From assembly GCA_035627895.1 (NCBI GenBank), contig DASPKW010000178.1:5033-69032 (forward strand): a stretch of 64,000 bases of DNA, written 5' to 3'. Position numbers and translations under genes: made by a program. This document shows positions 1 to 64,000 of this stretch, in pieces. This DNA comes from Tepidisphaeraceae bacterium (lineage in GTDB: Bacteria; Planctomycetota; Phycisphaerae; Tepidisphaerales; Tepidisphaeraceae). Each line of letters starts with the position of its first letter. Positions within the stretch are counted from its first letter, which is position 1. The notes under the pieces were generated by a model. The model was given only the letters and a program-made list of their open reading frames with translations. It did no database searches and was not told the origin of the DNA.

Positions 1-242
1 GTCGAGGTCTCGGCGAGGAGGGTGGAGCGTTTGTCGGCGTCGCGGAGGACGGAATCGACGGCGGCCTCGACGTCGGCGGTGGTGAACGTGGGCTTCGGAG
101 CGTCCTGCTTAGCCCGGAGCTCGCGGACCTCGGCGCGGAGGGCCTCGATCTCCTGCTGGAGATTGGCGGGCTCGGCGGCGCCGACGACGGACGCCGACCA
201 CGCGAGCGCGGCGGCGGAGATGATCGACTTGCCCTTAGTCAC
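1..242 (-). CDS. hypothetical secreted protein, N-terminal part only (gene runs off the window start)
   Basis: Absent from the ORF track because there is no stop in the window. My own minus-strand translation from GTG at 242 gives VTKGKSIISAAALAWSASVVGAAEPANLQQEIEALRAEVRELRAKQ... The N-terminus is signal-peptide-like. AAGGAG lies at 258-253, 10 nt upstream. Third codon positions are G/C-rich. Confidence 0.4.
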   Translation of the reverse strand, partial: MTKGKSIISAAALAWSASVVGAAEPANLQQEIEALRAEVRELRAKQDAPKPTFTTADVEAAVDSVLRDADKRSTLLAETS

Positions 243-365
243 TGCGTACTGACTCCTTCCGGTGAGCGCCGGCGATATGCGGCGCGGGTTACCTGACCCC
301 TTTGCCCGGCGAACGTTCGCCGGGTCGGGTTGTTAGATTCGATGACGACTGGCGCGCGTCGGGGC

Positions 366-473
366 GCTCGGAGTTCACGCTTCAGCGTGCAAGGGGGGAT
401 CCGTCCGGGCACCGTCGACTCTCGCACATCCCGGCGTGCCCCCCCTTTACACACTAAAGTGTGAACTCCGAGC
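366..473. repeat. 108-bp palindromic MITE/REP-like element, family 1 (arms GCTCGGAGTTCAC..GTG.AAGGGGG)
   Basis: Imperfect inverted arms at 366-398 and 439-473. A second copy of the same family and size lies at 39902-40008. Both copies sit between co-directional minus-strand genes. Confidence 0.8.
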
Positions 474-497
474 AACGCGACCGAACGCGGTCAGCGA

Positions 498-1403
498 TCA
501 CGGCGCCGAGAGTTCCCAGACGCGGTCCCAGTTGGGGGTGCGGTTGGCGACGGGCCCGTGGGTACTCGCGGCGTTCGGGTCCTTGACCGCCTCCACGTCG
601 CCGCGGTCCTTGGTCTCGGCGTGGCCGTCCCAGAAGACGACGTTGATCCGGTCGTTGCGGCCGCTGTGGCGGTAGGCGACGAACGCCGTCTCGTCCTCCC
701 CGTCACGCCGCTCGTCAAACCCGTCCACGCGGAAGTAGTGGGCCGAGTGCTGCGGCTGGAGGTGCGGGGTCATCGCGTCGGCGAACATCAGCTTCTCGGC
801 CGGGTTGCGGACGCGGGTCGCCTTCACGCCGGCGAACTCGGTGGCGGCGTTCCACGTCTTGTCGGCCGGCTGGGTGAAGATCGGCGTGCCGACGTAATTG
901 ACGTGGCGGGCGTTGTAGCCGTAGCTGAAGCCGATGTGCGCGCCTTGGCGGTTGGTCTGCTCGTCGTTCGCCTGGCTGGCGTCGGGGCAGATGAAGCCTT
1001 CGGGGAAGCGCCCGCCGTTGCCGCTGCCGGGGACCCAGTCGGGCATGCCCAGGGCCGAGCGGAAGCCGTTGTTGTTGAACCAGACGGTGCGCTTCTTCGT
1101 GGTCGTGTCGGGCCAGACGTCGTTGTTGTTGCCCTGGATGGGTGGGACGGCCCATCCACGCCAATCAGAGACGTACTGCACCTGGGCCAAGCCGATCGAG
1201 CGGAGGTTCGCGAGGCACTTGGTCGCGTTGGCCGAGCGGCGGGCCTTGGCAAGGGACGGGAGCAGCACCGAAATCAGCACGACGATGATCCCGATGACGA
1301 CGAGGAGTTCGACCAGTGTAAAGGCGCGCCGGACGGCGTAGCGGGCGGGCGAACCGTGCCCCGAACCAGCTTTAAGTCCTTTCCGATAATCATTCTGAGT
1401 CAT
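498..1403 (-). CDS. prepilin-type N-terminal cleavage/methylation domain protein (DUF1559-like pseudopilin)
   Basis: AFTLVELLVVIGIIVVLISVLLPSL is the class III signal/methylation motif. The C-terminal VVFWDGHAE matches the H-X9-DG-type tail typical of planctomycete DUF1559 proteins. Start chosen at internal ATG 1403, with AGGAG 8 nt upstream. Confidence 0.85.
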   Translation of the reverse strand: MTQNDYRKGLKAGSGHGSPARYAVRRAFTLVELLVVIGIIVVLISVLLPSLAKARRSANATKCLANLRSIGLAQVQYVSDWRGWAVPPIQGNNNDVWPDTTTKKRTVWFNNNGFRSALGMPDWVPGSGNGGRFPEGFICPDASQANDEQTNRQGAHIGFSYGYNARHVNYVGTPIFTQPADKTWNAATEFAGVKATRVRNPAEKLMFADAMTPHLQPQHSAHYFRVDGFDERRDGEDETAFVAYRHSGRNDRINVVFWDGHAETKDRGDVEAVKDPNAASTHGPVANRTPNWDRVWELSAP

Positions 1404-1641
1404 TCCTACTTCTCCTACTTGAGTAGGAGGAATATAGGGCAGACCCTGCTGATGGGGCAATTGAAGCGGGAAACGCGCCTAGTGGAATAGACAGGGGCAC
1501 ACGCGCGTCGGGGCGCGGCCCGTCGGGCTCAACAACTTCTGGGCGCCATAGCCATGCGCCAGGGATCCTATCGACGAGGACAGGGCAGTCTGCGTCGCCA
1601 TGCGTTCCGCGAACCGGAATGGCCACTCCCATGCCATCAGA

Positions 1642-3195
1642 TTACCCCTTGCGCTTCGGGTAGAACTCGGTGAACGGCCGCGCGTCGATCACCTGCCCTT
1701 GGTGCCTGAGCATCGCGCGCAGCTTTTCGGCGGGCAGTTGGTGGAGCGGTTTCGCGTCCGCCACACTCATCGCTGCGGCGACACCACAGGCTTGCCCGAG
1801 GATCATCCACACGGGCTCGACGCGGATCGACGAGAACGCGACGTGCGACGACGAGCACGCGACGGGGACGAGAAGGTTGTCGGCGTCGGCGGCCTTGGGG
1901 AGCAGGCTGCGCCACGGAATGTCGAACGGCTGGACGGCCTGATGGATCTCGCCGTCGCCGTGGTACTTGTCGCCGACCTTGGTGACCTCGACGGGGTGGA
2001 CGTCGAGGTACCAGCTACAGACGCCGACCGAGTCGGGCTTGAAGCGGTCGGTGATGCAGTCCTTCTGGGTCATAACGAACTCGCCGACGAGCCGCCGGCC
2101 CTCGCGGACGTAGACGTGCCAGGGCCAGTTGTTGTTGTCGGTGAACTCGTCCTTCGCCAGGCCCCAGCGGGCGACCTCTTCGCGGATCGGCTGGGGGACG
2201 GACGGGTGCGTTTGGCAGAACCAGAGGTAGCCGGCGCTGTGCAGGCGGTGGGCGCGGTCGATGGCGGCGCGGCGGGGGCGGTCGGCGTCGATGTAGTCCC
2301 ACGACTTGCCCGGCCACTCGGCCATGCGCGAGTCGGTCTTGCGGTTGGGCACGCGGTTGATCGGGATGGCGGCCGTGAGCGATCGGGCGGTGGGACGGAT
2401 CTTTGACGCGAGCCAGCCGAAGGCGGCCGGGTCGTAGCCTTCGGGCTCGGTGAAGGGAACGCGATTCTCGGGGTTGTCGGTCAGACAGCAGCGGTAGTCG
2501 AACGGCTGGAGCTTTCGATCCCCCATGCCGGCCTGGTCGGGCGGATAGGTCGCGCCGGCGAGCGATTCGCCGTACGTATCGCGCGACTCGCGACCGAGGT
2601 GGAAAGCGCATTTGGCGAGCGCGAGCAGGTCGCCCTCGTAGCTCGCATCGATGAAGACCTTGCCGGTGAAGCGCCGGCCGCCGACGGTGCGGAGCGCGGT
2701 GATCCGCGGGCCGACCTTCTCGACGGATTCGATGACGAACTCACGGGCGCAAGGAACTTTGAGTTCTCGCAGCCACGCTTCCCAGATCGCCTCGGCGGCG
2801 TGGGGCTCGTGGCGGAAGCCGTTGAGGGCGTCTTTCACTTGCGCGGACCCGGCGCCGTACTTGTCGGTGTAGTACTTGAGTACGCGCGCGTGGAATTCGC
2901 GGGTGATGCCGCCGATCGTCGGGACCTGGCCGGCGTTGGTGTTGCCCAGGCCACTGGTTTGCAGGCCGCCGAGGTGTTTGTCTTCGGTGACGATGATGAT
3001 GCTCAGCCCCGCGCGGGCGGCGGCGACGGCGGCGGTCAGGCCGGCGGGCGTGGAGTCCCAGATGATCACGTCCGCGTCGTCGCGCCGGGGGGCATCCGCG
3101 GCGGGCGCGATCAACGGCGCGATGCTCATCGCGGTCGCGGCACCGAGTAACTCGCGACGTGAAAGTCCGTTCCTCATCATCGTTGCACGCTCCAT
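1642..3195 (-). CDS. FAD-dependent oxidoreductase (FAD_oxidored-like), Tat-signal
   Basis: Twin-arginine leader SRRELLGAATAM. Dinucleotide-binding N-terminus DVIIWDSTPAGLTAAVAAARAGLSIIIVTE...HLGG. Full-length coherent ORF. Confidence 0.8.
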   Translation of the reverse strand: MERATMMRNGLSRRELLGAATAMSIAPLIAPAADAPRRDDADVIIWDSTPAGLTAAVAAARAGLSIIIVTEDKHLGGLQTSGLGNTNAGQVPTIGGITREFHARVLKYYTDKYGAGSAQVKDALNGFRHEPHAAEAIWEAWLRELKVPCAREFVIESVEKVGPRITALRTVGGRRFTGKVFIDASYEGDLLALAKCAFHLGRESRDTYGESLAGATYPPDQAGMGDRKLQPFDYRCCLTDNPENRVPFTEPEGYDPAAFGWLASKIRPTARSLTAAIPINRVPNRKTDSRMAEWPGKSWDYIDADRPRRAAIDRAHRLHSAGYLWFCQTHPSVPQPIREEVARWGLAKDEFTDNNNWPWHVYVREGRRLVGEFVMTQKDCITDRFKPDSVGVCSWYLDVHPVEVTKVGDKYHGDGEIHQAVQPFDIPWRSLLPKAADADNLLVPVACSSSHVAFSSIRVEPVWMILGQACGVAAAMSVADAKPLHQLPAEKLRAMLRHQGQVIDARPFTEFYPKRKG

Positions 3196-3390
3196 CTTCT
3201 AAGAGCCGACTCCCGTAACCCGCGGTCTCGTCCGAAGTAGATACCGCTCCACTCAGTTTTGCGACCATTCCCTGTTTCGATCAATTCTTAGAAGATTTCG
3301 GTTGCATGTTCGGGCGCTATTAGGATAACGTTGCGATCCGACGCGTCCACCGGCGACGCGGGATCGGACGGAACCGATTCCGGAGGGTAC

Positions 3391-4857
3391 ATGGCCTCGG
3401 TCAAGGCATGGAAGGTTCAGGAATCGGGCGAGCCCGCGTTCCCGTCCGACTTCGAGATCGCCCGCAAGGCGGTGCTCCAGGTCACGGACATCAAGACCAA
3501 CCACAATAAGTATTACGCGATCGAGCTGCACCACGCGACCAAGGACGCGGGCGACTTCGCGTTCCGCGTGTTCACGCACTACGGGCGCACGGACGATTTG
3601 GAGAACAACCCGAACGCCGGCCAGAAGGAGTGCCGGTACTACGCGACGATGGCCGAGGCCGACGCGTGCTACCAGACGATCTACCGCGAGAAGACCAACC
3701 CGCGCAAGGGGTACAAAGAGGTCTCGCTCGCGTCGACCAAGATCGGCTCGCACAAGGCCCGCGGCACGAGCGCCGGCGAAGTCGACGCCAAGACGCTCGA
3801 GAAACTCGCCAAGGCGAAGGCCGAGAAGGCCGCCAAGGAGGGCAAGCCCGTCGAGAAGCCCAAGACGCTGGACCTCGCGCCCGGCGTCCAAGACCTGGTC
3901 CGCTACATCTTCTCCGAGGCCACCAGCGCGCTGACGAGCACCGTTGCCGCCAAGATCACCGCCAACGGCATCGAGACGCCGCTCGGCGTGCTGACGATCG
4001 GACAGATCGAAAAGGGCGAGAAGATTTTGCTCGATTTGTACGAACTCTTCGAGAAGAAGAAATCTTCGAGCCTGCGCGGCAAGCTCGAAGAGTTGTCGGG
4101 CGAGTTTTACACGGTGATCCCGCACCGGATCGGGCGGACGCGCGAGGCTGTCGCCGCCGCCGTCATCGACAACATGACCGCGTTCGCCCAGAAGCAGGAA
4201 ACGCTGCAGCTCATGAAGGACATGTTGCAGGTCAACGGCGAAGAAGGGAGCGTGCTGTACGATGCGCAGGTGGACGCGCAGTACCTGTCGCTAGGCGCCG
4301 AGCTCGGCGCGCTGAACGCCGACCATCCGGCGTACCGGCAGATCGCCGACCACGTGATCAATAGCCAAGTGAAGTCGAAGTCGATCAAGGTGCAGAACGT
4401 CTTCACACTGAAGCGGCCGGGCGAGTGGGAGAGCTTCACCGAGAAGATGGACAACCAGCGCCTGCTCTTTCACGGGTCGCGCATCCAGAACTGGGTCGGC
4501 ATCCTGTCGCGCGGGATCCTGATGCCGAAGATCGTGGTGAGCCTTGGCGTGAACCGGACGGACGCCGGGTGGCTCGGGCACGGGATCTACTTCGGCGACG
4601 CGTCGTGCACGTCGGCGTTTTACACGACGCCGGGGAAGAAGAAGACCCGCCTGATGGCCGTCACGCGCGTCGCGCTGGGCAAGATGAAGGACTACACACA
4701 GATCACGTACGGCCTGTCGGCACCGCCCGAGGGGTACGACAGTTGCCACGGCGTGCGGAACACGGCCAAGGCGCCGTCGCAGTTCGCCGACGACGAGTAC
4801 GTCATCTACGACCCCCGGCAGCACCGGCAGGAGTACCTGGTCGAGTTCACGGTGTAA
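3391..4857 (+). CDS. poly(ADP-ribose) polymerase homologue: WGR domain + PARP helical regulatory domain + PARP catalytic domain
   Basis: WGR-like N-terminus (NHNKYYAIELHH...FRVFTHYGRTDD). Helical domain (VQDLVRYIFSE...LGVLTIGQIEKGEKILLDLYE). Catalytic H-Y-E signature (LLFHGSRIQNWVGILSRGI, HGIYFGD, DDEYVIYD). GGAGGG lies just upstream of ATG 3391. Confidence 0.9.
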   Translation: MASVKAWKVQESGEPAFPSDFEIARKAVLQVTDIKTNHNKYYAIELHHATKDAGDFAFRVFTHYGRTDDLENNPNAGQKECRYYATMAEADACYQTIYREKTNPRKGYKEVSLASTKIGSHKARGTSAGEVDAKTLEKLAKAKAEKAAKEGKPVEKPKTLDLAPGVQDLVRYIFSEATSALTSTVAAKITANGIETPLGVLTIGQIEKGEKILLDLYELFEKKKSSSLRGKLEELSGEFYTVIPHRIGRTREAVAAAVIDNMTAFAQKQETLQLMKDMLQVNGEEGSVLYDAQVDAQYLSLGAELGALNADHPAYRQIADHVINSQVKSKSIKVQNVFTLKRPGEWESFTEKMDNQRLLFHGSRIQNWVGILSRGILMPKIVVSLGVNRTDAGWLGHGIYFGDASCTSAFYTTPGKKKTRLMAVTRVALGKMKDYTQITYGLSAPPEGYDSCHGVRNTAKAPSQFADDEYVIYDPRQHRQEYLVEFTV

Positions 4858-4955
4858 CTCCGTGGCACGGGCTACCAGCCGCGTTCAATGTTTCGATCAG
4901 CGCGTCCGTCTTGAGATCACTGAGGTCCACGGGCTGGTAGCCCGTGCCACCGGAG
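4858..4955 (+). promoter_or_regulatory. long-stem hairpin between PARP stop and macrodomain start; the 3' arm plus flank pairs with the macrodomain Shine-Dalgarno
   Basis: Positions 4862-4880 (GTGGCACGGGCTACCAGCC) are perfectly complementary to 4932-4950. CTCC at 4858-4861 can pair with GGAG at 4952-4955 across a 1-nt bulge. The stem starts 1 nt after the PARP stop codon (4855-4857). GGAG lies 5 nt before ATG 4961. Confidence 0.6.
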
Positions 4956-4960
4956 CACTT

Positions 4961-5692
4961 ATGCTGGTCCGCGTAACCCTGGTCGACATCAATCCGAAAA
5001 TGGTCGAGGCCTGGCGATCCACGTTCGAAGCCAACCCGGAGGTCGAGATCGTCAAGGGGTCGATGCTCGAGCAGCCGGTGAGCGCCTGGGTCTCGCCGAC
5101 CAACGCGCGCGGCAGCATGGACGGCGGACTCGACGCCGTCATCAAACGACACCTCGGCCCCGGCATCGAGTCCAACCTCCAGGCGCAGATCATCCGCAAG
5201 TACGGGATGCTGAACCTCCCGGTCGGCCACGCGGTGGCGGTGCCGACGGGTCAGGTGCAGCCGCGCTACCTCATCTCGACCCCGACGATGGTCGGGTCGA
5301 GCGAGGACATCAGCGACTCGATGAACGTCGCCCTGGCGTGCGCGGCCGCGTTCCAAGCCGTCCACATGCAGAACGCCGCCGAGCCGGGGAGCGTCCGGTC
5401 GGTCGCGCTGCCCGGCCTCGGGGCCAACACCGGTCAGGTCCCGGTCGAGATCTGCGCCGACCTGATGTGGACGGCCTACAACCTGTTCCGCGAGCGCGAG
5501 TTCGACGACTTCGGGGCGATGCGCGTCGCGCTGCAGGACATTCTCGGTGACCTCGGCCCGATGGGAACGGTCGGCAAGTCGTCGGCCAGCGGCGGCGTAC
5601 CCAAGAAAGCTAAACCGGCGCCCGCCGTAAGCACCGCGCCGTCCGAGCCTGCGCCGAAGAAGAACGACGAGGACTTCGACGACTTCGGGTAA
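4961..5692 (+). CDS. macrodomain protein (ADP-ribose binding/hydrolase fold) with Lys/Pro-rich, acidic-ended tail
   Basis: Macro motifs VSPTNARGSMDGGLDAVI and VALPGLGANTGQVP. Start at ATG 4961 (MLVRVTLVDIN) preceded by GGAG. The upstream part of ORF 4862-5692 lies inside the hairpin. Confidence 0.85.
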   Translation: MLVRVTLVDINPKMVEAWRSTFEANPEVEIVKGSMLEQPVSAWVSPTNARGSMDGGLDAVIKRHLGPGIESNLQAQIIRKYGMLNLPVGHAVAVPTGQVQPRYLISTPTMVGSSEDISDSMNVALACAAAFQAVHMQNAAEPGSVRSVALPGLGANTGQVPVEICADLMWTAYNLFREREFDDFGAMRVALQDILGDLGPMGTVGKSSASGGVPKKAKPAPAVSTAPSEPAPKKNDEDFDDFG

Positions 5693-5803
5693 GCCGCGAA
5701 GCGTTTGGCCGCCGAATCCGCTCGATTACGCCGGAGGCGGAGCCTCAGGGTAATGCCCCGGATCGAATCGGACAGTTCCCCGCCCGCAACTCTGATCGCT
5801 GCC

Positions 5804-8332
5804 ATGACCCCCGCCCCCCTACGCCTCTTCAACCCGAACGGCCCCGACCGCGTCGCGGTCGTCTGGGTCGAGCCGGCGTACGGGCGGGCCGATGCGTTTC
5901 TCCTCAAACTCGCGCGCGGCCAGCGCAGCGGGCAGCTCGGCACCGGCGCCACCTACGGCCCGTACACCGAGGCCGAACTCGCAATCCCGCATGCGCAACT
6001 CGCCACCGCCCTGCTCCGCGAGGGCTTCCTCCCCGGCGGCGCGCACGGCGCGATGGACCGCCTCAAGTCCCCGGACCCCGCCGTCCGCGGGCGCGCCGCG
6101 ACCCGCCTCGGGTGGGGCGGCCACCCGCACGCCGTCGACGCGCTCCTCGCGCTCCTCCCGACCGCCGTCGACGAGGCGTGCGCGGTCATCGACGCGCTCG
6201 GCCGCCTCGGCGACCCGCGGGCTCTGCCGGCGATCCGCCCTTACGCCGCCCGCAAGCTCCTCTCCCGCCGCCGGTCCGCCGTCGAGGCCATGCGCAACCT
6301 CGGCGACGCCGAGGGCCTGATGCACGCCCGCGCCCGCACACTCGATGAACTTTCCGAGAACGTCCGCGAGGTCCTGATCCCCCTCGAAGGTGGCGAGCCG
6401 ACCGAAAAGGCGGTCTCGGCCATCGTTGAAGCGGTCACCGCCGGCGACCCGAAGCGCCGCGGGCTGACCGCCGACCTTTTGTACGAGCGCGCCACGCCCA
6501 CTGCCGTCCGGGCCGCGGTCGCGATCGTCGACCAGCTCGAGTTCGACCAGCCGTTCGCCTGGCGGTACGTGAAGAGTGTCCTCAAGCGTGCCCTGCTCCG
6601 CGACGACTTCCGCACGTTCGGCTGGCTGATTCATGAGATCGAGACCCGCGGCCGCGTCACCCGTGGCCAGCGCCATAGCGTCAAATCCGGCTACGACGGC
6701 GCCGACCGCCTCACGCTCATATTCGGCGTCCGCACCCGCGACTACCTCCGCCGCGCCACCTGGCGCCATTTGCGGACGATCGCCGCCCACCGCCCGCATC
6801 TCTACTCGGCGGCGGCCGCCGAGGCGCTGATTCACTACGCGCCCACCGACGCCGAGCCGCCGCGCAAGCGCTACGGCGCGTACGCCAGCGCCTACCTGTT
6901 CAACCGCATCCTCTTCGCCGGCGGCGACCGGCTCGAGCTGATCGGCATGAAGTTCCGCTTGCGCAAAGGCACCGCCCTCACCCCGCCGGCCGGGGCGCGC
7001 GAGGAGTCGTTCCCCGCCCTGTGGGACGCTTACCCCCAGGCCTTTGTGCGCGTCCTCGCCGCCGCGCGGACGGTCGAGGCGCAGACCTTCGCCCGTGCCG
7101 GCGTCGCCCGCCACCCGGGCGTCATGTCGGCCGCATCGATCGACGATTTGATCGGCATGCTCGACGCCCCGCACGAGCCCACCGTCTCCCTGGCGATGGC
7201 CGAGATCACTCGCCGGTTCGACCCCGCCAACCCAGACTGGGCCCTGATCGAGCGGCTTACGATGGACCCGCGCAACGCCGTCGCCGACCTCGGCCTCAAC
7301 TTCCTGGCCGACCACGTCGCCGCCTGGGCCAACGACCCCGCGCGCGTCGCCGCGCTCCTCGCCTCCCCCAGCGCCCGCGCCCGGGCCCTCGTCGCCGACC
7401 GCGTCATACTCTGGCTCGGCACGGACCACTCGACCCACGCCGAGCTCGCCGATCGGCTGATCGTCATCCTCCGCTCCCCCGAGCCCGCGCCCGGCCTGCA
7501 CGAGAGCGTCGCCCGCGTCGCCCGAGAGGCGCTGGCCGACGCCCTCTCGGCCCGCCTGTCGACCGACGAACTATTGAAGTGGATCGCGACCGGCTCGCCC
7601 GCGGCGCAAGGCGTCGCCGGCGACCTGCTCGGCCGCCGGCCCGAGGCCGTCGCCGCGCTCGGGCTCGTCGGCGTCGCCGCGCTGGCGCAGCACCCGCTGG
7701 CGGCGGTTCGGAGCGGCGGGATCGCCCTGCTACGGTCGGCGAAGGCGAGTTGGGCGACGGACCCGTCCGTCCTGCTCGTCCTGATCGAGACCGACTGGCG
7801 CGACACCCGCTCCGCTGCCCTCGCCCTGCTCCGCGACCACCTCGACGTCGCCCGCACCGGCCCCGCCGCCCTCCTCGGCATGCTCGACTCGAATCGCACC
7901 GACGTGCAGGACGTCGCGATCGACCTGGCGCGCCAGAACGCGCTGCTCCTCGACCTTCCCGCCATGGCGGCGCGCCTCGTCGAGCACCCGCACCCCCACA
8001 TGCGCCAGTTCACGCTCGAGACGGTCATCGCCCACCTCCCGGCCGGCCCCGCGCCCCTCGCCGGCCTCGAACGCTTCTGCCGCACGATCCTCCTCGACAC
8101 CTGGCCGAGCCGCCGCGAGAAGAACGACCTGATCGCCTTCCTCGGCGAGCGCGGGCTCGCGGGCGAAGAGCAGGCCCGCATCGCCGCGCGCCTGCTCGAC
8201 GAAACGCTCGCCCTCGCGGCCAAGTACGACTTCGAGCGCGCGCTCGCCGCCCTCGCCCGGCTCCGCATGTCCTACCCGCGAATCGAATCCGGCGTGCGCG
8301 TGCCCGAGCTCCAGCCGGGGGGTGCCGCATGA
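5804..8332 (+). CDS. large HEAT/ARM-repeat protein (retron accessory ARM-like candidate)
   Basis: Repeated PBS-lyase/HEAT-like units (DPAVRGRAATRLGWGGHPHAVDALLALL, DALGRLGDPRALPAIRP, RRSAVEAMRNLGD and others further along the protein). Alpha-helical, Leu/Ala-rich throughout. Stop overlaps the next start (ATGA at 8329-8332). The start is uncertain: 5804, 5753 or 5705. Confidence 0.8.
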   Translation: MTPAPLRLFNPNGPDRVAVVWVEPAYGRADAFLLKLARGQRSGQLGTGATYGPYTEAELAIPHAQLATALLREGFLPGGAHGAMDRLKSPDPAVRGRAATRLGWGGHPHAVDALLALLPTAVDEACAVIDALGRLGDPRALPAIRPYAARKLLSRRRSAVEAMRNLGDAEGLMHARARTLDELSENVREVLIPLEGGEPTEKAVSAIVEAVTAGDPKRRGLTADLLYERATPTAVRAAVAIVDQLEFDQPFAWRYVKSVLKRALLRDDFRTFGWLIHEIETRGRVTRGQRHSVKSGYDGADRLTLIFGVRTRDYLRRATWRHLRTIAAHRPHLYSAAAAEALIHYAPTDAEPPRKRYGAYASAYLFNRILFAGGDRLELIGMKFRLRKGTALTPPAGAREESFPALWDAYPQAFVRVLAAARTVEAQTFARAGVARHPGVMSAASIDDLIGMLDAPHEPTVSLAMAEITRRFDPANPDWALIERLTMDPRNAVADLGLNFLADHVAAWANDPARVAALLASPSARARALVADRVILWLGTDHSTHAELADRLIVILRSPEPAPGLHESVARVAREALADALSARLSTDELLKWIATGSPAAQGVAGDLLGRRPEAVAALGLVGVAALAQHPLAAVRSGGIALLRSAKASWATDPSVLLVLIETDWRDTRSAALALLRDHLDVARTGPAALLGMLDSNRTDVQDVAIDLARQNALLLDLPAMAARLVEHPHPHMRQFTLETVIAHLPAGPAPLAGLERFCRTILLDTWPSRREKNDLIAFLGERGLAGEEQARIAARLLDETLALAAKYDFERALAALARLRMSYPRIESGVRVPELQPGGAA

Positions 8333-10035
8333 TCCTCCAGACCCGCTATGCCGGCACCAGCGGGGTGATCAACGGCATGGCCGTCGCCCACCTCGCGTTC
8401 GCCACCAACATGCTCCGCGAGCCGACTTTGTTCGAGGGCACGCTCGCCCAGCCGCTCCTGATGCGCGAGGCCATGGGCGCCTTGCACGGCGTCGTCGTCA
8501 GCGACCACCGCTACCACCCGCGCGACCGCCTCGCGTTCTTCGCCTGGCTCGCCGAACAGGACCGCGCCTTCCTCGCCGGCCTCGCCGCCAAGGGCCAGAA
8601 GGCGCGCCAGCGCGCCGAGGCGATCAACGTGCGCCTGGCCGAACTGGACGAAGCGCGCGAGCACCGCCTCCGCCCGTTCCACGCCGCCCGCCGCCGCTAC
8701 TTCGATTACGCCTACGAGTTGGAGTACGAGCTCCAGTACCTGCTCGACCCGGTCATCACCGTCCACCCGGATGAGATCTCCTTCGAGGCCTTTTCCCGCG
8801 ACCAGAGCACCTACGCCCGCCTCGCCGCCCGGCACGAATTGTTCGCCAAAGTCGGCCACTTCGAGTGCGGCACGACCAATATCGACTTCAGCGCCCGCCT
8901 GGCGACCGAAATGCAGCGGATGCGCAGCTACCGCGACACCCGCTTCACCTTCGACCCCGGCGGGTTCACCGTCGCCCACGCCGACGTATCGGCCGCACAC
9001 AAGGAGAAGAAGATCGAGCTCCCCGAGAGCTGGGTCATGGGCTTCCTCCAGGTCCACAGCACGATGACGCTGGAACTGACCCGGCTGCGAATCGCCCTGG
9101 TCGACATGTACAACGTCTGCCGGTTTTTGCGCCGCCGAAAGGCGCGAAAGTCGCCCCGCGCCCTCCGCTACGAGCTCACGCCCGGCCAGGTCCCGCGCGT
9201 CGTCCTCGAGCCGTGGGAACACGTGATCGAGCTTGCGTCGTCCCCCGTCTACGACGGCCCGGCCTTCAAATCCGTGCGGACGTGGGGCCGCGACCGCCTC
9301 CAGGCCATCGCGCGGCTTCTGCCGGTGTGCCGCGGCGTCGACGTCTACCTCGCCGGGTTCGGCCTGCCCACGATCTACGTCGCCGACCTCGGCCCGGCCG
9401 CCTCGTTCACCCTCGCGCTCTCCGGCTGGACCGACAACGACTGGACCGGCACCACCGCCCGCTTCGACCTGCTCACCCGCCCGCTCACGATCTCGGCCGA
9501 CGAATTGATGCGCGCGTACCACGCCATGCGCGACGTGCGCGTGTCGACCGATGCCGGCCTCGCGCAGCGCACCGGCCTGACTGTCCCCCAGGCGCGCAGC
9601 GCGCTCTCGTATCTCTGTCAGGTCGGCCGAGCCATGTATGACCTCGCCGGCCGCACGTACCGCCACCGCGACTTGTTCGCCGAGCCGTTCACGCCCGGCC
9701 AAGCCGCGGCCGTCGTCAGTCCGGCTGCCGAGGAGTCCGACCCGCGCGCCAACATCGCCCGCGAGATCGTCGACTCCGACAACATCCGCATCATCGCCCG
9801 CCGCCCCGTCCCGGGCGGGTACAAGGTCAGCGGCAGCGCCAAAAGCATGGGCGACAACACGCGCCACCGCCCCCTCTTCCACATCAGCGCCGCCGGCCAC
9901 CTCATTGAGGCCGAGTGCTCGTGCGCGTTCTACAAAAAGTACAAGCTGACCCAGGGCCCGTGCGAACACGTGCTCGCCCTGCGCTTGGCCCACATGACCC
10001 GACTCGATTCGGAGAAAGGAGGCACCACGGGATGA
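8329..10035 (+). CDS. winged-helix + SWIM zinc-finger protein (WH-SWIM retron accessory candidate)
   Basis: C-terminal SWIM signature CSCAFYKKYKLTQGPCEHVLAL (CxC..CxH). WH-like segment LAQRTGLTVPQARSALSYLCQVGRAMYD. The real start is ATG 8329 (MILQTRYAG), coupled to the upstream stop. The upstream 436 codons of ORF 7021-10035 are an out-of-frame overlap with the HEAT gene. Confidence 0.85.
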   Translation: MILQTRYAGTSGVINGMAVAHLAFATNMLREPTLFEGTLAQPLLMREAMGALHGVVVSDHRYHPRDRLAFFAWLAEQDRAFLAGLAAKGQKARQRAEAINVRLAELDEAREHRLRPFHAARRRYFDYAYELEYELQYLLDPVITVHPDEISFEAFSRDQSTYARLAARHELFAKVGHFECGTTNIDFSARLATEMQRMRSYRDTRFTFDPGGFTVAHADVSAAHKEKKIELPESWVMGFLQVHSTMTLELTRLRIALVDMYNVCRFLRRRKARKSPRALRYELTPGQVPRVVLEPWEHVIELASSPVYDGPAFKSVRTWGRDRLQAIARLLPVCRGVDVYLAGFGLPTIYVADLGPAASFTLALSGWTDNDWTGTTARFDLLTRPLTISADELMRAYHAMRDVRVSTDAGLAQRTGLTVPQARSALSYLCQVGRAMYDLAGRTYRHRDLFAEPFTPGQAAAVVSPAAEESDPRANIAREIVDSDNIRIIARRPVPGGYKVSGSAKSMGDNTRHRPLFHISAAGHLIEAECSCAFYKKYKLTQGPCEHVLALRLAHMTRLDSEKGGTTG

Positions 10036-10040
10036 TCACC

Positions 10041-10080
10041 GGAGGGCGAGGCTCCGTCCCGGGAGGGCGAGGCTCCGTCC
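10041..10080. repeat. tandem direct repeat, 2 x GGAGGGCGAGGCTCCGTCC (period 21)
   Basis: Identical 19-mers at 10041-10059 and 10062-10080, immediately after the SWIM stop. Confidence 0.9.
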
Positions 10081-10088
10081 GAGCCGTT

Positions 10089-10314
10089 CGAAAGCCGCGG
10101 AGCGGCGACAGCCAATTGCCCACGGCGCGAGCCGTGGGTGGTGCAACCGCGCGACCGGCGAAAGCCCCGTAGGGGTGACAGCGGCGCGACAAGGCGCACC
10201 GCTGCCGCCCCTGCCGGGGCTCGACCGCCCGAGGATCCGAACGCCGGCTGCGACGACGACCATACCCACGACTCACGTCGTGGGCTATCGGCTGCCGCCG
10301 CTCCGCGGCTTCGA
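10089..10314. repeat. pair of inverted REP-like elements, family 2 (AAGCCGCGGAGCGGCG.CAGCC..GCCCACG.C-loop-G.CGTGGG)
   Basis: Copy A at 10089-10141 and copy B at 10264-10314 are reverse complements of each other at roughly 85% identity. Each contains its own small hairpin (CCCACGGC/GCCGTGGG and CCCACGAC/GTCGTGGG). Confidence 0.8.
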
Positions 10315-10350
10315 TCGCACCGACCGATCAACCCCCCGAATTGACTCGAC

Positions 10351-10606
10351 AATCCGATCCGTGACCGGTCGGCAGTGGCCGCGGGACTTAGCAACCTGTG
10401 CGGCGTTACGCCGCGCGTGCCCCCGTGCCTGCCATTCGTCACGTCCCCGTTCGTCACTCGCGGAATACGCCCCACCCGGCCCGCTGCTGGGTGGGATCTC
10501 CGATCCCGCGGGCTTCGGGTGGGGCGTATTCCGCTTAAGTGGAACGAGCACGTCCTCGGGACGTTCGTAAGCGACGGCCCACTGCCGACCGGTCACGGAT
10601 CGGGTT
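10351..10606 (+). ncRNA. candidate retron non-coding RNA (msr/msd)
   Basis: A perfect 25-bp inverted repeat (10354-10378 with 10579-10603, extendable to 28 bp with one G:U) closes the structure. Inside are a small hairpin (10400-10414), a long roughly 75-nt hairpin (10460-10534, about 31 bp in three helices) and a further hairpin (10544-10568). The element lies on the same strand as the retron-type RT, 212 nt upstream of it. Confidence 0.5.
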
Positions 10607-10817
10607 AAAGCACAACGCTAATGAGCGCAACGAACGACACCTCGTTTAGCCGCGACCCGAAGGGCGAGCGACAGCGCCGCCCGCAGGCGAGCGCGTCGAA
10701 CCTCGAACCTCCGCACGCACTCGCGACGCCTTCCCCGCCATTGAAACCCGCTGCCGCCGTTCATCGCAGGGACGTTCGACGTCTGTCCGCCTCGCCCCAC
10801 CGCACTTTCACCCCGTC

Positions 10818-12209
10818 ATGCCCAGCTCCGAAAAGGCCATCCTCTACCACCGCATCACCCAGCTCCCCCCGATGGTGCTGCTGGACCGCATGCGCCTCCA
10901 CGGCTTCTGGCCCGCCGGGCAAGGCCTGCCCCCAGACCCGCCCGAGGAATCCGCCGAGCGCGCCAAGCTCACCGTCGAACTGGCCAACCTCCAGCCCGGC
11001 GGGGCGACGCCACAGGAAGCCGAGCACCTCCTCGCCGCCGAGCGCAAGCGCCGCTGGGCCGAGAGCAAGAAGCGCCGCGCCGAGCGCAAACAAGCCCGCC
11101 TTAAAGCCCACCAGGCCTGGCTCGACACTTGGAACGCCGCCCGGGCCATCTCGATCACTCACCTCGGCGAAGGCGTCAGCGGCGGGCTCGCGTTCAACCT
11201 CAGCGACGCCCCCCTGCTCGCCAGCCGCAGCCTGCCCGTCCTGCACGACGCCGCGCAACTCGCCGCCGCCATCCGCATCCCGCTCGCCACGCTCCGCTGG
11301 CTCACGTACCACCGCCGCGGCGCCACCCTCGTCCACTACCACCGCTACGACGTCGCCAAGAAGACCGGCAAGGCCCGGTCCATCTCCGCCCCCAAGCCGG
11401 CGCTCAAAGGCGCGCAGGCGTGGGTGCTGGAGCACGTGCTGTCGAGGGTGCCCGCCGAGCCGCAGGTCCACGGCTTCGTCCCCGGCCGGTCGATCGTCTC
11501 CAACGCCGCGCCCCACGTCGGCCGCGCGGTCGTCATCAACCTCGACCTGAAAGACTTCTTCCCCTCGATCACGTTCCGGCGGGTGAAGGGCGTCTTCGAA
11601 GCGCTCGGCTACAGCGAACAGGTCGCCACCGTCCTCGCACTCCTCTGTACCGAGCCCCCGCGCGTCCCGGCCGAGGTGCGCGGGAAGCGCTACCACGTCG
11701 CGCTCGGCGAGCGCGTCCTGCCGCAGGGGGCATCGACCAGTCCGGCGATCACCAACCTCCTCTGCCGAAAGCTCGACAAGCGTCTGACCGGCCTGGCCGC
11801 CCGCCTCGGCTTCACCTACACCCGCTACGCCGACGACCTCACCTTCTCGTCGGACGACACGAGCCGAATCAACTGGCTCTTCCGCGGCGTGCGGATGATC
11901 CTCAAGGCCGAGGGCCTCACCGAGCACGCCGACAAGACCCACGTCATGCGCCGTTCGGGCCGGCAGGAGGTCACCGGCGTCACCGTCAACGCCCGGACGA
12001 CGCTAGGGCGAGACGAGGCGCGCGAGCTCCGCGCCACTCTCCACAACGCCGCGAAGCACGGCCTCGAAAGTCAGAACCGCGAAAAACGCCCAAACTTCGC
12101 CGCCTACCTGCGTGGCCGCGTCGCCTTCGCCAGCATGGTCGACCCCGTCCGCGCCCCCCAATGGCAGTCGAAGCTCCGAGCCGCGCTCGGCGGGGCTGCC
12201 TCTACCTGA
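10818..12209 (+). CDS. retron-type reverse transcriptase with roughly 130-aa N-terminal extension
   Basis: RT motifs INLDLKDFFPSI, LPQGASTSPAITNL and YTRYADDLTFS. Retron hallmarks NAxxH (SNAAPH) and VTG (QEVTGVTVN). Colinear with my recollection of the Ec86 RT sequence (ISAP..LK..Q.W.L; LGY; LD.R..G). Confidence 0.9.
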   Translation: MPSSEKAILYHRITQLPPMVLLDRMRLHGFWPAGQGLPPDPPEESAERAKLTVELANLQPGGATPQEAEHLLAAERKRRWAESKKRRAERKQARLKAHQAWLDTWNAARAISITHLGEGVSGGLAFNLSDAPLLASRSLPVLHDAAQLAAAIRIPLATLRWLTYHRRGATLVHYHRYDVAKKTGKARSISAPKPALKGAQAWVLEHVLSRVPAEPQVHGFVPGRSIVSNAAPHVGRAVVINLDLKDFFPSITFRRVKGVFEALGYSEQVATVLALLCTEPPRVPAEVRGKRYHVALGERVLPQGASTSPAITNLLCRKLDKRLTGLAARLGFTYTRYADDLTFSSDDTSRINWLFRGVRMILKAEGLTEHADKTHVMRRSGRQEVTGVTVNARTTLGRDEARELRATLHNAAKHGLESQNREKRPNFAAYLRGRVAFASMVDPVRAPQWQSKLRAALGGAAST

Positions 12210-13257
12210 TCAACCGCGCCAGTTCGAGAAGTTCCTCCGACCGCTCCACCTCCCGCACCCACTCCTCCGGCAGCGCCCCGATGCCGCACCGCGCCCCGCA
12301 CAGCGCGCCCGCCAGCGTCGCGATGCTGTCGCTGTCGCCCGGCGTGTTTGCCCCTTCGAGGATCGCCGCCGCCGGGTCGTCCGGGTGGCGGCAGAACACG
12401 TACGCCGCCGCCGCGATCGCCTCGTGGGCCGCCCACGCCCGCAGGCGGTCCAGCGTCACCTCGGGCCCGACCTTCTCCCGCGCGTCGGCGATCGCGTCGA
12501 CCATCATCCCTGCCGTCGGCGCGCTATAGCGCAGCGCCGCCGCGGTCATCTCCGACGCGACGTAATCGGGCTCCTCGCCGCGCAGGGCCAGCGCCGTCCC
12601 CACGGCCATCGCCGCCGACGCCGCCAGCGCGATCGGGTCCCGATGCGTCAGCTTCGAATGCTGCACGGCCCACTCTTCCGCCTTCCGCAAGTCGTCGCGA
12701 AACACCAGCCCGAACGGGTACGCCCGCATGACCGACCCACACCCCCCCGCCGTCGCCCCGCCCGCCGTCGACCAGTGCGCGCCCGCCGCCAGCGCCCGGC
12801 ACCCGGCCAGGCACGCGTTCCCAGGCGCGCGGTGCCCGCCCTGCGGCCGCTCCGACCACTCGACAAATCGCTTCGCCATCCCCGTCATCGCCCGGTCCAG
12901 ATCCTCGCGTTCGTCCAGCAGCGCCCGCAGCACGCACTCGGCCATCTGCGTGTCGTCCGTGTACGGCGCCACGCGCCGCCCGTCCGCCCCCTGCCGGTAC
13001 AACTCAAACTTCCGCACCCCGCCCGGCCCATACCGCTCGCAGATCGCCCCCATGGACATGAACTCCGTCGGATGCCCCATCGCGTCCCCGATCGCCCCGC
13101 CCAACACGGCCCCCACCATCCGCTCCTCCAAAGTCGGCGCCGCCGCCGCCGCCGCCGCCGGACGCGCTCCCTTGCCCGCCGGCGAGCCGCTCTCCCCTCC
13201 GATCGAGTGCGGCACCCCGTCGAATAGACCGAACGTGGAGGAATCGCCTTCTGCCAT
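12202..13257 (-). CDS. ADP-ribosylglycohydrolase (ARH/DraG family)
   Basis: ARH motifs GAVLGGAIGDAMGHPTEF, YTDDTQM and GDSDSIATLAGALCGA. The 3' end overlaps the RT 3' end by 8 nt (convergent). An alternative start at 13119 would skip the poly-Ala leader. Confidence 0.85.
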   Translation of the reverse strand: MAEGDSSTFGLFDGVPHSIGGESGSPAGKGARPAAAAAAAPTLEERMVGAVLGGAIGDAMGHPTEFMSMGAICERYGPGGVRKFELYRQGADGRRVAPYTDDTQMAECVLRALLDEREDLDRAMTGMAKRFVEWSERPQGGHRAPGNACLAGCRALAAGAHWSTAGGATAGGCGSVMRAYPFGLVFRDDLRKAEEWAVQHSKLTHRDPIALAASAAMAVGTALALRGEEPDYVASEMTAAALRYSAPTAGMMVDAIADAREKVGPEVTLDRLRAWAAHEAIAAAAYVFCRHPDDPAAAILEGANTPGDSDSIATLAGALCGARCGIGALPEEWVREVERSEELLELARLIR

Positions 13258-13371
13258 GCCGCCATTCTACCGGCGGTCCCTCCCAGTCCAGGCCCAACCG
13301 GCCTATGCTCTACCGAACCCCCGCCGGCCCCGCGTCGGGACCGTGCAGCCAAGCCCCCACGGAGGAACCGC

Positions 13372-13668
13372 ATGTCGTTCCGCAAATCGCTGACGTCCCC
13401 GTCGATCGCCGCCCTGCTCGTCCTTGGCCTCGGCATCACCGCCCGCGCCGCCGAGCCGGCCGCCGGTGAAAAGCCCAAAGCCAAACCTTACCCGTTAGCC
13501 GTCTGCGTCGTGTCCGACGAAAAACTCGGCTCGATGGGCGAGCCCAAGGCGATCGTCCACGACGGCCGAGAGGTCAAGTTCTGCTGCGCCTCGTGCGAAC
13601 CCCAGTTCAAAAAGGACCCGGCCAAATACCTCAAGAAAATCGACGAGGCCGCCGGCAAGGCGAAGTGA
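13372..13668 (+). CDS. small secreted Cys-rich protein (YHS/TRASH-like metal-binding domain candidate)
   Basis: Signal peptide MSFRKSLTSPSIAALLVLGLGITARA. Motif CVVSDEKL...VKFCCASCEPQFKKDPAKY resembles YHS/TRASH domains. Confidence 0.55.
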   Translation: MSFRKSLTSPSIAALLVLGLGITARAAEPAAGEKPKAKPYPLAVCVVSDEKLGSMGEPKAIVHDGREVKFCCASCEPQFKKDPAKYLKKIDEAAGKAK

Positions 13669-13680
13669 CCCGCCCCACTC

Positions 13681-13702
13681 CCGGCACGTCACGGCGTGCC
13701 GG
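13681..13702 (+). terminator. possible hairpin terminator
   Basis: CCGGCACG-tcacgg-CGTGCCGG lies 13 nt after the stop. The downstream T-tract is poor. Confidence 0.3.
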
Positions 13703-13731
13703 AAATCCCCTTTCGATAGTTACGGACGGGA

Positions 13732-13780
13732 AAATGAGTGCGCTGGGGCTCGAACCCAGGACCTACGGATTAAAAGTCCG
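13732..13780 (-). repeat. att direct repeat, distal copy (displaced 3' fragment of tRNA-Lys)
   Basis: AAATGAGTGCGCTGGGGCTCGAACCCAGGACCTACGGATTAAAAGTCCG is identical to 29955-30003. Confidence 0.9.
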
Positions 13781-14049
13781 GGGCAGATCGGCGAGTTTCC
13801 GGGGGAATCATGCGATTCCCGCCCGCGCTTACCGTCAGACTTACCGTCCGGGCCGTTCTCCCCCGTGCTCCGGCGGGCCGAGATGAAGCCGGCCCCGGCG
13901 AGCATCGACGACGCGCTCGCGCGGATGGCGGCCAAGGTACGGGCGGCAATCGGGCGATCACTGTCTTCCACCGGACCGGCCCGGTAAACTCTGGTCTGAG
14001 GATTCTCTCACAGCGAACCTTATTGAGCGATCTTAAGAGGAGGCGGGCT

Positions 14050-14574
14050 ATGAGCGGGGCGATCCTTGGACTGGTCGGCGTGCTGATTGGCGCGACGATT
14101 TCGGCCCTCACGACGTACATCAATTCCTCGCGACAGGAGCGATTCGCAAGGGAGAGGGCGGCGGCCGATCGACTCGCGGAGACGCAACGGGCGGCCCGGA
14201 TGGTCGAGTACGATCTATCGCACCTCCGCGGGATCTGCGTCTCGGCTTTGGATTGGCAATATTTCCTCAACTCGTACGGCGACATGCTCGAACTTCCCCG
14301 ATGGGCAAAATGGTGCGAGATGCTCGCCCTTCACTTGCCCGCGGACGACTGGGAGACCATCACGTGCGCCGCGATTCGGGGCGACGCCGTCAAGGTCATG
14401 TGGGAAAAGGATGCCAATTCGGGATTCCCGCCGTTCGACAGTGCACGCAAACACGAGCTCGCAGGTATTGTGGAGCTCATCGAGTTCGCGATCGACCAAC
14501 TTTCGAAGTACACCGGGGTGAAGAGCCCGCGTGCCCGGGCTTTGGAGGCCGCCGCGACTCCCGAGGTTCCGTGA
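14050..14574 (+). CDS. hypothetical membrane-anchored protein (element cargo)
   Basis: N-terminal TM segment MSGAILGLVGVLIGATISALTTY followed by a helical domain. Visibly lower GC than the flanks. Start chosen at internal ATG 14050. Confidence 0.55.
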   Translation: MSGAILGLVGVLIGATISALTTYINSSRQERFARERAAADRLAETQRAARMVEYDLSHLRGICVSALDWQYFLNSYGDMLELPRWAKWCEMLALHLPADDWETITCAAIRGDAVKVMWEKDANSGFPPFDSARKHELAGIVELIEFAIDQLSKYTGVKSPRARALEAAATPEVP

Positions 14575-14727
14575 TTCGCGTATGGTTGGGCGCAGCGGGC
14601 TCCGATTTGCCAAACGCCATTGCAGCCACGATCGAGGGGGAGGGGTGTCCGCGAACACGTCTCCGGGGCCGATCGTCGCTCTACGGTGCCTTTCCGGCCC
14701 GCCGTTCGGCTTCTGGCGGGGTATGAT

Positions 14728-15009
14728 ATGGACATGAGCAGGGCCAACGACGTACAGGCGATGATCCGCCAGGTGCTGAGCCTCAGCATGTCCCTCCCGA
14801 CCGTGCGGGCGGTCGTCGGGATGTTGCACGAGGGGAAGACGGCCCGGGAGATCGGGGCGGCGGAGGGGAAGAGCCGGGCGGCGATCCTCAAGCGGCTGCA
14901 GCGGCTCCGGGCGAAGGCCAAGTTGTACGGCGTCGAGATCCCGGCGCCGAAGGTGCGGCGGCGGAAGGACCGCGTCACGCTGGCGGCTCATGCCAGGCGG
15001 GCGGGTTGA
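14728..15009 (+). CDS. small HTH protein (sigma-70 region 4 / LuxR-like)
   Basis: MLHEGKTAREIGAAEGKSRAAILKRLQRLRAKA is an HTH-like segment. Start at ATG 14728. Confidence 0.5.
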   Translation: MDMSRANDVQAMIRQVLSLSMSLPTVRAVVGMLHEGKTAREIGAAEGKSRAAILKRLQRLRAKAKLYGVEIPAPKVRRRKDRVTLAAHARRAG

Positions 15010-15094
15010 ACCGATGCCCGTAAATACGGGGGGGGGTAGCTACTGAAAATCCTAGGTAGCCCGGTCGCCGTTCCGGGGGTTAGACCGTCGGCAG

Positions 15095-15295
15095 ATGCCG
15101 CGAGCTTCTGATCACCTTCGGGACGCGTGCGACCAACTCAACGGGGCGTTCGCAGAGCTGGAGTCGCTGATCCGTAGCCGGGGGGCGGACCGCAATCGCC
15201 TCTTGGTGATCGCCCGGACGCTAACCGAAACGATGCTCGACCTGACCGTCATCTTGCGGCAGGTGCTGGCGTGGGAGCGGCGGAAGACAGGCTAA
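15095..15295 (+). CDS. hypothetical small helical protein
   Basis: 66-aa ORF with non-degenerate composition (LRDACDQLNGAFAELESLIRSRG...). No homology recognised. Confidence 0.35.
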   Translation: MPRASDHLRDACDQLNGAFAELESLIRSRGADRNRLLVIARTLTETMLDLTVILRQVLAWERRKTG

Positions 15296-15487
15296 CTCTT
15301 GCTAACCTTCCGCGGGTTCATGTCCCACAGCGAAACTGGACAAAATTGGGCGCGCGTCGCGGGACTTTTCCCGCCTCACCCGGTCGATCGACCTCGCGTA
15401 ACACGTTGCACAGCCGGACGCTCCGCAGGGAAGGCGGGGCGAGACGGTCGCTCATGCGGCGTCGGGGGCGTCAGTAATTTTGACACC

Positions 15488-15661
15488 GGGGTAGATCGCC
15501 CTCGATTCGGGTGCCACATTGCGGGCGGGGACGGGAATTATGTCCGGGGGGTAGATCGAACGCGTCTTCGCCGGTCGAATTTCCGCACCGGGGTAGATCG
15601 CCCACGAAATGCGGGCGGAAATGCAGCGCCGGGTCGAATTTCCGAATGGGGGTAGATCGCC
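15488..15661 (+). repeat. iteron set A: 4 x GGGGTAGATCG(C/A)(C/A)
   Basis: Copies start at 15488, 15548, 15590 and 15649. The last two sit inside a longer 30-bp unit, GGTCGAATTTCCG-N4/5-GGGGTAGATCGCC (15573-15602 and 15632-15661). Confidence 0.85.
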
Positions 15662-15716
15662 GCGGTTACCGGGGCGAGAACGCAGTCGAGAGGGCGGCAG
15701 ATCAGCGGCCGGGGCA

Positions 15717-16217
15717 CGTTAAGGTTTGTTAAGGTTCCCGCGGGGCGGCAACGCGATGTCTTACACCGCAAAACTCTCGGCGATCCCCCGGTTTTTCCGG
15801 CCATTTCACTTTCGTCCGGCAGGGTTTTGCGGAGTGCCGGCGCCTAGGGGGACGGCGACCGCAGAACCGCATCACGCATGCGGGTCGCGCGGCGCGGGGG
15901 AGGCTAAGGAAAGCTAAGGTTTTCGCGGCGCGTGTCCCACAGTCTCACCCCCGGCGCGAACCTTAGAAAACCTTATGTTCGCCGCGTGCGTGTCTCACGC
16001 CCAAATGCGCACCGGAGACGCATTTGCCACCCGTCCGACCCTCACGAAACCTCACGCCGGCGCGGCGCGTGTCTCACCCCGGAACCTAACAAAACCTAAC
16101 ATTTCCGCCGACGTGCGTCCCACGTCCCGGAACCTCAGAAAACCTCAGATTCCGGCGAGCCAAAGTGGCAACCGGTTGCCACTTTGACCGGCCGCGCGAA
16201 CCTTACCAAACCTTACC
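15717..16217. repeat. iteron set B: 7 bipartite units AACCTnnn-(A)n-AACCTnnn (5 direct, 2 inverted)
   Basis: Direct units at about 15958-15976 (CCTTAG/CCTTAT), 16038-16056 (CCTCAC x2), 16082-16101 (CCTAAC x2), 16129-16149 (CCTCAG x2) and 16198-16217 (CCTTAC x2). Inverted units at 15717-15737 and 15901-15921. Four of the five direct units (all but 16198-16217) are preceded by a GTGTC(C/T)CAC / GTCCCAC-type box. Confidence 0.8.
16161..16186. repeat. perfect 26-bp palindrome CAAAGTGGCAACC|GGTTGCCACTTTG
   Basis: Read directly from the sequence. It lies between iteron units inside the non-coding field. Confidence 0.9.
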
Positions 16218-16222
16218 TCCCG

Positions 16223-16432
16223 TCACGCGGCGTTGCGGCCCTGGCTCGACGGGCGGACGGCGTGCGGCGCCAGCTTCCGGGCCCGCTGGATCCGCTTGTA
16301 GGCGGCCGCGCGGCTGATCCCGAACTCAGCGGCGATCTCGGCGGGCGTCCGATCGTCGTTGAACCGGACGACGGCCAGCCGGAGGCGGGGCGTCAGGAGC
16401 TGCGCGAGCGGCACGCGTGGTGGGCGGGGCAT
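16223..16432 (-). CDS. small HTH DNA-binding protein
   Basis: 69 aa: MPRPPRVPLAQLL...RTPAEIAAEFGISRAAAYKRIQRARK (HTH). Start at internal ATG 16432. Confidence 0.55.
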   Translation of the reverse strand: MPRPPRVPLAQLLTPRLRLAVVRFNDDRTPAEIAAEFGISRAAAYKRIQRARKLAPHAVRPSSQGRNAA

Positions 16433-16449
16433 GGGATCATGGTAGCCCG

Positions 16450-16956
16450 TCAGGGGTCGAGCAGCTTCCGGAAGTCCTGCGCGAGAAGGTATTCCAGCTT
16501 TTCGAAAAGCGACTGAGCCTCGCGAGCCCTCGCAATTCCCCCGGGCTCTGAGGTGGCCACGTCTCCATGCGCGTCCCGGAACCCGGTGATCACCTCGTGC
16601 AACTTCGCGATGGCGATATCGCCCATGAGCGAGACGGACGACGGGAGCACGACGCGGTTCTCGAAATAGTAACGTTCTAGGCTTTCGCTCACCTTCATAG
16701 CCCGCGCGTAGGCGGTGGCCCTTTCGCTCGCGAAGGCCGTCGGATCCAGCATTATCGCGATCGCCCGGGACGTGCGGGCAAGCCGTCGAGCGAGTCCGAT
16801 CGCGACACCCGCCCGCAACTCGTAAAGTTTCGGATAGCGGGTGCGTCGTTCGAAGTCTTTTCGATCTACCCGGGCCTTGAGCAGGTACCCAATGGCCGCC
16901 CCGACGCTCGCCGCGCCGAGCAGGATGCCCGCGACCTCTTTGAGCCACTGAAGCAT
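16450..16956 (-). CDS. hypothetical membrane-anchored protein (element cargo)
   Basis: MLQWLKEVAGILLGAASVGAAIGYLL is a TM segment, followed by a helical domain. Lower GC than the flanks. Start at ATG 16956. Confidence 0.55.
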   Translation of the reverse strand: MLQWLKEVAGILLGAASVGAAIGYLLKARVDRKDFERRTRYPKLYELRAGVAIGLARRLARTSRAIAIMLDPTAFASERATAYARAMKVSESLERYYFENRVVLPSSVSLMGDIAIAKLHEVITGFRDAHGDVATSEPGGIARAREAQSLFEKLEYLLAQDFRKLLDP

Positions 16957-16963
16957 CGTCCCG

Positions 16964-17230
16964 CTACTTTCCCTTCGCCTTGCCCTTCCCCTTCGCGGCT
17001 GGCTTGACGAGCAGCTCCGCCGGGTCGACCTCGAGCGCGGCGGCGATCTTGCCCAGCGTCTCGAGCGTGACGTTCGACCGCCGGCCCGATTCAATGTCGT
17101 TCCACTGTGACCGCCCGGCCTTGAGCCCGGCGCGGTCGGCGGCGTCGCCCTGGCTCAGGTTGAGGGCCTCGCGGAGCGTCTTCACCTTATCGAGGTCGAG
17201 CATGAGGGCGGCGGGGGGTTCGGTGACCAT
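16964..17230 (-). CDS. XRE-family (Cro/CI-type) HTH transcriptional regulator
   Basis: LREALNLSQGDAADRAGLKAGRSQWNDIESGRRSNVTLETLGKIAAALEV is a canonical HTH_3 pattern. Divergent from the element's rightward genes. Confidence 0.85.
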   Translation of the reverse strand: MVTEPPAALMLDLDKVKTLREALNLSQGDAADRAGLKAGRSQWNDIESGRRSNVTLETLGKIAAALEVDPAELLVKPAAKGKGKAKGK

Positions 17231-17277
17231 GTACGAAGATTAACGTACGGCGGGGCGGGGTGGGTCGACAAAATCAG

Positions 17278-17330
17278 TGTCGAAAATAATCGTACATTTC
17301 TCTTGACCCTGTCGAAAATAACCGTACACT
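17278..17330 (+). promoter_or_regulatory. candidate rightward promoter with duplicated operator
   Basis: 19-bp direct repeat TGTCGAAAATAA(T/C)CGTACA at 17278-17296 and 17310-17328. TTGACC (17303-17308), a 16-nt spacer and TACACT (17325-17330) lie upstream of CDS 17410. GTACG-N8-CGTAC dyad at 17231-17248. Confidence 0.4.
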
Positions 17331-17409
17331 ACTCCGTATCAAACAAGTCGAGCCCGACCCGGCCAAGTTTGGCGACAGAACCGGGAAGGGCCCAACAGGA
17401 GTCCGGATC

Positions 17410-18156
17410 ATGTCTCAGCGTTATTTCGGTGTCAACGTGGCGGAGTTGAACGACGGGGCGGTCGGCGGGTTCGGCTTCGCGGACGAGGCCGCGACCGTCG
17501 CCCGGCCCTACACGGTGGCCGACGCGGCCGCGGACAACGCCGCTTACTTCGCGTGGGCAGCGCAGCGCAACGCGGTCAAGGCCGCCCCCGCCGCGGCCGC
17601 CGAGCAGAACGACGACGACCGCACGCCCCCGCCGGCCGCCCCGGCCGCGGTCGCCCCGATGTTCGTCGTCGAGACGGACGGCGCGTACCTGGCGGCCCAA
17701 TCGTCCGCCGTCCGCGGCAGCACGCTCGGCGCGCTAACGTTCGCGTCGGTCGCCGCGGCCGTCGCCCACGCCGGGTCGATCCGGCTCGACTCCACCGCCT
17801 ACGTCCGCCGGCTCGAGTGTGCCCACTGTGCGGCCGGCCGGTTCCACGCGTCGACCGACTGCCGCGCGAGCAGCGGCCCCGCGATGCAGGTCGTCGTCCC
17901 GGACTTGGAAGGGGCCGCCGCCCCGGCCGCCCCGGTCGCGGGCAAGGTCAAGCTCGTCGTCGGCCCGCGGGGCAAGCGGTTCGTCGCCGCGATCGAACTG
18001 CCGACCGGCCGCAAGGTGAAGTACCCGGGCACGTTCGCGACCGAGCAACTCGCTTGGGACGCGGCCCAGCGACTGGCCGACCGCCACCGGGGCGACGTCG
18101 ACCTGACCGGGATCCTCGCCCGGTCGATCGAGCTCGCCCGCGCGTCCGCCGCCTAA
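17410..18156 (+). CDS. hypothetical phage-like protein, possible AP2-like DNA-binding C-terminus
   Basis: Coherent ORF. The C-terminal GKRFVAAIELPTGRKVKYPGTFATEQLAWDAAQRLA resembles the AP2/integrase-type DNA-binding fold. Confidence 0.5.
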   Translation: MSQRYFGVNVAELNDGAVGGFGFADEAATVARPYTVADAAADNAAYFAWAAQRNAVKAAPAAAAEQNDDDRTPPPAAPAAVAPMFVVETDGAYLAAQSSAVRGSTLGALTFASVAAAVAHAGSIRLDSTAYVRRLECAHCAAGRFHASTDCRASSGPAMQVVVPDLEGAAAPAAPVAGKVKLVVGPRGKRFVAAIELPTGRKVKYPGTFATEQLAWDAAQRLADRHRGDVDLTGILARSIELARASAA

Positions 18157-18318
18157 CAGTCGGGACGACTTCCCGCCGTCGGCTCCGGAGCCATTCGCCC
18201 GGCGGCGGGCCGTCCCCTTTCTTCCCCCTCTCATCCCACCGCCCGCCCGCCGTCCCAATTTGGGACGCCCGCGCGGCCGTCCTCACTTCCGGAAAACGGA
18301 AGTGACACCGGAGGCCCC

Positions 18319-18579
18319 GTGCCTTTCGAGATCCGCCCCAACCCGGCCCGCGCGCCGCACCGGCCGACCGTCCGCGCCGGCGTCGTCCGCGGCTTCAACT
18401 GCTACAGCGTCCCCGGCGTGGCCGACGTCGAAGCCTGGCCCTACCGCCCGCTCGCCAACGCCCGGGCGATCGCCCGCCGGCTCTACCGCGAACGCGCCGC
18501 CTACACGCTGGCCGTGATCCAGCTCGACGTCCCCGGCGTCGCGCTTCACGTCTCCCGCCGCGGCCGCAAGGCCGCATGA
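18319..18579 (+). CDS. hypothetical protein
   Basis: 86-aa ORF in the co-directional gene array. No recognisable motif. Confidence 0.4.
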   Translation: MPFEIRPNPARAPHRPTVRAGVVRGFNCYSVPGVADVEAWPYRPLANARAIARRLYRERAAYTLAVIQLDVPGVALHVSRRGRKAA

Positions 18580-18604
18580 CCCTCAACAGCAAGCGAGAAA
18601 TCCA

Positions 18605-19957
18605 ATGGAAGAAAAACAAACCACCGACCGACCCCTGCCCCTCGCCCGCGTGGGCATGCGCGTCGAGCTCGACGCGGACTACGACGGCGAAGGGACGATC
18701 GTCGAGCTGTCGCCGACGCACGCCATCGTGCAGACGGCGGCCGGGGCCGAAGCGTTCTACAACCAGACCGGGGCGCGGCTCGCGATCGAGTGGCCGCACG
18801 TCCGCCTGCTCGGCGCGCGGCCCGACTTGTCCGGGCGCGCCGACCCGACGCCCGGCCTGTTGTTCGAGGTGGAGGACGACAAGCCGGTCCCCGTCCCGTC
18901 GCACCGCGCGGACGGGTCGGCCCGCGCCGCCGACGGCGAGACGATCCTCACCGTCGAGCAGGCGGCCGACCGGTTCGGCGTGTCGGCCGACTCGCTCGCG
19001 GCCCGGTGGCGGGCCGTGTGGGAGTTCGTCGGCGAGGGCATCGCGGGCGGCGCGGCAGTCGCCGGCATCGACAGGGGCGGCCCACCGCGGCGGGACGTGC
19101 CCGCGTCGATGCAGGAGCACGTCGAGTGGATCCTCAACGACTACGGCAACCCCGGGCGGATGCTGTACGGCCTGATCGCCGCCCTGAATGACGACGGGTA
19201 CGAAGCGGTCGCCGCGGCGTCCGCGATCCTCTGGCAGCACTTGACGGGCCGGCTGAAGATAGACCAAGACGAGGCCGTCCGCGAGTTCTACAAGGCGTGG
19301 GACGTGGTCGGGCGGATTCCCGGCATGCCGCCCGTGCCGCCGGTGGCCCGCCGAGACGGCCCTCGCGAGGCGGAGGCCGTTCCGGTCGCGGGGCCCGCAC
19401 AGTCGGCCGACGAGAATCGGGCCGCCGAGCTCCGTGCCGAGATGCACGCCGAACGCGAGGCGGAGGCCCGACGGACGGCGGCACTCGTCGAACTGCTCGG
19501 GCCGGCGGCCGACGGGATGCCGTTTCTTCACCAGACGCTTAGCAACCGCCTGATCCTCGGGATGCTCCGCCGCCAGGGCGAGGATAAGGGCACGCTGTTG
19601 GCGCTCGGCGGTGCCCTCTGGCACTGGCAGTTCCTCAGCTTCGCCGAGCGGGACAAGGCGGAGGTCGCGTTCGCGGTCGCCAGCGACGCGGTCGAGCTGG
19701 CCGACGGCGAAGGGTTCGCCGTGCGGGAGACCCGACTCCCGCGGAGCGCGACCGACGCCCTGGCGGCGGCCGGCGTGCCGGTGCCTGCGGCGATCGACTG
19801 GCTCCGCGAGGCGTTCCGCACGTGCGAGGCGAAGGTCACGCCGCCGCGGCCGCAATCCACGCGTACCGGCGCACCGCGTCGGCAAACCGACGGTGCCCCC
19901 AAGCGTCGGCGTAAATCCGCTCCCAGCTCACCGGCCGATCGTTCTCCGACGCCGTGA
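18605..19957 (+). CDS. hypothetical phage-like protein
   Basis: 450-aa ORF with normal composition (MEEKQTTDRPLPLARVGMRVELDADYDGEG...). Function not recognised. The 3' end may be shorter, because it overlaps the convergent CDS 19836-20078. Confidence 0.55.
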   Translation: MEEKQTTDRPLPLARVGMRVELDADYDGEGTIVELSPTHAIVQTAAGAEAFYNQTGARLAIEWPHVRLLGARPDLSGRADPTPGLLFEVEDDKPVPVPSHRADGSARAADGETILTVEQAADRFGVSADSLAARWRAVWEFVGEGIAGGAAVAGIDRGGPPRRDVPASMQEHVEWILNDYGNPGRMLYGLIAALNDDGYEAVAAASAILWQHLTGRLKIDQDEAVREFYKAWDVVGRIPGMPPVPPVARRDGPREAEAVPVAGPAQSADENRAAELRAEMHAEREAEARRTAALVELLGPAADGMPFLHQTLSNRLILGMLRRQGEDKGTLLALGGALWHWQFLSFAERDKAEVAFAVASDAVELADGEGFAVRETRLPRSATDALAAAGVPVPAAIDWLREAFRTCEAKVTPPRPQSTRTGAPRRQTDGAPKRRRKSAPSSPADRSPTP

Positions 19958-20078
19958 GGTACAGCTCGCCGCCCGCGTCGCGCGAGAGCTCGACGAGCAC
20001 GCGCACGCCCCGCACCGTCGTACGCATTTCCTTGACCACGCCCGCGCCGTCCACGCCGCTGCTCTTCCCGTTCTTCAT
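19836..20078 (-). CDS. hypothetical small protein
   Basis: 80 aa from internal ATG 20078: MKNGKSSGVDGAGVVKEMRTTVRGVRVLVELSRDAGGELYLTASEND... Non-degenerate composition. Confidence 0.4.
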   Translation of the reverse strand: MKNGKSSGVDGAGVVKEMRTTVRGVRVLVELSRDAGGELYLTASENDRPVSWERIYADAWGHRRFADAVRRYAWIAAAAA

Positions 20079-20157
20079 GGCGGGGAGAGTAGTGGCAGGT
20101 CGGCACCCTCCGTGTCTTACAAGCGACGCCCGATTCTCTAGCCGTCCAAGGTTCCCA

Positions 20158-20382
20158 ATGTCCCCGAAACAACTCTCCGCCGTCGCCGAGATCGCCACCT
20201 GGAGCGGCGAGGCGCACGCCCTCTTGGTCGAGATCGCCCCCGCCGCCGACGGCCCGGTCGCGACCGCGATCGCCCGCGCGGCGCGGATCCTCGACGTCGC
20301 CGACGAACTGCTCACCCGCGCGTACCTGGCCGACGCCCGCACGGTCGAGGACCGCGAAACGGTCCCGCGGTGGCGCGGCTGA
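20158..20382 (+). CDS. hypothetical small protein
   Basis: 74 aa from ATG 20158 (MSPKQLSAVAEIATWSGEAHALLVE...). Confidence 0.4.
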   Translation: MSPKQLSAVAEIATWSGEAHALLVEIAPAADGPVATAIARAARILDVADELLTRAYLADARTVEDRETVPRWRG

Positions 20383-20494
20383 CCGCATTCGCAAGCGGGC
20401 AAATTTATCCGTCGCACCGCATGATTCGCGATGTTAACATCTGCCTAACTATTCCCGCACCGATCGTCTGCGGTCGGCACACACAGGAGAGCCC

Positions 20495-20842
20495 ATGCCA
20501 GCGAAGAAATCGAGGTCCCGACCTACAGCAGTGCCCCCGGCACCCGTGGCCGACGACGACGGTATCTCCGTCAACAGTGCCTCGCTAATGCCGGAGCTAT
20601 TGTGTGACGGAAAGCCGCCGCACATCGCGACCGTGTTCCGGTGGATCACCACCGGGGTAAAGGGCGTGAAGCTTCGTGCGTGGCGGATCGGCTCCAAGAT
20701 CACCACGTCGCGGGCGGCCGTCCGCGAGTTCCTCGAACGCGTCAACGCCGGCCAGACCGCCGACCCCGCCAGGCCGACCGGAGCGGAGGCCTCGCGCGCC
20801 CACCGCGCCGCCGCGTCCCGCCTGGCCAAGGCCGGCATCTGA
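20495..20842 (+). CDS. Xis/MerR-type HTH protein (DUF1580-like)
   Basis: IATVFRWITTGVKGVKLRAWRIGSKITTSRAAVREFLERV is the excisionase-type HTH pattern. Confidence 0.6.
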   Translation: MPAKKSRSRPTAVPPAPVADDDGISVNSASLMPELLCDGKPPHIATVFRWITTGVKGVKLRAWRIGSKITTSRAAVREFLERVNAGQTADPARPTGAEASRAHRAAASRLAKAGI

Positions 20843-20868
20843 CCGACCGGCACCGTCGGGAGGCCCCT

Positions 20869-21525
20869 ATGACGATCGAGGACGCCGACCCCCCCATGGT
20901 CGCATGGCGGGCGTTCAACGAGACGCGCGGCCAGGTCGCCGTATTCCGCGCCGCCGTGCTGGCGGCAGACCCGCGCGCCGCCCAACTCGCCGCCGACCTG
21001 GCGCCCGACGTCTGGCCCAACCCGCGGCTCGTCGAAGGGTTTTACCGCCTGCTCGACGCGTCGCCGCCGGCCTACCACGGGCCCTGCCTAGCCGTGATGG
21101 ACGCGATCGCCGATTGGGTCACCCGCGGGCTCGCGATCGCCGCGGCGGACGCCGACGCGTGGGCTCGTGACGGGGTTGCGATCGTCGGCCGGCTACTCCG
21201 GCTGCGCCACGTCGTTTGGGTCGGCATGACGAGTTGCCTGCCGCCGTCGGCGACGCCGACGATCGAGGAGAAGGACGCCTGGATCCTCGAGGCGCTCGAC
21301 GCGGCCGGGCGGGCGATGTCCCGCGAGCAGATCGAGCACGCGATCGGCCGACACCCGGCCCGCCTGCCGGCCGACGTGCGGCGCCTCTCCGTGAAGTCGA
21401 TCGGCCTGCGCCTGGCCCGACTGCGGGTGGCGGGACTGGTCGCGCGGAAGGGAGCGAAGAGTCCGGCTGCGATCACGGACGCCGGCCGCGCGGAGGTGCT
21501 GCGGGCGAAGCAACAAGCCTCTTAA
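20869..21525 (+). CDS. hypothetical protein with C-terminal winged-helix-like domain
   Basis: ATG 20869 (MTIEDADPP...). C-terminal ILEALDAAGRAMSREQIEHAIG...LRLARLRVAGLVARKG. Confidence 0.55.
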   Translation: MTIEDADPPMVAWRAFNETRGQVAVFRAAVLAADPRAAQLAADLAPDVWPNPRLVEGFYRLLDASPPAYHGPCLAVMDAIADWVTRGLAIAAADADAWARDGVAIVGRLLRLRHVVWVGMTSCLPPSATPTIEEKDAWILEALDAAGRAMSREQIEHAIGRHPARLPADVRRLSVKSIGLRLARLRVAGLVARKGAKSPAAITDAGRAEVLRAKQQAS

Positions 21526-21577
21526 CCGCCCCGAACGGGGCAGGAGTGTCCCCCATGCCCACGCGTCCAGCGACGCG

Positions 21578-21775
21578 CTGCAGCGCCCGCGTCGGTTCTC
21601 GAAATCGGAACTGGCGAAAGCCGAAGTCGAAATCGAGAGCGACGACCGGCACGGCAACCTGCGGCTCCGCTGCGAAGCCTGCGGCCAGATCTGGCAGCCG
21701 GGCATCGCGCCCGGCGGACGGTTCTACCGCGGCTACTGGAAGTGCCCACAAGGGTGCAACCGCGCAGCCGAGTAG
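21578..21775 (+). CDS. possible small zinc-ribbon protein; start codon unresolved
   Basis: My own translation of the frame ending at TAG 21773-21775 gives ...RFSKSELAKAEVEIESDDRHGNLRLRCEACGQIWQPGIAPGGRFYRGYWKCPQGCNRAAE. It has CxxC...CxxxC pairs and G/C-rich third positions. There is no in-frame ATG, GTG or TTG, only CTG at 21578. Confidence 0.35.
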   Translation: MQRPRRFSKSELAKAEVEIESDDRHGNLRLRCEACGQIWQPGIAPGGRFYRGYWKCPQGCNRAAE

Positions 21776-21906
21776 CGGGCGGTGACATGGCATGGCAAGG
21801 GCCGGCGGCCCGTCGAGCGATCGGCGGGCCGCCGGTGTTTTCGGGTTCCCGATAATGACCCGATAATTACCTTTCGATTCGAGTGCGGCCGACCAATCAT
21901 CGGGGC

Positions 21907-22125
21907 ATGGTCGTCGACCTTCAATCCGACGCGCAGCTCCTGACGCTCCGGCAGATGGCGCGGCTGCTGTGCGTCTCGGCGGACTGGCTGCTCGGCGAGG
22001 TCGATGCGAACCGCCTGCCCGCCGTCCGCGCGGGCGCGCAGGTGCTCGTGCACCCCGCGACCGTCGTGCGCATCCTGGCCGAACGCGCGTCGCGACCGGT
22101 CGAAGGGGGTGGGCGTGCTCAGTAG
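21907..22125 (+). CDS. excisionase-family HTH protein
   Basis: LLTLRQMARLLCVSADWLLGEVDANRLPAVRAGAQVLVHPATV is a Xis-type HTH. Confidence 0.6.
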   Translation: MVVDLQSDAQLLTLRQMARLLCVSADWLLGEVDANRLPAVRAGAQVLVHPATVVRILAERASRPVEGGGRAQ

Positions 22126-22232
22126 CCACCGATTAGTAACGGGACGGTGTAGACGGCCGTGGACGGTTTTTCCGTTGACCCGAACGGACGCCGTACCTAC
22201 GATGCGGACGCTGACCCGCGGAAGGTGCGCAT

Positions 22233-22469
22233 ATGGGTCAGCAATCCCCCTCATCCCAAGCGACCGAGACTCCCTGGCCCGCCCTGCTGCGCGACCGGGA
22301 GGCCGCCGCGTTTTTGTCGATCAGCCGCGCGTCCCTGTGGCAGCGGTCGTCGTCGGGCGACCTGCCCGCGCCGGTCACGGTCGCCGGCCGGTGCGTCCGA
22401 TGGCGCCGGGCGGACCTGGAGCGGTTCGTCCTGGCCCTGCGGCCGCGCGAGCGGAAGGCGGTGGCTTAA
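22233..22469 (+). CDS. AlpA/excisionase-family HTH protein
   Basis: LLRDREAAAFLSISRASLWQRSSSGDLPAPVTVAGRCVRWRRADLERFV. Confidence 0.65.
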   Translation: MGQQSPSSQATETPWPALLRDREAAAFLSISRASLWQRSSSGDLPAPVTVAGRCVRWRRADLERFVLALRPRERKAVA

Positions 22470-22819
22470 TGGCCGACGAGCCCGTCAACTCCCCCGCCCC
22501 GCCGGTCCCGCGCGAGGTGCTCGCCGCAATCGGGGCCGCCCTCGCGGCGATGGCCGCGACGCACGCGCCGCCGGCCGTCGGCACCGTCGTGCCCGAACTG
22601 CTCGAGCGCCGCCAGGCGGCCGAGCTCTTGAACCTCAGCCTGACCGCCTTCACCGATTTGGAGAGCCGCGGGTACGTCGGCCCGGCCCCGCTGCGGCTCG
22701 GCGACTCCGGGCGAATCGTCCGCTTTTCACTGGAGGAATTGCGAGCGTGGATCCGGGCCGGCTGCCCGTCCCGCGCTATGTGGAACGCACAGAAGTCCGC
22801 CGCGCGGCGGAGTGCGTAA
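22469..22819 (+). CDS. excisionase-like HTH protein
   Basis: ATG 22469 overlaps the upstream stop (TAATG). LLERRQAAELLNLSLTAFTDLESRGYVGPAPLRLGDSGRIVRFSLEELRAWI. Confidence 0.6.
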   Translation: MADEPVNSPAPPVPREVLAAIGAALAAMAATHAPPAVGTVVPELLERRQAAELLNLSLTAFTDLESRGYVGPAPLRLGDSGRIVRFSLEELRAWIRAGCPSRAMWNAQKSAARRSA

Positions 22820-22952
22820 AAGCGGACGGCCGGGTCGTTACACCCGGCCGCTGCCGCCGTCTCTGGATGCCCGAAGCATACGCCGAGGGCTTACCAGAGG
22901 CAATCGAAAGTCGTAAATCGCCCGTCGGCCAAATGCGTCTCCGGAGACGCAT

Positions 22953-23594
22953 TTGCGAACGCGGGCCAACGTCTCTGGAGGCCTTGTGAGCGAACGAAAC
23001 TTACCCGCGGCCGCCGTCGACAGGCTGGTCGGCCAAGTGATCGAGGGGCACGCCCGGTGCCGCAAGTGCGGCGAAGAAATGATCCGGCTCGCGATCGAAA
23101 ACGGCGGGCGACTGTTGCAACTCAAGTCGACCGTCGGTCACGGCGGCTGGGGGGATTTCGTCCGGGATCGGCTCGGCATCGCACCGCGGACGATCCAGCG
23201 ATACTGCCAGCTTTACGAGGGCCGCGACGCGATCCTCCCCGCGGTCGACGCCGGCCAGGTCGACTCGATCGCCGACGCGGTGCGCGTCGCCCGCGGCCTC
23301 CCGCCAGCCGACGCGGCATCGGACGCCGACGCGGTCGACCCGGCGATCGTCGAGCGGGCGGAGGACCTCTGCCGCCGGGCCGTCGACGCGATGATCGCGG
23401 CCGGCACCCCGATGGCGCTCGCGGGTCCGCTCGCGGGGCTCCGCGCGACCGCCATCGTGCGGAAACACGGGTTGTACCGACACGAGGGGGCCGACACGTT
23501 CGATGACTGGCTCCGCGGCAAGAGCGGCGGGGCGATAGGAGAATCCGATTTCGACCAGCTGTACGACATTCTCGCCGCGCCCCTGGCGGCCTGA
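22953..23594 (+). CDS. hypothetical phage protein (DUF3102-like)
   Basis: GHGGWGDFVRDRLGIAPRTIQRYCQLYE resembles the DUF3102 signature. Confidence 0.5.
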   Translation: MRTRANVSGGLVSERNLPAAAVDRLVGQVIEGHARCRKCGEEMIRLAIENGGRLLQLKSTVGHGGWGDFVRDRLGIAPRTIQRYCQLYEGRDAILPAVDAGQVDSIADAVRVARGLPPADAASDADAVDPAIVERAEDLCRRAVDAMIAAGTPMALAGPLAGLRATAIVRKHGLYRHEGADTFDDWLRGKSGGAIGESDFDQLYDILAAPLAA

Positions 23595-23961
23595 GGCCCG
23601 CGCGCCTCGCTCGCTTGCGCCCGCGGTTGACTCCGCGGCGCCGGCTTGCCCGGCCACGCGCCGGGCGACATCGCGGGTTTCATTACCAACCGGCACCCGA
23701 ACGCGTGTTCAAAAGCCGGAGGTCAAAAACGGTCGCAGGATCGAGACGAGCCATCCGTGCCTCCCACAGCACGGGCGACGACCTGGCCACGTTCCACTCG
23801 CAAATCCAAATCCGGGCAACGCTCCCCTTTGCGACCCGGTGCCTGACGTCAGAGTGGTTTTAGAGGCCCGAGAGGATGCCGCTGGGACTCGCGGGGCACT
23901 TCGCCCCAGAGTCAGGCCATAAAAGGCGTGGTTGCGCGCCGACCGCACCGGAGACGAAAAC

Positions 23962-25122
23962 ATGCCGCATGACGTGATCGCCCCCAACGGATGCCGCCCC
24001 GAACAACTCTTCGGGCTCTGGCTGATCGACCCGGCTACGCTCGACGCGTACCGCGGCCGCGCCCTCGCGGTCGACCTCGAGGCGCTCGCGCGGCTCAACG
24101 CGCAGGCGGAGGCGAAACGCGAGGCGGAGGGCAAGGCCGACAAGCCGTACGCGGTCGCCGGCGGCGTCGCGGTGATCGCGGTCAGCGGCCCGACGACCAA
24201 GCACCAGACGTCGTTCGCCTCGCTGCTCGGCGGGACGTCCACGGTCGCGGTCGGCCGGGCCCTGAGCCAGGCGGCCGACGACGCGGACGTCTCGTCGATC
24301 CTGATGCACTTCGAGGACGCCCCGGGCGGCACGGTCGCCGGCGCGTTCGAACTGGTCGACCGGATCCGCGCGGCGAGCCGCCGCAAACCCGTGCACGCGC
24401 AGGGCACGGATCAGATGACGTCCGCGGCCTACCTGTTCGCGTCGGTCTGCGACCGCGTGACCGTCAACCGGACGGCGATGGTCGGCAGCATCGGGACGCG
24501 GGCCCAGCTCGTTGACACGAGCGAGGCGATGCGCCGCGACGGGATCCGGGTGATCCCGATCGCGGCCGGAAAGTACAAGGCCGCGGGCCTGCCCGGCACG
24601 CCCATCACCGACGAGCAGGTCGCCGACTTCCAACGCCAGGTCGAGGCCCTGAACGATCAGTTCGTGAACGACGTCGCGATCGGCCGCGGGCTCGACCCGG
24701 CCGCCGTCCGCGCGACCGAGGCCCGCGTGTACGTCGGCGCGGAGGCCGTCGCCGCCGGACTCGCCGACTCCATCGGAACTTTTGACGAAACGTTCGCGCG
24801 GCTACGGCGCGAGCACCTCGCGACGTCCGCCGGCGGGGCTGCGCCCGCCGCGGCGTCGCTTTCCCTCACCGGAGATCCCGACGTGTTCCTACTCAACCAG
24901 CTCCGCGACCTGTTCAACGATCAGACCCTAAACGAACGCCAGGCGGTCGACCGCGTCCGCGCCCTGCTCGGCAACGGCGACCGATCGACGGCGTCGGCGC
25001 GGCCGCTCGGCAAGGGCGCCGTCCGCGCGGCGGACGCGTTCTCGCCCGACGCGTCCGAGCAGTTCGGCCGCGAGTGGCGCGAACAGCAGCTCAAGGCCCG
25101 CGGCATCGACCCGGCCGCATGA
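23962..25122 (+). CDS. S49-family (SppA/ClpP-fold) peptidase, phage head-maturation protease type
   Basis: VAVIAVSGPT..., ILMHFEDAPGGTV, the Ser motif QMTSAAYLFAS and the Lys motif AAGKYKAAG are colinear with phage S49 prohead proteases. Confidence 0.75.
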   Translation: MPHDVIAPNGCRPEQLFGLWLIDPATLDAYRGRALAVDLEALARLNAQAEAKREAEGKADKPYAVAGGVAVIAVSGPTTKHQTSFASLLGGTSTVAVGRALSQAADDADVSSILMHFEDAPGGTVAGAFELVDRIRAASRRKPVHAQGTDQMTSAAYLFASVCDRVTVNRTAMVGSIGTRAQLVDTSEAMRRDGIRVIPIAAGKYKAAGLPGTPITDEQVADFQRQVEALNDQFVNDVAIGRGLDPAAVRATEARVYVGAEAVAAGLADSIGTFDETFARLRREHLATSAGGAAPAAASLSLTGDPDVFLLNQLRDLFNDQTLNERQAVDRVRALLGNGDRSTASARPLGKGAVRAADAFSPDASEQFGREWREQQLKARGIDPAA

Positions 25123-25198
25123 CCCGCCCCGCGTCCCAATTTGGGACGTTTCGCACCCATCCCGTACGAACGTCAACCCCGATACAGGAGCTACGCAC

Positions 25199-25657
25199 AT
25201 GGCAAAGCAACAACAACCGCAAGCGGCCGCACCCGCCCACGCCGACGCCGTCCCGGTCGTCAAGGAGGGCGGCGGGACGCCCGGGCCGGTCGTCGCCGCG
25301 CTCGCGAGCCCGAACGCGCCGGCCGCCCCGCCCGCGTCCGCGGCGCCCGCCGTCGAGGTCGACCGCGTGGGCGTGCCCGACGCGGTCGTCGAGCGGACGT
25401 CCGACGGCCGCCTGACCCTGCACGGCATGCGGCAGGTGATCGCGTCCGGCGGGAGCGTGCTGCACGGCGGCCGCGTGATCTCGCGCCTCGCCGACCTGCC
25501 GAGCCCGGCGGACATGGGCGACGCGGCCGACCTGAGCGCCGAGGCGTCCCGACTGGATCGGGAGATCGCCGCGCTCACCGCGACCCGCAACCGCGTGGAC
25601 GCCGCCCGCCGCGACCGCGAGGCCGCCTCCGCACGCCCGGCGGCGCGCCGGCCCTGA
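25199..25657 (+). CDS. hypothetical head-module protein
   Basis: 152-aa ORF directly downstream of the protease. Ala/Pro-rich N-terminus. Confidence 0.45.
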   Translation: MAKQQQPQAAAPAHADAVPVVKEGGGTPGPVVAALASPNAPAAPPASAAPAVEVDRVGVPDAVVERTSDGRLTLHGMRQVIASGGSVLHGGRVISRLADLPSPADMGDAADLSAEASRLDREIAALTATRNRVDAARRDREAASARPAARRP

Positions 25658-25719
25658 CGCCGCGCCGGCCGGCCTGACGGACGCCCCGCCGAACCATTGA
25701 CCCCCTACCAGAGGATCGA

Positions 25720-26271
25720 ATGTCCCTGCTCGACACGCTCAACACGCAGCTCGCCGCCGACCGCGGCCGCGCGACCGCCGCCTACGCCGCCCTGCTCGCC
25801 CGCCACGCCGCCCCCGACCCGGGCGACGTCGACGAGCTCCGCGCGGCAATGACCACGCTCGGCCTGTCCGCCGCCGACGTCGCCGCCGACGTCCGCGCGC
25901 TCGAGGCGATGCGCACCACGGCCGCGCAGGTCTGGACGCCCGAGCAGATCGAGCGGCGGGCCGCGGACGCGGCGGCGGCCCGGGCGGCGGTCGCGGCCGA
26001 CCTGCGCGGCGTGCTCGCCGGGATCGTCGCCACGCTCGACGCGGAGGAGGCGTGGAACCTGCTCGGGTCGCTGGCCGCCAGCCTGACCCCAGAGCAGGCC
26101 GCCGCGCAACGGGCGATCGGCGAGCGGTGGCAGGCGATCGGCACCGACCCCGCGGAGGCGATGCGGGCCGAGAACCGCCAGCTGCGCGAGGCGCTCGACG
26201 CGGTCCGGTCGGCGAGCCCGCGGGTCGCGGCGGCGGCCGACCTGGCGAGCGCCGGCGACGACGAACGTTGA
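25720..26271 (+). CDS. hypothetical helical protein (scaffold-like by position)
   Basis: 183-aa Ala-rich helical ORF within the head module. Confidence 0.45.
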   Translation: MSLLDTLNTQLAADRGRATAAYAALLARHAAPDPGDVDELRAAMTTLGLSAADVAADVRALEAMRTTAAQVWTPEQIERRAADAAAARAAVAADLRGVLAGIVATLDAEEAWNLLGSLAASLTPEQAAAQRAIGERWQAIGTDPAEAMRAENRQLREALDAVRSASPRVAAAADLASAGDDER

Positions 26272-26464
26272 GGATGTCCGACGCCGGTACCCGGGCGAGC
26301 CGGCGGCCCCTCTGGCGGGGCGCGGGAAGTGAGGCGTGACCGCAACGGCGTCCGCCCCGCCCTTTCAAGGGTCAGTGCGGGACCCGACCCCGAAATCCAC
26401 CGGCCGCACCCCCGCCGGCGTCGCCCTTCAACCGGCGGCCCGGCTTTGAACGGAGAGACGAGAC

Positions 26465-27328
26465 ATGCCCGCCGAACTGATCCTCGACACCGTAAAGGAC
26501 GCCCAGATCGAGACCGTGCGCGACCGCGTCCACGTGCGGCGCACGGGCCTGATCAAGGGGATCGACACGACGCTCCCGTGCGCCGAAGTGTTCGCGACCG
26601 CGATCAACGTCGCCGGCATGCCCCAATATTTCGACGCGTTCCCGCTCGCGGCCTACTCGTACGCACGGCTGACGCGGCACATCTTCACCCCGGAGAGCCA
26701 GGACGTGCTGCGGTTCGCGCTGCTGTACGAGCCGATCGACTTCAACCCGGCGGGCGGTGGGATTTCCTTCTTCCTGACGCGGCGGACGACGCTCGTCGAG
26801 CTGACGACCGAGTTCCACCCCAGGACAAGCGCGCCGATGCGCGTGAAGTGGGAAAACAAGGCCGACCCGAACCCCCAGGCGACGGCCCGCGCGAACACGG
26901 TCGGTCTTAGGTACCTTTCGCCGATGCAGGTCCTGACCGCGCACGCGTGGGTGCGCGGCGCCGTGCCCGACGCGATGCTGAATTGCATCGGACACGTGAA
27001 TGAGCACTTCTGGCGGGACGGCGCGTCCGGCCGGTGGCTGTGCACGGGCGAGGAGGACCGGACGCAGGACCGGGCCCGGAGCTACTCGTTCTCTTTCGAG
27101 TTCACCAAGTACATGCAGAAGGGGAAAGATTGGAGTTCGTACGCGGTCTACCGCGACCCGGTCACGGGCATCGCGCTCCCGTACGACCCGAACGACTTGG
27201 ACGTGCTGAAGGCCATGGCCTACAAGTATGACGTCATCCTGAAAAACGGACTACTCAAGGCGGGGCTGTACGACGTCGCCGACTTCGGGGCCGCGTTCGG
27301 GTTCGGCCGCCCCGGCGACCCGTTCTAG
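26465..27328 (+). CDS. hypothetical protein (major capsid candidate by position only)
   Basis: 287-aa ORF with diverse composition and lower GC. It lies downstream of the protease and scaffold-like genes. Confidence 0.5.
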   Translation: MPAELILDTVKDAQIETVRDRVHVRRTGLIKGIDTTLPCAEVFATAINVAGMPQYFDAFPLAAYSYARLTRHIFTPESQDVLRFALLYEPIDFNPAGGGISFFLTRRTTLVELTTEFHPRTSAPMRVKWENKADPNPQATARANTVGLRYLSPMQVLTAHAWVRGAVPDAMLNCIGHVNEHFWRDGASGRWLCTGEEDRTQDRARSYSFSFEFTKYMQKGKDWSSYAVYRDPVTGIALPYDPNDLDVLKAMAYKYDVILKNGLLKAGLYDVADFGAAFGFGRPGDPF

Positions 27329-27364
27329 ACAACGCATCCCCTCCACTTACTTACGGGAGATAAA

Positions 27365-27775
27365 ATGCCCAGCAATCCTGAGATGGTTCCGATTCCGCAC
27401 GAGCTCGCCCGCGCGATGGCGACGGGAGACGCCGCGCCGGCCGCCCCGCCCCCCGGTTCGCGAACGACCACGCGGATCCTCGACGGCCAGGATCCGCGAC
27501 CGTTCATCTGCGGGCAACTCGCGGAGGTCGACCGCCTGGTCGACCTGGCCGAGGGATCCAGCATCACGGACGCGCAGTTGCGCGTTCGCCGCGCTGAACT
27601 GGTCGAGGAGCTCGAGCATCTCGAACGGATGGGAGCACACCGGCCCGTCGGCGACGTGCTGCCGGCGACGCGAGCCGCGATCTCAAGGTCGGTCGACGGC
27701 ACGTGGGCCGCGGACTTGGCGGGACTTCCGGTGCACGGAGCTACTTCGGGCGGGGCCCCGGACTCGCGTCCTTGA
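27365..27775 (+). CDS. hypothetical protein
   Basis: 136-aa ORF following the capsid candidate. Confidence 0.4.
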   Translation: MPSNPEMVPIPHELARAMATGDAAPAAPPPGSRTTTRILDGQDPRPFICGQLAEVDRLVDLAEGSSITDAQLRVRRAELVEELEHLERMGAHRPVGDVLPATRAAISRSVDGTWAADLAGLPVHGATSGGAPDSRP

Positions 27776-28277
27776 CGGTTACGGCGACGGCAATACCGGT
27801 TCGGTCGGCGGCGAGGTCGACCCGCTCGATTGCCCCGTGAAACGTGAACCGGTCGCCCGGCTTGAGCTTCGCCATACCGGGCGCCGCACCGCTCGCGAAC
27901 GTCGCGCTTGCCGACCCGCCCGACACCGCGAGGGCCCCGGCCTTACCGCCGGGCGTTCGAATGACTGCGTACGGCACGCGGAGGTCTCCCTTGTCTTTGA
28001 GCCCGACGGAAAAAACCTCGCCCGTCAGTTGCACCGGGACGTCTGCGAACCGCTTAGCAGCCCACGCCCCCACCAGCTCGCTCTGGATGGCCGTCCACCC
28101 CTCTCGGCCCGGCGCGAGATCCTTCGGCAGGGCCGCCACGATCTCCGCGACACTGCTGATCGGTGCCGGGGCCGCCACCGCGTCGCTGCCGAACGCGGGC
28201 TTGTCGGCCGCGGCGGCCGGCGTCCCAAATTGGGACAACGTGACGAGCGCGACGAGCGTGAAGGCGGCGGTTCGCAT
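27741..28277 (-). CDS. secreted hypothetical protein
   Basis: Start at internal ATG 28277. Signal peptide MRTAAFTLVALVTLSQFGTPAAAADK. Confidence 0.55.
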   Translation of the reverse strand: MRTAAFTLVALVTLSQFGTPAAAADKPAFGSDAVAAPAPISSVAEIVAALPKDLAPGREGWTAIQSELVGAWAAKRFADVPVQLTGEVFSVGLKDKGDLRVPYAVIRTPGGKAGALAVSGGSASATFASGAAPGMAKLKPGDRFTFHGAIERVDLAADRTGIAVAVTVKDASPGPRPK

Positions 28278-28401
28278 GCCCCGCACGATAACACCCGGCC
28301 GGCCGCCCGGGCTATCGAACAGGCTCCGAACTTTATAACGCCGCGTGTATGATCGCGGACGCGCGGCCCGGCCGTCGCGCGACGCAACAGAGAGGTGAGC
28401 G

Positions 28402-30081
<1,680 letters not shown>

Positions 30082-30210
30082 GGATTACACGCCGGTTCCT
30101 CAATATGCCCCGACGACCGGAAAAACGTCCGGGCGTCCCCTGTATCTGACATTGCGGCCCGGTACAATCCCCGGCGGGTGGTCTCGACTCACCGACGGAG
30201 GGCTTTGCCC

Positions 30211-32139
30211 ATGCCGTGTTATCGCCTGGGTCGCACCGCGACTCTGGGAGCCCTTACCGTCGCTGCCGTTTTCAATGGCTCGCGCGCCGGGGCGACCGAC
30301 ATACGCGGCATCCAGCCCGCCGCCCTCGACCAGCCGCGCATCAACGCGCTGCTCGTCCAGCCCGGCGCCACCCCCAACACCGGCGCGCTCTGGGCCGACT
30401 TCTTCGGCGACCGCCTCTTTAACGTCGAGGCGTTCCTCGACACCGGCGCCTCCGGCGTCGTCATCTCCGCCAACACCTACGGCGCCCTCGGCCTCACCGG
30501 CCGGCCCGACCTCTACAACCCCGGCGTCGGCAACCTGACCTACCCCGCCAACGGCCAGAACGTCTACTTCGAGGACGTCGGCGTCGCCGGCCAGCACGTC
30601 CCGCGGTTCAACGTCTCCAACCCGGTCAACATCGCGATCGGGCAGTTCACGCCGACCAATACGTCGCGAATCAAGGCGGCCGAAGAGGCGTTCTCGTCCG
30701 GCGGCACCCTCGCGTCGACCGACTTCGGCGGGTACACGCAGACCGTCGCCAACGTCCGCGCCCAGGTCGGCCCGTTCATCGGCGAAGACCCGAGCGACCC
30801 GAACGACAACCCGCTCGTCTCCGACCTCGACGTGTTCGGCATGCCGCTGATCAAGGGCCGCGTGATGGTCATGGACCCGCGCCCGGTCGAAAAGCTGATG
30901 AACGGCGGACAGCCCGCGTACAACGAGGCAACGGGCGAGCAGGAAGACATCCGGATGCGGACGTACCTGTACGCGCCGGGCACGCCGTGGCGCCCGCTGA
31001 CGGTCGATTCCGACCCGGGAATCCCGCTGACCACGCGTTCGGTGCGAGTGTCCAAGGCGAATTTCAATGCGTTCTCGAAAGTCGGAACCGCGCCGACGCC
31101 GGACGGCGCGCTCACGCCGATTCCCGCCGCCGACCGCGACGCCTACCTGCCGACGCTCAACGACAACCCGTTCCTCGGCCCCAACCCGCTGGCCCCGGCC
31201 GGTGATACCACCCCGCCGGTCGCGCTGACGTTCAACGGCAAGCGGACGACCGGGTCGTTCCTACTCGACACGGGCGCCGCCGCCTCGATGATCTCGAACG
31301 GCGTGGCCGCCAACCTGAACGTCCGCTACCGGCCCGGGACGCAGGGCACTGACGCGCCGATCCTCGAGACGTTCAACCCCGCCAACCCCGGGGCCGTCGG
31401 CACGCCGATCGGCGACCAGTTCGCCCTCACGATCGGCGGGATCGACGGGACGAAGAAGGTCTCCGGGTTCTGGCTGTCGTCCATGGTCCTCAAGACCCTC
31501 CAGGGCGACGCCGCCAACGACGACGACGCCAAGCACCTCCGCTTCCTCGAATCGCCCGTCCTCGTCACCGACATTTCCGTCCTGAACGACGTGACCGGCC
31601 AAAAGGTCACGCTCGACGGCATATTCGGGATGAACAACATCATCTCGTCGATCTGGATCGGCGAGCCGCTGGCCCCCGGGTTCCCGATCCCGGACCTGCA
31701 GGACCTGACGCCGTCGCCGTTCGACTGGGCGGTGTACGACGACCCCAACTCCCTGCTGTCGTTCAAGCTCCGCACACCCGGCGACGCCGACCGCGACGGG
31801 AAAGTGTCGCTCAACGACCTGGTCATCCTCGCGAACAGGTACGGGAGTGAGGCCGAGGCCGGCGACCCGTATAAGACGGGCGACTTCGACGGGAATGGGG
31901 TCATCAGCCTCAACGACCTCGTCATCCTCGCCAACCACTACGGGATGAGCGACGTCAACGAGCAGATGCTCATCGACCTGCCCCACTACGCGTTCGACAT
32001 CTTCGGCGGCGCGTTCGACCTGCCGGCCGGCATCGCCCCCGTCCCCGAGCCCGGCGGCGCGATCGTCGCGATCGCCCTGCTGGCGGCCCCGGTCCTTTCC
32101 CGGCGGCGGCGACGACCGGCGCGGCCGACCGCGCTATAA
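30211..32139 (+). CDS. secreted two-lobed retropepsin-like aspartyl protease with two dockerin repeats and a PEP-CTERM anchor
   Basis: Signal peptide. Two D-T-G sites (FLDTGASGVVIS and FLLDTGAAASMIS). Dockerin type I repeats (DADRDGKVSLNDLVILANRYG and GDFDGNGVISLNDLVILANHYG). C-terminal VPEPGGAIVAIALLAAPVLSRRRRR. Confidence 0.75.
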   Translation: MPCYRLGRTATLGALTVAAVFNGSRAGATDIRGIQPAALDQPRINALLVQPGATPNTGALWADFFGDRLFNVEAFLDTGASGVVISANTYGALGLTGRPDLYNPGVGNLTYPANGQNVYFEDVGVAGQHVPRFNVSNPVNIAIGQFTPTNTSRIKAAEEAFSSGGTLASTDFGGYTQTVANVRAQVGPFIGEDPSDPNDNPLVSDLDVFGMPLIKGRVMVMDPRPVEKLMNGGQPAYNEATGEQEDIRMRTYLYAPGTPWRPLTVDSDPGIPLTTRSVRVSKANFNAFSKVGTAPTPDGALTPIPAADRDAYLPTLNDNPFLGPNPLAPAGDTTPPVALTFNGKRTTGSFLLDTGAAASMISNGVAANLNVRYRPGTQGTDAPILETFNPANPGAVGTPIGDQFALTIGGIDGTKKVSGFWLSSMVLKTLQGDAANDDDAKHLRFLESPVLVTDISVLNDVTGQKVTLDGIFGMNNIISSIWIGEPLAPGFPIPDLQDLTPSPFDWAVYDDPNSLLSFKLRTPGDADRDGKVSLNDLVILANRYGSEAEAGDPYKTGDFDGNGVISLNDLVILANHYGMSDVNEQMLIDLPHYAFDIFGGAFDLPAGIAPVPEPGGAIVAIALLAAPVLSRRRRRPARPTAL

Positions 32140-32148
32140 TCTCCCCCC

Positions 32149-32919
32149 ATGGCGCTGACCCGCGACCGCTGCCTCTGCCTGCGCAAGGTGGAGTACAGCG
32201 AGACCTCACAAATCCTCACGCTCTTCGGCCGCGGCCTCGGACTGATCCGGTGCATCGCCAAGGGTGCGCACCGTCGCACCAAGGCCGGCGCGTCGAAGTT
32301 CGACGGCGGGTGCGACCTGCTCGACCTCGGCGAGGCCGTCTTCTCCCTCCGCCTCGAGAAGGACCTGGCTACCCTTACCGAGTGGTCCCTCCGCGACGGC
32401 CACCTCGAGCTCCGCGCGTCCCTCCGGGCCCTCTACCTCGGCCAGTACGCCGCCGAGCTGACCAGTCTCCTCTTCGAAGAGCACGACCCGCACCCGTGGC
32501 TGTTCGACCGGCTCGCCCACACGCTGACCGAGCTCGCCACGCCCCGGGCCGAAGAGGCGTTCCTCGCCTTCGAGCTCGACCTGATCCGCGAGGCCGGATA
32601 CCTGCCCGACTTCACCGCCTGCGCCAACTGCCGCGCCTCGTTCAGCGACCGCGCGGGCACGTGGTCGTTCTCGCCCGCGCGCGGCGGTGTGATCTGCCGG
32701 AACTGCGAGGGCGTGGCGGCGGACCGCGTCCCGATCGACCCGCGCCTGCTGTCGCTCGCGAGCAGCCTCCTCCGCCTCCCGCGCGCCAACGGCCACCAGC
32801 AGCGGCTGCCCCGGCTTTCGCGGGCGCAGACCGACCCGCTCAACCGCGTGTTCGCCCACCACGTCCAGCACACGCTCGGCCGGCCGCTCCGGCTGCCGAA
32901 GTTCGTGATCTCGCGCTAA
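32149..32919 (+). CDS. recO: DNA repair protein RecO
   Basis: N-terminal OB region (CLRKVEYSETSQILTLF). Zinc-finger C..C...C..C (CANCRAS...VICRNC). Typical length. Confidence 0.85.
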   Translation: MALTRDRCLCLRKVEYSETSQILTLFGRGLGLIRCIAKGAHRRTKAGASKFDGGCDLLDLGEAVFSLRLEKDLATLTEWSLRDGHLELRASLRALYLGQYAAELTSLLFEEHDPHPWLFDRLAHTLTELATPRAEEAFLAFELDLIREAGYLPDFTACANCRASFSDRAGTWSFSPARGGVICRNCEGVAADRVPIDPRLLSLASSLLRLPRANGHQQRLPRLSRAQTDPLNRVFAHHVQHTLGRPLRLPKFVISR

Positions 32920-32940
32920 CCCGATACAATTCGCCCCCCT

Positions 32941-34032
32941 ATGGCTCAGGACCACACGGTCACCGTCGCGATCCCCGGATCGCCCGCGTACCCGATCCAC
33001 GTCGCCCCCGGCCTGCTCGCGCGTGCCGGCGACCTGCTCCGCACGCTCTCGAACTCCCGCAAGGCCGCCGTCATCACCGACGCGTCCGTCGGCCCGCTCC
33101 ACCTTCCGGCCTTCCGCGCGTCGCTCGAACGCGCGGGCTTCGAAGTGATCGCCGCGACGCTCGAGCCGGGCGAAGACCACAAGACGCTCGCCGACCTGCT
33201 CCCCGTGTTCGACACGCTGCTGGCCGCGCGCATGGAACGGACGACACCCGTGCTGGCGCTCGGCGGCGGGCTCGTCGGCGACATGGCGGGCTTCGTCGCG
33301 GCGACGGTGCTCCGCGGCGTGCCGTTCGTGCAGGTGCCGACCACGCTCTTGGCGATGGTCGACGCGTCCGTCGGCGGCAAGACCGGAGTCAATCACGCGG
33401 TCGGGAAGAACCTGATCGGCGCCTTCCACCAGCCGGTCGCTGTCCTCATCGACCCGGCCACCCTCACGACGCTCCCGCCGCGCGAGCTGCGCTCCGGCCT
33501 GGCCGAGTGCATCAAGCACGACGTCATCCGCGACGCCGAGGGGTTCGCGCGACTCGAACAACACGTCACCCGCGCCGCCGCCCTCGACCTCGACTACCTG
33601 ACGGGCCTCGTCGCCCACAACGTGGCGATCAAGGCGCGGGTGGTCGAATCCGACCCGTTCGAGCACGGCGAGCGCGCCCACCTCAACCTCGGCCACACGT
33701 TCGGGCACGCGATCGAGACGCTGTCCAACTACGAGTACGCGCACGGCGAGTGCGTCGCGCTCGGCATCGTCGCTGCGGCCGACGCGGCCGTCCGCCTGAA
33801 TTTGCTCGACGAACAGAGCCGCCGGCGGATCGTCGCCCTGATCGACAAGGCCGGCCTCCCGACGGGCGGGCTGACGCTCGACCCGGCGAAGGTCGTCGAC
33901 GCGCTGGTCTTCGACAAGAAAGTCCGCGCGGGGAAAGTGCGGTTCGTCCTCCCCGATCGCGTCGGGCACGTCGTGATCCGCGACGACGTCCCCCCGGACG
34001 TCGTGCGCGCGGCGGTGGAGTCGCTCCGCTAG
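32941..34032 (+). CDS. aroB: 3-dehydroquinate synthase
   Basis: GGGLVGDMAGFVAATVLRGVPFVQVPTTLLAMVDASVGGKTGVNH and HLNLGHTFGHAIE are AroB signatures. Confidence 0.9.
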   Translation: MAQDHTVTVAIPGSPAYPIHVAPGLLARAGDLLRTLSNSRKAAVITDASVGPLHLPAFRASLERAGFEVIAATLEPGEDHKTLADLLPVFDTLLAARMERTTPVLALGGGLVGDMAGFVAATVLRGVPFVQVPTTLLAMVDASVGGKTGVNHAVGKNLIGAFHQPVAVLIDPATLTTLPPRELRSGLAECIKHDVIRDAEGFARLEQHVTRAAALDLDYLTGLVAHNVAIKARVVESDPFEHGERAHLNLGHTFGHAIETLSNYEYAHGECVALGIVAAADAAVRLNLLDEQSRRRIVALIDKAGLPTGGLTLDPAKVVDALVFDKKVRAGKVRFVLPDRVGHVVIRDDVPPDVVRAAVESLR

Positions 34033-34072
34033 GCGCCACATCCCGAAAATCGTGACGCCACGTTTCGCGCTC

Positions 34073-35470
34073 TCACGCCATCATGCCCTTGACGACCTTG
34101 CCGGCGACGTCGGTCAGCCGGAAATCCCGGCCCGCGTGGCGGAACGTCAGGCGCTCGTGGTCCAAGCCCAGCAGCGCGAGGATCGTCGCGTGGAAGTCGT
34201 GTACGTGTACCGGGTCGGTCGCGGGGAGGATGCCGTAGTCGTCGGACGTGCCGTACGCGGTGCCGGGCTTGGCGCCGCCGCCCGCGATCCAACTCGTGAA
34301 GCACGCCGCATGGTGCTCGCGGCCCTTGCCGTCCTTGGTGGCGACCATGGGGGTGCGGCCGAACTCGGTCGTCCAGACGACGAGCGTGTCATCGAGCATG
34401 CCGCGCGACTTGAGGTCGCGGAGCAGGCCGGCGATGGGCTGGTCGACGTTCCTGGCGAGCGGGACGTGGGCCTTCATGTCGCCGTGGGAGTCCCAGTTGC
34501 TTGAGGCGCCGACGTCGATCAATTCGATGAAGCGGACGCCGCGCTCGGCGAGGCGGCGGGCGACGAGGCACTGCCAGCCGAAGCCCTTGGTCTGACCGCG
34601 CTTCAGGCCGTAGAGGTCGAGTGTGGCGTCGGTTTCGCCGGCGAGGTCAAAGGCCTCTGGGGCCTGGGCCTGCATGCCGGCGGCGGTCTCGAAGCTGCGG
34701 ATGCGGGCGGCCAATTCGGGGTCGGCCCCGCCGCGCGTCGTGAGGTGTTTGCGATTGAGCTCGCCGAGCAGCCCCAGCTCGAGGTCCTGCAGATCCTGCG
34801 TCGCGGCCCGGCGGTGCATGGCGGGGATGGGCTCGGGGCCGGGGATCACGCGCGTGCCCTGGTGGCAGGCGGGCAGGAAGTCGCAGCCCCAGACCTGGCC
34901 GCCGGCGTACGGGAGCTGCGGCGCGAGCACGACGAAGCTCGGCAGGTTCTGGTTGAGCGTGCCCAGGCCGTAGGAGATCCAGGAGCCGATCGACGGGCGG
35001 GTGAAGGAGACCGAGCCGGTGTGGATGCCGAGGGTGGCCTCGAAGTGGTTGCCGTGGTCGCCGTACATCGAGTTGACGACGCATAGGTCGTCGGCGACGG
35101 CGCCGACGTGGGGGAAGAGGTCGGAGACCATCCGGCCCGACTGGCCGCGCGGTTTGAAGTCGAAGGACGGGGCCTTGAGGAACTGCCCGCCGCGGCCGTT
35201 CTTGGCGGGGACGGATTTCCCGGCGTCGGCGATCAGGCGAGGCTTGTAATCGAACGAATCGACGTGGGAGACGCCGCCGGTCATGAACAGGAAGATGACG
35301 CGCTTGGCCTTGGGCGCGAAGTGGGTCGGCCGCGGCAGCAGCGGATCGGCGGCGGCGGCCGACGGCAGACCGGCGTCGGCGCGGGCGACCTCGGACAGGA
35401 TCGCGGGCATCATGAGCGATCCGCCGACGAGCGAGCGGAGCATGGAGCGGCGGGAGGGGGAAGGGGTCAT
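34073..35470 (-). CDS. DUF1501 domain protein (sulfatase-fold), Tat-signal
   Basis: SRRSMLRSLVGG leader, GGVSHVDSFDYKP, WDSHGD and GREHH motifs. ATG 35470 is preferred over GTG 35500, which lies inside a repeat. Confidence 0.85.
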   Translation of the reverse strand: MTPSPSRRSMLRSLVGGSLMMPAILSEVARADAGLPSAAAADPLLPRPTHFAPKAKRVIFLFMTGGVSHVDSFDYKPRLIADAGKSVPAKNGRGGQFLKAPSFDFKPRGQSGRMVSDLFPHVGAVADDLCVVNSMYGDHGNHFEATLGIHTGSVSFTRPSIGSWISYGLGTLNQNLPSFVVLAPQLPYAGGQVWGCDFLPACHQGTRVIPGPEPIPAMHRRAATQDLQDLELGLLGELNRKHLTTRGGADPELAARIRSFETAAGMQAQAPEAFDLAGETDATLDLYGLKRGQTKGFGWQCLVARRLAERGVRFIELIDVGASSNWDSHGDMKAHVPLARNVDQPIAGLLRDLKSRGMLDDTLVVWTTEFGRTPMVATKDGKGREHHAACFTSWIAGGGAKPGTAYGTSDDYGILPATDPVHVHDFHATILALLGLDHERLTFRHAGRDFRLTDVAGKVVKGMMA

Positions 35471-35488
35471 CGTCGGGCTCACAATTCG

Positions 35489-35588
35489 CCACAGAGGCAC
35501 AGAGGCACAGGGGCACAGAGTTCAAACCAAAGGGGAAGCAATCAACTCGCTGAAATCACTTTTCTCCTCTGTGTCTCTGTGCCTGTGG
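35489..35588. repeat. inverted repeat built from tandem GGCACAGA(G) octamers
   Basis: CCACAGAGGCACAGAGGCACAGGGGCACAGAG (35489-35520) faces CTCTGTGTCTCTGTGCCTGTGG (about 35567-35588), between two co-directional minus-strand genes. Confidence 0.7.
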
Positions 35589-35597
35589 CTGTTGTTC

Positions 35598-38021
35598 TTA
35601 ATCGAGGTAGAAGAACTCATTGCTGCACAGCAGCGCCCGCACGTACGCCGCGAGGCTCGCCTTCTCGTATTCCGCGGCGGACACGTTGCTGCCGGCGAGC
35701 TTGGCGCGGTAGCGGTCCACGAACGCGACGGCGGCGGCGGTCTCCTCCGGCGTCGCGGGCCGCGCGAACGCCAACTCGATCGCCCGGGCGGCTCGGCTCG
35801 TCGCGTCCGCTCGCTCGGCCATCAACCGCGCCGCCAGTCGCTCGCTCTGCTCGTGGACGAACTTGTCGTTCATCATGTAGAGGGCTTGGAGCGGGGTCGT
35901 GCTCTCGGTGCGCTCGGCCGTGCTCGTGTTCGTGTCGGCGCCGTCGAACATCGCCAAAAACGGGTGCTTCTTGATCCGCTGCTGCATCAGGTAGACGCTG
36001 CGGAGTTTGGAGTCGTAGACGGCCGCGAACGGGGCGTGCTGGGTCCAGCCCCACTTGCCCATCGGCGGGAAGGGGTGGGCGCCGCCGACCGTGCGATCGA
36101 GGTCGGTGCTGACGAAGAGGAATGCGTCGCGGATCTCCTCGGCGTCCAGCCGGCGGCGGTCATATTGCCAGTACAGCGTATTCCCGGCGTCTTTGGTGGC
36201 GAGCGCGACGTCATCCGCGCTGGATCGCCGGTAGGCGGCCGAGGTCATGATCAGGCGGTGCATCGCCTTAATCGACCACTTGCCGTCGGCGAAGCGCTTG
36301 GAGAGGTAATCGAGCAGCTCGGGGTGCGTGGGGGCGGCGCCGCGCTTGCCGAAGTCGCTGGGCGTAGTCACCAGGCCGCGGCCGAAGTGGCCCTGCCAGA
36401 TGCGGTTGACCATGACGCGCGCGGTGAGCGGGTTGGCCGGGTCGGTGAGCCACTTGGCGAGTTCGAGGCGGCCGGAGCCCTTGTGGCCGTCGGGCAATTT
36501 CTGGCCGCCCAGAACCGTGAGGAATCCGCGGCGGACGGTCGGCCCGGGATTTCCCGGCTCGCCGCGATTCTGAACCTTCGCATCCCCCTGTTCGTCGGCG
36601 GGCTTCTCCTGGACGGCGTACGCCGACGGGACGTTCGGGGCCTGCGCGCGAATCTTGTCGAGCTCGGCCTTGGCCTTGTCCATCTGGGCCCGCGCCTGCT
36701 TCTTGGCGGCCGAATCGGACTGGCGGCGCTCCTCGCGCTTGAGGCGATTGTATTCCCGGTCGAGCGCGCTCACCTTGTCGTTGAACGCCTGCACCTGCGC
36801 GGCCTGCTCGTCGCTGGCCGACAGCACGACCATGTCCTTCTGGAACTTGGTGTTCTCGCTCCCGGGGAAGGGCCACTTGGTGCTCGAGAGGATGCCGTAG
36901 AGCGCGTAATAGTCGGCGGTCGGGATCGGGTCGAACTTGTGATCGTGGCAACGGGCGCACGACAGACTCAGGCCGAGCACGCCCTTGCCGACCGTGTCGA
37001 GCGCGTCCTCGTACGTCAGGTGCATGACGTTCTCGGGGGCGACGCTGAACCGTCGGGAGATCGCGAGGAAGCCGGTGGCGACAAGGTGGTCTTCCTTGTC
37101 TTCCGAATCAGCGTGGGGCAGCAAATCGCCGGCGATCTGCTCGGTCAGGAAGCGGTCGTACGGCTTGTCGCGGTTGAACGAGTCGATGACGTAGTTGCGG
37201 TAGAGGTACGCCTGCGGGACCGGGTAGTCGGCGGACTCGCCGGCGGTGTCGGCGTAGCGGACGACGTCCAGCCAGTGCCGACCCCAGCGCTCGCCGTACG
37301 CCGTGGTGGCGAGGAGACGGTCGATCAGCTTCTCGAACGCGTTCGGCGAGATGTCGGCGACGAACGCCTCGACTTCCTCCGGCGTGGGCGGAAGTCCGGT
37401 CAGATCAAACGTCGCCCGGCGGATCAGCGTGCGCTTGTCGGCCGCGGCTAGGGGCGCGACGCCCTTCTCGTCCTGCTTGGTGGCGAGGAACTTGTCGATC
37501 GGGTGAGCGAACTTGGCTGCCGAGCCCGAATTGGGAACGGGGACATCGGCGACGGGCTTGAACGACCAAAAGGCCCTAGCCTCGGCCGAGTCGGCGGCGG
37601 GCTGCGAGTAGGGCGACTTGGTCTCCGTCGTCCGCGGGTCCGGCGCGCCCATTTTAACCCAGGCGACGAAGTCGGCGACTTCCTGCGGCGTCAGCGCGTC
37701 GCCCTTGGGGGGCATGAGTTCGTCCGCGTCGTCACCGCGGACGGCCTTGATCAGCGGACTTTTCTCGGGCTCGCCGGGGTGGATCGTGGGCTTCTTCGAG
37801 ACCCCGCCCTTGAGCAAGCCGGCGCGCGAGTCGACCAGTAAATCCCCTTTGAGCTTCTCGCTGTGCGCGCTGTGACATGAATAGCACTTGGCGATCAGGA
37901 CGGGCCGGATCTTGTTCTCGAAGAACTCGAGGCCCTTGGGATCGGATTTGGGCGGGGCGGCGTGGACTGCGCCGGCGCAGACGGAGAGGAGCCAGGCGAG
38001 CGTGAGCGTTCGCGATGCCAT
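35598..38021 (-). CDS. PSCyt1/DUF1549/DUF1553 protein (planctomycete cytochrome-c domain family)
   Basis: Signal peptide MASRTLTLAWLLSVCAGAVHA. CYSCHS heme-binding-like motif. DUF1549/DUF1553-type regions (ERWGRHWLDVVRYADT, CARCHDHKFDPI). Paired with the downstream DUF1501 gene. Confidence 0.85.
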   Translation of the reverse strand: MASRTLTLAWLLSVCAGAVHAAPPKSDPKGLEFFENKIRPVLIAKCYSCHSAHSEKLKGDLLVDSRAGLLKGGVSKKPTIHPGEPEKSPLIKAVRGDDADELMPPKGDALTPQEVADFVAWVKMGAPDPRTTETKSPYSQPAADSAEARAFWSFKPVADVPVPNSGSAAKFAHPIDKFLATKQDEKGVAPLAAADKRTLIRRATFDLTGLPPTPEEVEAFVADISPNAFEKLIDRLLATTAYGERWGRHWLDVVRYADTAGESADYPVPQAYLYRNYVIDSFNRDKPYDRFLTEQIAGDLLPHADSEDKEDHLVATGFLAISRRFSVAPENVMHLTYEDALDTVGKGVLGLSLSCARCHDHKFDPIPTADYYALYGILSSTKWPFPGSENTKFQKDMVVLSASDEQAAQVQAFNDKVSALDREYNRLKREERRQSDSAAKKQARAQMDKAKAELDKIRAQAPNVPSAYAVQEKPADEQGDAKVQNRGEPGNPGPTVRRGFLTVLGGQKLPDGHKGSGRLELAKWLTDPANPLTARVMVNRIWQGHFGRGLVTTPSDFGKRGAAPTHPELLDYLSKRFADGKWSIKAMHRLIMTSAAYRRSSADDVALATKDAGNTLYWQYDRRRLDAEEIRDAFLFVSTDLDRTVGGAHPFPPMGKWGWTQHAPFAAVYDSKLRSVYLMQQRIKKHPFLAMFDGADTNTSTAERTESTTPLQALYMMNDKFVHEQSERLAARLMAERADATSRAARAIELAFARPATPEETAAAVAFVDRYRAKLAGSNVSAAEYEKASLAAYVRALLCSNEFFYLD

Positions 38022-38153
38022 TGTTGAATTGTACAACGGACTGGGGCGTTGGTTGGCGGAGGTTTTTAACAACCGGATGAGGGATTGGCGTGCCCGGACG
38101 GCGAACGAATCGCGACGACGCGGAGCGGCTTCGGCGGGACATTCGGACGGCGC

Positions 38154-38966
38154 TCAGGCGTTGCGGTGCCAGCGTCCGTCCTCACCCCTGACCTCGTGCG
38201 GGCAAAACGAGAGCTTGTAATCCGCGGGCGTGAACCCCTCGATCTGGTTGGCGAGGTAGTAGTGGTCCTTGCCGTTGGCGCGGCACCACTCGAGCTCGTA
38301 TAGGACGCTGAAGTTCCCCAGCCCGCGACGGGCGTGGGCGACGTCCCAGGCGAAGAACGCGCTGTAGAGGGCACCCTTCAGGTCGTCGCAGACGGACAGG
38401 CCGATCAGCTTGCCGTCGAGCCGGTACTTGAACGCCCGGCACTTCACCGGCGAACGGCCCAGACGCTTGGCGTACCAGTCGATCAGGTCGTCGAGGGGTT
38501 CGCCCTCGTCCGCCTTCTGATCCCAGCCGTGGCGATTGATCAGGTAGTCGCGGAAGAGGGCAATCGACTCGGGGTCGGATGCGTAGTCCACCGTTTCGAC
38601 GGTGACGTCGCGGTTGAGCCGCCAGCAGCGGTCGTGGGCGCGGTCGCGCTTGAACGAGTCGACCGGAATGCGGACGGACCGGCAGGCCTTGCAGTCCCGG
38701 CAGACGGGCTTCTCGATCAGGTCCGTCCGCCGCCAGTACCCTTGTTCGAGGAGGTCGGCGTAATGGCGGGCGTACTTCTTGAGCGCGTACACGCCGCGCA
38801 TGGTGGCGCGACGGTCGGGAAAGAATGGGCAGTCGTGCTCCGAGAGGACGCGCAGCGGGACCTTGGCCAGCCGCGGGGAGTCCGCGACGGACACGCTGAC
38901 GCGTGGAGGGGACAGCTTGGGGCGCTCGACGTTCATCCCGAAAACGCGCCGAGAGGGGCGCTTCAT
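38154..38966 (-). CDS. arginyl-tRNA-protein transferase / Bpt-like aminoacyl-transferase (ATE family), paralogue 1
   Basis: N-terminal Cys cluster (CRDCKACRSVRIPV) and C-terminal acyltransferase fold (LIGLSVCDDLKGALYSAFFAWD...GLGNFSVLYELEWC..YYLANQI). Confidence 0.75.
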   Translation of the reverse strand: MKRPSRRVFGMNVERPKLSPPRVSVSVADSPRLAKVPLRVLSEHDCPFFPDRRATMRGVYALKKYARHYADLLEQGYWRRTDLIEKPVCRDCKACRSVRIPVDSFKRDRAHDRCWRLNRDVTVETVDYASDPESIALFRDYLINRHGWDQKADEGEPLDDLIDWYAKRLGRSPVKCRAFKYRLDGKLIGLSVCDDLKGALYSAFFAWDVAHARRGLGNFSVLYELEWCRANGKDHYYLANQIEGFTPADYKLSFCPHEVRGEDGRWHRNA

Positions 38967-39006
38967 GCGTCAGACTTTTCAGTCCCGACGCGCGTTCAAA
39001 TGCAGG

Positions 39007-39795
39007 TCACCCATCGGACGTGTGCGACCGACCTTCCTCGTTCGCCGACGCCGCTTCCAGTCGGCGCCAAATCCCGTCGGTGCCGAGCACCTCGCACGGG
39101 CGAAAGTCGGCCTTGTACTCCATCGCCCGGCACCCGGGCACCCAGAAACCGAGATAGTACCACGGGATCCCCAATCGTCGCGCGGTTTCTATTTCCCACA
39201 ACGCGGAAAATGTACCGAGTCGGCGGTCTGCGTGATCTGGATCGAAGTAAAAGTAGACGGCGCTGAGCGATTCGGGGGCCACGTCACAGATGCCGACGCC
39301 GAGGATTTGGTGGCTGGTCGGGTCGCGATAACAGACCTCGATCGTGTCGACGGGCGAGTCGTAGAGGAACGACGTGAAGTCTTCCCACGTCTGCTCGTCG
39401 GTCGAGTCGTGCCAGAGGCGGCGGTACTTGTTGTACAGCGCGAGCTTCTCGGGCGTCGGCTCGGGCGGCGCGGCCGAGACGATCAGGTCCTGATTCTTCC
39501 GCCAAGCCCGGCGCTGCGACTTGGACGCGGCGAACTCGGCGACGGGGACGCGCAGGGGCTGGCAAAGCCGACAACCTGCGCAGACCGGCTGGTAAAGAAT
39601 CCGGCCGGAGCGGCGGAAGCCGGCGTCCATGAAGCGGTGGTAGATCTTGGCGTCCGCGCGCTCCGTCCACAGGGCCCGGGTGGTGCACTTGCGGTCGGCG
39701 AAGTACGCGCACGCGTGCGGGGCGGAGACGTGCAGGGAGACGCGCACGGGCGGCGGGTGGGAGGGATAGTGCGAGAACGACTCTGGCGCGGACAT
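39007..39795 (-). CDS. Bpt-like aminoacyl-tRNA-protein transferase (ATE family), paralogue 2
   Basis: ATG 39795 (MSAPESF). CAGCRLCQPLRVPV, ILGVGICDVAPESLSAVYFYFDP..RRLGTFSALWEIE..YYLGFWV, RAMEYK. Confidence 0.8.
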   Translation of the reverse strand: MSAPESFSHYPSHPPPVRVSLHVSAPHACAYFADRKCTTRALWTERADAKIYHRFMDAGFRRSGRILYQPVCAGCRLCQPLRVPVAEFAASKSQRRAWRKNQDLIVSAAPPEPTPEKLALYNKYRRLWHDSTDEQTWEDFTSFLYDSPVDTIEVCYRDPTSHQILGVGICDVAPESLSAVYFYFDPDHADRRLGTFSALWEIETARRLGIPWYYLGFWVPGCRAMEYKADFRPCEVLGTDGIWRRLEAASANEEGRSHTSDG

Positions 39796-39901
39796 CGCAC
39801 GGGATTGTACCGTCCGCCGAGCGATTCGCGTGCCCGGTTCCCATTCTGAGGGAGCCCAGCGACTTGTCGCGGGACGAAGTCGAACGGCGCCCGTTCGCGG
39901 C

Positions 39902-40008
39902 GCTCGGAGTTCGCCCTTTAGGGTGTAAGGGGGAAACCCGAAAGCGCGGCTTGGTGCCGTTCCAACACTGCAAATCCTCCCTTGCACGCTAAAGCGTGAA
40001 CTCCGAGC
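39902..40008. repeat. 107-bp palindromic MITE/REP-like element, family 1, second copy
   Basis: Arms at 39902-39933 and 39976-40008 share the GCTCGGAGTTC..TTTAG.GTG.AAGGGGG consensus with 366-473. Confidence 0.8.
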
Positions 40009-40016
40009 GCCGCGGA

Positions 40017-41642
40017 TCACGCCGCTCGTCGTTGCGGTGCAATGCGCGACCGAACCAGGTCCGCAGTAATCGCCGCAATCGTCGGCACCGATTTCGCCCC
40101 CCCCGCGAGCGCGTGCCGCGCCGCCGGCACCCACGACGTGCGATATGCCCCGGGCCGCAGCACCGGTCGGCCGGTCGCATCGATCGGGTGAGCGCCGGTG
40201 TCGGGCCAGACGTGGATCAGAGCGGCGGCGCCCGCGGCCGCCGTGCGGAGGTCGGCGGGCGACCCGATCGGGCCGCGGTCTAGGCTGGTGAAGTCGCCGA
40301 CGGCGTCCCAACCGATGCCGAAGAGTTCGAGCGGGAGCCCGGCGGCGTGGAGGTCGCGCACCAGACCCTGGGCGTACGCGGGCAGGATCAGCCGATCGAC
40401 GAACGCGCGGCGGTCGAGCGTCTCGGGCGCAATGCCGACCCGGCGCGCCCACTGGTCGAGATACGCGACGGGGTCGCGGCCGACGGTGAACGGGTCGCGC
40501 GCGATGTCGCCGGCGATCGTGTCCCACAGCACCCGGTGACTCGACCAATCGAACTCCGGCGCCACGACCGGCAGCGTGTCGGCGATGACCACAAGCTGGG
40601 CCCGATCGGGCGCGGCGGGGACGTTCTCCCAAGCGGGCCAGGCGCCGATCGAGATCTGCTCGGCGCGCCAGCCCGCGGCGAGGGCGAGCGGCCGCCAGGC
40701 GGGCTCGGCGAGGATCAGTGCGTCACCCGCACCGCCGGCGCGGGGCGACCGAGCGACCGTCATCCACGTGACGATCGGCAGTGACCCGGGCAGGCCGGTC
40801 GGCAGGTCGGCGCGGGCCGCGTTCGCGAGCAGGAGCGCGTCCGACCCGGCGGCGGCTCGGGCCAATGCGACCGGCGACGCGGAACAAACGTCGTCCGGGT
40901 CGATGGTCGACCACCCGGCGGCGCGGGCGAGTTGACCCAGGGCGCAGCCCGCATCGTCCCAAAGGCGGAAGCGCGACGGCGCGATCACCGTCACGCGCCC
41001 GGTCGCGCCGGTCGCAGTCGCGAAGATCTCCGGCACGCGCGCGGCCCGGCGCTCGTTCTCCGCGCGCAGCACGCGCTCGGCGGCCGCCAGCACGGGGGCC
41101 GTCTCCTCGGCGTCGAGGAGGTTGGTGCGGATGAACTGGCCGGCGGTCGGCAGGCCCTCGTTGTGGCGGAACAGGTCGGCGAGCGCGCCGGCCCAGGCGT
41201 CGCCGGCGGCGAACCAGAGGCGGCCGGCGGTGATCTCGGCGGCGAAGTCTTCGCAGGCGAGCATGACGCGGAGGTCTGCCAGGTCCGGGACGATCGCGAT
41301 CAGTCCCTGGGACGGCGTCATGCGCGACAGCGTGTAGCGGAGTTGCCGGGCGTGGGTCGGGCAGATGAAGCAGGCGACGGCCGAACCGAGGGTCATTTTC
41401 GAGAGCAGGCGCTGGGCGACGTGGGCTGGGAGGGCGGAGCCGGAGACCCAGGCGCCGGCGGGGTCGCGGGCGGTGAGGGTGCCGTCGCGGCCGCGGACCC
41501 ACTCGAGGTCGGCGGGCAGGCCGGCGGCGTGGACGGGATCGGCGACGGCGATCTGCCGCCGGCCCAGCGCGCGGAGGTTGCGGCGGAAATTGTTGCGGGC
41601 GAGAGTGGCGGCGACGGTGGTGCGAACTTCTTGGCCGATCAT
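40017..41642 (-). CDS. hypothetical protein
   Basis: 541-aa coherent ORF. I could not assign a domain confidently from the sequence alone. Confidence 0.6.
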   Translation of the reverse strand: MIGQEVRTTVAATLARNNFRRNLRALGRRQIAVADPVHAAGLPADLEWVRGRDGTLTARDPAGAWVSGSALPAHVAQRLLSKMTLGSAVACFICPTHARQLRYTLSRMTPSQGLIAIVPDLADLRVMLACEDFAAEITAGRLWFAAGDAWAGALADLFRHNEGLPTAGQFIRTNLLDAEETAPVLAAAERVLRAENERRAARVPEIFATATGATGRVTVIAPSRFRLWDDAGCALGQLARAAGWSTIDPDDVCSASPVALARAAAGSDALLLANAARADLPTGLPGSLPIVTWMTVARSPRAGGAGDALILAEPAWRPLALAAGWRAEQISIGAWPAWENVPAAPDRAQLVVIADTLPVVAPEFDWSSHRVLWDTIAGDIARDPFTVGRDPVAYLDQWARRVGIAPETLDRRAFVDRLILPAYAQGLVRDLHAAGLPLELFGIGWDAVGDFTSLDRGPIGSPADLRTAAAGAAALIHVWPDTGAHPIDATGRPVLRPGAYRTSWVPAARHALAGGAKSVPTIAAITADLVRSRIAPQRRAA

Positions 41643-41804
41643 GGGGTACGTCTCCCGGGACAGCGGTGGGCGCGCGGTGCGATTCCACCGTTATCGGACG
41701 GGCCGGCGTCGCGGCTTGACCGGATTTTGTTGTCCGAGGCGGCAAACTCCCTCCCGCCACCTACGATTGACAATTGACCACTGACCATTAACAACTCATA
41801 CGCC

Positions 41805-42668
41805 ATGAAGTTCACGAAGATGCACGGGATCGGGAACGACTACGTCTACGTCAACGGGTTCGCCGAACAGGTGGCGGACCCGGCGGGGGCCGCCGTGCGC
41901 GTGGCGGACCGGCACACGGGCGTCGGGGGCGACGGGCTGATCATGATCGTCCCGCCGACCACGCCGGGGATCGCCGACGTGCGGATGCGGATGTTCAACG
42001 CGGACGGGTCGGAGAGCGAGATGTGCGGGAACGGCGTGCGGTGCGTGGCCAAGTACGCCTACGACCACGGGCTGACCGTGAACAACCCGATGCGCGTCGA
42101 GACCGGGCGGGGCGTGCTGTCGCTGGCGCTGTCGGTCGACGCGAAGGACAAGGTCGAGCAGGTCACGGTGAACATGGCCGAGCCCATTCTGGACTTGCCG
42201 AAGATCCCGGTCGACCGGGAAAAGGTAACGCGCGGGAGCGGCGAGAACTCTTACCGGGTGTCCGTCCTGCAGGGTAACGACCTGGTCGAGGCGACGTTCG
42301 TGTCGATGGGGAACCCGCACGCGGTGATCTACGTGAACGACGTGAAGACGCTCGACCTGGCGCGGATCGGCCCGCCGCTGGAGAACCACCCGGCGTTTCC
42401 CCGGCGGATGAACGTGCACTGGGTGCAGATCGTCTCGCGCGACGAGGTCGTCATGCGGACGTGGGAGCGCGGGAGCGGGATCACGCTGGCGTGCGGGACC
42501 GGTGCGTGCGCGGTGGCCGTCGCGGGCGTGCTGACCGGGCGCACGAACCGGACGGTCCTGGCACACCTGCCCGGCGGCGATCTGACGCTCGAGTGGCGCG
42601 AGGCCGACAACAACGTCTACATGACCGGCCCGGCGACGGAAGTGTTCAGCGGGGAGTGGGCGGAATAG
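41805..42668 (+). CDS. dapF: diaminopimelate epimerase
   Basis: MHGIGNDYVYV, plus the two catalytic-Cys motifs MCGNGVRCVAKY and ACGTGACAVAVAG. Confidence 0.9.
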   Translation: MKFTKMHGIGNDYVYVNGFAEQVADPAGAAVRVADRHTGVGGDGLIMIVPPTTPGIADVRMRMFNADGSESEMCGNGVRCVAKYAYDHGLTVNNPMRVETGRGVLSLALSVDAKDKVEQVTVNMAEPILDLPKIPVDREKVTRGSGENSYRVSVLQGNDLVEATFVSMGNPHAVIYVNDVKTLDLARIGPPLENHPAFPRRMNVHWVQIVSRDEVVMRTWERGSGITLACGTGACAVAVAGVLTGRTNRTVLAHLPGGDLTLEWREADNNVYMTGPATEVFSGEWAE

Positions 42669-42671
42669 CGA

Positions 42672-45600
42672 TCACACCGGCATCGGCTTTCGGCGGCGCT
42701 TGGGGCGGTCGTCGTCGTCCAGCGGGGGCACCAGCACCGGTTCGGCCGCGACGGGCACGCCCGGCTCGACCACCGCGATCGGGGGGGCCGCGCCGGTGTC
42801 GCCGGGGAGTTCGGGGGTCTTCCGGCGGCGGATCAGGTTGCCGATGTCGTCGAAGAAGCTGTAGGCGACGGGGGTGACCAGGAGGGTGAGGAGCAGCGCG
42901 AGCGACTGCCCGCCGATGACGACGACGGCGACGGCGCGGCGCTCTTCCGAACCCGGGCCGGTGCCGATCGCCAGCGGGAGCATGCCGGCGACGAGCGCGA
43001 GCGTAGTCATGAGGATCGGGCGGAGCCGGTCGCGGTTGCCCTCGATGATGGCCTGCGCGCGGGGCATGCCCTCGGCCCGCAGGTGGTTCATGTGGTCGAT
43101 CTGGAGGATCGAGTTCTTCTTGACGACGCCGAACAGCACCAGGATGCCCAGCGCGCTGTAGAGGTTGAGCGTGCCGTCGGTCCAGTAGAGCGAGAGCAGC
43201 GCGAACGGCACCGTCAGCGGGAGCGAGAGCAAAATCGTCAGCGGGTGGATCAGGCTCTCGTAGTTCATCGCCAGGATGATGTACATGAACACGACCGACA
43301 GCATGAACGCGGTCAGGAACTCGCCGAACGTTCGCTCGAGCTCCTTGCCTTTGCCGGCGACGGAGGTCGTGTAGGCCGACGGCATACGGAGTTCTTCGGC
43401 GGCCTTCTTGAGGGCCTCGATGCGGTCGCCCAGCGCGTAGCCCGGGGCGACGCCGGCGCGGACCGCGACCATGCGCTCGCGGTCGCCGCGGTCGATCCGC
43501 CCGGCGGTCAGGCCGCGCTTGATCGTGGCGACGTTCGACAGCGCCACCAGTTCGCCGTTGTCGCGCGGGACGTAGAGCCGCTGGATGTCGGCCTCGGCGT
43601 TGCGCTTGCCCTCGACCAGGCGGATCTGCACGTCGTAGTCGTCGTTGACCGCGTCGTCGTGGAAGCGGGTGACCTGCTCGTCGCCGCCGACCATGATGCC
43701 CAGGGCCGAGCCGATCGCGCGCATGTCGACGCCGAGCTGGGCGGCGCGCTGGCGGTCGGGCACGATCTGGAGCTCGGGCTTGTCGAGCTTGAGCGTCGTG
43801 TCGGCGTCGACGATGCCCTCGATCTTGCCCGACTTGATCATGTCGCGGAGCTGGTTGGCGTACCGGTCCAGCTCGACGAGGTCGGGCCCGCGGATCTGGA
43901 AGTCGATGTCGACCGGCGAGCCGCCGAGGCTGAACGCGGAGTAGTTGCGGATCTGCGGCCGCACGTCGCGGTACTTGGCCAGGCGCTTGCGGACGTCGGT
44001 CATGACGTCGCGCTGGGAGTAGTTGCCCTCGAACGCCTTCCCGGGCTGGAGGCGGGCGAGCCAGTAGACCCACCGGCCGAGCGACCAGGTGCGCTCCTCG
44101 TGGGGGGCGATGCTGACGTGGACCCGCGCCGAGTTGGCGGCGCCGAGCCCGAATCCGCCGCCCGACAACAGCAGGCGCACGCCGCGCACCTGCATGATCT
44201 CCTGCTCGATCACGCGCATCGCCTGGTCCATCGATTCCGGGGCGGTGCCCTCCGGGCCGGTCACGTTGATCTGGAACTCCGCCTCGTCCACGTCGCTCGG
44301 GATCCACTCCTGCTTGACCGTGCCGTACAGCGGGACGGCCGTCCACATCACGACCAGCGCGACCGCGGCGACGCCCCAGCGGAGCGTCATGCTCCAGCGG
44401 AGCATCCAGGTGTAAGCGGCGTCGATGTACTTGTAGAAGCCGGTGCGGGAGGCGCTGGCGTGGGAGGAGGCGTGATGCGGGGTGGCGTGCGATTGATGCA
44501 GAGACGACGCGGTGACGGGATGAGGGGCGGCGGCGCCCGCAGATTTGGCGGCCTCCCCCTCGCCTTGTCCCCCCTTCTCTCCCTCCCCCTTCTTCTTCGC
44601 CGCCTTCAACATCCTCGCGCTCATCATCGGCGTGAGCGTGAAGCTGACCAGGAGCGAGACCATGACCGCCACCGCGGCCGTGATGCCGAACTGGTAGAGG
44701 AAGCGCCCGGAGATCGAGCTCATGAAGCTGACCGGGATGAAGATGATCACGAGCGACAGCGTGGTCGCCAGGACGGCCAGGCCGATCTCGCGCGTCGCCT
44801 CGCGGGCGGCGTCGATCGGGGCCATGCCCTTTTCCTCGATGAACCGGAAGATGTTCTCGAGGACGACGATCGCGTCGTCGATCACGACGCCGACCATCAG
44901 CACCAGCGCGAGCATCGTCACGCTGTTGAGCGTGAAGTCGAGCGCCCACATCATGCCGAACGTCGACACGACCGACGCCGGGATGGCGACGGCCGCGATC
45001 AGCGTGCTCCGCCAGTTCCGCATGAACGCGAGCACGACTAGACACGCCAGCCCGCTGCCCGCCCACAGGTGGACGTTGATCTCGTGCAGCGCCTCGTAGA
45101 TGTACGTGCTCTGGTCGCGGATGACCTCGATCTTCACGTCGGGCGGGAGCTCGTCCTCGATCTTCTTGAGCTGCGCCTTGACCCCCTCGACCACCTCGAC
45201 CGAGTTCGCCCCGCTCTGCCGCTTGATGTCGAGGCTGACCGTGGTCAGCGGCTCGGCCTTCTCCGAATCCTTGTCCCGCTTCCACAGGCGCGCGACGCTG
45301 CGCAGCTCCTTCGTGCCGTCCTCGGCGTAGCCGACGTCCTTCACGCGGATCGGCTGGCCCCCGACCGTCTTGACGACCAGGTCGGCGAAGTCTTTCGCGT
45401 CGGTCAGCTTGCCCATCGTCCGGAGTTGCTGCTCGCGGACGTTGCCGGTGACGTTCCCGCCGGGGACGTCGGCGTTCTGGCGGACGATCGCGTCGCGGAC
45501 CGCCGTCACCGGGAGGTTGAACCCGACCAGCTTGTCCGGGTCGACCCAGACGTTGATCGCGCGGCGCGTACCGCCGGTCACCTGCACCTCGCCCACGCCG

Positions 45601-46106
45601 ACGGACCGCTCGAGCCGCTCCTTGATGACGCGCTCGGCGTACTCGGTCAGCTCGCGCCGCGTGCGCGGGCCGTAGACAGCGATGCTCATGACCGGGTCGT
45701 CGTCGTTGTTGCGCTTCTGGACGACCGGGGGGTCGATGTCTTCCGGCAATTGCCGCATGACCGAGCTGACGCGGTCGCGGACGTCCTGGGCGGCAACGTC
45801 GATGTTGCGGCTGAGCTTGAACGTGGCGATGACGAACGACTGGCCCTGCGACGAGATCGATCGCAGCTCTTCGAGCCCCTCGACCGTGTTGACGACTTCC
45901 TCGATTCGCTGGCTGACCTCGGTCTCGACGGTTTCCGGAGACGCGCCGGGCAGCGACGTGCGGATGAACAGCGTGGGCAAATCGACGCTCGGCACGCGGT
46001 CGACGCCCAGATTGAAGTAGCCGGCCGTCCCCACGACGACTAGCGACAAAATCAGCATGGTCGCGAAGACCGGGCGGCGGATACAGATTTCGGCCAGCTT
46101 CTGCAT
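42672..46106 (-). CDS. RND efflux transporter permease (AcrB/HAE1-like)
   Basis: N-terminal CIRRPVFATMLILSLVVVG. 12-TM RND layout. Conserved VVIDDAIVVLENI. Carries a low-complexity Gly/Glu/His/Ser insert in the central cytoplasmic loop. Confidence 0.9.
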   Translation of the reverse strand: MQKLAEICIRRPVFATMLILSLVVVGTAGYFNLGVDRVPSVDLPTLFIRTSLPGASPETVETEVSQRIEEVVNTVEGLEELRSISSQGQSFVIATFKLSRNIDVAAQDVRDRVSSVMRQLPEDIDPPVVQKRNNDDDPVMSIAVYGPRTRRELTEYAERVIKERLERSVGVGEVQVTGGTRRAINVWVDPDKLVGFNLPVTAVRDAIVRQNADVPGGNVTGNVREQQLRTMGKLTDAKDFADLVVKTVGGQPIRVKDVGYAEDGTKELRSVARLWKRDKDSEKAEPLTTVSLDIKRQSGANSVEVVEGVKAQLKKIEDELPPDVKIEVIRDQSTYIYEALHEINVHLWAGSGLACLVVLAFMRNWRSTLIAAVAIPASVVSTFGMMWALDFTLNSVTMLALVLMVGVVIDDAIVVLENIFRFIEEKGMAPIDAAREATREIGLAVLATTLSLVIIFIPVSFMSSISGRFLYQFGITAAVAVMVSLLVSFTLTPMMSARMLKAAKKKGEGEKGGQGEGEAAKSAGAAAPHPVTASSLHQSHATPHHASSHASASRTGFYKYIDAAYTWMLRWSMTLRWGVAAVALVVMWTAVPLYGTVKQEWIPSDVDEAEFQINVTGPEGTAPESMDQAMRVIEQEIMQVRGVRLLLSGGGFGLGAANSARVHVSIAPHEERTWSLGRWVYWLARLQPGKAFEGNYSQRDVMTDVRKRLAKYRDVRPQIRNYSAFSLGGSPVDIDFQIRGPDLVELDRYANQLRDMIKSGKIEGIVDADTTLKLDKPELQIVPDRQRAAQLGVDMRAIGSALGIMVGGDEQVTRFHDDAVNDDYDVQIRLVEGKRNAEADIQRLYVPRDNGELVALSNVATIKRGLTAGRIDRGDRERMVAVRAGVAPGYALGDRIEALKKAAEELRMPSAYTTSVAGKGKELERTFGEFLTAFMLSVVFMYIILAMNYESLIHPLTILLSLPLTVPFALLSLYWTDGTLNLYSALGILVLFGVVKKNSILQIDHMNHLRAEGMPRAQAIIEGNRDRLRPILMTTLALVAGMLPLAIGTGPGSEERRAVAVVVIGGQSLALLLTLLVTPVAYSFFDDIGNLIRRRKTPELPGDTGAAPPIAVVEPGVPVAAEPVLVPPLDDDDRPKRRRKPMPV

Positions 46107-46362
46107 GGTGTGTTGGTCAGGTCACAAGACTCGTCGTCCGGTCGGTCACGCGTTGCCGCGCTCACGCCGACTCCCGAGGAGTCGGATTCGCACCACGGGT
46201 GCGAAGTTGCGAGCGCCGCCCAACCCCGATTGACCGATCTGTATCCCCACGATCCTTCTACTTCTAACAGTCTCATCCCGTTCGTAGACGTTTGGCGAAT
46301 CCGCGTCGTCTGACGATCCGGGCCGTCGTTTAACGCTCCTCTGGACCGGCATGGGTGCATTC

Positions 46363-47862
46363 TTACGGGGTCGCGGGTCGCGGGGTCGGCCGGCTCGTCG
46401 CCCGGCGAACTTCATTGAGGGTCAGCCCGCCGGTGGCTCGAAGCAGGTCCAGGTAGCGGAACTTCCCGAGGAACTCTTCGTTGGCCTCCTCGAGCTGGGC
46501 CTGGAGCAGCACGTCCTGGGCGGTCAGGACGTCGAGCGTAATGGCGGTGCCGGCGGCCAGGCCGGCGCGGGACTGGCGGAACGCCTCGGAGGCGGCGCGG
46601 ATCTGGGCTTGGAACTCGGCCAAGCTCGCCCGGCTCGTGCGGAGGTCTTCGTACCGCGTGCGAATCTCCTGCTCGATCTGCCGGCGGAGGAGCGACTCTT
46701 CCATCGCCCGCTGGCGGAGGACCGACCACGCCCGGCGGACGTCGGCCTCGATCAGGCCGCCCGTGAACAGCGGCAAATTGACCTGGAGCAGCGCGTTCCA
46801 CTTGCTGGCGGTCTCGAAGTTCTCGCGGACGAGGAAGCCATTGATGTTGAGCGTGACGGAGGGGTAATACTCCGCGACCGCCGCGTTGACGTTGGCCCGC
46901 GCCGCCGTGACGGCCGCGACCGCCGCCCGGAGGTCTTCGCGTCGATCCCACCCGAGCTGGACGAGGGCCTCGACGGGGCCGACGTCGGCGGGAATGTCGT
47001 AGTCGTCGCGCAGGGGACCGGTGATCGTCCCGCTGGTGCCGATCAGGAATGCGAGCAGCGTGCGGGCGCTGGTCACGGACCCCTGGGCGAGCACGAGCCG
47101 GGCACGGGTCGACGCCTCCTGGGCCTGGCTCTGGGCCATCTCGAGCGTGCTGCCGATGCCGGCATCGAGGCGCGTGCGGGCGTCGCGCACGCGCTCGGTC
47201 TGGGCCTGGAGCGACTGGCGGAGGACGGCGACCGTCCGCTCGAACCGGAGCACCTGATAGTACGTGTCGGCGACCTGCAGGAGGAGCGTCGACCGCGCAT
47301 CGAGCAGCAACTGGCGGCGGAGCTCGATGCTCTGGACGGCGGCCTCGAACGACGCGAGGTCGCCGAACCCGCGGAACAGGTTCGCCGACAAATTGACCGG
47401 GGCTTCGAACCGGCGGAGGGTCTGGCCGACCTGTTTGAACCCGCCGCTGGCGCCGACCGGTCGGGCCTGACCGTTGCTGTCGGTCGTCGTCTGCCGGGGC
47501 GCATCGGATGCGTCGACCACGTTGTAGCTCGGGCCGAACGAGAGCGTCGGGAGAAAGCCGGCGAACGCCCGGTCCTTCTCGGCCCACGCCTGGACGAAAT
47601 CTTCCCCGGCGATCGCCAGCCGCTCGTTGTCCTGGTTCGCCAGCCGGAGCGCGTGGACCAGCGTCAACGGTTCCCCCGCCGCCGGCCGCTCGACCGGCCC
47701 GCCCGAGTCGGCGTCGAGGATCGACCGGTACTTGGCGACCTCGGCCTTCTGATCTACGGCGCACCCGCCGGCGACGAGCGCCAGCGCACACGCGACGAGC
47801 GCCGCGCCGCACCCGCGCCGGTCGACCGATCGTCCGAATCCTCGTCCGCCGTCTGCCCTCAT
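46363..47862 (-). CDS. TolC-like outer membrane efflux protein (lipoprotein-type leader)
   Basis: Lipobox LVAGGC. Two OEP repeats with the typical coiled helices (LSANLFRGFGD.., NLPLFTGGLIEADV). Confidence 0.85.
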   Translation of the reverse strand: MRADGGRGFGRSVDRRGCGAALVACALALVAGGCAVDQKAEVAKYRSILDADSGGPVERPAAGEPLTLVHALRLANQDNERLAIAGEDFVQAWAEKDRAFAGFLPTLSFGPSYNVVDASDAPRQTTTDSNGQARPVGASGGFKQVGQTLRRFEAPVNLSANLFRGFGDLASFEAAVQSIELRRQLLLDARSTLLLQVADTYYQVLRFERTVAVLRQSLQAQTERVRDARTRLDAGIGSTLEMAQSQAQEASTRARLVLAQGSVTSARTLLAFLIGTSGTITGPLRDDYDIPADVGPVEALVQLGWDRREDLRAAVAAVTAARANVNAAVAEYYPSVTLNINGFLVRENFETASKWNALLQVNLPLFTGGLIEADVRRAWSVLRQRAMEESLLRRQIEQEIRTRYEDLRTSRASLAEFQAQIRAASEAFRQSRAGLAAGTAITLDVLTAQDVLLQAQLEEANEEFLGKFRYLDLLRATGGLTLNEVRRATSRPTPRPATP

Positions 47863-48524
47863 CGCCCGCTCCTCCCGTTCGCCAGCGCTGGCCGCCGCGG
47901 CGCGGACTTGCCCCGTGACGGCGCGACGCGCCGCCTGTGTGCGGTCGAAGCTCCCGTCGCCCCGACGCCGCGCTCGACCCAGCGGACGATCTGCCCGGCG
48001 ACCACGTCCTGATCCCGGTCCGACTTGGGGGCGTACAGCATGATCGAGCGGATCAGCCCGGGGATGCAGACGGCGGTGATCTCGGGGTGCGGGTCGTCGA
48101 ACTCACCCGCCGCGACGCCGCGGCGGATCGTCCGCTCGATCAGCGCGACCAGCTCGCGCCGCTTGGCCTCCCACCGCGGGTGCCGCATCGTCCCGCCGGC
48201 GGCGCGGATGAGCTCGAAGAAGTGCGGGTTGGCGAACCCAAATCCGACGACCTCGCGGCAGAGCGTGCGAAGGCCCTCACGCGGCGCCGGTTCGGCGTCG
48301 GAGAACTGGGCGGCGAGCCGGTCAACAAGCTGCGCGAACCCCTCGTAGATCAGCGAATAGTACAGGTCGTCTTTAGACTGGAAGTACACGTACAGCGTCC
48401 CCTTGCCGACCGCGGCGGCGGCTGCGACGTCGTCCAGCTTCACCTTGTGGAACGGGCGGGTCGCGAACAGCCGCGCTGCGGCCCGGACGATCTGCTGGCG
48501 CTTTTTCTCGTCGGGACGTTGCAT
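47859..48524 (-). CDS. TetR-family transcriptional regulator
   Basis: IVRAAARLFATRPFHKVKLDDVAAAAAVGKGTLYVYFQSKDDLY is the TetR_N HTH. Its stop overlaps the TolC-like start by 4 nt. Confidence 0.9.
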   Translation of the reverse strand: MQRPDEKKRQQIVRAAARLFATRPFHKVKLDDVAAAAAVGKGTLYVYFQSKDDLYYSLIYEGFAQLVDRLAAQFSDAEPAPREGLRTLCREVVGFGFANPHFFELIRAAGGTMRHPRWEAKRRELVALIERTIRRGVAAGEFDDPHPEITAVCIPGLIRSIMLYAPKSDRDQDVVAGQIVRWVERGVGATGASTAHRRRVAPSRGKSAPRRPALANGRSGR

Positions 48525-48812
48525 GCGAATTCGCGGAGCGGGACGGCCGCCGGGTTGCCTCCGGGGGCCGCGGGCGTCTATGATCCAATACCGACTCGTC
48601 AGTATTGTAGACGTACCGTCGGTGCGGTCAAACGTTAGCGGGACGGACGACGATTTGCGCGAGATTTGCTAACGGATTGCACCCGTCGGAATCTGACGGT
48701 GTGGGCTCCCGCGGGCCGACCGTGGGCTGCCGCCCGCGGCTATCAAGGGAAGAGGATCGTGGACGAGCAGACCTTCACCACGCACCGCACGTTCGCGTGT
48801 AGAGAGTGCCGC

Positions 48813-50201
48813 ATGACGACTTCAGCCGACCGTAAGTGGACCGTCCGCTCGTTCGTGGCCCCCCTGCTCGTCGCCTCGCTCACCGTCGGCGGCGCGATCG
48901 CGCTGGCGGGGTGCGAGAAGAAGGTGCAGGCTGACAACGCCGCCGCGCGCCCGACGACGTTTCCCGTCACCGTCTCCCCCGTGGTGGTGCAGGACGTCAA
49001 GCGGACGGTCGACGTGGTCGGCACGCTGTTCGCCGACGAGGAGACCACCGTCTCGGCCAAGGTGCCCGGCCGGATCATCAAACTGTACAAGGACATCGGC
49101 GACGCCGTGCAGCCGGGCGAGCCGCTCGTCCAGCTCAAGCCCAACGACTACCAGCTCAACGTCGCCAAGGCGAAGCTCGCGATGGAGCAGGCGCTGGCGA
49201 AGATCGGCCTGAAGGAGTTGCCGGCGCCGGGGTACGACCCGGACAAGGTGTTGGCGAACGTGCCGTCGGTGGTAAAGGCGAAGGTCGAGGCGGAGAACGC
49301 CCAGGAGCGGCTCAACCGCAACCAGAAGTTGTTCGAGGCCAAGCCCCCGCTGATCTCAGAGGAGCGGTACGCCGACCTGCAGACGGCCCTGCGCGTGGCC
49401 AAGAGCGAGTACGACGTGGCGGCGCTGGCGGCGTCCGCGACGCTGGCCGAGGCGTGGGCGTACAAGGGCGACCTGGACATCGCCGCCCAGCGCCTCAACG
49501 ACGCGACCACCCGCGCGCCGAGCCCGGCCGACCCGAAGGACCTGGCGCCGAGCGCGTCACTACAGTCGGCCGACGCCCCGCCCGCGCCCAAGCGAGTCTA
49601 TCGTGTGACGCACCGGTACGTGAACGAGGGCGAGCTCGTGCGCGAGATCACCCCCTGCTTCCGCCTGGTCGACGACAGCCGGATCAAGTTGCGGGCGCGC
49701 GTGCCCGAGCGGTTCGTCGGTCAGATCAAGGTCGGCCAGCGCGCGACCGCGACCGTCGACGCGTGGCCCGGCGTCGAGTTCGTCGGCCAGGTCACCCGCG
49801 TCAACCCGCAGGTCGAGGAGAACAACCGCACCTTCGGGATCGAGATCCTGATCCCCAACGACGACCGGAAGCTCAAGCCCGGGTCGTTTGCCAAGGCGGC
49901 GGTCGAGACGCGGACGGACCCGAAGGTCGTCTTCGCACCTAAGTCGGCCGTGATCGTCTTCGCGGGCGTGTCGAAGGTGTTCAAGATCGGGGCCGACGAC
50001 AAGGCGACCGAGGTGCGCGTGGGCGCCGGCGACCCGCACCCGGACGACCCGAATTTGATCGAAATCACGTCCGGCCTGAAGGGCGACGAGCGCCTGGTTA
50101 CGTCCGGTGCAACCCGCTTGGCGACGGGGGTGCAGGTGAAGGTCAACGCGACCCCGGCGACGGGCCCGACGTCGCGCCCGGACGGCGGTGAGAAGAAGTA
50201 A
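48813..50201 (+). CDS. RND efflux periplasmic adaptor (membrane fusion protein)
   Basis: Lipoprotein-like leader (LAGCEKK). Lipoyl, hairpin and beta-barrel order typical of the HlyD_D23 family (VSAKVPGRIIKLYKDIGDAV.., LKPGSFAKAAV). Start at ATG 48813. Confidence 0.85.
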   Translation: MTTSADRKWTVRSFVAPLLVASLTVGGAIALAGCEKKVQADNAAARPTTFPVTVSPVVVQDVKRTVDVVGTLFADEETTVSAKVPGRIIKLYKDIGDAVQPGEPLVQLKPNDYQLNVAKAKLAMEQALAKIGLKELPAPGYDPDKVLANVPSVVKAKVEAENAQERLNRNQKLFEAKPPLISEERYADLQTALRVAKSEYDVAALAASATLAEAWAYKGDLDIAAQRLNDATTRAPSPADPKDLAPSASLQSADAPPAPKRVYRVTHRYVNEGELVREITPCFRLVDDSRIKLRARVPERFVGQIKVGQRATATVDAWPGVEFVGQVTRVNPQVEENNRTFGIEILIPNDDRKLKPGSFAKAAVETRTDPKVVFAPKSAVIVFAGVSKVFKIGADDKATEVRVGAGDPHPDDPNLIEITSGLKGDERLVTSGATRLATGVQVKVNATPATGPTSRPDGGEKK

Positions 50202-50219
50202 TCGGGCGACCGGACGCCG

Positions 50220-51686
50220 TCACGCGAGCACGTCTTTGACGATGTGCCCGTGGACGTCGGTCAGACGGAAATCCCGGCCCTGATATCGGTACGTCAACCG
50301 CTCATGGTCGAGCCCGAGGCAGTGCAGGATCGTCGCCTGCAGGTCGTGCACGTGCACCGGCTTGTCGACCACGTGGAAGCCCAGGTCGTCCGTCTGGCCG
50401 TGCGTGATGCCGGCCTTAAACCCGCCGCCCGCCATCCACATCGTGTACGCGTTGGGGTGGTGGTCGCGCCCCTGACTTCGGCCCAGCGCCGCATTCGTCT
50501 CGACCATCGGCGTGCGCCCGAACTCCCCGCCCCAGATCACCAGCGTCTCGTCCAGCATCCCCCGGACCTTGAGGTCCATCACCAGCGCGGCGGCCGCCCG
50601 GTCGGTCGCGCCGGCATTCTTCTTCGTATTGCCCGTGACATCAGAATGGGCGTCCCACCCTTCGTGGTAGATGTTGATGAACCGGACGCCCCGCTCGACC
50701 ATCCGCCGGGCGAGCAGGCACGCCCGCGCGAAGCTCGGCTTGCCCGGGTCGCACCCGTACAGGTCCAGCGTCGCCTTGGATTCGCCCTTGAGGTCCATCA
50801 GCTCGGGCGCGCTCGTCTGGAGCTTGAACGCCATCTCGTAAGCGGCCAGGCGCGTCGCGATCTCCGGGTCACCGTCGGCCGCGAGCCGCCGGCGGTTCAT
50901 CGCGGCGATCAGGTCCAGCGACTCCCGCTGCGTGGCGGCGTCGATCCCATCGGGACTCGACACGTTCAAAATCGGATCCCCGCCGTTGCGGAAGCGCACG
51001 CCGGTGTACACGGTCGGCAAAAACCCGCTCGACCAGTTCGCGGCGCCGCCGCTGATGCCGGCGCCCGTCGACATGACGACGAACGCGGGAAGGTTCTCGC
51101 TCTCGGCCCCCAGGCCGTACGTCACCCACGACCCCATGCTCGGCCGGCCCGGCTGGCCGAACCCGGTGTTGAAAAACAGCTGCGCCGGCGCGTGGTTGAA
51201 CTGGTCCGTCTTGCACGACCGGATGATGCACACGTCGTCGACGATCTTCGCGAGGCCGGGCAGCGCCTCGGAAATCTCCGCCCCGCTCTGCCCGTGTTTG
51301 GCGAATTTAAACCGCGGCCCCAGCACCGCCGCGTCCGGCCGGATGAACGCGTACCGCTGGCTCCCGTACACGCTCGGCGGCAGCGGCTTGCCCTCCATCT
51401 TCGCGAGCTCGGGCTTGTAATCGAACAGATCGAGCTGGCTCGGCGCGCCGGCCATGAACAGGTGAATGACGGCCTTGGCTTTGCCGGGCTCGTGGGGCGA
51501 CTTGGGCGCCATAACGCCCTTGGCCGACGGTGCCTGTGCTGACGCCGACCGCGCCGCTGTCCCCGTCAGGAGCGACGCGAGCGCGACCTTGCCCACGCCA
51601 ACGCCGCACTCTTTGAAAAAGTGCCGGCGGGTGGTGCGGAGCAGCGGGTGAATAGGATCGTTGTGCATCTTCATTAACCTCGACAA
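50220..51686 (-). CDS. DUF1501 domain protein (sulfatase-fold)
   Basis: TRRHFFKECGVG leader, GAPSQLDLFDYKP, WDAHSD and GRDHH. Confidence 0.85.
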   Translation of the reverse strand: MSRLMKMHNDPIHPLLRTTRRHFFKECGVGVGKVALASLLTGTAARSASAQAPSAKGVMAPKSPHEPGKAKAVIHLFMAGAPSQLDLFDYKPELAKMEGKPLPPSVYGSQRYAFIRPDAAVLGPRFKFAKHGQSGAEISEALPGLAKIVDDVCIIRSCKTDQFNHAPAQLFFNTGFGQPGRPSMGSWVTYGLGAESENLPAFVVMSTGAGISGGAANWSSGFLPTVYTGVRFRNGGDPILNVSSPDGIDAATQRESLDLIAAMNRRRLAADGDPEIATRLAAYEMAFKLQTSAPELMDLKGESKATLDLYGCDPGKPSFARACLLARRMVERGVRFINIYHEGWDAHSDVTGNTKKNAGATDRAAAALVMDLKVRGMLDETLVIWGGEFGRTPMVETNAALGRSQGRDHHPNAYTMWMAGGGFKAGITHGQTDDLGFHVVDKPVHVHDLQATILHCLGLDHERLTYRYQGRDFRLTDVHGHIVKDVLA

Positions 51687-51753
51687 CCCTTTTAGCCGCT
51701 GGGCTTGACCGGTGCGCCTGACCCTGTCGCAAACACCGGCACCGTTCTAAGCT

Positions 51754-51840
51754 GTCATCCCGAGGTACTCCGAGGGATCTGGCCCTGAACCTCGGGGCCT
51801 GGACTCTCGAGCTAGATCCTTCGGAGTACCTCAGGATGAC
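51754..51840. repeat. 87-bp palindromic element, family 3 (GTCATCC.GAG....GA.GGATCT termini)
   Basis: Arm 51754-51780 is the reverse complement of 51814-51840 with two G:U-compatible mismatches. A related copy lies at 58334-58442. Confidence 0.8.
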
Positions 51841-51863
51841 GGACCTCGTGCCTCGGAGCACAA

Positions 51864-54800
51864 TCAATCCTTCACCACCGCCTCGTCGAAATTCATCACC
51901 ACCCGCGCGACGAGCGTCCACGTCGCGCGCTCCACCGCGTCCGCGTCCGTCGCGCCGTCGCCCGCGACCTTCTTCGCCTCCGCGACCGCCAATCCCGACC
52001 GCCGCGCCTTGGCGAACGACGCGAGCATCTCGACCTCCTCCGCCGCCGCCGGCCGGACCATGACACGCCTAAAGATCTCGCCCGCCTTCGCCCCGTCATC
52101 CCCCGGCGTCTCGGCGGCGATCTTCCCCAGCGCCCGCGCCGCGTCCAAGAACACCTCGTCGTTCATGAGCGACAGCGCCTGCAGCGGCGTGTTCGACACC
52201 TCCCGCCGCGCCACGCACACGTCCCCCGCCGGCGCGTCGAACGTGTTGTACAGCGCGAACGGCGCCGTCCGCTTCGCGAACGTGTACAGGCTTCTGCGGA
52301 AGCGATCTTCCCCGGTCGACGGCACCCACTTGAGCGGGCCGTACGCGCCCTCGGTCGTCACGCCCGGCACCTGCGGCGGGAACACGCTCGGCCCGCCGAT
52401 TTTCGTCGACAGCAACCCCGCCGCCTTGAGCATCGCGTCGCGAATGACCTCCGCCTCGGCCCGCACCCGCGGCCCGCGCGACATCAGCACGTTCTGCGGG
52501 TCCTTCGCCAGCAACTCCGGCGTCACGCCAGACGACTGCCGGTACGCGCTGCTGGTCACGATCAGCCGGTGAAGCTGCTTCATCGACCACCCGCGGTTCA
52601 TGAACTCGACCGCGAGCCAGTCCAGCAAATCCTGGTTCGACGGGAGTTCGCCCTGGAAGCCGAAGTCTTCGGTCGTGCGGACGATCCCGCGGCCGAAGAA
52701 CGTCGCCCACTGGCGATTCACGGTCACGCGCGCGGTGAGCGGGTTTTCCTTCGAGACGAGCCACTTCGCGAACTCCACCCGACTCAACCCCGCTTGCGGC
52801 TTCGCGCCGTACGCGGTCAGGAACGTCGGCACCCCCGACTTGACGACCCCCTTCGGCTGCGTGAACTCGCCGCGGTGGTACAGGTGCGTCTGCCGCGCGT
52901 GCCCCGCCGGACGCTCGGTCATCACGAGCGTCGTCACCGGCTTGGGCACCGCCGTCCGCACCGCGTCGATCGCCTTGCGCGCCTCGGCCAGTTCCGGCGC
53001 GACGTCCAGCCAGTGTTCGAAGATCGCCGACCTCTGCTCGGCGGTCTGATCCTGGGGCGGCGTCGCCATCGCCGTCTCGACCTCGGGCGGCAGCGGCGCG
53101 GCGTTCCCGGCCCGCGGGTCCGTGCTCACCCATATCCGGAACCGCCCGATGTCGGCGGCATAGTACTTCTCGAACAGCATCCGCACGTCGATCTCGCGCG
53201 CACCCGCGGCCAGCGGCTTGTCGAGCACGAACACCGCGTGGTGCGCCTTGCCCTGCCCGCCGTTGATCGACCACCCGCTCTGCTGGTCGCTGTCGATCGC
53301 CTTGGACGCGTCGTTCTTGCCCGCCGCGAAGCTCTGCACGGCCGAGACGAACTTGCCCGCGGCGCCGTTCGCGCTCACGCCGATCTCGCTCAGGAAGAAG
53401 TCGCCGTTCGGACCCTCGTAGTGCACCTTGCCCGGCCCGCCCCCCGGCAGGCTCGGGTCCGGCAGCGCCTCGACGCGGACCGCCGTCACACCCGACACGC
53501 CCGCCGGCAGCGCGAACGTCATCCGGTACTCGTCGCTCTTGGTGATGTCGCCGCTGACGAACACCGACCCGTCCGGCCGGGCCGTCAGGGTGGGCGCGTT
53601 GCTCTGCAGCTTGACCGGCGTCGCCATCACCCACCGGGCCGCCGAGTTCGCCTGCTTCGCCTCCCATGCGGCGAACGCCTTGGCGACGGCGGCCTTGCGC
53701 TGCTCCGCTTCGCCTTGCGGGGCGGCCGGCGCGGCCTTCCCGCCCAGGCTGATGCGCGGGCGCACCAGCGTGTGCTTTCCGCCATGGGTCTGTTCGAGTT
53801 TCACGACCCACTTCGTTCCCGCCGCCGCGGCGACGGGCTTGTCGAAGTGGAACGTCGCCGTGCGGCTCGTGATCGCCTGCCCGGCGATGCCCCAACCGGT
53901 CCTGGGCTTGCCGTCGATCGCGTCGGCGACGTTGAAGTTGTCCTGGGAATGATCCGCCTCGGCGCGCGCCAGTTTGACGCGCCGCGCTGCCGCTTGCGGC
54001 TTGGCGACTATCTCGACCGACACCTCCGTCAGCACAAAGTTCCCGTGCGGCGTCCGCCCGGGTCCTGACGAACCATCCTGCAGCGCCTCAACCCTCAACC
54101 GATCCACCGTCAGCGCGCGATCCGTCTCGAACTCGATCGTGTAAACGTCCGCGTCCGGCGCTTCCCCGCTGCCGCCACCGATCCGCCAAGAGCCGTCGCC
54201 CTGGCACTCGGCCCTTTCGCCCGAGGCGGTCGTCAACTTCCCCCCCGCACTGATCCACTCGGCCTGCGCCAGCGGAAACTTCGACGGCAGTTCCGCCCGC
54301 ATCGCCTTCGCCTTCGCCGCCGCCTCGGCGCGCTTCGCTTCGATCTCCGGCGTCACCAGCTCCATCACCGGCTCGTCCGCGTTGTCGAGCGCGGCCATAA
54401 TGCCGAAGTACTCCTCGTGCCGAATCGGATCGTACTTGTGCGTGTGGCACTGGGCGCACGCCACCGTCAGCCCGAGCCATGTCGTGCCCGTCGTTCCGAC
54501 GCGGTCAACCATCGCGTGAAACCGATACTCCAGCGGGTCGATGCCCCCCTCCTCGTTGATCATCGTGTTGCGGTGGAACCCCGTCGCGACGCGCTGGTCG
54601 GCCGTAGCGTTCGGGAGCATGTCGCCGGCGAGTTGCTCGACCGTGAACCGGTCGAACGGCATGTCCGCGTTGATCGCGTTGATCACCCAATCGCGCCACG
54701 GCCACATCACGCGCGGGCGATCCTTCTCATACCCGTTCGTGTCCGAGTACCGCGCAAGGTCCAGCCACTTCCGCGCCCATCGCTCGCCGTACTGCGGGCT

Positions 54801-55463
54801 CGCCAAGAGCCGGTCGACCAGTTTCTCATACGCGTCCGGCGACGCATCCTTCGCGAACGCGTCTGCCTCCGCCGGCGTTGGCGGCAGGCCGATCAGGTCC
54901 AGCGACACGCGCCGGATCAGCGCGTGACGCCCGGCCTCCGCGCTTGGCGCGAGTCCTTCCGCTTCGAGCCGCGCCAGCACGAAGGCGTCGATCGCGTTCC
55001 GGATCCACTTCCCGTTCTTTACCGTCGGCAATGCCGCCTGCTTTGGCGGGATCCACGCCCAGTGTTCCTGATACTCCGCCCCCTCTTCGACCCACCGTTT
55101 CAGCGTCTGCTTCTGCGCCTCAGTCAGCACCCGCTTGGTGCTCGCGGGCGGCATGACGTCGTCTTCATCCGCCGTGAGGATCCGCTTGACCAGTTCGCTC
55201 TCGCCCGGCTTGCCCGGGACGACCGAGGCCTTCCCGCTCTCCCCGGCCGCCAGCGCCCCGTCGCGCACGTCGAGCCGCACCCCGCCCTTTCGCGACTTGT
55301 CGTCGATCCCGTGACACTTGAAGCAGTGCTGGGAAATGATCGGCCGGACGTCGCGGTTGAAGTCGACCTTCGCCGACGCCACCGGCGGCGCGGCTGCGAC
55401 CGACCCGCCCGCCATCGCCAGCACGGTCCCCGTCAGCCATCCCGTTCGACCCATCCGCGCCAT
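51864..55463 (-). CDS. large PSCyt/DUF1549/DUF1553 protein
   Basis: CFKCHG cytochrome-like motif, ERWARKWLDLARYSDT (DUF1549), CAQCHTHKYDPI, and a DUF1553-type C-terminus. Start at ATG 55463 (MARMGRTGWLTGTVLAMAGG). Confidence 0.85.
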   Translation of the reverse strand: MARMGRTGWLTGTVLAMAGGSVAAAPPVASAKVDFNRDVRPIISQHCFKCHGIDDKSRKGGVRLDVRDGALAAGESGKASVVPGKPGESELVKRILTADEDDVMPPASTKRVLTEAQKQTLKRWVEEGAEYQEHWAWIPPKQAALPTVKNGKWIRNAIDAFVLARLEAEGLAPSAEAGRHALIRRVSLDLIGLPPTPAEADAFAKDASPDAYEKLVDRLLASPQYGERWARKWLDLARYSDTNGYEKDRPRVMWPWRDWVINAINADMPFDRFTVEQLAGDMLPNATADQRVATGFHRNTMINEEGGIDPLEYRFHAMVDRVGTTGTTWLGLTVACAQCHTHKYDPIRHEEYFGIMAALDNADEPVMELVTPEIEAKRAEAAAKAKAMRAELPSKFPLAQAEWISAGGKLTTASGERAECQGDGSWRIGGGSGEAPDADVYTIEFETDRALTVDRLRVEALQDGSSGPGRTPHGNFVLTEVSVEIVAKPQAAARRVKLARAEADHSQDNFNVADAIDGKPRTGWGIAGQAITSRTATFHFDKPVAAAAGTKWVVKLEQTHGGKHTLVRPRISLGGKAAPAAPQGEAEQRKAAVAKAFAAWEAKQANSAARWVMATPVKLQSNAPTLTARPDGSVFVSGDITKSDEYRMTFALPAGVSGVTAVRVEALPDPSLPGGGPGKVHYEGPNGDFFLSEIGVSANGAAGKFVSAVQSFAAGKNDASKAIDSDQQSGWSINGGQGKAHHAVFVLDKPLAAGAREIDVRMLFEKYYAADIGRFRIWVSTDPRAGNAAPLPPEVETAMATPPQDQTAEQRSAIFEHWLDVAPELAEARKAIDAVRTAVPKPVTTLVMTERPAGHARQTHLYHRGEFTQPKGVVKSGVPTFLTAYGAKPQAGLSRVEFAKWLVSKENPLTARVTVNRQWATFFGRGIVRTTEDFGFQGELPSNQDLLDWLAVEFMNRGWSMKQLHRLIVTSSAYRQSSGVTPELLAKDPQNVLMSRGPRVRAEAEVIRDAMLKAAGLLSTKIGGPSVFPPQVPGVTTEGAYGPLKWVPSTGEDRFRRSLYTFAKRTAPFALYNTFDAPAGDVCVARREVSNTPLQALSLMNDEVFLDAARALGKIAAETPGDDGAKAGEIFRRVMVRPAAAEEVEMLASFAKARRSGLAVAEAKKVAGDGATDADAVERATWTLVARVVMNFDEAVVKD

Positions 55464-55703
55464 GCACACTCCCGGCCAAGCGAAGTGAACCGTACCGCCC
55501 GTCGCCCGCAACATTCTAATCCGCCACCCACCCCGCCCCAAGTGATACGCCAAGCCGATGCGACTGCTCGCGACAAATCCTGATCTGCTAATGCCGCATG
55601 GCTGCGGCACCGGACGGTGCAACCTCTACGGCAGAGTCGAGTGGCCCTCACTTTGCACCTACGGAGACCCGGAGGCGGACATTCCCGCCAGAAAGGTTGC
55701 CCC

Positions 55704-55928
55704 ATGTCCTTCAAGAAACCCCTGCTCTTTGCGGTCTGCGCCCCCCTGCTGGCGCTGACCGGGTGCGTGTACGACGAGGCCTACGACCATGATCACCATC
55801 GTTACGGCCACCATTGGGACCGTCACGATCACCGCCACTACGACCACCACGACGCCCGTCCCGCCGGCTATCGCGACCGCGACCGCGACGGCGTGCCCGA
55901 CCGCTGGGAAGGCCGACGCGGCTGGTGA
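55704..55928 (+). CDS. small His/Asp/Arg-rich lipoprotein
   Basis: Lipobox LLALTGC, then YDEAYDHDHHRYGHHWDRHDHRHYDHHDARPAGYRDRDRDG. Confidence 0.6.
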   Translation: MSFKKPLLFAVCAPLLALTGCVYDEAYDHDHHRYGHHWDRHDHRHYDHHDARPAGYRDRDRDGVPDRWEGRRGW

Positions 55929-55937
55929 GCAAAAGAT

Positions 55938-55968
55938 GAGACCCGCGGAAGCCAGTTCCGCGGGTCTC
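55938..55968. terminator. 12-bp-stem hairpin between convergent genes
   Basis: GAGACCCGCGGA-agccagt-TCCGCGGGTCTC lies 10 nt after the stop at 55928 and 26 nt from the convergent stop at 55994. Confidence 0.6.
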
Positions 55969-55993
55969 TCACTTGGTCTGCTTCACTGAGCCA

Positions 55994-56911
55994 CTATTTG
56001 GCGCGGCGGCGCGACAGGCCGACGATCAGCCCGATCACACCCAACCCGATCACCGACGGCTCGGGCACGGGCGACACGGTGACGACCGTGCCGCTACCGT
56101 TCCCCAGGTCGAGCACCGGCGTCGTCGGCACCACGACCGGCGCGGCGACGACTTCGGTCGACCCGCCCTGCGCGAACAGCCACGGGTAGAGCGTGTTCCC
56201 CGCGTCGGCGTACACGCCGTCCCAGATCGCGTGGTCCGCCCCGGCAACCTCGGTGTACTTCACGTTCCCGCCCGCGCCCGTCAGGGCGTCGACCATCGCC
56301 CGCGTCTCGTCGACCGGCACGACCGAGTCGGCCCCGCCGTGAAACGCCCAAACCGGGACGTCCGTCATCGCACCTGCGGCGCGCGGGTCGTACCCGCCGG
56401 CGACCGGCACGGCCGCGGCGAACGTGCCCGGCTCCCGGCGGATCGCGTCCCACACGCCCATCCCGCCCATCGAGATGCCCGTCACGTAGACCCGGCTGGT
56501 GTCCACGTTCTCGTTCTTCATCGCCTCGTGCACGGCCGACAGCGTCAGGTTCATCGCCTCGGTCGCGTTGGTCCCCCCGGCGAACCACTGATCGGTGTTG
56601 ATTTGCGGCGCAAGAACGTAGCTGGCGTACCTGCCCGAGTTGGTGTGCGCGAGCAGGTTGCCGGCGCTATTGCCCTGGCTGGCGTTGTCGGTCCCGCGCT
56701 CGCCGATACCGTGGAGGTAAACGACCAGCGGCACCTTCTGGCCGGGCGCAACGCGGGCCGGTTCGTACAGACGGTAAGGAAGCGTCGCCCCGCCCAAACT
56801 CACGCTACCGGTCGACGATTCGACGGCTGCGGCGCCCTGCGCGACACAAGCAACAACAACAGCCCCCAGCGCGCGGGCGGTGCCCGCCGCCACTCTCGAC
56901 TTCAAATTCAT
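55994..56911 (-). CDS. alpha/beta-hydrolase (esterase/PHB-depolymerase-like) with PEP-CTERM anchor
   Basis: Nucleophile elbow GISMGGMG, HGGADSVVP, and C-terminal VPEPSVIGLGVIGLIVGLSRRRAK. Start at ATG 56911. Confidence 0.75.
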   Translation of the reverse strand: MNLKSRVAAGTARALGAVVVACVAQGAAAVESSTGSVSLGGATLPYRLYEPARVAPGQKVPLVVYLHGIGERGTDNASQGNSAGNLLAHTNSGRYASYVLAPQINTDQWFAGGTNATEAMNLTLSAVHEAMKNENVDTSRVYVTGISMGGMGVWDAIRREPGTFAAAVPVAGGYDPRAAGAMTDVPVWAFHGGADSVVPVDETRAMVDALTGAGGNVKYTEVAGADHAIWDGVYADAGNTLYPWLFAQGGSTEVVAAPVVVPTTPVLDLGNGSGTVVTVSPVPEPSVIGLGVIGLIVGLSRRRAK

Positions 56912-57210
56912 CAGTGTGCCCTCAGATCTGCGAACAACCGGACGTGCTCCGAGCCGCCCTCCGACAAGCGCCTCAGAGTGGGGCACACCCTATCGGTGGC
57001 TAGATATGCCTTCAAGGAAAATCGGGCTGGAAATATCGATTATTCAACTGCGGCGAGCTGAGCAGACTGAGCCGTAGGCACAATTGTCGTCACAGCCGCG
57101 CAGGCCGTGTGATTAACCGGATTTACACCCCGCGGGGAAACCGGCACAATGACGCCCTAAAGTCGGCGAACGGCCCCTGACGGCGCGCGGCGATCAGATA
57201 TCGAGACCAC

Positions 57211-57834
57211 GTGGACGACACTTCGCCTGCACAAACTCGACGCGCGACGCTCCCCGAGCCGATTCCGCCCTACCGGCCCTACGCGCCAGACGGGCGGACG
57301 TCGGGCCGGCTTTCCTTCCTACTGATCGTGGTGTGTTTGCTCCTGGGGGCGGCCGTGTCGTGGGGGGTGGCGCAATACCGCGAGCGGGCGCGGCTGGCGG
57401 TCCGCAATCGCGACCTGGGGCAGGCTTACACCGTCGTCATGGCCCAACGCGACGACCTCGCGCACTTCATGTCCGCGCCGGACACGAAGACCTTCCGTCT
57501 GACTGGCCGCGGGCCCGCCGCGGGTGCAGAGGTGACGATCGCCTGGAACGCCCGCCGGCTGACCGGGTTCGTGCTCGGCGAGCGGGTGCCGCTGCTCGGC
57601 GACGATGAGGTGTACCGCGTGTGGGTGCGGGGGGCCGACCGGAAGCTGACTCCGACCGACCGAACCTTCCGTCCCGTCGCGGGGTTGACGTGCGTCGAGT
57701 TCCACGTCATCGCGGCGGCCCCGGCGGCGGCGGGGTTTGTGATCGCGGCCGAGCCCGTGACCACGCCCGGGGCGCGCGGACCCGCCGCCATGCCCGCGTC
57801 GCCGGTCGGGCCGCCGGTGCTGGAGTCCGAATAG
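57211..57834 (+). CDS. membrane protein with anti-sigma-K (RskA)-like C-terminal domain
   Basis: One TM segment (LSFLLIVVCLLLGAAVSWGV). The extracytoplasmic part has the RskA-like pattern (AWNARRLTGFVLGERVPLLGDDEVYRVWV). GTG start. Confidence 0.5.
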   Translation: MDDTSPAQTRRATLPEPIPPYRPYAPDGRTSGRLSFLLIVVCLLLGAAVSWGVAQYRERARLAVRNRDLGQAYTVVMAQRDDLAHFMSAPDTKTFRLTGRGPAAGAEVTIAWNARRLTGFVLGERVPLLGDDEVYRVWVRGADRKLTPTDRTFRPVAGLTCVEFHVIAAAPAAAGFVIAAEPVTTPGARGPAAMPASPVGPPVLESE

Positions 57835-57862
57835 TCCTCCCCCTTGTCCGAGGAGACTTGAT

Positions 57863-58309
57863 ATGTCGATCGAGACCGCGACCGAGCCGGGATTCGGGAA
57901 CGTGCAGCGGCAGATGCGCTCCCTGATGGACCAGATGAAGAAGAACTTCTTCAACTTCTGCCCCTCCGAGACCTGGGAGCCGAGCGTCAACCTCTACGAA
58001 ATCGAGAACGCCTACGTCGTCTGCGTGGACCTGGCCGGCGTGGACAAGGACAAGATCGACGTGGTCGTCGCCGACGGCCGCCTGCAACTCCGTGGGACGC
58101 GCGCCGTCCCGGCGCCCTCAGACCTCGAGGCGGCACTCACGCCAGGAGCAGGCCCGGGCCAAGGCCCCAAGGTTCGCATCCACGTGATGGAGATCGACCA
58201 CGGCCCGTTCTGCCGCGAGGTGGACGTCCCGGAGAACGTCGACAAGGAACGCATCTCCGCGACCCACCGCAACGGGCTGCTCTGGATCGAGCTGCCCAAG
58301 AGCAGTTGA
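57863..58309 (+). CDS. Hsp20/alpha-crystallin small heat-shock protein
   Basis: Alpha-crystallin domain PSVNLYEIENAYVVCVDLAGVDKDKIDVVVADGRLQLRG...ATHRNGLLWIELPK. Confidence 0.85.
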   Translation: MSIETATEPGFGNVQRQMRSLMDQMKKNFFNFCPSETWEPSVNLYEIENAYVVCVDLAGVDKDKIDVVVADGRLQLRGTRAVPAPSDLEAALTPGAGPGQGPKVRIHVMEIDHGPFCREVDVPENVDKERISATHRNGLLWIELPKSS

Positions 58310-58333
58310 ACACCCCAGGCGAGCTTAACAAAC

Positions 58334-58442
58334 CGTCATCCTGAGCGCAGCGAAGGATCTCGCCTCGATCGAAATGGCCTGTTCGGCTTGCCAGGCAGGC
58401 CGCCAGGGCGAAGCAAGATCCTTCGCTCCGCTCAGGATGACG
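58334..58442. repeat. 109-bp palindromic element, family 3
   Basis: CGTCATCCTGAGCGCAGCGAAGGATCT (58334-58360) faces AGATCCTTCGCTCCGCTCAGGATGACG (58416-58442), between hsp20 and lon. Confidence 0.8.
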
Positions 58443-58486
58443 GTGAGGCGTTTCGGTAGCCACTTTAAGAACTGACGAGAACATTC

Positions 58487-61120
58487 ATGGCGGAATCACA
58501 GGTCATCTCGCGGTCGCCGGAGGCGACGGTCGTGCGGCTCGGGGGCAACGGGCAACAGGTCACGATCCCCACGACGATCCCGATCCTCCCGATCCGAAAC
58601 GTGGTCGTCTTCCCCGGCACCGTGATGCCGCTGAACGTCGGCCGGCCCAAGAGCAAGGCCCTCCTCGACGAGGTCATGCCAGGCGATAAAACGATCGGCG
58701 TCGTGGCGCAGAAGAATTCGGAATCCGAAGACCCGGGCTACCCCGACCTGCACACGGTCGGCGTCGCGGCGTCGATCCTCAAGCTGTTCAAGCTCCCGGA
58801 CGGGAACCAGTCGATCATCGTGCACGGCCTGACGCGGTTCCGCCTGATGGAGCTGATCCAGGACGCGCCCTTCCTGATGGGACGAATCGAGATCCTCGAA
58901 GACTCGAATGACGCGAGCCCGGAGATCGAGGCGCTGGTCGGCTCGGTGCGGCAACAGGCGAACCGGGTGATCGAGTTGTCGCCCAACACGCCCGATGAGG
59001 CCGCGCAGGTCCTCAACAGCATCACCCAGCCGTCGGCGCTGGCGGACTTCCTCGCGGCCAACATCCAGGCCGACGCGGCCGAGAAACAGCGCGTCCTCGA
59101 AGAGCTCGACGTCGAAAAACGACTGCGCATGGTCGCCACGCACCTGGCGAACCAGCTCGACAAGCTCGAGCTCCAAAACCGCATACAGAGCCAAGTTCGC
59201 GAAAACATCGACAAGAGCCAGCGGCGCTACTACCTGCAGGAGCAGATGAAGGCGATCCGCAAGGAGCTGGGCGAGGGCGACGCCGGCGCCGCCAGCGAGG
59301 TTGAAAACCTCCGCACGAAGCTCGACGCCGCCAAGCTGCCCGAAAACGTCCGCAAGGAGGCCGACCGCGAGCTGAACCGCCTCGAGAGCATCCCGTCGGC
59401 GTCGCCCGAGTACGGCGTGATCCGCACGTGGCTCCAGATCGTCAGCGAGCTCCCGTGGGCAGTCACGACGACCGACAAGCTCGACCTGAAGGAGGCTCGG
59501 GCGATCCTGGACCGCGACCACCACGACCTCGACAAGGTCAAGCGGCGGATCATCGAGTACCTGGCCGTCCTCAAGCTCAAACAGCAGACGCGCGCCAAGA
59601 GCGCGAAGGCGCCGAAGGCCGAGACGTCGGCCGTGCGCGCGACCGGCTCGCCCGGCGCCGGCGGCGCGGCCGTCGCGGACGCGGGAAAGCCGGCGGTGCC
59701 GGACGACCCGAACGTCGTCGACGGCAACCCCGGCGAGGCGAACGTGGGCGGGGCCGGCGCGATCCTGTGCTTCGTCGGCCCGCCGGGCGTCGGCAAGACG
59801 TCGCTCGGCAAGTCGATCGCCGAATCGATGGGCCGCAAGTTCATCCGCGTCGCCTTGGGCGGCGTGCGCGACGAGTCGGAGATCCGCGGGCACCGCCGGA
59901 CGTACATCGGCTCCATGACCGGCCGCCTGATCGCCGAGCTCCGCAAGGCCGGGACGAAGAACCCCGTCATGATGCTCGACGAGATCGACAAGATGAGCAG
60001 CGACTTTCGCGGCGACCCCGCCAGCGCGATGCTCGAAGTGCTCGACCCCGCGCAGAACCACACGTTCACCGACCACTACCTCGACGTACCGTTCGACCTG
60101 TCCAAGGTGCTCTTCATCGCGACCGCCAATTCGATGGACACCGTCCCCGGCCCGCTGCGCGACCGCATGGAGGTCATCGAGATCCCCGGGTACACCCAGT
60201 CGGACAAGCTGAACATCGCCAAGGCCTACCTCGTCCCGCGGCAGCTCGAGGCCAACGGCCTGACCGCCAAACAGGCCAAGTTCCGCGACGACGCACTGCA
60301 GACCGTGATCGAGAGTTACACGCGCGAGGCCGGCGTGCGCAACCTCGAGCGGAGCATCGGCTCCGTGATCCGCGGGATCGCCGCCGAAATCGTCTACGGC
60401 GACAAGCAGTCCGAGACCGTCGACCCGAAGGACGTCGAGAAGTACCTCGGCCCCCGCCGCTTCGAGCCCGAGCTCGCCAGCCGCACCAGCGTGCCCGGCG
60501 TCGCGACCGGCATGGCCTACACGCCCGTCGGCGGCGACATCCTCTTCATCGAGGCCACCCGCATGCCCGGGAAGGGCGCCATCACACTGACCGGGCAGAT
60601 CGGCGACGTAATGAAGGAGAGCGCGACGGCCGCGTGGTCGCTCGTCCGCTCCCGTGCCCAGAAACTCGGGATCGACCCCAAGCTGCTGGCCGAGTGCGAC
60701 ATCCACATCCACGTCCCCGCCGGCGCGATCCCGAAGGACGGCCCGAGCGCGGGCACCGCGATGTTCACGGCGCTCGCGTCACTCCTGCTCAACCGCCCCG
60801 TCCGCCACGACGTCGCCATGACCGGCGAGATCACGCTCCGCGGCCTGGTCCTGCCGATCGGCGGCCTCAAGGAAAAAACCCTCGCCGCCATGCGCGCGGG
60901 AATCAAGGAAGTGATCGTTCCCAAGCGAAATCAGAAGGACCTGCCCGACATCCCCGACGAGGTGAAGGCGAATCTGAAGTTCAACTTCGTCGAGAACATC
61001 GACCAGGTGCTGGAGGTCGCGCTGGGGGCGAAGGGTGCCAAGGCCGCCAAGGCGGTGAAGCGAACGCCGAAGGCGAAGGCCACGCGCGCTCCGCAAGCCA
61101 AGCGGAAGGGGGCCCGGTAG
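58487..61120 (+). CDS. lon: ATP-dependent Lon protease
   Basis: LON N-domain ([14 protein letters not shown]), Walker [10 protein letters not shown], and protease Ser motif [18 protein letters not shown]. Carries an Ala/Gly-rich insert before Walker A. Confidence 0.95.
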
Positions 61121-61135
61121 CGAACGACGGCCGGA

Positions 61136-61402
61136 TCAATTCAGTACGTTGACCAGCACGATCACGCCCGCCCCGACCGCCGTCCAGACGGCCCACGAGC
61201 CGATGAAGATGACGGGCGCGTTCCCGTCCTCCACGTTGCGCGCGAGGAAAAACCCGGGCGCGAAGAGCACGCGCACCAGCGGGTTGTCGCCGGCGTCTCC
61301 GCCGCCCCGAAAGGAGCGGGCGAACATCGCGACGATGACGAGGAAGCCCACGGCGAGGGCGACTGCGACGCCGGCGGCCCAGAGGAAGATGGCAAGCCAC
61401 AT
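61136..61402 (-). CDS. small integral membrane protein
   Basis: 88 aa with two or three hydrophobic spans (MWLAIFLWAAGVAVALAVGFLVIV..., IGSWAVWTAVGAGVIVLV). Confidence 0.5.
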   Translation of the reverse strand: MWLAIFLWAAGVAVALAVGFLVIVAMFARSFRGGGDAGDNPLVRVLFAPGFFLARNVEDGNAPVIFIGSWAVWTAVGAGVIVLVNVLN

Positions 61403-61495
61403 CAGGGTTCTCCGCGACGAGCGGGGATTCTACCGTTCCCGCGACTAGCGGGGATCGCTTTTTCTCCGGGGCTGACGCCGTAAGATCGCCGGCCT

Positions 61496-62155
61496 ATGTC
61501 CCGACTGAAGATCCACAGCACCACCGGCGGTCTCGCGTCGACCAACGCGTATCTCATCGCCGACGTCGCGACCAAGCAGGCCGTGTTCTTCGACGCGCCC
61601 GACCACACGATGACGCCGCTGATCCAAGTCGCCCGGACCGAGGGGTACGACGTGATCGGCCTGTGGCTGACGCACGCCCACTTCGACCACTTCGCCGACC
61701 ACGCGGTCGTCACCGACGCGTTCCCGAACGCGAAGGTGCTGCTCCACCCGCTCGACGCGGCCAAGATGCGCAGCCCGACCCTTCAGACGCGGATGTTTCA
61801 ACTGCCGTTCACCATCCCGGGCCGCGAGGCGGATGCGCCGGTAAACGACGGCGACGTCCTGCGGATCGGCGATACCGAAGTCCGCGCGATCCACACGCCG
61901 GGCCACGCGCCCGGGCACGTGATGTACTGGTTCCCCAGCGACGGCGTGCTCGTCGGCGGCGACCTGATCATCTGCGGCGCGGTGGGCCGGACGGATTTCC
62001 CGGAGTCGGACGAGGACCAACTGATCGAGAGCATCCGCAAGGTGTACGCGACCTGCCCGGACGAGACGCAGCTCCTGCCCGGGCACTGCGAGGAAACGAC
62101 GCTCGGCCAAGAGCGGCGGACGAATCGGTACGTGCGCCAGGTGTTGCGGGCGTGA
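61496..62155 (+). CDS. MBL-fold metallo-hydrolase (glyoxalase II-like)
   Basis: LTHAHFDHFADH metal motif, HTPGHAPGH, and typical length. Confidence 0.85.
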   Translation: MSRLKIHSTTGGLASTNAYLIADVATKQAVFFDAPDHTMTPLIQVARTEGYDVIGLWLTHAHFDHFADHAVVTDAFPNAKVLLHPLDAAKMRSPTLQTRMFQLPFTIPGREADAPVNDGDVLRIGDTEVRAIHTPGHAPGHVMYWFPSDGVLVGGDLIICGAVGRTDFPESDEDQLIESIRKVYATCPDETQLLPGHCEETTLGQERRTNRYVRQVLRA

Positions 62156-62253
62156 CGGGACGTGCCTCACCGAAGTGGGCACGCCGGGGAAATGAAGAGG
62201 GCCGCACCACGCCGGTGCGGCCCTCTGCTCTCTCAGCCGTTCGTTGCGAACGC

Positions 62254-62763
62254 TCACTTCGCCGGGGGCGCGCCAGCGCCGGCGCCGGGGCGACGGCCGC
62301 CACCACCCGCACCGCCGGCCGGGGCGTCGGCGAGCGTGAGCTTGACCTCGACCGACTTGCCGGTCTCGACGGTCACCTTCTCGCGGGCCATGCCCTTGCC
62401 GCGGGCGCCGGCGAAGACCATGTACTCGCCCGCCGGGACGCCCTTGATCTCGAACTTGCCGGCGTCGTCCGTCTTACCCGACGCGACGGGCGCAGGGCGC
62501 TCCCCGCCGCGGCCACCACCGGCGCCAGGCGCGGGCTTCTCGGCGGGCTTCTCGGCGTCGGCCTTCGGGGCCGCCGGGCGCTCGCCGGCCGGGCGCGGCT
62601 TCATCACGCGCACGTCCAGCCCGCCGGCCGGCTTGCCTTCCTTATCGACGACGGTGCCGGTGATCGTCCCGCCGTCCGCGGCGACCGCGGGCGCCGACGA
62701 GAAGCCGATCATCAGGCCGAAGGCGGCGACCGCGGGGGCCATCCACTTGATCATTCGAGTCAT
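62254..62763 (-). CDS. secreted carboxypeptidase-regulatory-like domain protein
   Basis: ATG 62763. Signal peptide. GTITGTVVDKEGKPAGGLDVRV ... GKFEIKGVPAGEYMV is the CarboxypepD_reg pattern. Confidence 0.65.
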   Translation of the reverse strand: MTRMIKWMAPAVAAFGLMIGFSSAPAVAADGGTITGTVVDKEGKPAGGLDVRVMKPRPAGERPAAPKADAEKPAEKPAPGAGGGRGGERPAPVASGKTDDAGKFEIKGVPAGEYMVFAGARGKGMAREKVTVETGKSVEVKLTLADAPAGGAGGGGRRPGAGAGAPPAK

Positions 62764-63163
62764 GCGAAACTCCGGTTGGGATTGCGGACCAGTCCGGCCC
62801 GAGGCGCGCCGTCCGCCGACATTGGCGGGAAGGGTTGTGGGCAGCGCTCGTGCGACGTGCGTCCGGTCTGTGATACGCTCGACGTGCGGGTTTATTTCGA
62901 CAGATCGATATTCGCGCCGCCGACTCCCGCTCGAACCGCACCACGCGCCCGCGAGTAGGTCGGTGCCCCTGGCGCGCGCCAAGACTCTCCGGAGGGTTCG
63001 GGGTAGGCCCGCCCTGCGGTCGCCGCACGCCGATCACAGGACCCGGCATGGAAGAGCCCGTCAGATCCGCGACCGGGAAATCGTATGGCCGGTCGCCGCG
63101 GAGGTGACGTTCGGCCCCCGCCGACGACCTTGACAGCCGGCCCACCGTCCCTAAAATCCTCAC

Positions 63164-63245
63164 TCCAATTCGAGCGGCTGTGGCGGAATTGGCAGACGCG
63201 CAAGATTCAGGTTCTTGTACCGCAAGGTGTGCTGGTTCGACTCCA
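63164..63245 (+). tRNA. tRNA-Leu (anticodon CAG), long variable arm
   Basis: GCGGCTG acceptor pairs with CAGCCGC. Anticodon stem CAAGA/TCTTG with loop TTCAGGT. T-loop GGTTCGACTCC. CCA is not encoded. Confidence 0.85.
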
Positions 63246-63253
63246 GTCAGCCG

Positions 63254-63287
63254 CATCAAGAAGACCCCCGGGATGACCTCCCGGGGG
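63254..63287 (+). terminator. intrinsic terminator after tRNA-Leu
   Basis: ACCCCCGGGA-tgacc-TCCCGGGGGT followed by TTTTCGTTT. Confidence 0.8.
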
Positions 63288-63372
63288 TTTTTCGTTTGCC
63301 AAACGAACGGGAAAACGAGGACGGAAGGTGGAGGATAGAGGAGGGAGACGGCGCTCCGGCGCCATCCGCCAT

Positions 63373-63414
63373 CCTCCAGCCTCCAGCCTCCAGCCTCCAG
63401 CCTCCAGCCTCCAT
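63373..63414. repeat. heptanucleotide microsatellite (CCTCCAG)5 plus one variant unit
   Basis: Five perfect CCTCCAG units at 63373-63407, then CCTCCAT. It ends 36 nt upstream of ATG 63450. Confidence 0.9.
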
Positions 63415-63449
63415 CTGCGCTTCACTCCATCCTCGCTTCACTTCATCCC

Positions 63450-64000
63450 ATGCCGCTTCACCTCCGCGGACTCATCGCCGCCCCTTTCACACCGCTCACC
63501 GCCGACGGTGAGCTCAATCTCCCCGCCGTCGCGGCCCAACACGCGTCCCTCCGCGCCCACGACGTCTCGGGGGCGTTCGTCTGCGGCACGGCCGGCGAGT
63601 TCTCGTCGCTCACGCCCGACGAGCGCACCGCCCTGGCCGCGCGGTGGCGCGACGTGGCCTCGGCCGACTTCCCGCTGATCGTCAACGTCACGGATAACGC
63701 GCAGGCGACCGCGATCCGCCTGGCCGCGCAGGCCAAGCAGATCGGCGCGACCGCCATCGCCTGCATGGCCCCGTGCTATCTGAAGCCGCAGTCGGCCGCC
63801 GACGTCGCCGCGTTCGTCGGGCCCGTCGCCGCCGCCGCCGCCCCGCTGCCGTTCTTCTACTATCACTTCCCGGCGATGACGGGCGTACCGATCCCCCTCT
63901 ACGACGCGCTCGACGCGATCGACGCCCCGACCCTCGCGGGCGCGAAGTTCAGCGGGACGGACCTGTCCGACCTCGCCCGCTGTTTCGACGCGTTCGCCGA
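63450..64000 (+). CDS. DapA/N-acetylneuraminate-lyase family (class I aldolase) protein, partial (continues past window end)
   Basis: My own translation gives MPLHLRGLIAAPFTPLTADGELNLPAVAAQHASLRAHDVSGAFVCGTAGEFSSLTPDER...FFYYHFPAMTG...LAGAKFSG. These match the GTTGE, YxxP and Schiff-base Lys motifs of the DHDPS/NAL family. Absent from the ORF track because there is no stop in the window. Confidence 0.75.
   Translation, partial: MPLHLRGLIAAPFTPLTADGELNLPAVAAQHASLRAHDVSGAFVCGTAGEFSSLTPDERTALAARWRDVASADFPLIVNVTDNAQATAIRLAAQAKQIGATAIACMAPCYLKPQSAADVAAFVGPVAAAAAPLPFFYYHFPAMTGVPIPLYDALDAIDAPTLAGAKFSGTDLSDLARCFDAFA

Follow-up and report, generated by a model that had tools for sequence, protein, structure and literature searches.

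Retrons encode a reverse transcriptase (RT) that copies the msd part of a non-coding RNA (ncRNA) into branched, hairpin-forming msDNA, and in retrons whose effectors are NAD+-linked or otherwise enzymatic, for instance the type II retron Ec86/Eco1, RT and ncRNA yield an msDNA that controls a co-encoded effector. To our knowledge, none of the known retron effectors is a PARP and none is accompanied by dedicated ADP-ribose erasers. Type XIII retrons, as delineated by Mestre et al. 2020, comprise RT clade 10 and, as accessory genes, those for WH-SWIM and WGR-like/HEAT-ARM proteins, and include Mx162, Mx65, Sa163 and Ne144. In the window, the 64,000-nucleotide stretch of Tepidisphaeraceae DNA analyzed here, a retron of this known type lies in a conserved block with a PARP and two ADP-ribose-removing enzymes. 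The block is apparently unreported: the literature searched contained no paper linking PARPs to retrons, nor any description of a combination that the preliminary description of this DNA had regarded as new. We tentatively interpret the locus as one functional unit, a distinct type XIII subclade into which a module for reversible ADP-ribosylation has been recruited as a gated effector, and we place this interpretation a little below an even chance.

A direct check of the window located all six open reading frames of the preliminary description at the coordinates and on the strands it had given (Table 1), namely the WGR-PARP_reg-PARP, Macro, HEAT/ARM, WH-SWIM and retron RT genes as well as the convergent ARH gene, and Pfam searches matched every domain it had named (WGR, PARP_reg, PARP, Macro, SWIM, RVT_1 and ADP_ribosyl_GH). 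The described coupling of the ARM and SWIM genes corresponds to 4 shared nucleotides, and the 8-nt overlap of RT and ARH lies at 12202–12209. No terminator-like sites were predicted on the + strand of the window. Upstream, the block is preceded by ordinary genes for an FAD oxidoreductase and a DUF1559 protein. The tRNA-Lys hotspot proposed to lie beside the locus is correct in substance, as a partial tRNA-Lys copy is found close to the ARH start, and the 16.3-kb element between the two tRNA-Lys copies encodes an integrase and a phage head-maturation protease.

Table 1 Features of the PARP-linked retron locus and its flank in the window.
Feature	Position	Strand	Supporting data
WGR-PARP_reg-PARP ADP-ribosyltransferase, 488 aa	3391..4857	+	Pfam WGR 3e-8, PARP_reg 1e-19, PARP 7.5e-31
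Macrodomain protein, 243 aa	4961..5692	+	Pfam Macro 5.7e-13
HEAT/ARM-repeat protein of retron type XIII, 842 aa	5804..8332	+	PADLOC HEAT-ARM_XIII 6e-65; Pfam HEAT_2 3e-11
WH-SWIM protein of retron type XIII, 568 aa	8329..10035	+	PADLOC SWIM_XIII 7e-176; Pfam SWIM 1.4e-3
Retron ncRNA (msr-msd), 256 nt	10351..10606	+	a1 10351-10378; a2 10579-10606
Retron reverse transcriptase type XIII, 463 aa	10818..12209	+	PADLOC RT_XIII 3.8e-158; Pfam RVT_1 2.7e-24
ADP-ribosylglycohydrolase (ARH/DraG family), 351 aa	12202..13257	-	Pfam ADP_ribosyl_GH 7e-63; converges on RT
49-nt direct copy of tRNA-Lys 3' part	13732-13780		475 nt from ARH start
Intact tRNA-Lys	29958-30030		

The type XIII identity earlier deduced from the ARM and WH-SWIM partners is borne out by the agreement of PADLOC models, RT motifs, a CxCx12CxH finger and the ncRNA. 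RT_XIII was the best of 70 PADLOC RT models for the window RT. In this protein the N-terminus is extended by a conserved stretch of about 135 aa, the NAxxH (N229, A230, H233), YADD (337–340) and VTG (385–387) motifs are invariant, and the nearest match among solved structures is the RT of retron Ec86 (8.5e-47). The WH-SWIM protein contains the finger as C530-x-C532-x12-C545-x-H547, together with the conserved acidic residues D140, D148, E153, D186 and E226. Sequence searches found no solved homologue of this protein, and Foldseek analysis of its AF2 model (pLDDT 87.1, pTM 0.84) returned PCNAs as top matches (E 5e-8, probability 1.0, TM by target 0.55–0.71). Its central part is predicted to adopt a PCNA/DNA-clamp-like fold with no recognisable nuclease fold, which would make the PARP the clearest enzymatic output of the locus. 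The ARM protein starts with a degenerate WGR-like region, and its match to the WGR_XIII profile does not begin before position 112; hhalign relates this N-terminus to the WGR of classical type XIII ARM proteins, which carry a Pfam WGR at their N-terminus, with a probability of 70% (E 4e-5); the bona fide WGR of the window resides on the PARP. Tight co-evolution of ARM and WH-SWIM with the RT is established for the family, and the ARM and the clamp-like WH-SWIM proteins most likely assemble with RT and msDNA.

The structured RNA claimed to lie ahead of the RT is real, as judged by its inverted repeats, fold z-score and covariation. The a1 and a2 repeats of 28 nt are 96% complementary and lie 200 nt apart, and the RNA, with GUGCGGCGUUACGCCGCGC as its conserved msr hairpin and an extended msd hairpin, folds with −172 kcal/mol (z = −10.6 against shuffles). 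By analogy with other retrons, the putative branching G is placed at about 10391, within a conserved UUAGC. Across 31 homologous loci, 90.7% of the cells were paired compared to 35–44% in slid controls, a value as high being obtained in 0/500 shuffles, and compensatory changes were observed for 32 of 43 pairs, with far lower numbers in the controls. Homologous a1/a2 pairs with differing arm sequences occur in more than 60 loci, and nhmmer searches with the ncRNA core yielded a match upstream of the RT in all PARP-clade loci having RT-upstream sequence, except four orphan-RT loci (L066–L068, L090). Some loci carry the ncRNA in duplicate, and one (L064) has a WGR-β-propeller gene immediately before ncRNA and RT.

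For the PARP, the catalytic triad H361-Y400-E469 and the WGR motif HYGRT are intact and retained in its homologues (H and Y in 68/68, E in 66/68, HYGRT in 68/68); among solved structures it comes closest to the PARP4 catalytic domain (2.6e-46) and to PARP2, WGR included (1.7e-25). The macrodomain motifs N48-x6-G55-G56-L-D58 and G152-x-G154...G158 are invariant in 68 sequences, with an identity of about 65–83% among homologues, and the protein ends in a low-complexity linker followed by a conserved acidic tip, DFDDFG, of which DFDD is conserved in about 60 loci. Its matches to solved structures are weak, pointing to the DarG macrodomain (5m31, 5e-4) with the single sequence and to yeast YMR087W (4e-8) and macroH2A1.1 with a profile. 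The ARH is closest to MJ1187 (1.7e-26), DraG (1.9e-18) and ARH3 (2.7e-13) and its metal-site motifs are present. Based on these essentially invariant PARP, WGR and macro motifs and the ARH metal site, the enzymes look active at the sequence level.

PARP, macrodomain and ARH genes were also found beside the RT module in other genomes, in keeping with the association proposed from this single locus. Among 54 informative loci of the PARP-seeded genomes, 37 show the order PARP-macro-ARM-SWIM-RT on one strand, 28 of them complete and 9 truncated by the contig; they belong to Planctomycetota, Myxococcota and Gammaproteobacteria, and their median gaps are 44, 145 and 18 nt, with 352 nt for the interval spanning the ncRNA. 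An NJ tree of an RT-seeded metagenome sample unites the PARP-linked RTs in a single clade, in which 12 of 14 informative loci are linked (11 carrying the PARP and one more with the contig cut at the macrodomain), compared to 0/21 classical type XIII loci. PARP distances correlated with those of ARM, SWIM and RT (Mantel r of 0.88, 0.85 and 0.84, p = 0.001), part of which could stem from shared species phylogeny. Among the flanking genes, ARH alone represents a conserved family, an ARH gene being located no more than 5 kb away in only about half of the PARP-retron loci (24 of 46). These ARHs belong to three or more lineages, which are 60% or more, 36–41% and 26–30% identical to the window ARH, and are found in four or more different positions; classical type XIII loci have no ARH, and in two proteins (P0212 and P0228) an ARH is fused to the RT C-terminus. 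The synteny with its short gaps and lack of a predicted terminator, the single linked clade with its co-diverging partners, the repeated capture of ARH, and the intact enzymes sharing the WGR as a common theme of type XIII partners argue together for one functional unit.

Nevertheless, the linkage is not obligate. Seventeen informative loci scattered over the PARP tree have PARP-macro as a two-gene unit followed by opposite-strand genes and no adjacent retron, one MAG (L010/L142) carries the PARP and retron modules 38 kb apart on the same contig, locus L143 has no adjacent PARP, and no PARP was found within 10 kb of the RT-ARH fusion locus. Such separability, along with the opposite strand of the window ARH, would fit modules that are mere neighbours through a shared island or one ancestral arrangement and do not interact biochemically. 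We consider this highly improbable, as order and orientation persist across three phyla amid unrelated flanks, the linked RTs constitute one clade with which the PARP co-diverges, classical relatives lack the linkage altogether, and ARH was recruited independently from three lineages and even fused to the RT.

The ties of ARH to the RT itself, by fusion or by immediate succession, and this at loci lacking a neighbouring PARP as well, also bear on a reversal of roles, in which the retron complex or its msDNA would be the substrate: the PARP would mark msDNA ends or RT, ARM and SWIM, the macrodomain and ARH would remove the marks, and the cycle would tune an ARM-SWIM effector, the PARP not being a toxic output. 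PARP1-3 can ADP-ribosylate DNA ends, and macrodomain and ARH3 enzymes reverse such marks; moreover, two different eraser families are retained, DarG, which hydrolyses ADP-ribose from DNA, is the nearest, albeit weak, match of the macrodomain when a single sequence serves as query, and classical type XIII retrons work without a PARP, which may therefore be an added regulatory layer. However, the profile search favours YMR087W and macroH2A over DarG, the DarG stretch PTKKHW, presumably holding its catalytic lysine, aligns with PTMVGS in the window, and the SWIM protein offers no recognisable enzymatic fold as the effector to be regulated. Overall, this alternative appears rather unlikely.

For the one-unit interpretation, the recurrence of WGR domains among type XIII partners (WGR-ARM, WGR-PARP and WGR-β-propeller) suggests that msDNA may be the WGR ligand gating the PARP. 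The WGR would read the state of msDNA or its complex, for example a DNA end that becomes exposed, is cleaved or is set free once the retron is disturbed by phage or DNA damage, and WGR binding would open the helical regulatory domain and switch on the H-Y-E catalytic domain as in PARP1-3. The active PARP would ADP-ribosylate targets and use up NAD+, arresting the cell or the invader, whereas macrodomain and ARH would strip ADP-ribose, keeping basal activity harmless and resetting the system. The mature msDNA 5' end is branched, unlike the 5'-phosphate preferred by PARP WGR domains, so that gating would require a processing or damage step. A role in defence would be conceivable from this scheme. 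On the other hand, the accessible literature contains no demonstration of anti-phage activity for any type XIII retron, the PARP identity of 65–83% across phyla is unusually high for a defence effector, no copies were found on the viral contigs searched, and plasmids yielded distant homologues only. The last three points could describe a domesticated housekeeping or stress module, with PARP, macrodomain and ARH in DNA-damage signalling and a retron that is inherited vertically and serves as their cofactor or sensor, as would the conserved macrodomain, the chromosomal location, the ability of PARP-macro to stand alone and the ordinary upstream neighbours. Mestre et al. correlated type XIII with host 16S and suggested domestication. 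Yet the near-identical architecture, with PARP identities of 62–70%, in three phyla with different flanking genes indicates horizontal transfer, the block is distributed patchily, having repeatedly been lost or split up, the accessories vary as is typical of conflict systems (swapped ARH lineages, the WGR-β-propeller variant, ncRNA duplications), and the window block adjoins an integration hotspot, leaving domestication distinctly improbable. As one unit, the block offers a testable function for bacterial PARPs and type XIII retrons alike.

Compared to classical type XIII retrons, the locus shares matches to the RT_XIII, SWIM_XIII and HEAT-ARM_XIII models, the ARM-SWIM-ncRNA-RT order, the ncRNA family (nhmmer matches of 1e-4 to 1e-7 in classical loci) and the finger and acidic motif of the SWIM protein. 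It differs in its separate RT clade (53–73% identity to the window RT versus 40–50% for classical RTs), an ARM protein about 190 aa shorter with a degenerate WGR, the upstream PARP-macro pair and the associated ARH. No cultured Myxococcus RT was among the best 120 relatives of a Myxococcaceae-MAG member of the PARP-linked clade, which therefore probably does not include the Mx162 and Mx65 RTs. With PARP1/2/3 and the PARPs of Herpetosiphon aurantiacus and Clostridioides difficile, the window PARP has in common the WGR, helical regulatory domain and H-Y-E transferase, although by sequence its catalytic domain is nearest to vault PARP4 rather than PARP1/2/3. The two bacterial PARPs are likewise co-encoded with an eraser, PARG, in place of which the window has macrodomain and ARH. 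Unlike eukaryotic and other bacterial PARPs, the window PARP is encoded within a retron operon, a context not reported in reviews of bacterial PARPs; Firmicutes plasmid PARPs are stand-alone genes of 25–30% identity. DarTG, a toxin-antitoxin and defence system of reversible DNA ADP-ribosylation, likewise encodes an ADP-ribosyl writer together with an eraser of the macrodomain type, and the DarG macrodomain is a weak match of the one in the window. In contrast to DarTG, the window writer is a PARP and not DarT, its macrodomain has no lysine aligned with the DarG stretch that presumably holds the catalytic one and by profile favours other families, and a second eraser and a retron are added. Finally, the locus as proposed would follow the same logic as type II Ec86/Eco1, where msDNA controls the effector, with unrelated effector families.

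The six open reading frames proposed in the preliminary description are all present as described, as established by an ORF check and Pfam domain assignment, within a window of 69% G+C, and two pairs of them overlap, by 4 nt (ARM/SWIM) and by 8 nt (RT/ARH). The RT, 100% identical to P0121 on a 73-kb contig, assigns the window to a MAG of the Tepidisphaeraceae (Planctomycetota). An HMM check with the PADLOC models for the RT, SWIM and ARM proteins further upheld the proposal that the ARM + WH-SWIM retron is of type XIII, RT_XIII being the best of 70 PADLOC RT models for the window RT. None of the PADLOC models matched the PARP, macro or ARH proteins of the window. In the main text of Mestre et al. 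2020, type XIII is defined with WGR-like/ARM and WH-SWIM partners. The RT motifs are invariant, comprising NAxxH (N229, A230, H233), YADD (Y337-A-D-D340) and VTG (V385-T-G387), and the nearest solved structure is the Ec86 RT.

Coordinates of the genes of the block, of the adjacent phage-like element and of the duplicated ncRNA cores in related loci
Feature	Sequence	Position (nt)	Strand	Remarks
WGR + PARP_reg + PARP	window	3391-4857	+	Pfam
Macro	window	4961-5692	+	Pfam
HEAT_2 (ARM)	window	5804-8332	+	Pfam; PADLOC HEAT-ARM_XIII 6e-65
SWIM	window	8329-10035	+	Pfam; PADLOC SWIM_XIII 7e-176
RVT_1 (RT)	window	10818-12209	+	Pfam; PADLOC RT_XIII 3.8e-158
ADP_ribosyl_GH (ARH)	window	12202-13257	-	Pfam
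Head-maturation protease	window	23932-25122		
Integrase ORF	window	28402-30081		runs across tRNA, probably over-extended
tRNA-Lys	window	29958-30030	-	
ncRNA core copies	L002	6841-7026 + 7280-7465		
ncRNA core copies	L018	16693-16877 + 16942-17126		
ncRNA core copies	L064	1569-1754 + 1899-2085		

The structured RNA that had been proposed upstream of the RT, at 10351-10606, is borne out by its a1/a2 repeats, its fold z-score and its covariation. Its ends are 28-nt inverted repeats with 96% complementarity, and the fold reaches z = -10.6 relative to shuffled sequence. Over 60 related loci have the same a1/a2 arrangement in the SWIM-RT interval, with arms of 14-35 nt that are ~200 nt apart and vary in sequence from locus to locus. 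Alignment of 31 of these ncRNAs revealed a strongly conserved core, and by RNAalifold 32 of the 43 pairs show compensatory changes. In these 31 RNAs, 90.7% of the cells in the consensus structure are paired, compared to 35-44% when the partners were slid by 1-3 columns, and the covariation score of 0.467 stands against at most 0.118 for the slid controls and was reached by none of 500 shuffles. The region is a genuine retron msr-msd, a type XIII ncRNA for which Rfam holds no model. Throughout the retron family, RT and ncRNA together yield a branched, hairpin msDNA. We also observed that the ncRNA core is tandemly duplicated 5' of the RT in three related loci (L002, L018 and L064). A partial core match (model positions 117-183, E 1.4e-7) at 4486-4552 (-) of the locus L016, on the opposite strand and ~4 kb 5' of a PARP-macro pair that lies at a contig end, may stem from the decay or rearrangement of a retron.

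The SWIM-RT intergenic region measures 786 nt in the window as compared to ~350 nt elsewhere, and contains, between the SWIM stop and the ncRNA, a further inverted-repeat pair (10092-10139 and 10264-10311) with 48-nt arms, 88% complementary and 124 nt apart. Both arms match Rfam Acido-Lenti-1 (50.6 and 39.9 bits), the only Rfam matches in this region. Acido-Lenti-1 was rejected as a part of the retron: the pair was not found in 8 related loci and is specific to the window, arguing for an insertion rather than a component of the system, and it resembles a small MITE-like insertion. Directly after the SWIM stop, positions 10036-10077 hold a 21-nt direct repeat in two tandem copies, TCACCGGAGGGCGAGGCTCCG and TCCCGGGAGGGCGAGGCTCCG.

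The proposed synteny of PARP, macro and ARH with the RT module recurs in other genomes, as found in both a PARP-seeded and an RT-seeded sample. For the former, one genome per GTDB species was searched with the PARP, yielding 61 loci onto which the window proteins were mapped by tblastn. The complete co-directional order PARP-macro-ARM-SWIM-RT is present in 28 of these 61, and 9 further loci keep it as far as the contig end; 17 have PARP-macro with adequate flank and without a retron (three of them without a macro match), and 7 were too short for judgement. The linked loci belong to Planctomycetota (Gemmataceae, Isosphaeraceae including the cultured Tautonia, Pirellulales, Tepidisphaeraceae), Myxococcota (Myxococcaceae, Polyangiales, Sandaracinaceae) and Gammaproteobacteria (Lysobacterales/Xanthomonadales). 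PARP and macro are separated by a median of 44 nt, macro and ARM by 145 nt, ARM and SWIM by 18 nt, and SWIM and RT by 352 nt, the last gap including the ncRNA. Pairwise divergence of the PARPs parallels that of ARM, SWIM and RT (Mantel r 0.84-0.88, p = 0.001), the values among the retron genes themselves being 0.93-0.96. Since the flanks beyond the block are unrelated from clade to clade, the block moves as a unit.

The RT-seeded sample, obtained by searching metagenomes with an RT alignment, comprised 80 loci. In an NJ tree, a single clade unites the RTs that share 52% or more identity with the window RT, and in 11 of the 14 informative loci of this PARP clade PARP-macro lies upstream, a twelfth contig ending within macro. 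RTs with 40-50% identity are those of classical ARM-SWIM-RT retrons, and neither PARP, macro nor ARH was found within 10 kb in any of 21 informative classical type XIII loci. The window block represents a subclade of type XIII retrons that is associated with PARP, macro and ARH.

Adjacency is frequent but not obligate, as evidenced by three kinds of loci. Retron-less PARP-macro pairs stand at at least 6 places in the PARP tree, each forming a unit of two genes beyond which the strand changes; on one Myxococcaceae MAG contig (CAYUSB010000005.1) a PARP-macro locus (L010) and a PARP-clade ARM-SWIM-ncRNA-RT locus (L142) lie ~38 kb apart; and an RT-ARH fusion locus has no PARP within 10 kb. Such separations are what one might expect if the retron and PARP/macro/ARH were independent neighbours, a reading that we regard as highly improbable next to the recurrent gene order and the correlated distances. 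As a separate observation, four loci (L066, L067, L068 and L090) contain intact or near-intact orphan RTs of the PARP clade (58-61% identity), whose flanks, of up to 10 kb on either side, contain no detectable ncRNA, SWIM, ARM or PARP; the L067 RT has an EPSP synthase on its upstream side and an Imm49 gene on its downstream side. No relatives of the window PARP were found on viral contigs, and plasmid PARPs are only 23-31% identical, all without retrons. A stand-alone distant WGR-PARP (25% identity) on the Bacillus thuringiensis Bt407 plasmid BTB_502p (L146, 232182-233429) adjoins a nucleotidyltransferase + SAVED pair (CBASS-like) and a DUF262 gene, a setting that hints at other bacterial PARPs also residing in defence-rich regions.

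Clustering of all flanking ORFs identified ARH as the sole other flanking family common to several clades, 24 of the 46 PARP-retron loci having one no more than 5 kb away. An ARH lineage ~64-79% identical to the window ARH is placed convergently after the RT or upstream of PARP, another (36-41%) co-directionally and directly after the RT, and another (26-30%) co-directionally and directly before PARP. Furthermore, the proteins P0212 and P0228 are RT::ARH fusions of 779-780 aa with the RT amino-terminal and the ARH carboxy-terminal, the ARH part of P0228 being 26% identical to the window ARH. In the locus L143, with the order ARM-SWIM-ncRNA-RT::ARH, the fusion occupies 10001-12343, and no PARP-macro was found within 10 kb of it. 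The window ARH itself is nearest, among solved structures, to MJ1187, DraG and ARH3. The repeated recruitment of ARH from different lineages, once as a fusion, provides strong evidence that the system needs ARH activity. An eraser joined directly to the RT would also suit a regulatory, reversible modification with msDNA or the retron proteins as its substrate; we consider this alternative unlikely, though worth weighing.

A WGR domain recurs throughout these systems. In classical type XIII ARM proteins (~1016-1052 aa), Pfam recognises a WGR at the N-terminus and the PADLOC WGR_XIII profile matches over its whole length; those of the PARP-linked clade (826-857 aa) have no Pfam WGR and match the WGR_XIII profile only from position 112. 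The notion that ARM is here simply without WGR was rejected in favour of a putative degenerate WGR-like N-terminus after an hhalign match, albeit a distant one (probability 70%, E 4e-5), to the classical WGR (the cluster 216_1 feature). No similarity was detected between this ARM N-terminus and the WGR of the window PARP, and the latter aligns with the classical ARM WGR (E 1.4e-4), with a YGR motif in both. In L064 (59-1537, 3934-4551), a WGR-β-propeller (PQQ/WD40-like) gene directly precedes the duplicated ncRNA and an RT of the PARP clade, occupying the usual place of SWIM on a contig that begins just upstream of the WGR gene; downstream of this RT, we noted genes for a dCTP-deaminase-like and a GIDE-domain protein. 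Every type XIII partner architecture in the survey comes with a WGR domain. As the WGR domains of PARP1-3 bind DNA ends, msDNA is the obvious candidate WGR ligand, and retron-made msDNA might be the physiological ligand (allosteric activator) or a substrate of the bacterial WGR-PARP, which we deem possible but doubtful. That the block is a housekeeping DNA-damage pathway instead of a defence system seems distinctly unlikely to us.

In the WH-SWIM protein, the SWIM finger CxCx12CxH (C530, C532, C545, H547) is invariant, and conservation extends to the acidic residues (D140, D148, E153, D186, E226) of the DEDE motif described by Mestre et al. A sequence search returned no solved homologue. An AF2 model based on an alignment of 40 diverse representatives (pLDDT 87, pTM 0.84) matches PCNA sliding clamps over residues ~140-365 (Foldseek E ~5e-8, probability 1.0, TM by target 0.55-0.71), and no nuclease or transposase fold was matched by Foldseek for the central part. 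We thus predict with high confidence a PCNA/sliding-clamp-like double domain at ~140-365, in which the invariant acidic residues would sit in the first subdomain. In the literature this accessory protein is a putative DEDE nuclease or transposase relative, and the predicted clamp-like fold of the 'nuclease' would also alter the view of classical type XIII retrons.

The catalytic triad of the PARP is conserved among 68 homologues (H361 68/68, Y400 68/68, E469 66/68), as is the WGR signature HYGRT (68/68). For its catalytic domain the best match is vault PARP4 (2.6e-46), and the match to PARP2 includes the WGR. In the macrodomain, N48, G55, G56, D58 and a second glycine motif are invariant; a single-sequence search gave a weak match to DarG and a profile search yeast YMR087W and macroH2A1.1, the single-sequence structure model (pLDDT 42.7) being too poor to use. 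The macro C-terminus (5560-5692) forms a Pro/Lys/Ala-rich low-complexity linker followed by an acidic tip, D-F-D-D-[FASTH]-[EGD], which we take to resemble the C-terminal tip of SSB. The tip is present in ~60 homologues (L001-L144), covering retron-linked and most retron-less PARP-macro loci, and missing in L037, L045, L051 and L060, all four without a retron.

Beside the locus, the tRNA-Lys hotspot with its phage-like element was likewise recovered, the element beginning 475 nt past the ARH gene. This integrase-bearing element of 16.3 kb (13732-30003) is inserted at the tRNA-Lys and bordered by a 49-nt direct repeat (13732-13780 = 29955-30003), a copy of the 3' part of the tRNA. A sigma-70 promoter scan of the window returned nothing, which is uninformative for a Planctomycete.

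Together, these data lead us to a tentative reading of the whole block, to which we assign slightly less than an even chance. ARM and the clamp-like SWIM protein would hold the RT-msDNA complex, and altered or released msDNA would be sensed by the PARP WGR. The PARP regulatory domain could then open, resulting in target ADP-ribosylation and NAD+ consumption, with macro and ARH clearing basal modification and resetting the system. Should msDNA indeed be the ligand or substrate of the WGR-PARP, the reading held above to be possible but doubtful, the block would be the first prokaryotic pathway with reverse-transcribed DNA controlling (poly)ADP-ribosylation. It would then act as an alarm for immunity or stress that has its own erasers, would be a bacterial counterpart of the DNA-break signalling by eukaryotic PARPs and perhaps related to it, and would provide a function for the retron type that has been known longest.

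The first retrons to be discovered, Mx162 and Mx65, are of type XIII. No cultured Myxococcus RT is among the 120 best matches to a Myxococcaceae-MAG RT of the PARP clade, so this clade probably does not include the Mx162 and Mx65 RTs. For type XIII, we found in the literature no demonstrated function, obvious effector or phage-protection test. It is more than 10 years since bacterial PARPs became known, yet reviews still describe their function as unknown and find it unclear whether PAR metabolism works in bacteria, and neither surveys nor reviews of them report a retron context. PARP or ADP-ribosylation is without mention in the main text of Mestre et al. 2020 and in a 2026 survey that counted 26 planctomycete type XIII retrons. 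In the searchable literature, we found no report of a retron with PARP, macro and ARH, in line with the preliminary description, an earlier mention elsewhere being possible. PADLOC, and by report DefenseFinder, would flag just the three retron genes, missing half of the system. The conserved block over three phyla offers a testable hypothesis for bacterial PARPs and type XIII retrons alike, namely that msDNA read by WGR may lead to ADP-ribosylation, and cultured hosts are at hand in Tautonia plasticadhaerens (CP036426.1, with the block at ~7.859-7.868 Mb) and T. sociabilis.

Compared with known systems, the block differs from the bacterial PARP-PARG operon in its erasers, which are Pfam Macro and ADP_ribosyl_GH with no PARG match among the neighbours. 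It differs from DarTG in its writer, which is DarT there and a PARP in the window; moreover, the window macro has no lysine at the DarG PTKKHW position (5m31 alignment), and its profile favours other macro classes. PARP4, the closest solved catalytic domain, is labelled a mono-ADP-ribosyltransferase by its depositors. With the DNA-dependent PARPs (ARTD, PARP1-3-like), the window PARP shares the domain set WGR + PARP_reg + PARP with H-Y-E.

Follow-up and report, generated by a model that had tools for sequence, protein, structure and literature searches.

A probable type XIII retron msr-msd RNA gene in a planctomycete genome and its predicted priming guanosine

Type XIII retrons and the planctomycete locus

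Type XIII retrons carry reverse transcriptases (RTs) of clade 10 and are linked to a SWIM zinc-finger protein (cluster 114), whose gene is usually preceded by one for a HEAT/ARM or WGR-like protein (cluster 216) (Mestre et al. 2020, PMC7736814). They have a non-coding RNA (ncRNA) structure of their own, and the type includes the validated myxobacterial retrons Mx162, Mx65, Sa163 and Ne144 (Retron-Mxa1, Mxa2, Sau1 and Nex2) (PMC7736814). With these retrons as members of the family, a remark on the long a1/a2 repeats of myxobacterial retrons, made in a preliminary description of the DNA studied here, was apt. A metagenome survey of 2026 counted 26 type XIII retrons in Planctomycetota, and because the type has already been counted in that phylum, the presence of such an element in a planctomycete is in itself unsurprising. 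Our PDB search returned no type XIII structure, and the literature that we searched contained no mechanism for the type. The second system considered here is Retron-Eco1 (Ec86, type II-A), the RT of which is the closest solved structure to the RT of our locus (E 8.5e-47). In Ec86, the junction reads CUUA-G-C on the 5′ side and CG-UAAG on the 3′ side, and the a1/a2 repeat is about 12 bp long.

We identify positions 10351-10606 of the plus strand as the msr-msd ncRNA gene of a planctomycete retron of type XIII, with a probability of roughly 0.9. Coordinates refer to the window, by which we mean the whole 64-kb stretch of DNA that was analysed. The element is 256 bases long, and as was expected of a retron ncRNA in the preliminary description, an RT gene follows it on the same strand (Table 1). 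This RT scores 525 bits against the PADLOC RT_XIII model, versus 361 bits for the next-best model. Pfam RVT_1 spans residues 180-390 and is preceded by an N-terminal extension. In an alignment with 18 homologues, the NAXXH (N229/A230/H233), YADD (Y337-D340) and VTG (V385-G387) motifs are invariant. Upstream, the SWIM gene and the HEAT/ARM-WGR gene complete the arrangement; among the 92 sequences compared, 81 have a SWIM homologue within 6-7 kb of the RT, nearly always upstream. As judged from its gene content, the locus is a complete type XIII retron made up of the ncRNA, the HEAT/ARM-WGR and SWIM genes and the RT. The earlier proposal that the element is a retron msr/msd RNA is supported by the RT_XIII, SWIM_XIII and HEAT/ARM-WGR_XIII neighbourhood, conservation across the family, and covarying stems.

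Table 1. Features of the retron locus and of the neighbouring genes, in window coordinates.
Feature	Position	Strand	Basis or comment
PARP (WGR-PARP_reg-PARP)	3331-4857	+	Pfam; probably part of an associated module
Macro-domain gene	4862-5692	+	Pfam; probably part of an associated module
HEAT/ARM-repeat (WGR_XIII) accessory protein	5705-8332	+	PADLOC WGR_XIII E 2.3e-97, HEAT-ARM_XIII E 6.9e-65; Pfam HEAT_2
SWIM_XIII accessory protein (Mestre cluster 114 type)	8329-10035	+	PADLOC SWIM_XIII E 7e-176
a1, 5′ arm of closing inverted repeat	10351-10378	+	25 bp perfect plus 3 bp with one G:U
Linker/internal loop between main a1/a2 stem and junction helix	10379-10386	+	Sequence and length vary among close relatives
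Junction helix, 5′ strand CUUA	10387-10390	+	Pairs with UAAG 10568-10571; covaries across the family
Predicted priming (branching) G, in UUAGC	10391	+	Invariant column in 53-sequence alignment
msr hairpin, 8 bp, loop UUA	10398-10416 (10398-10405 with 10409-10416)	+	99.8% of cells paired; 6/8 pairs with compensatory changes
Remaining msr segment with conserved CAUUCGUCA motif	10421-10440	+	C10437 and C10440 invariant
msd stem-loop, ~113 nt	10441-10553	+	Lower interrupted stem 10441-10457 with 10539-10553; upper hairpin 10460-10534
3′ end of msd template	10554-10567	+	Conserved CG (C10566, G10567) opposite the predicted priming G
Junction helix, 3′ strand UAAG	10568-10571	+	Pairs with CUUA 10387-10390
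a2, 3′ arm of closing inverted repeat	10579-10606	+	Repeat search, sequence
Retron RT, type XIII, 463 aa	10818-12209	+	PADLOC RT_XIII E 3.8e-158; Pfam RVT_1
ADP-ribosylglycohydrolase	12202-13257	-	Pfam ADP_ribosyl_GH E 7e-63; probably associated

Several traits place the locus beside Mx162, Mx65, Sa163 and Ne144. It shares with type XIII the N-terminal RT extension, a best score against RT_XIII, and SWIM and HEAT/ARM-WGR genes upstream. The RNA has the long a1/a2 repeat, short msr hairpin(s) and single long msd stem-loop of the type (the likeness to Mx162 is by description), and nhmmer finds it homologous to myxobacterial, cyanobacterial, acidobacterial and other type XIII ncRNAs. Unlike those four retrons, it has a planctomycete host, an internal loop before the junction helix, a 211-nt spacer before the RT, and PARP, Macro and ADP-ribosylglycohydrolase genes nearby.

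The junction has the same geometry as that of Ec86 (CUUA-G-C opposite CG-UAAG). An assignment to type II-A was rejected, as the RT matches RT_II-A at only E 2e-76 compared with 4e-158 for RT_XIII, and its neighbours are SWIM and HEAT proteins rather than a deoxyribosyltransferase-like protein. Ec86 differs further in its 86-nt msDNA, in an RT that lacks the N-terminal extension, and in its nucleoside deoxyribosyltransferase-like effector. Similarity to type II-A is limited to the junction motif.

Structure and conservation of the RNA element

The element is strongly structured. Folded as RNA, the segment 10340-10620 reaches -173.8 kcal/mol, against -118.4 ± 5.2 kcal/mol in dinucleotide shuffles (z = -10.65), and none of the 200 shuffles folded as well; this fold had been proposed as a check in the preliminary description, and it bears out the structure suggested there. 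Inverted repeats of at least 22 nt with arms within 400 nt of each other are found nine times in the window, and two of these nine are parts of the element. The outer repeat has arms of 28 nt that are 96% complementary and lie 200 nt apart. Its core had been read correctly at the outset, with 10354-10378 being the exact reverse complement of 10579-10603, and with AAT (10351-10353) extending the stem against GTT (10604-10606) through one G:U pair. Within the linker that follows a1, C10379-C10380 can pair with G10576-G10577.

Inside the closing stem, the layout agrees with the multi-hairpin core that was described before, with a short msr hairpin on the 5′ side followed by a long, covarying msd stem-loop. 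The 6-bp hairpin noted at 10400-10414 is real and forms the core of the conserved 8-bp msr hairpin, which a possible 3-bp helix would extend (G10391, C10392 and A10393 with C10420, G10419 and U10418). A small alternative hairpin (10424-10427 with 10440-10443) in the following segment is predicted only in a 9-sequence alignment. The lower msd stem opens with A10441, which is invariant. The repeat search pairs the msd arms at 10441-10478 and 10516-10553 (38 nt, 79% complementary). The long hairpin at 10460-10534 is composite in the way first described, but it is only the upper part of the msd, which extends over about 113 nt and not over the 75 nt given to it at that time. [quoted passage not shown] No Rfam family covers the element, retron families included. 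Apart from two Acido-Lenti-1 motifs, the sole Rfam hit in its vicinity was a sub-threshold match to mir-4433 on the long hairpin, which was dismissed as a chance match to a GC-rich palindrome.

The element was compared with related loci, of which 91 were collected (80 from genomes and 11 around close RT homologues). The 80 contain no Myxococcus xanthus locus, and a protein search seeded with a Myxococcaceae RT led to Archangiaceae-type RTs of 505-534 aa. Homology and covariation were assessed with an iterated nhmmer profile, MAFFT alignment, RNAalifold and pair counting. In close relatives, whose RTs are 60-73% identical to ours, the element is again found after the SWIM gene and ahead of the RT. 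From a1 to a2 it covers 220-282 nt in these loci, and 7-92 nt separate it from the RT start. For two of them (L081 and L083), the ncRNA is 88-89% identical to that of the window, while the RT proteins are only 72-73% identical. When nine sequences are aligned, TTAGC is invariant and the msr hairpin almost so; the msd hairpin changes in sequence yet stays paired, and compensatory changes are seen in 33 of 68 predicted pairs.

The iterated nhmmer search extended this comparison to 53 non-identical related loci with a homologous RNA 5′ of the RT, in hosts from Planctomycetota, Myxococcota, Acidobacteriota, Cyanobacteriota, Bacteroidota and Pseudomonadota. In the RNAalifold consensus of this 53-sequence alignment, 86.7% of cells pair, versus 36-41% when the partners are slid by 1-3 columns, and the covariation score is 0.600 versus 0.11-0.15 for the slid controls. 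Changes on both sides occur in 47 of the 55 consensus pairs, and the observed values were reached by 0 of 500 shuffles. Compensatory changes affect every pair of the upper msd stem (24/24) and most of those in the lower stem (10/14). The survival of the element in orthologous loci, with stems that covary, had been named beforehand as the property on which its identification would depend, and the 47 covarying pairs across 53 loci bear it out.

The a1/a2 arms are too variable to align, and for these we compared the duplex energies of native and non-native arms. In 50 related loci, whose arm sequences differ from one another, native duplexes average -48 kcal/mol versus -24 kcal/mol for non-native ones, and 34 of the 50 a1 arms pair best with their own a2. 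Because loops and bulges differ between loci, the ungapped a1/a2 register is uninformative beyond the 4-bp junction helix. The alignment also bears on the strand. G:U pairs are frequent in the msr hairpin and would be C-A mismatches on the other strand; the RNA is therefore assigned to the plus strand, as is the RT. Taken as patterns of substitution and pairing, these comparisons show that selection acts on the closing stem, on the junction helix, on the msr hairpin and along the entire msd stem.

Predicted priming guanosine and msDNA

In retrons, the priming G usually belongs to a TAGC at the inner edge of the closing stem, and reverse transcription of Ec86 starts on a cytosine (Simon et al., PMC6868368). 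G10391 matches this published description, being in a TAGC context and immediately 3′ of the covarying 4-bp junction helix. The motif UUAGC at 10388-10392 had been noticed earlier, and its resemblance to the Ec86 branch context stands. The accompanying view that the branching G could not be assigned can be revised to a prediction, since the junction helix ends right 5′ of G10391. The apparent gap of 10 nt between motif and stem is due to an internal loop that lies between the 28-bp a1/a2 stem and the junction helix. In many family members a1 and a2 pair without a break, and the junction helix is just the innermost part of their stem.

Only nine columns of the 53-sequence alignment are invariant, and G10391 is among them. 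The junction helix before it takes several forms across the family (CTTA/TAAG, CCTG/CAGG, CCTT/AAGG, TCTT/AAGA and ACTT/AAGT); because a 3′ partner had to offer three complementary bases to be accepted, only helix positions 1, 3 (by pair types) and 4 are independently informative here. The spacing between the invariant G and the G opposite it is nearly constant: it falls within 174-181 nt in 44 of 49 loci, and the window has 176 nt. From the invariant G, the pairing of CUUA with UAAG before a conserved CG, the covariation of this helix and the constant G-G distance, we predict in silico and with good confidence that G10391 is the priming G, and that C10566 is likely the first template base. 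RNAalifold pairs G10391 with C10420 in the 3-bp helix next to the msr hairpin, so the exact conformation of G10391 is uncertain.

An alternative is that the element is a retron ncRNA that primes from a different G, for example G10375 in a conserved GGCAG(C/U)GG motif within a1, or one of G10381-G10385, where the 28-bp stem has its inner end. The priming contexts reported for members of the same retron type lend this idea some weight, as priming from CAGC is reported for Mx162 and Sa163, and the contexts across Mx162, Sa163 and Mx65 are CAGC or GAGC (PMC6868368), unlike the UUAGC of the window. A CAGC/CAGT motif does occur inside a1 of the planctomycete clade, where GGCAGCGG is semi-conserved, with G10375 in a CAGU context here and in CAGC in most close relatives. 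The long perfect stem in the window also ends about 10 nt before UUAGC. We nevertheless consider this alternative unlikely. Among the candidate guanosines, only G10391 is invariant in all 53 sequences, and the bases flanking it covary with the bases after the conserved CG. The GGCAGYGG motif is missing outside the planctomycete clade, G10375 is buried in a perfect duplex, and the a1/a2 stem reaches the invariant G uninterrupted in most members, for example through 8 bp in L010, L022, L039 and L045 and 7 bp in L004 and L007. In most of the homologues that we found, the equivalent context is CUUGC, unlike the UUAGC of the window.

With G10391 as the predicted primer, a pathway can be proposed for the element. 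A plus-strand transcript, the strand of which is supported by the conserved G:U pairs, would be made and would fold through a1-a2 pairing, the internal loop and then CUUA/UAAG, which in silico sets G10391 opposite G10567. By homology with characterised retrons, the RT would recognise the msr hairpin and the junction, and the 2′-OH of G10391 would prime cDNA synthesis on C10566. The msd would then be copied leftwards, from 10553 to 10441, with a stop that we guess to lie near the conserved CAUUCGUCA segment. Such copying would yield a branched msDNA of about 120-130 nt with 5′-GAACGTCCCGAGGACG at its start. A single long DNA hairpin is expected of it, and the DNA fold computed for the reverse complement of 10436-10566 is of this kind (z = -8.6). 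By analogy with other retrons, the msDNA-RT complex may hold the SWIM and HEAT proteins, or sense through them, for phage defence.

Flanking DNA, ADP-ribosylation genes and tandem cassettes

Both flanks of the element differ from those of its relatives. Between a2 and the RT start codon lie 211 nt (10607-10817), versus the 7-92 nt of close relatives; this stretch is unstructured (z = -0.01) and has no counterpart there. It had been named as a place to which msDNA might map instead, and a second RNA or alternative template at this position was rejected on account of the missing structure, the missing homology and the short spacers of the relatives. On the other side, a1 begins 315 nt beyond the SWIM stop codon, and within this interval lies a separate imperfect palindrome of about 225 nt (about 10089-10315; z = -9.5), the arms of which are two inverted matches to Rfam Acido-Lenti-1 (50.6 and 39.9 bits). 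This palindrome is absent from the nine related loci compared. From this comparison, the palindrome and the 211-nt spacer look like lineage-specific insertions around an otherwise intact cassette.

The long spacer and the palindrome imply that the cassette has been disturbed in this lineage and is possibly poorly expressed. Taken further, the cassette could be decaying or silent, with the flanking insertions uncoupling the ncRNA from its promoter or from the RT, and with no msDNA made. Such a loss would fit the two flanking stretches that lack a counterpart in related loci, and disruption does occur in this retron family, as one relative (L087) has an insertion sequence with a DDE_3 transposase between the ncRNA and the RT. 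A scan for promoters and terminators gave nothing useful and found no sigma-70-like promoter, which would point the same way, but the promoter scan used the sigma-70 consensus only, and this consensus fits planctomycetes poorly. Against decay, the RT reading frame is full length with every family-invariant residue, the accessory genes are intact, and the ncRNA retains all conserved positions and pairs. We therefore regard a silent cassette as improbable, slightly more so than a different priming G.

Finally, that the element is a structured sequence never reverse transcribed (a cis-regulatory leader, a terminator or insulator, or a REP/MITE-like palindrome) is very improbable, for although it lacks an Rfam family and the window holds other palindromic elements (358-481, 39896-40014, 51754-51840, 58332-58444 and the neighbouring 10092-10311), it occurs just once in the window, it lies 5′ of a retron RT on the same strand in related loci of several phyla, its architecture fits retrons (a closing repeat, an msr hairpin, a TAGC whose G is invariant, and a long stem that varies and covaries), and a REP/MITE would show neither RT-linked covariation nor G:U pairs that fit one strand only.

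The type XIII retron of the window has further genes around it that relate to ADP-ribosylation. The PARP, Macro, HEAT and SWIM genes are tightly packed: two of the junctions are gaps of 4 and 12 nt, and the third is a 4-nt overlap. The ADP-ribosylglycohydrolase gene shares 8 nt with the 3′ end of the RT gene, with which it is convergent. The alignment of the PARP with PARP2 covers the entire protein, and the H-Y-E residues are retained. Among the relatives, the closest planctomycete loci and the Myxococcota MAG loci L003-L007 likewise have PARP and Macro homologues 5′ of HEAT-SWIM-ncRNA-RT, and the outer flanks differ. The exceptions are the planctomycete loci L091 (no called Macro gene) and L088 (neither PARP nor Macro), and L003 (Macro, with no PARP detected). 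Among the 92 sequences compared, PARP and Macro genes are found in 12-15 and a glycohydrolase nearby in 10. Every sequence with PARP, Macro or glycohydrolase genes has an RT at least 53% identical to that of the window, and in two homologues (P0092 and P0108) the glycohydrolase is fused to the RT. The module is missing from more distant type XIII loci, and we found no link between retrons and PARP in the literature searched. We tentatively suggest that this retron subclade may be functionally coupled to an ADP-ribosylation module made up of a PARP2-like WGR-HD-ART protein, a Macro protein and an ADP-ribosylglycohydrolase.

The ncRNA itself can be present in more than one copy elsewhere in the family. 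Five distant relatives carry tandem cassettes with two or three ncRNAs before a single RT. The tandem copies are near-identical in the msr and have unrelated upper msd stems.

What is new here is a well-supported planctomycete addition, from a Tepidisphaeraceae MAG, to the type XIII (myxobacterial-type) retrons. For the family as a whole, the 53-sequence structural alignment is a usable resource, and it comes with a testable prediction, in which the priming G lies in UUAGC here and in CUUGC in most relatives, and the product is a hairpin msDNA of about 120-130 nt. Two leads also follow from the comparison, namely the tandem ncRNA cassettes with different msd stems in relatives, and the PARP/Macro/ADP-ribosylglycohydrolase module of the subclade. 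If the coupling to this module is true, the DNA-binding WGR-PARP would either sense the msDNA (or the loss or modification that it undergoes in infection) or use it as a substrate. The effector output would then be ADP-ribosylation or NAD+ consumption, with the Macro protein and the glycohydrolase serving as erasers or antitoxins.

ADP-ribosylation genes around the retron

Surveying the genes around the retron allowed us to place it next to putative ADP-ribosylation functions, namely a PARP2-like gene and a Macro-domain gene directly upstream of the retron HEAT and SWIM genes, and an ADP-ribosylglycohydrolase gene that adjoins the RT gene on the opposite strand. The PARP2-like protein has the domain order WGR-PARP_reg-PARP, with H-Y-E residues, and the PARP, Macro, HEAT and SWIM genes are closely spaced: two of the junctions between them are gaps, of 4 and 12 nt, and at the third the neighbouring genes overlap by 4 nt. 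The observation on PARP, Macro and glycohydrolase genes concerns the window and the related loci L003-L007, L018 and L081-L091. PARP and Macro recur, in Planctomycetota and Myxococcota loci with differing outer flanks, beside an RT subclade at least 53% identical to the window RT; one or both are missing in a few loci of this subclade, and the module was not found in the more distant type XIII loci compared. A glycohydrolase-RT fusion is present in two homologues (P0092 and P0108). No paper connecting retrons with PARP was found in the literature searched.

Coordinates of features in the window and in related loci (L-prefixed)
Feature	Position	Strand	Remark
PARP2-like and Macro-domain genes	3331-5692	+	
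Direct repeat, 21 nt, tandem (TCACCGGAGGGCGAGGCTCCG / TCCCGGGAGGGCGAGGCTCCG)	10036-10077		just 3′ of SWIM stop codon
Imperfect palindrome, ~225 nt	10089-10315		RNA fold z = -9.5
Acido-Lenti-1 (Rfam), one arm	10093-10138	-	39.9 bits
Acido-Lenti-1 (Rfam), other arm	10265-10310	+	50.6 bits
Unstructured spacer, 211 nt	10607-10817		a2 to RT start codon
ADP-ribosylglycohydrolase gene	12202-13257	-	
REP-like palindromes, one family	358-481; 39896-40014		
REP-like palindromes, other family	51754-51840; 58332-58444		
Tandem msr-msd cassettes	L012 1016-1525		
Tandem msr-msd cassettes	L020 894-1520		
Tandem msr-msd cassettes	L037 5245-5803		
Tandem msr-msd cassettes	L040 2245-3061		
Tandem msr-msd cassettes	L050 5166-5880		
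Retron ncRNA	L087 about 5100-5326		
IS with DDE_3 transposase	L087 5604-6647	-	
RT gene	L087 7001-8410		

Palindromes and spacers

Between the SWIM gene and a1 lies an imperfect palindrome whose arms are two Acido-Lenti-1 matches, inverted relative to each other. Because no counterpart occurs in nine related loci, it looks like a lineage-specific insertion, possibly MITE-like; a CGA repeat of 3 bp may flank it. No function is known for Acido-Lenti-1. Elsewhere in the window, two families of REP-like palindromic elements were observed, with arms of 30-52 nt, loops of 20-47 nt and motifs common to both members of each pair.

Each copy of the repeat behind the SWIM gene contains a small hairpin. 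The spacer between a2 and the RT start shows no homology in related loci and spans 211 nt, whereas this distance is 7-92 nt in close relatives. In the planctomycete relative L087, an IS splits the retron ncRNA from the RT gene.

Tandem msr-msd cassettes in relatives

In five related loci, just one type XIII RT is preceded by two or three msr-msd cassettes in tandem. Every cassette has its own a1/a2 and the msr is near-identical between copies, while the upper msd stems are unrelated in sequence; therefore, one RT may produce several different msDNAs in these loci.
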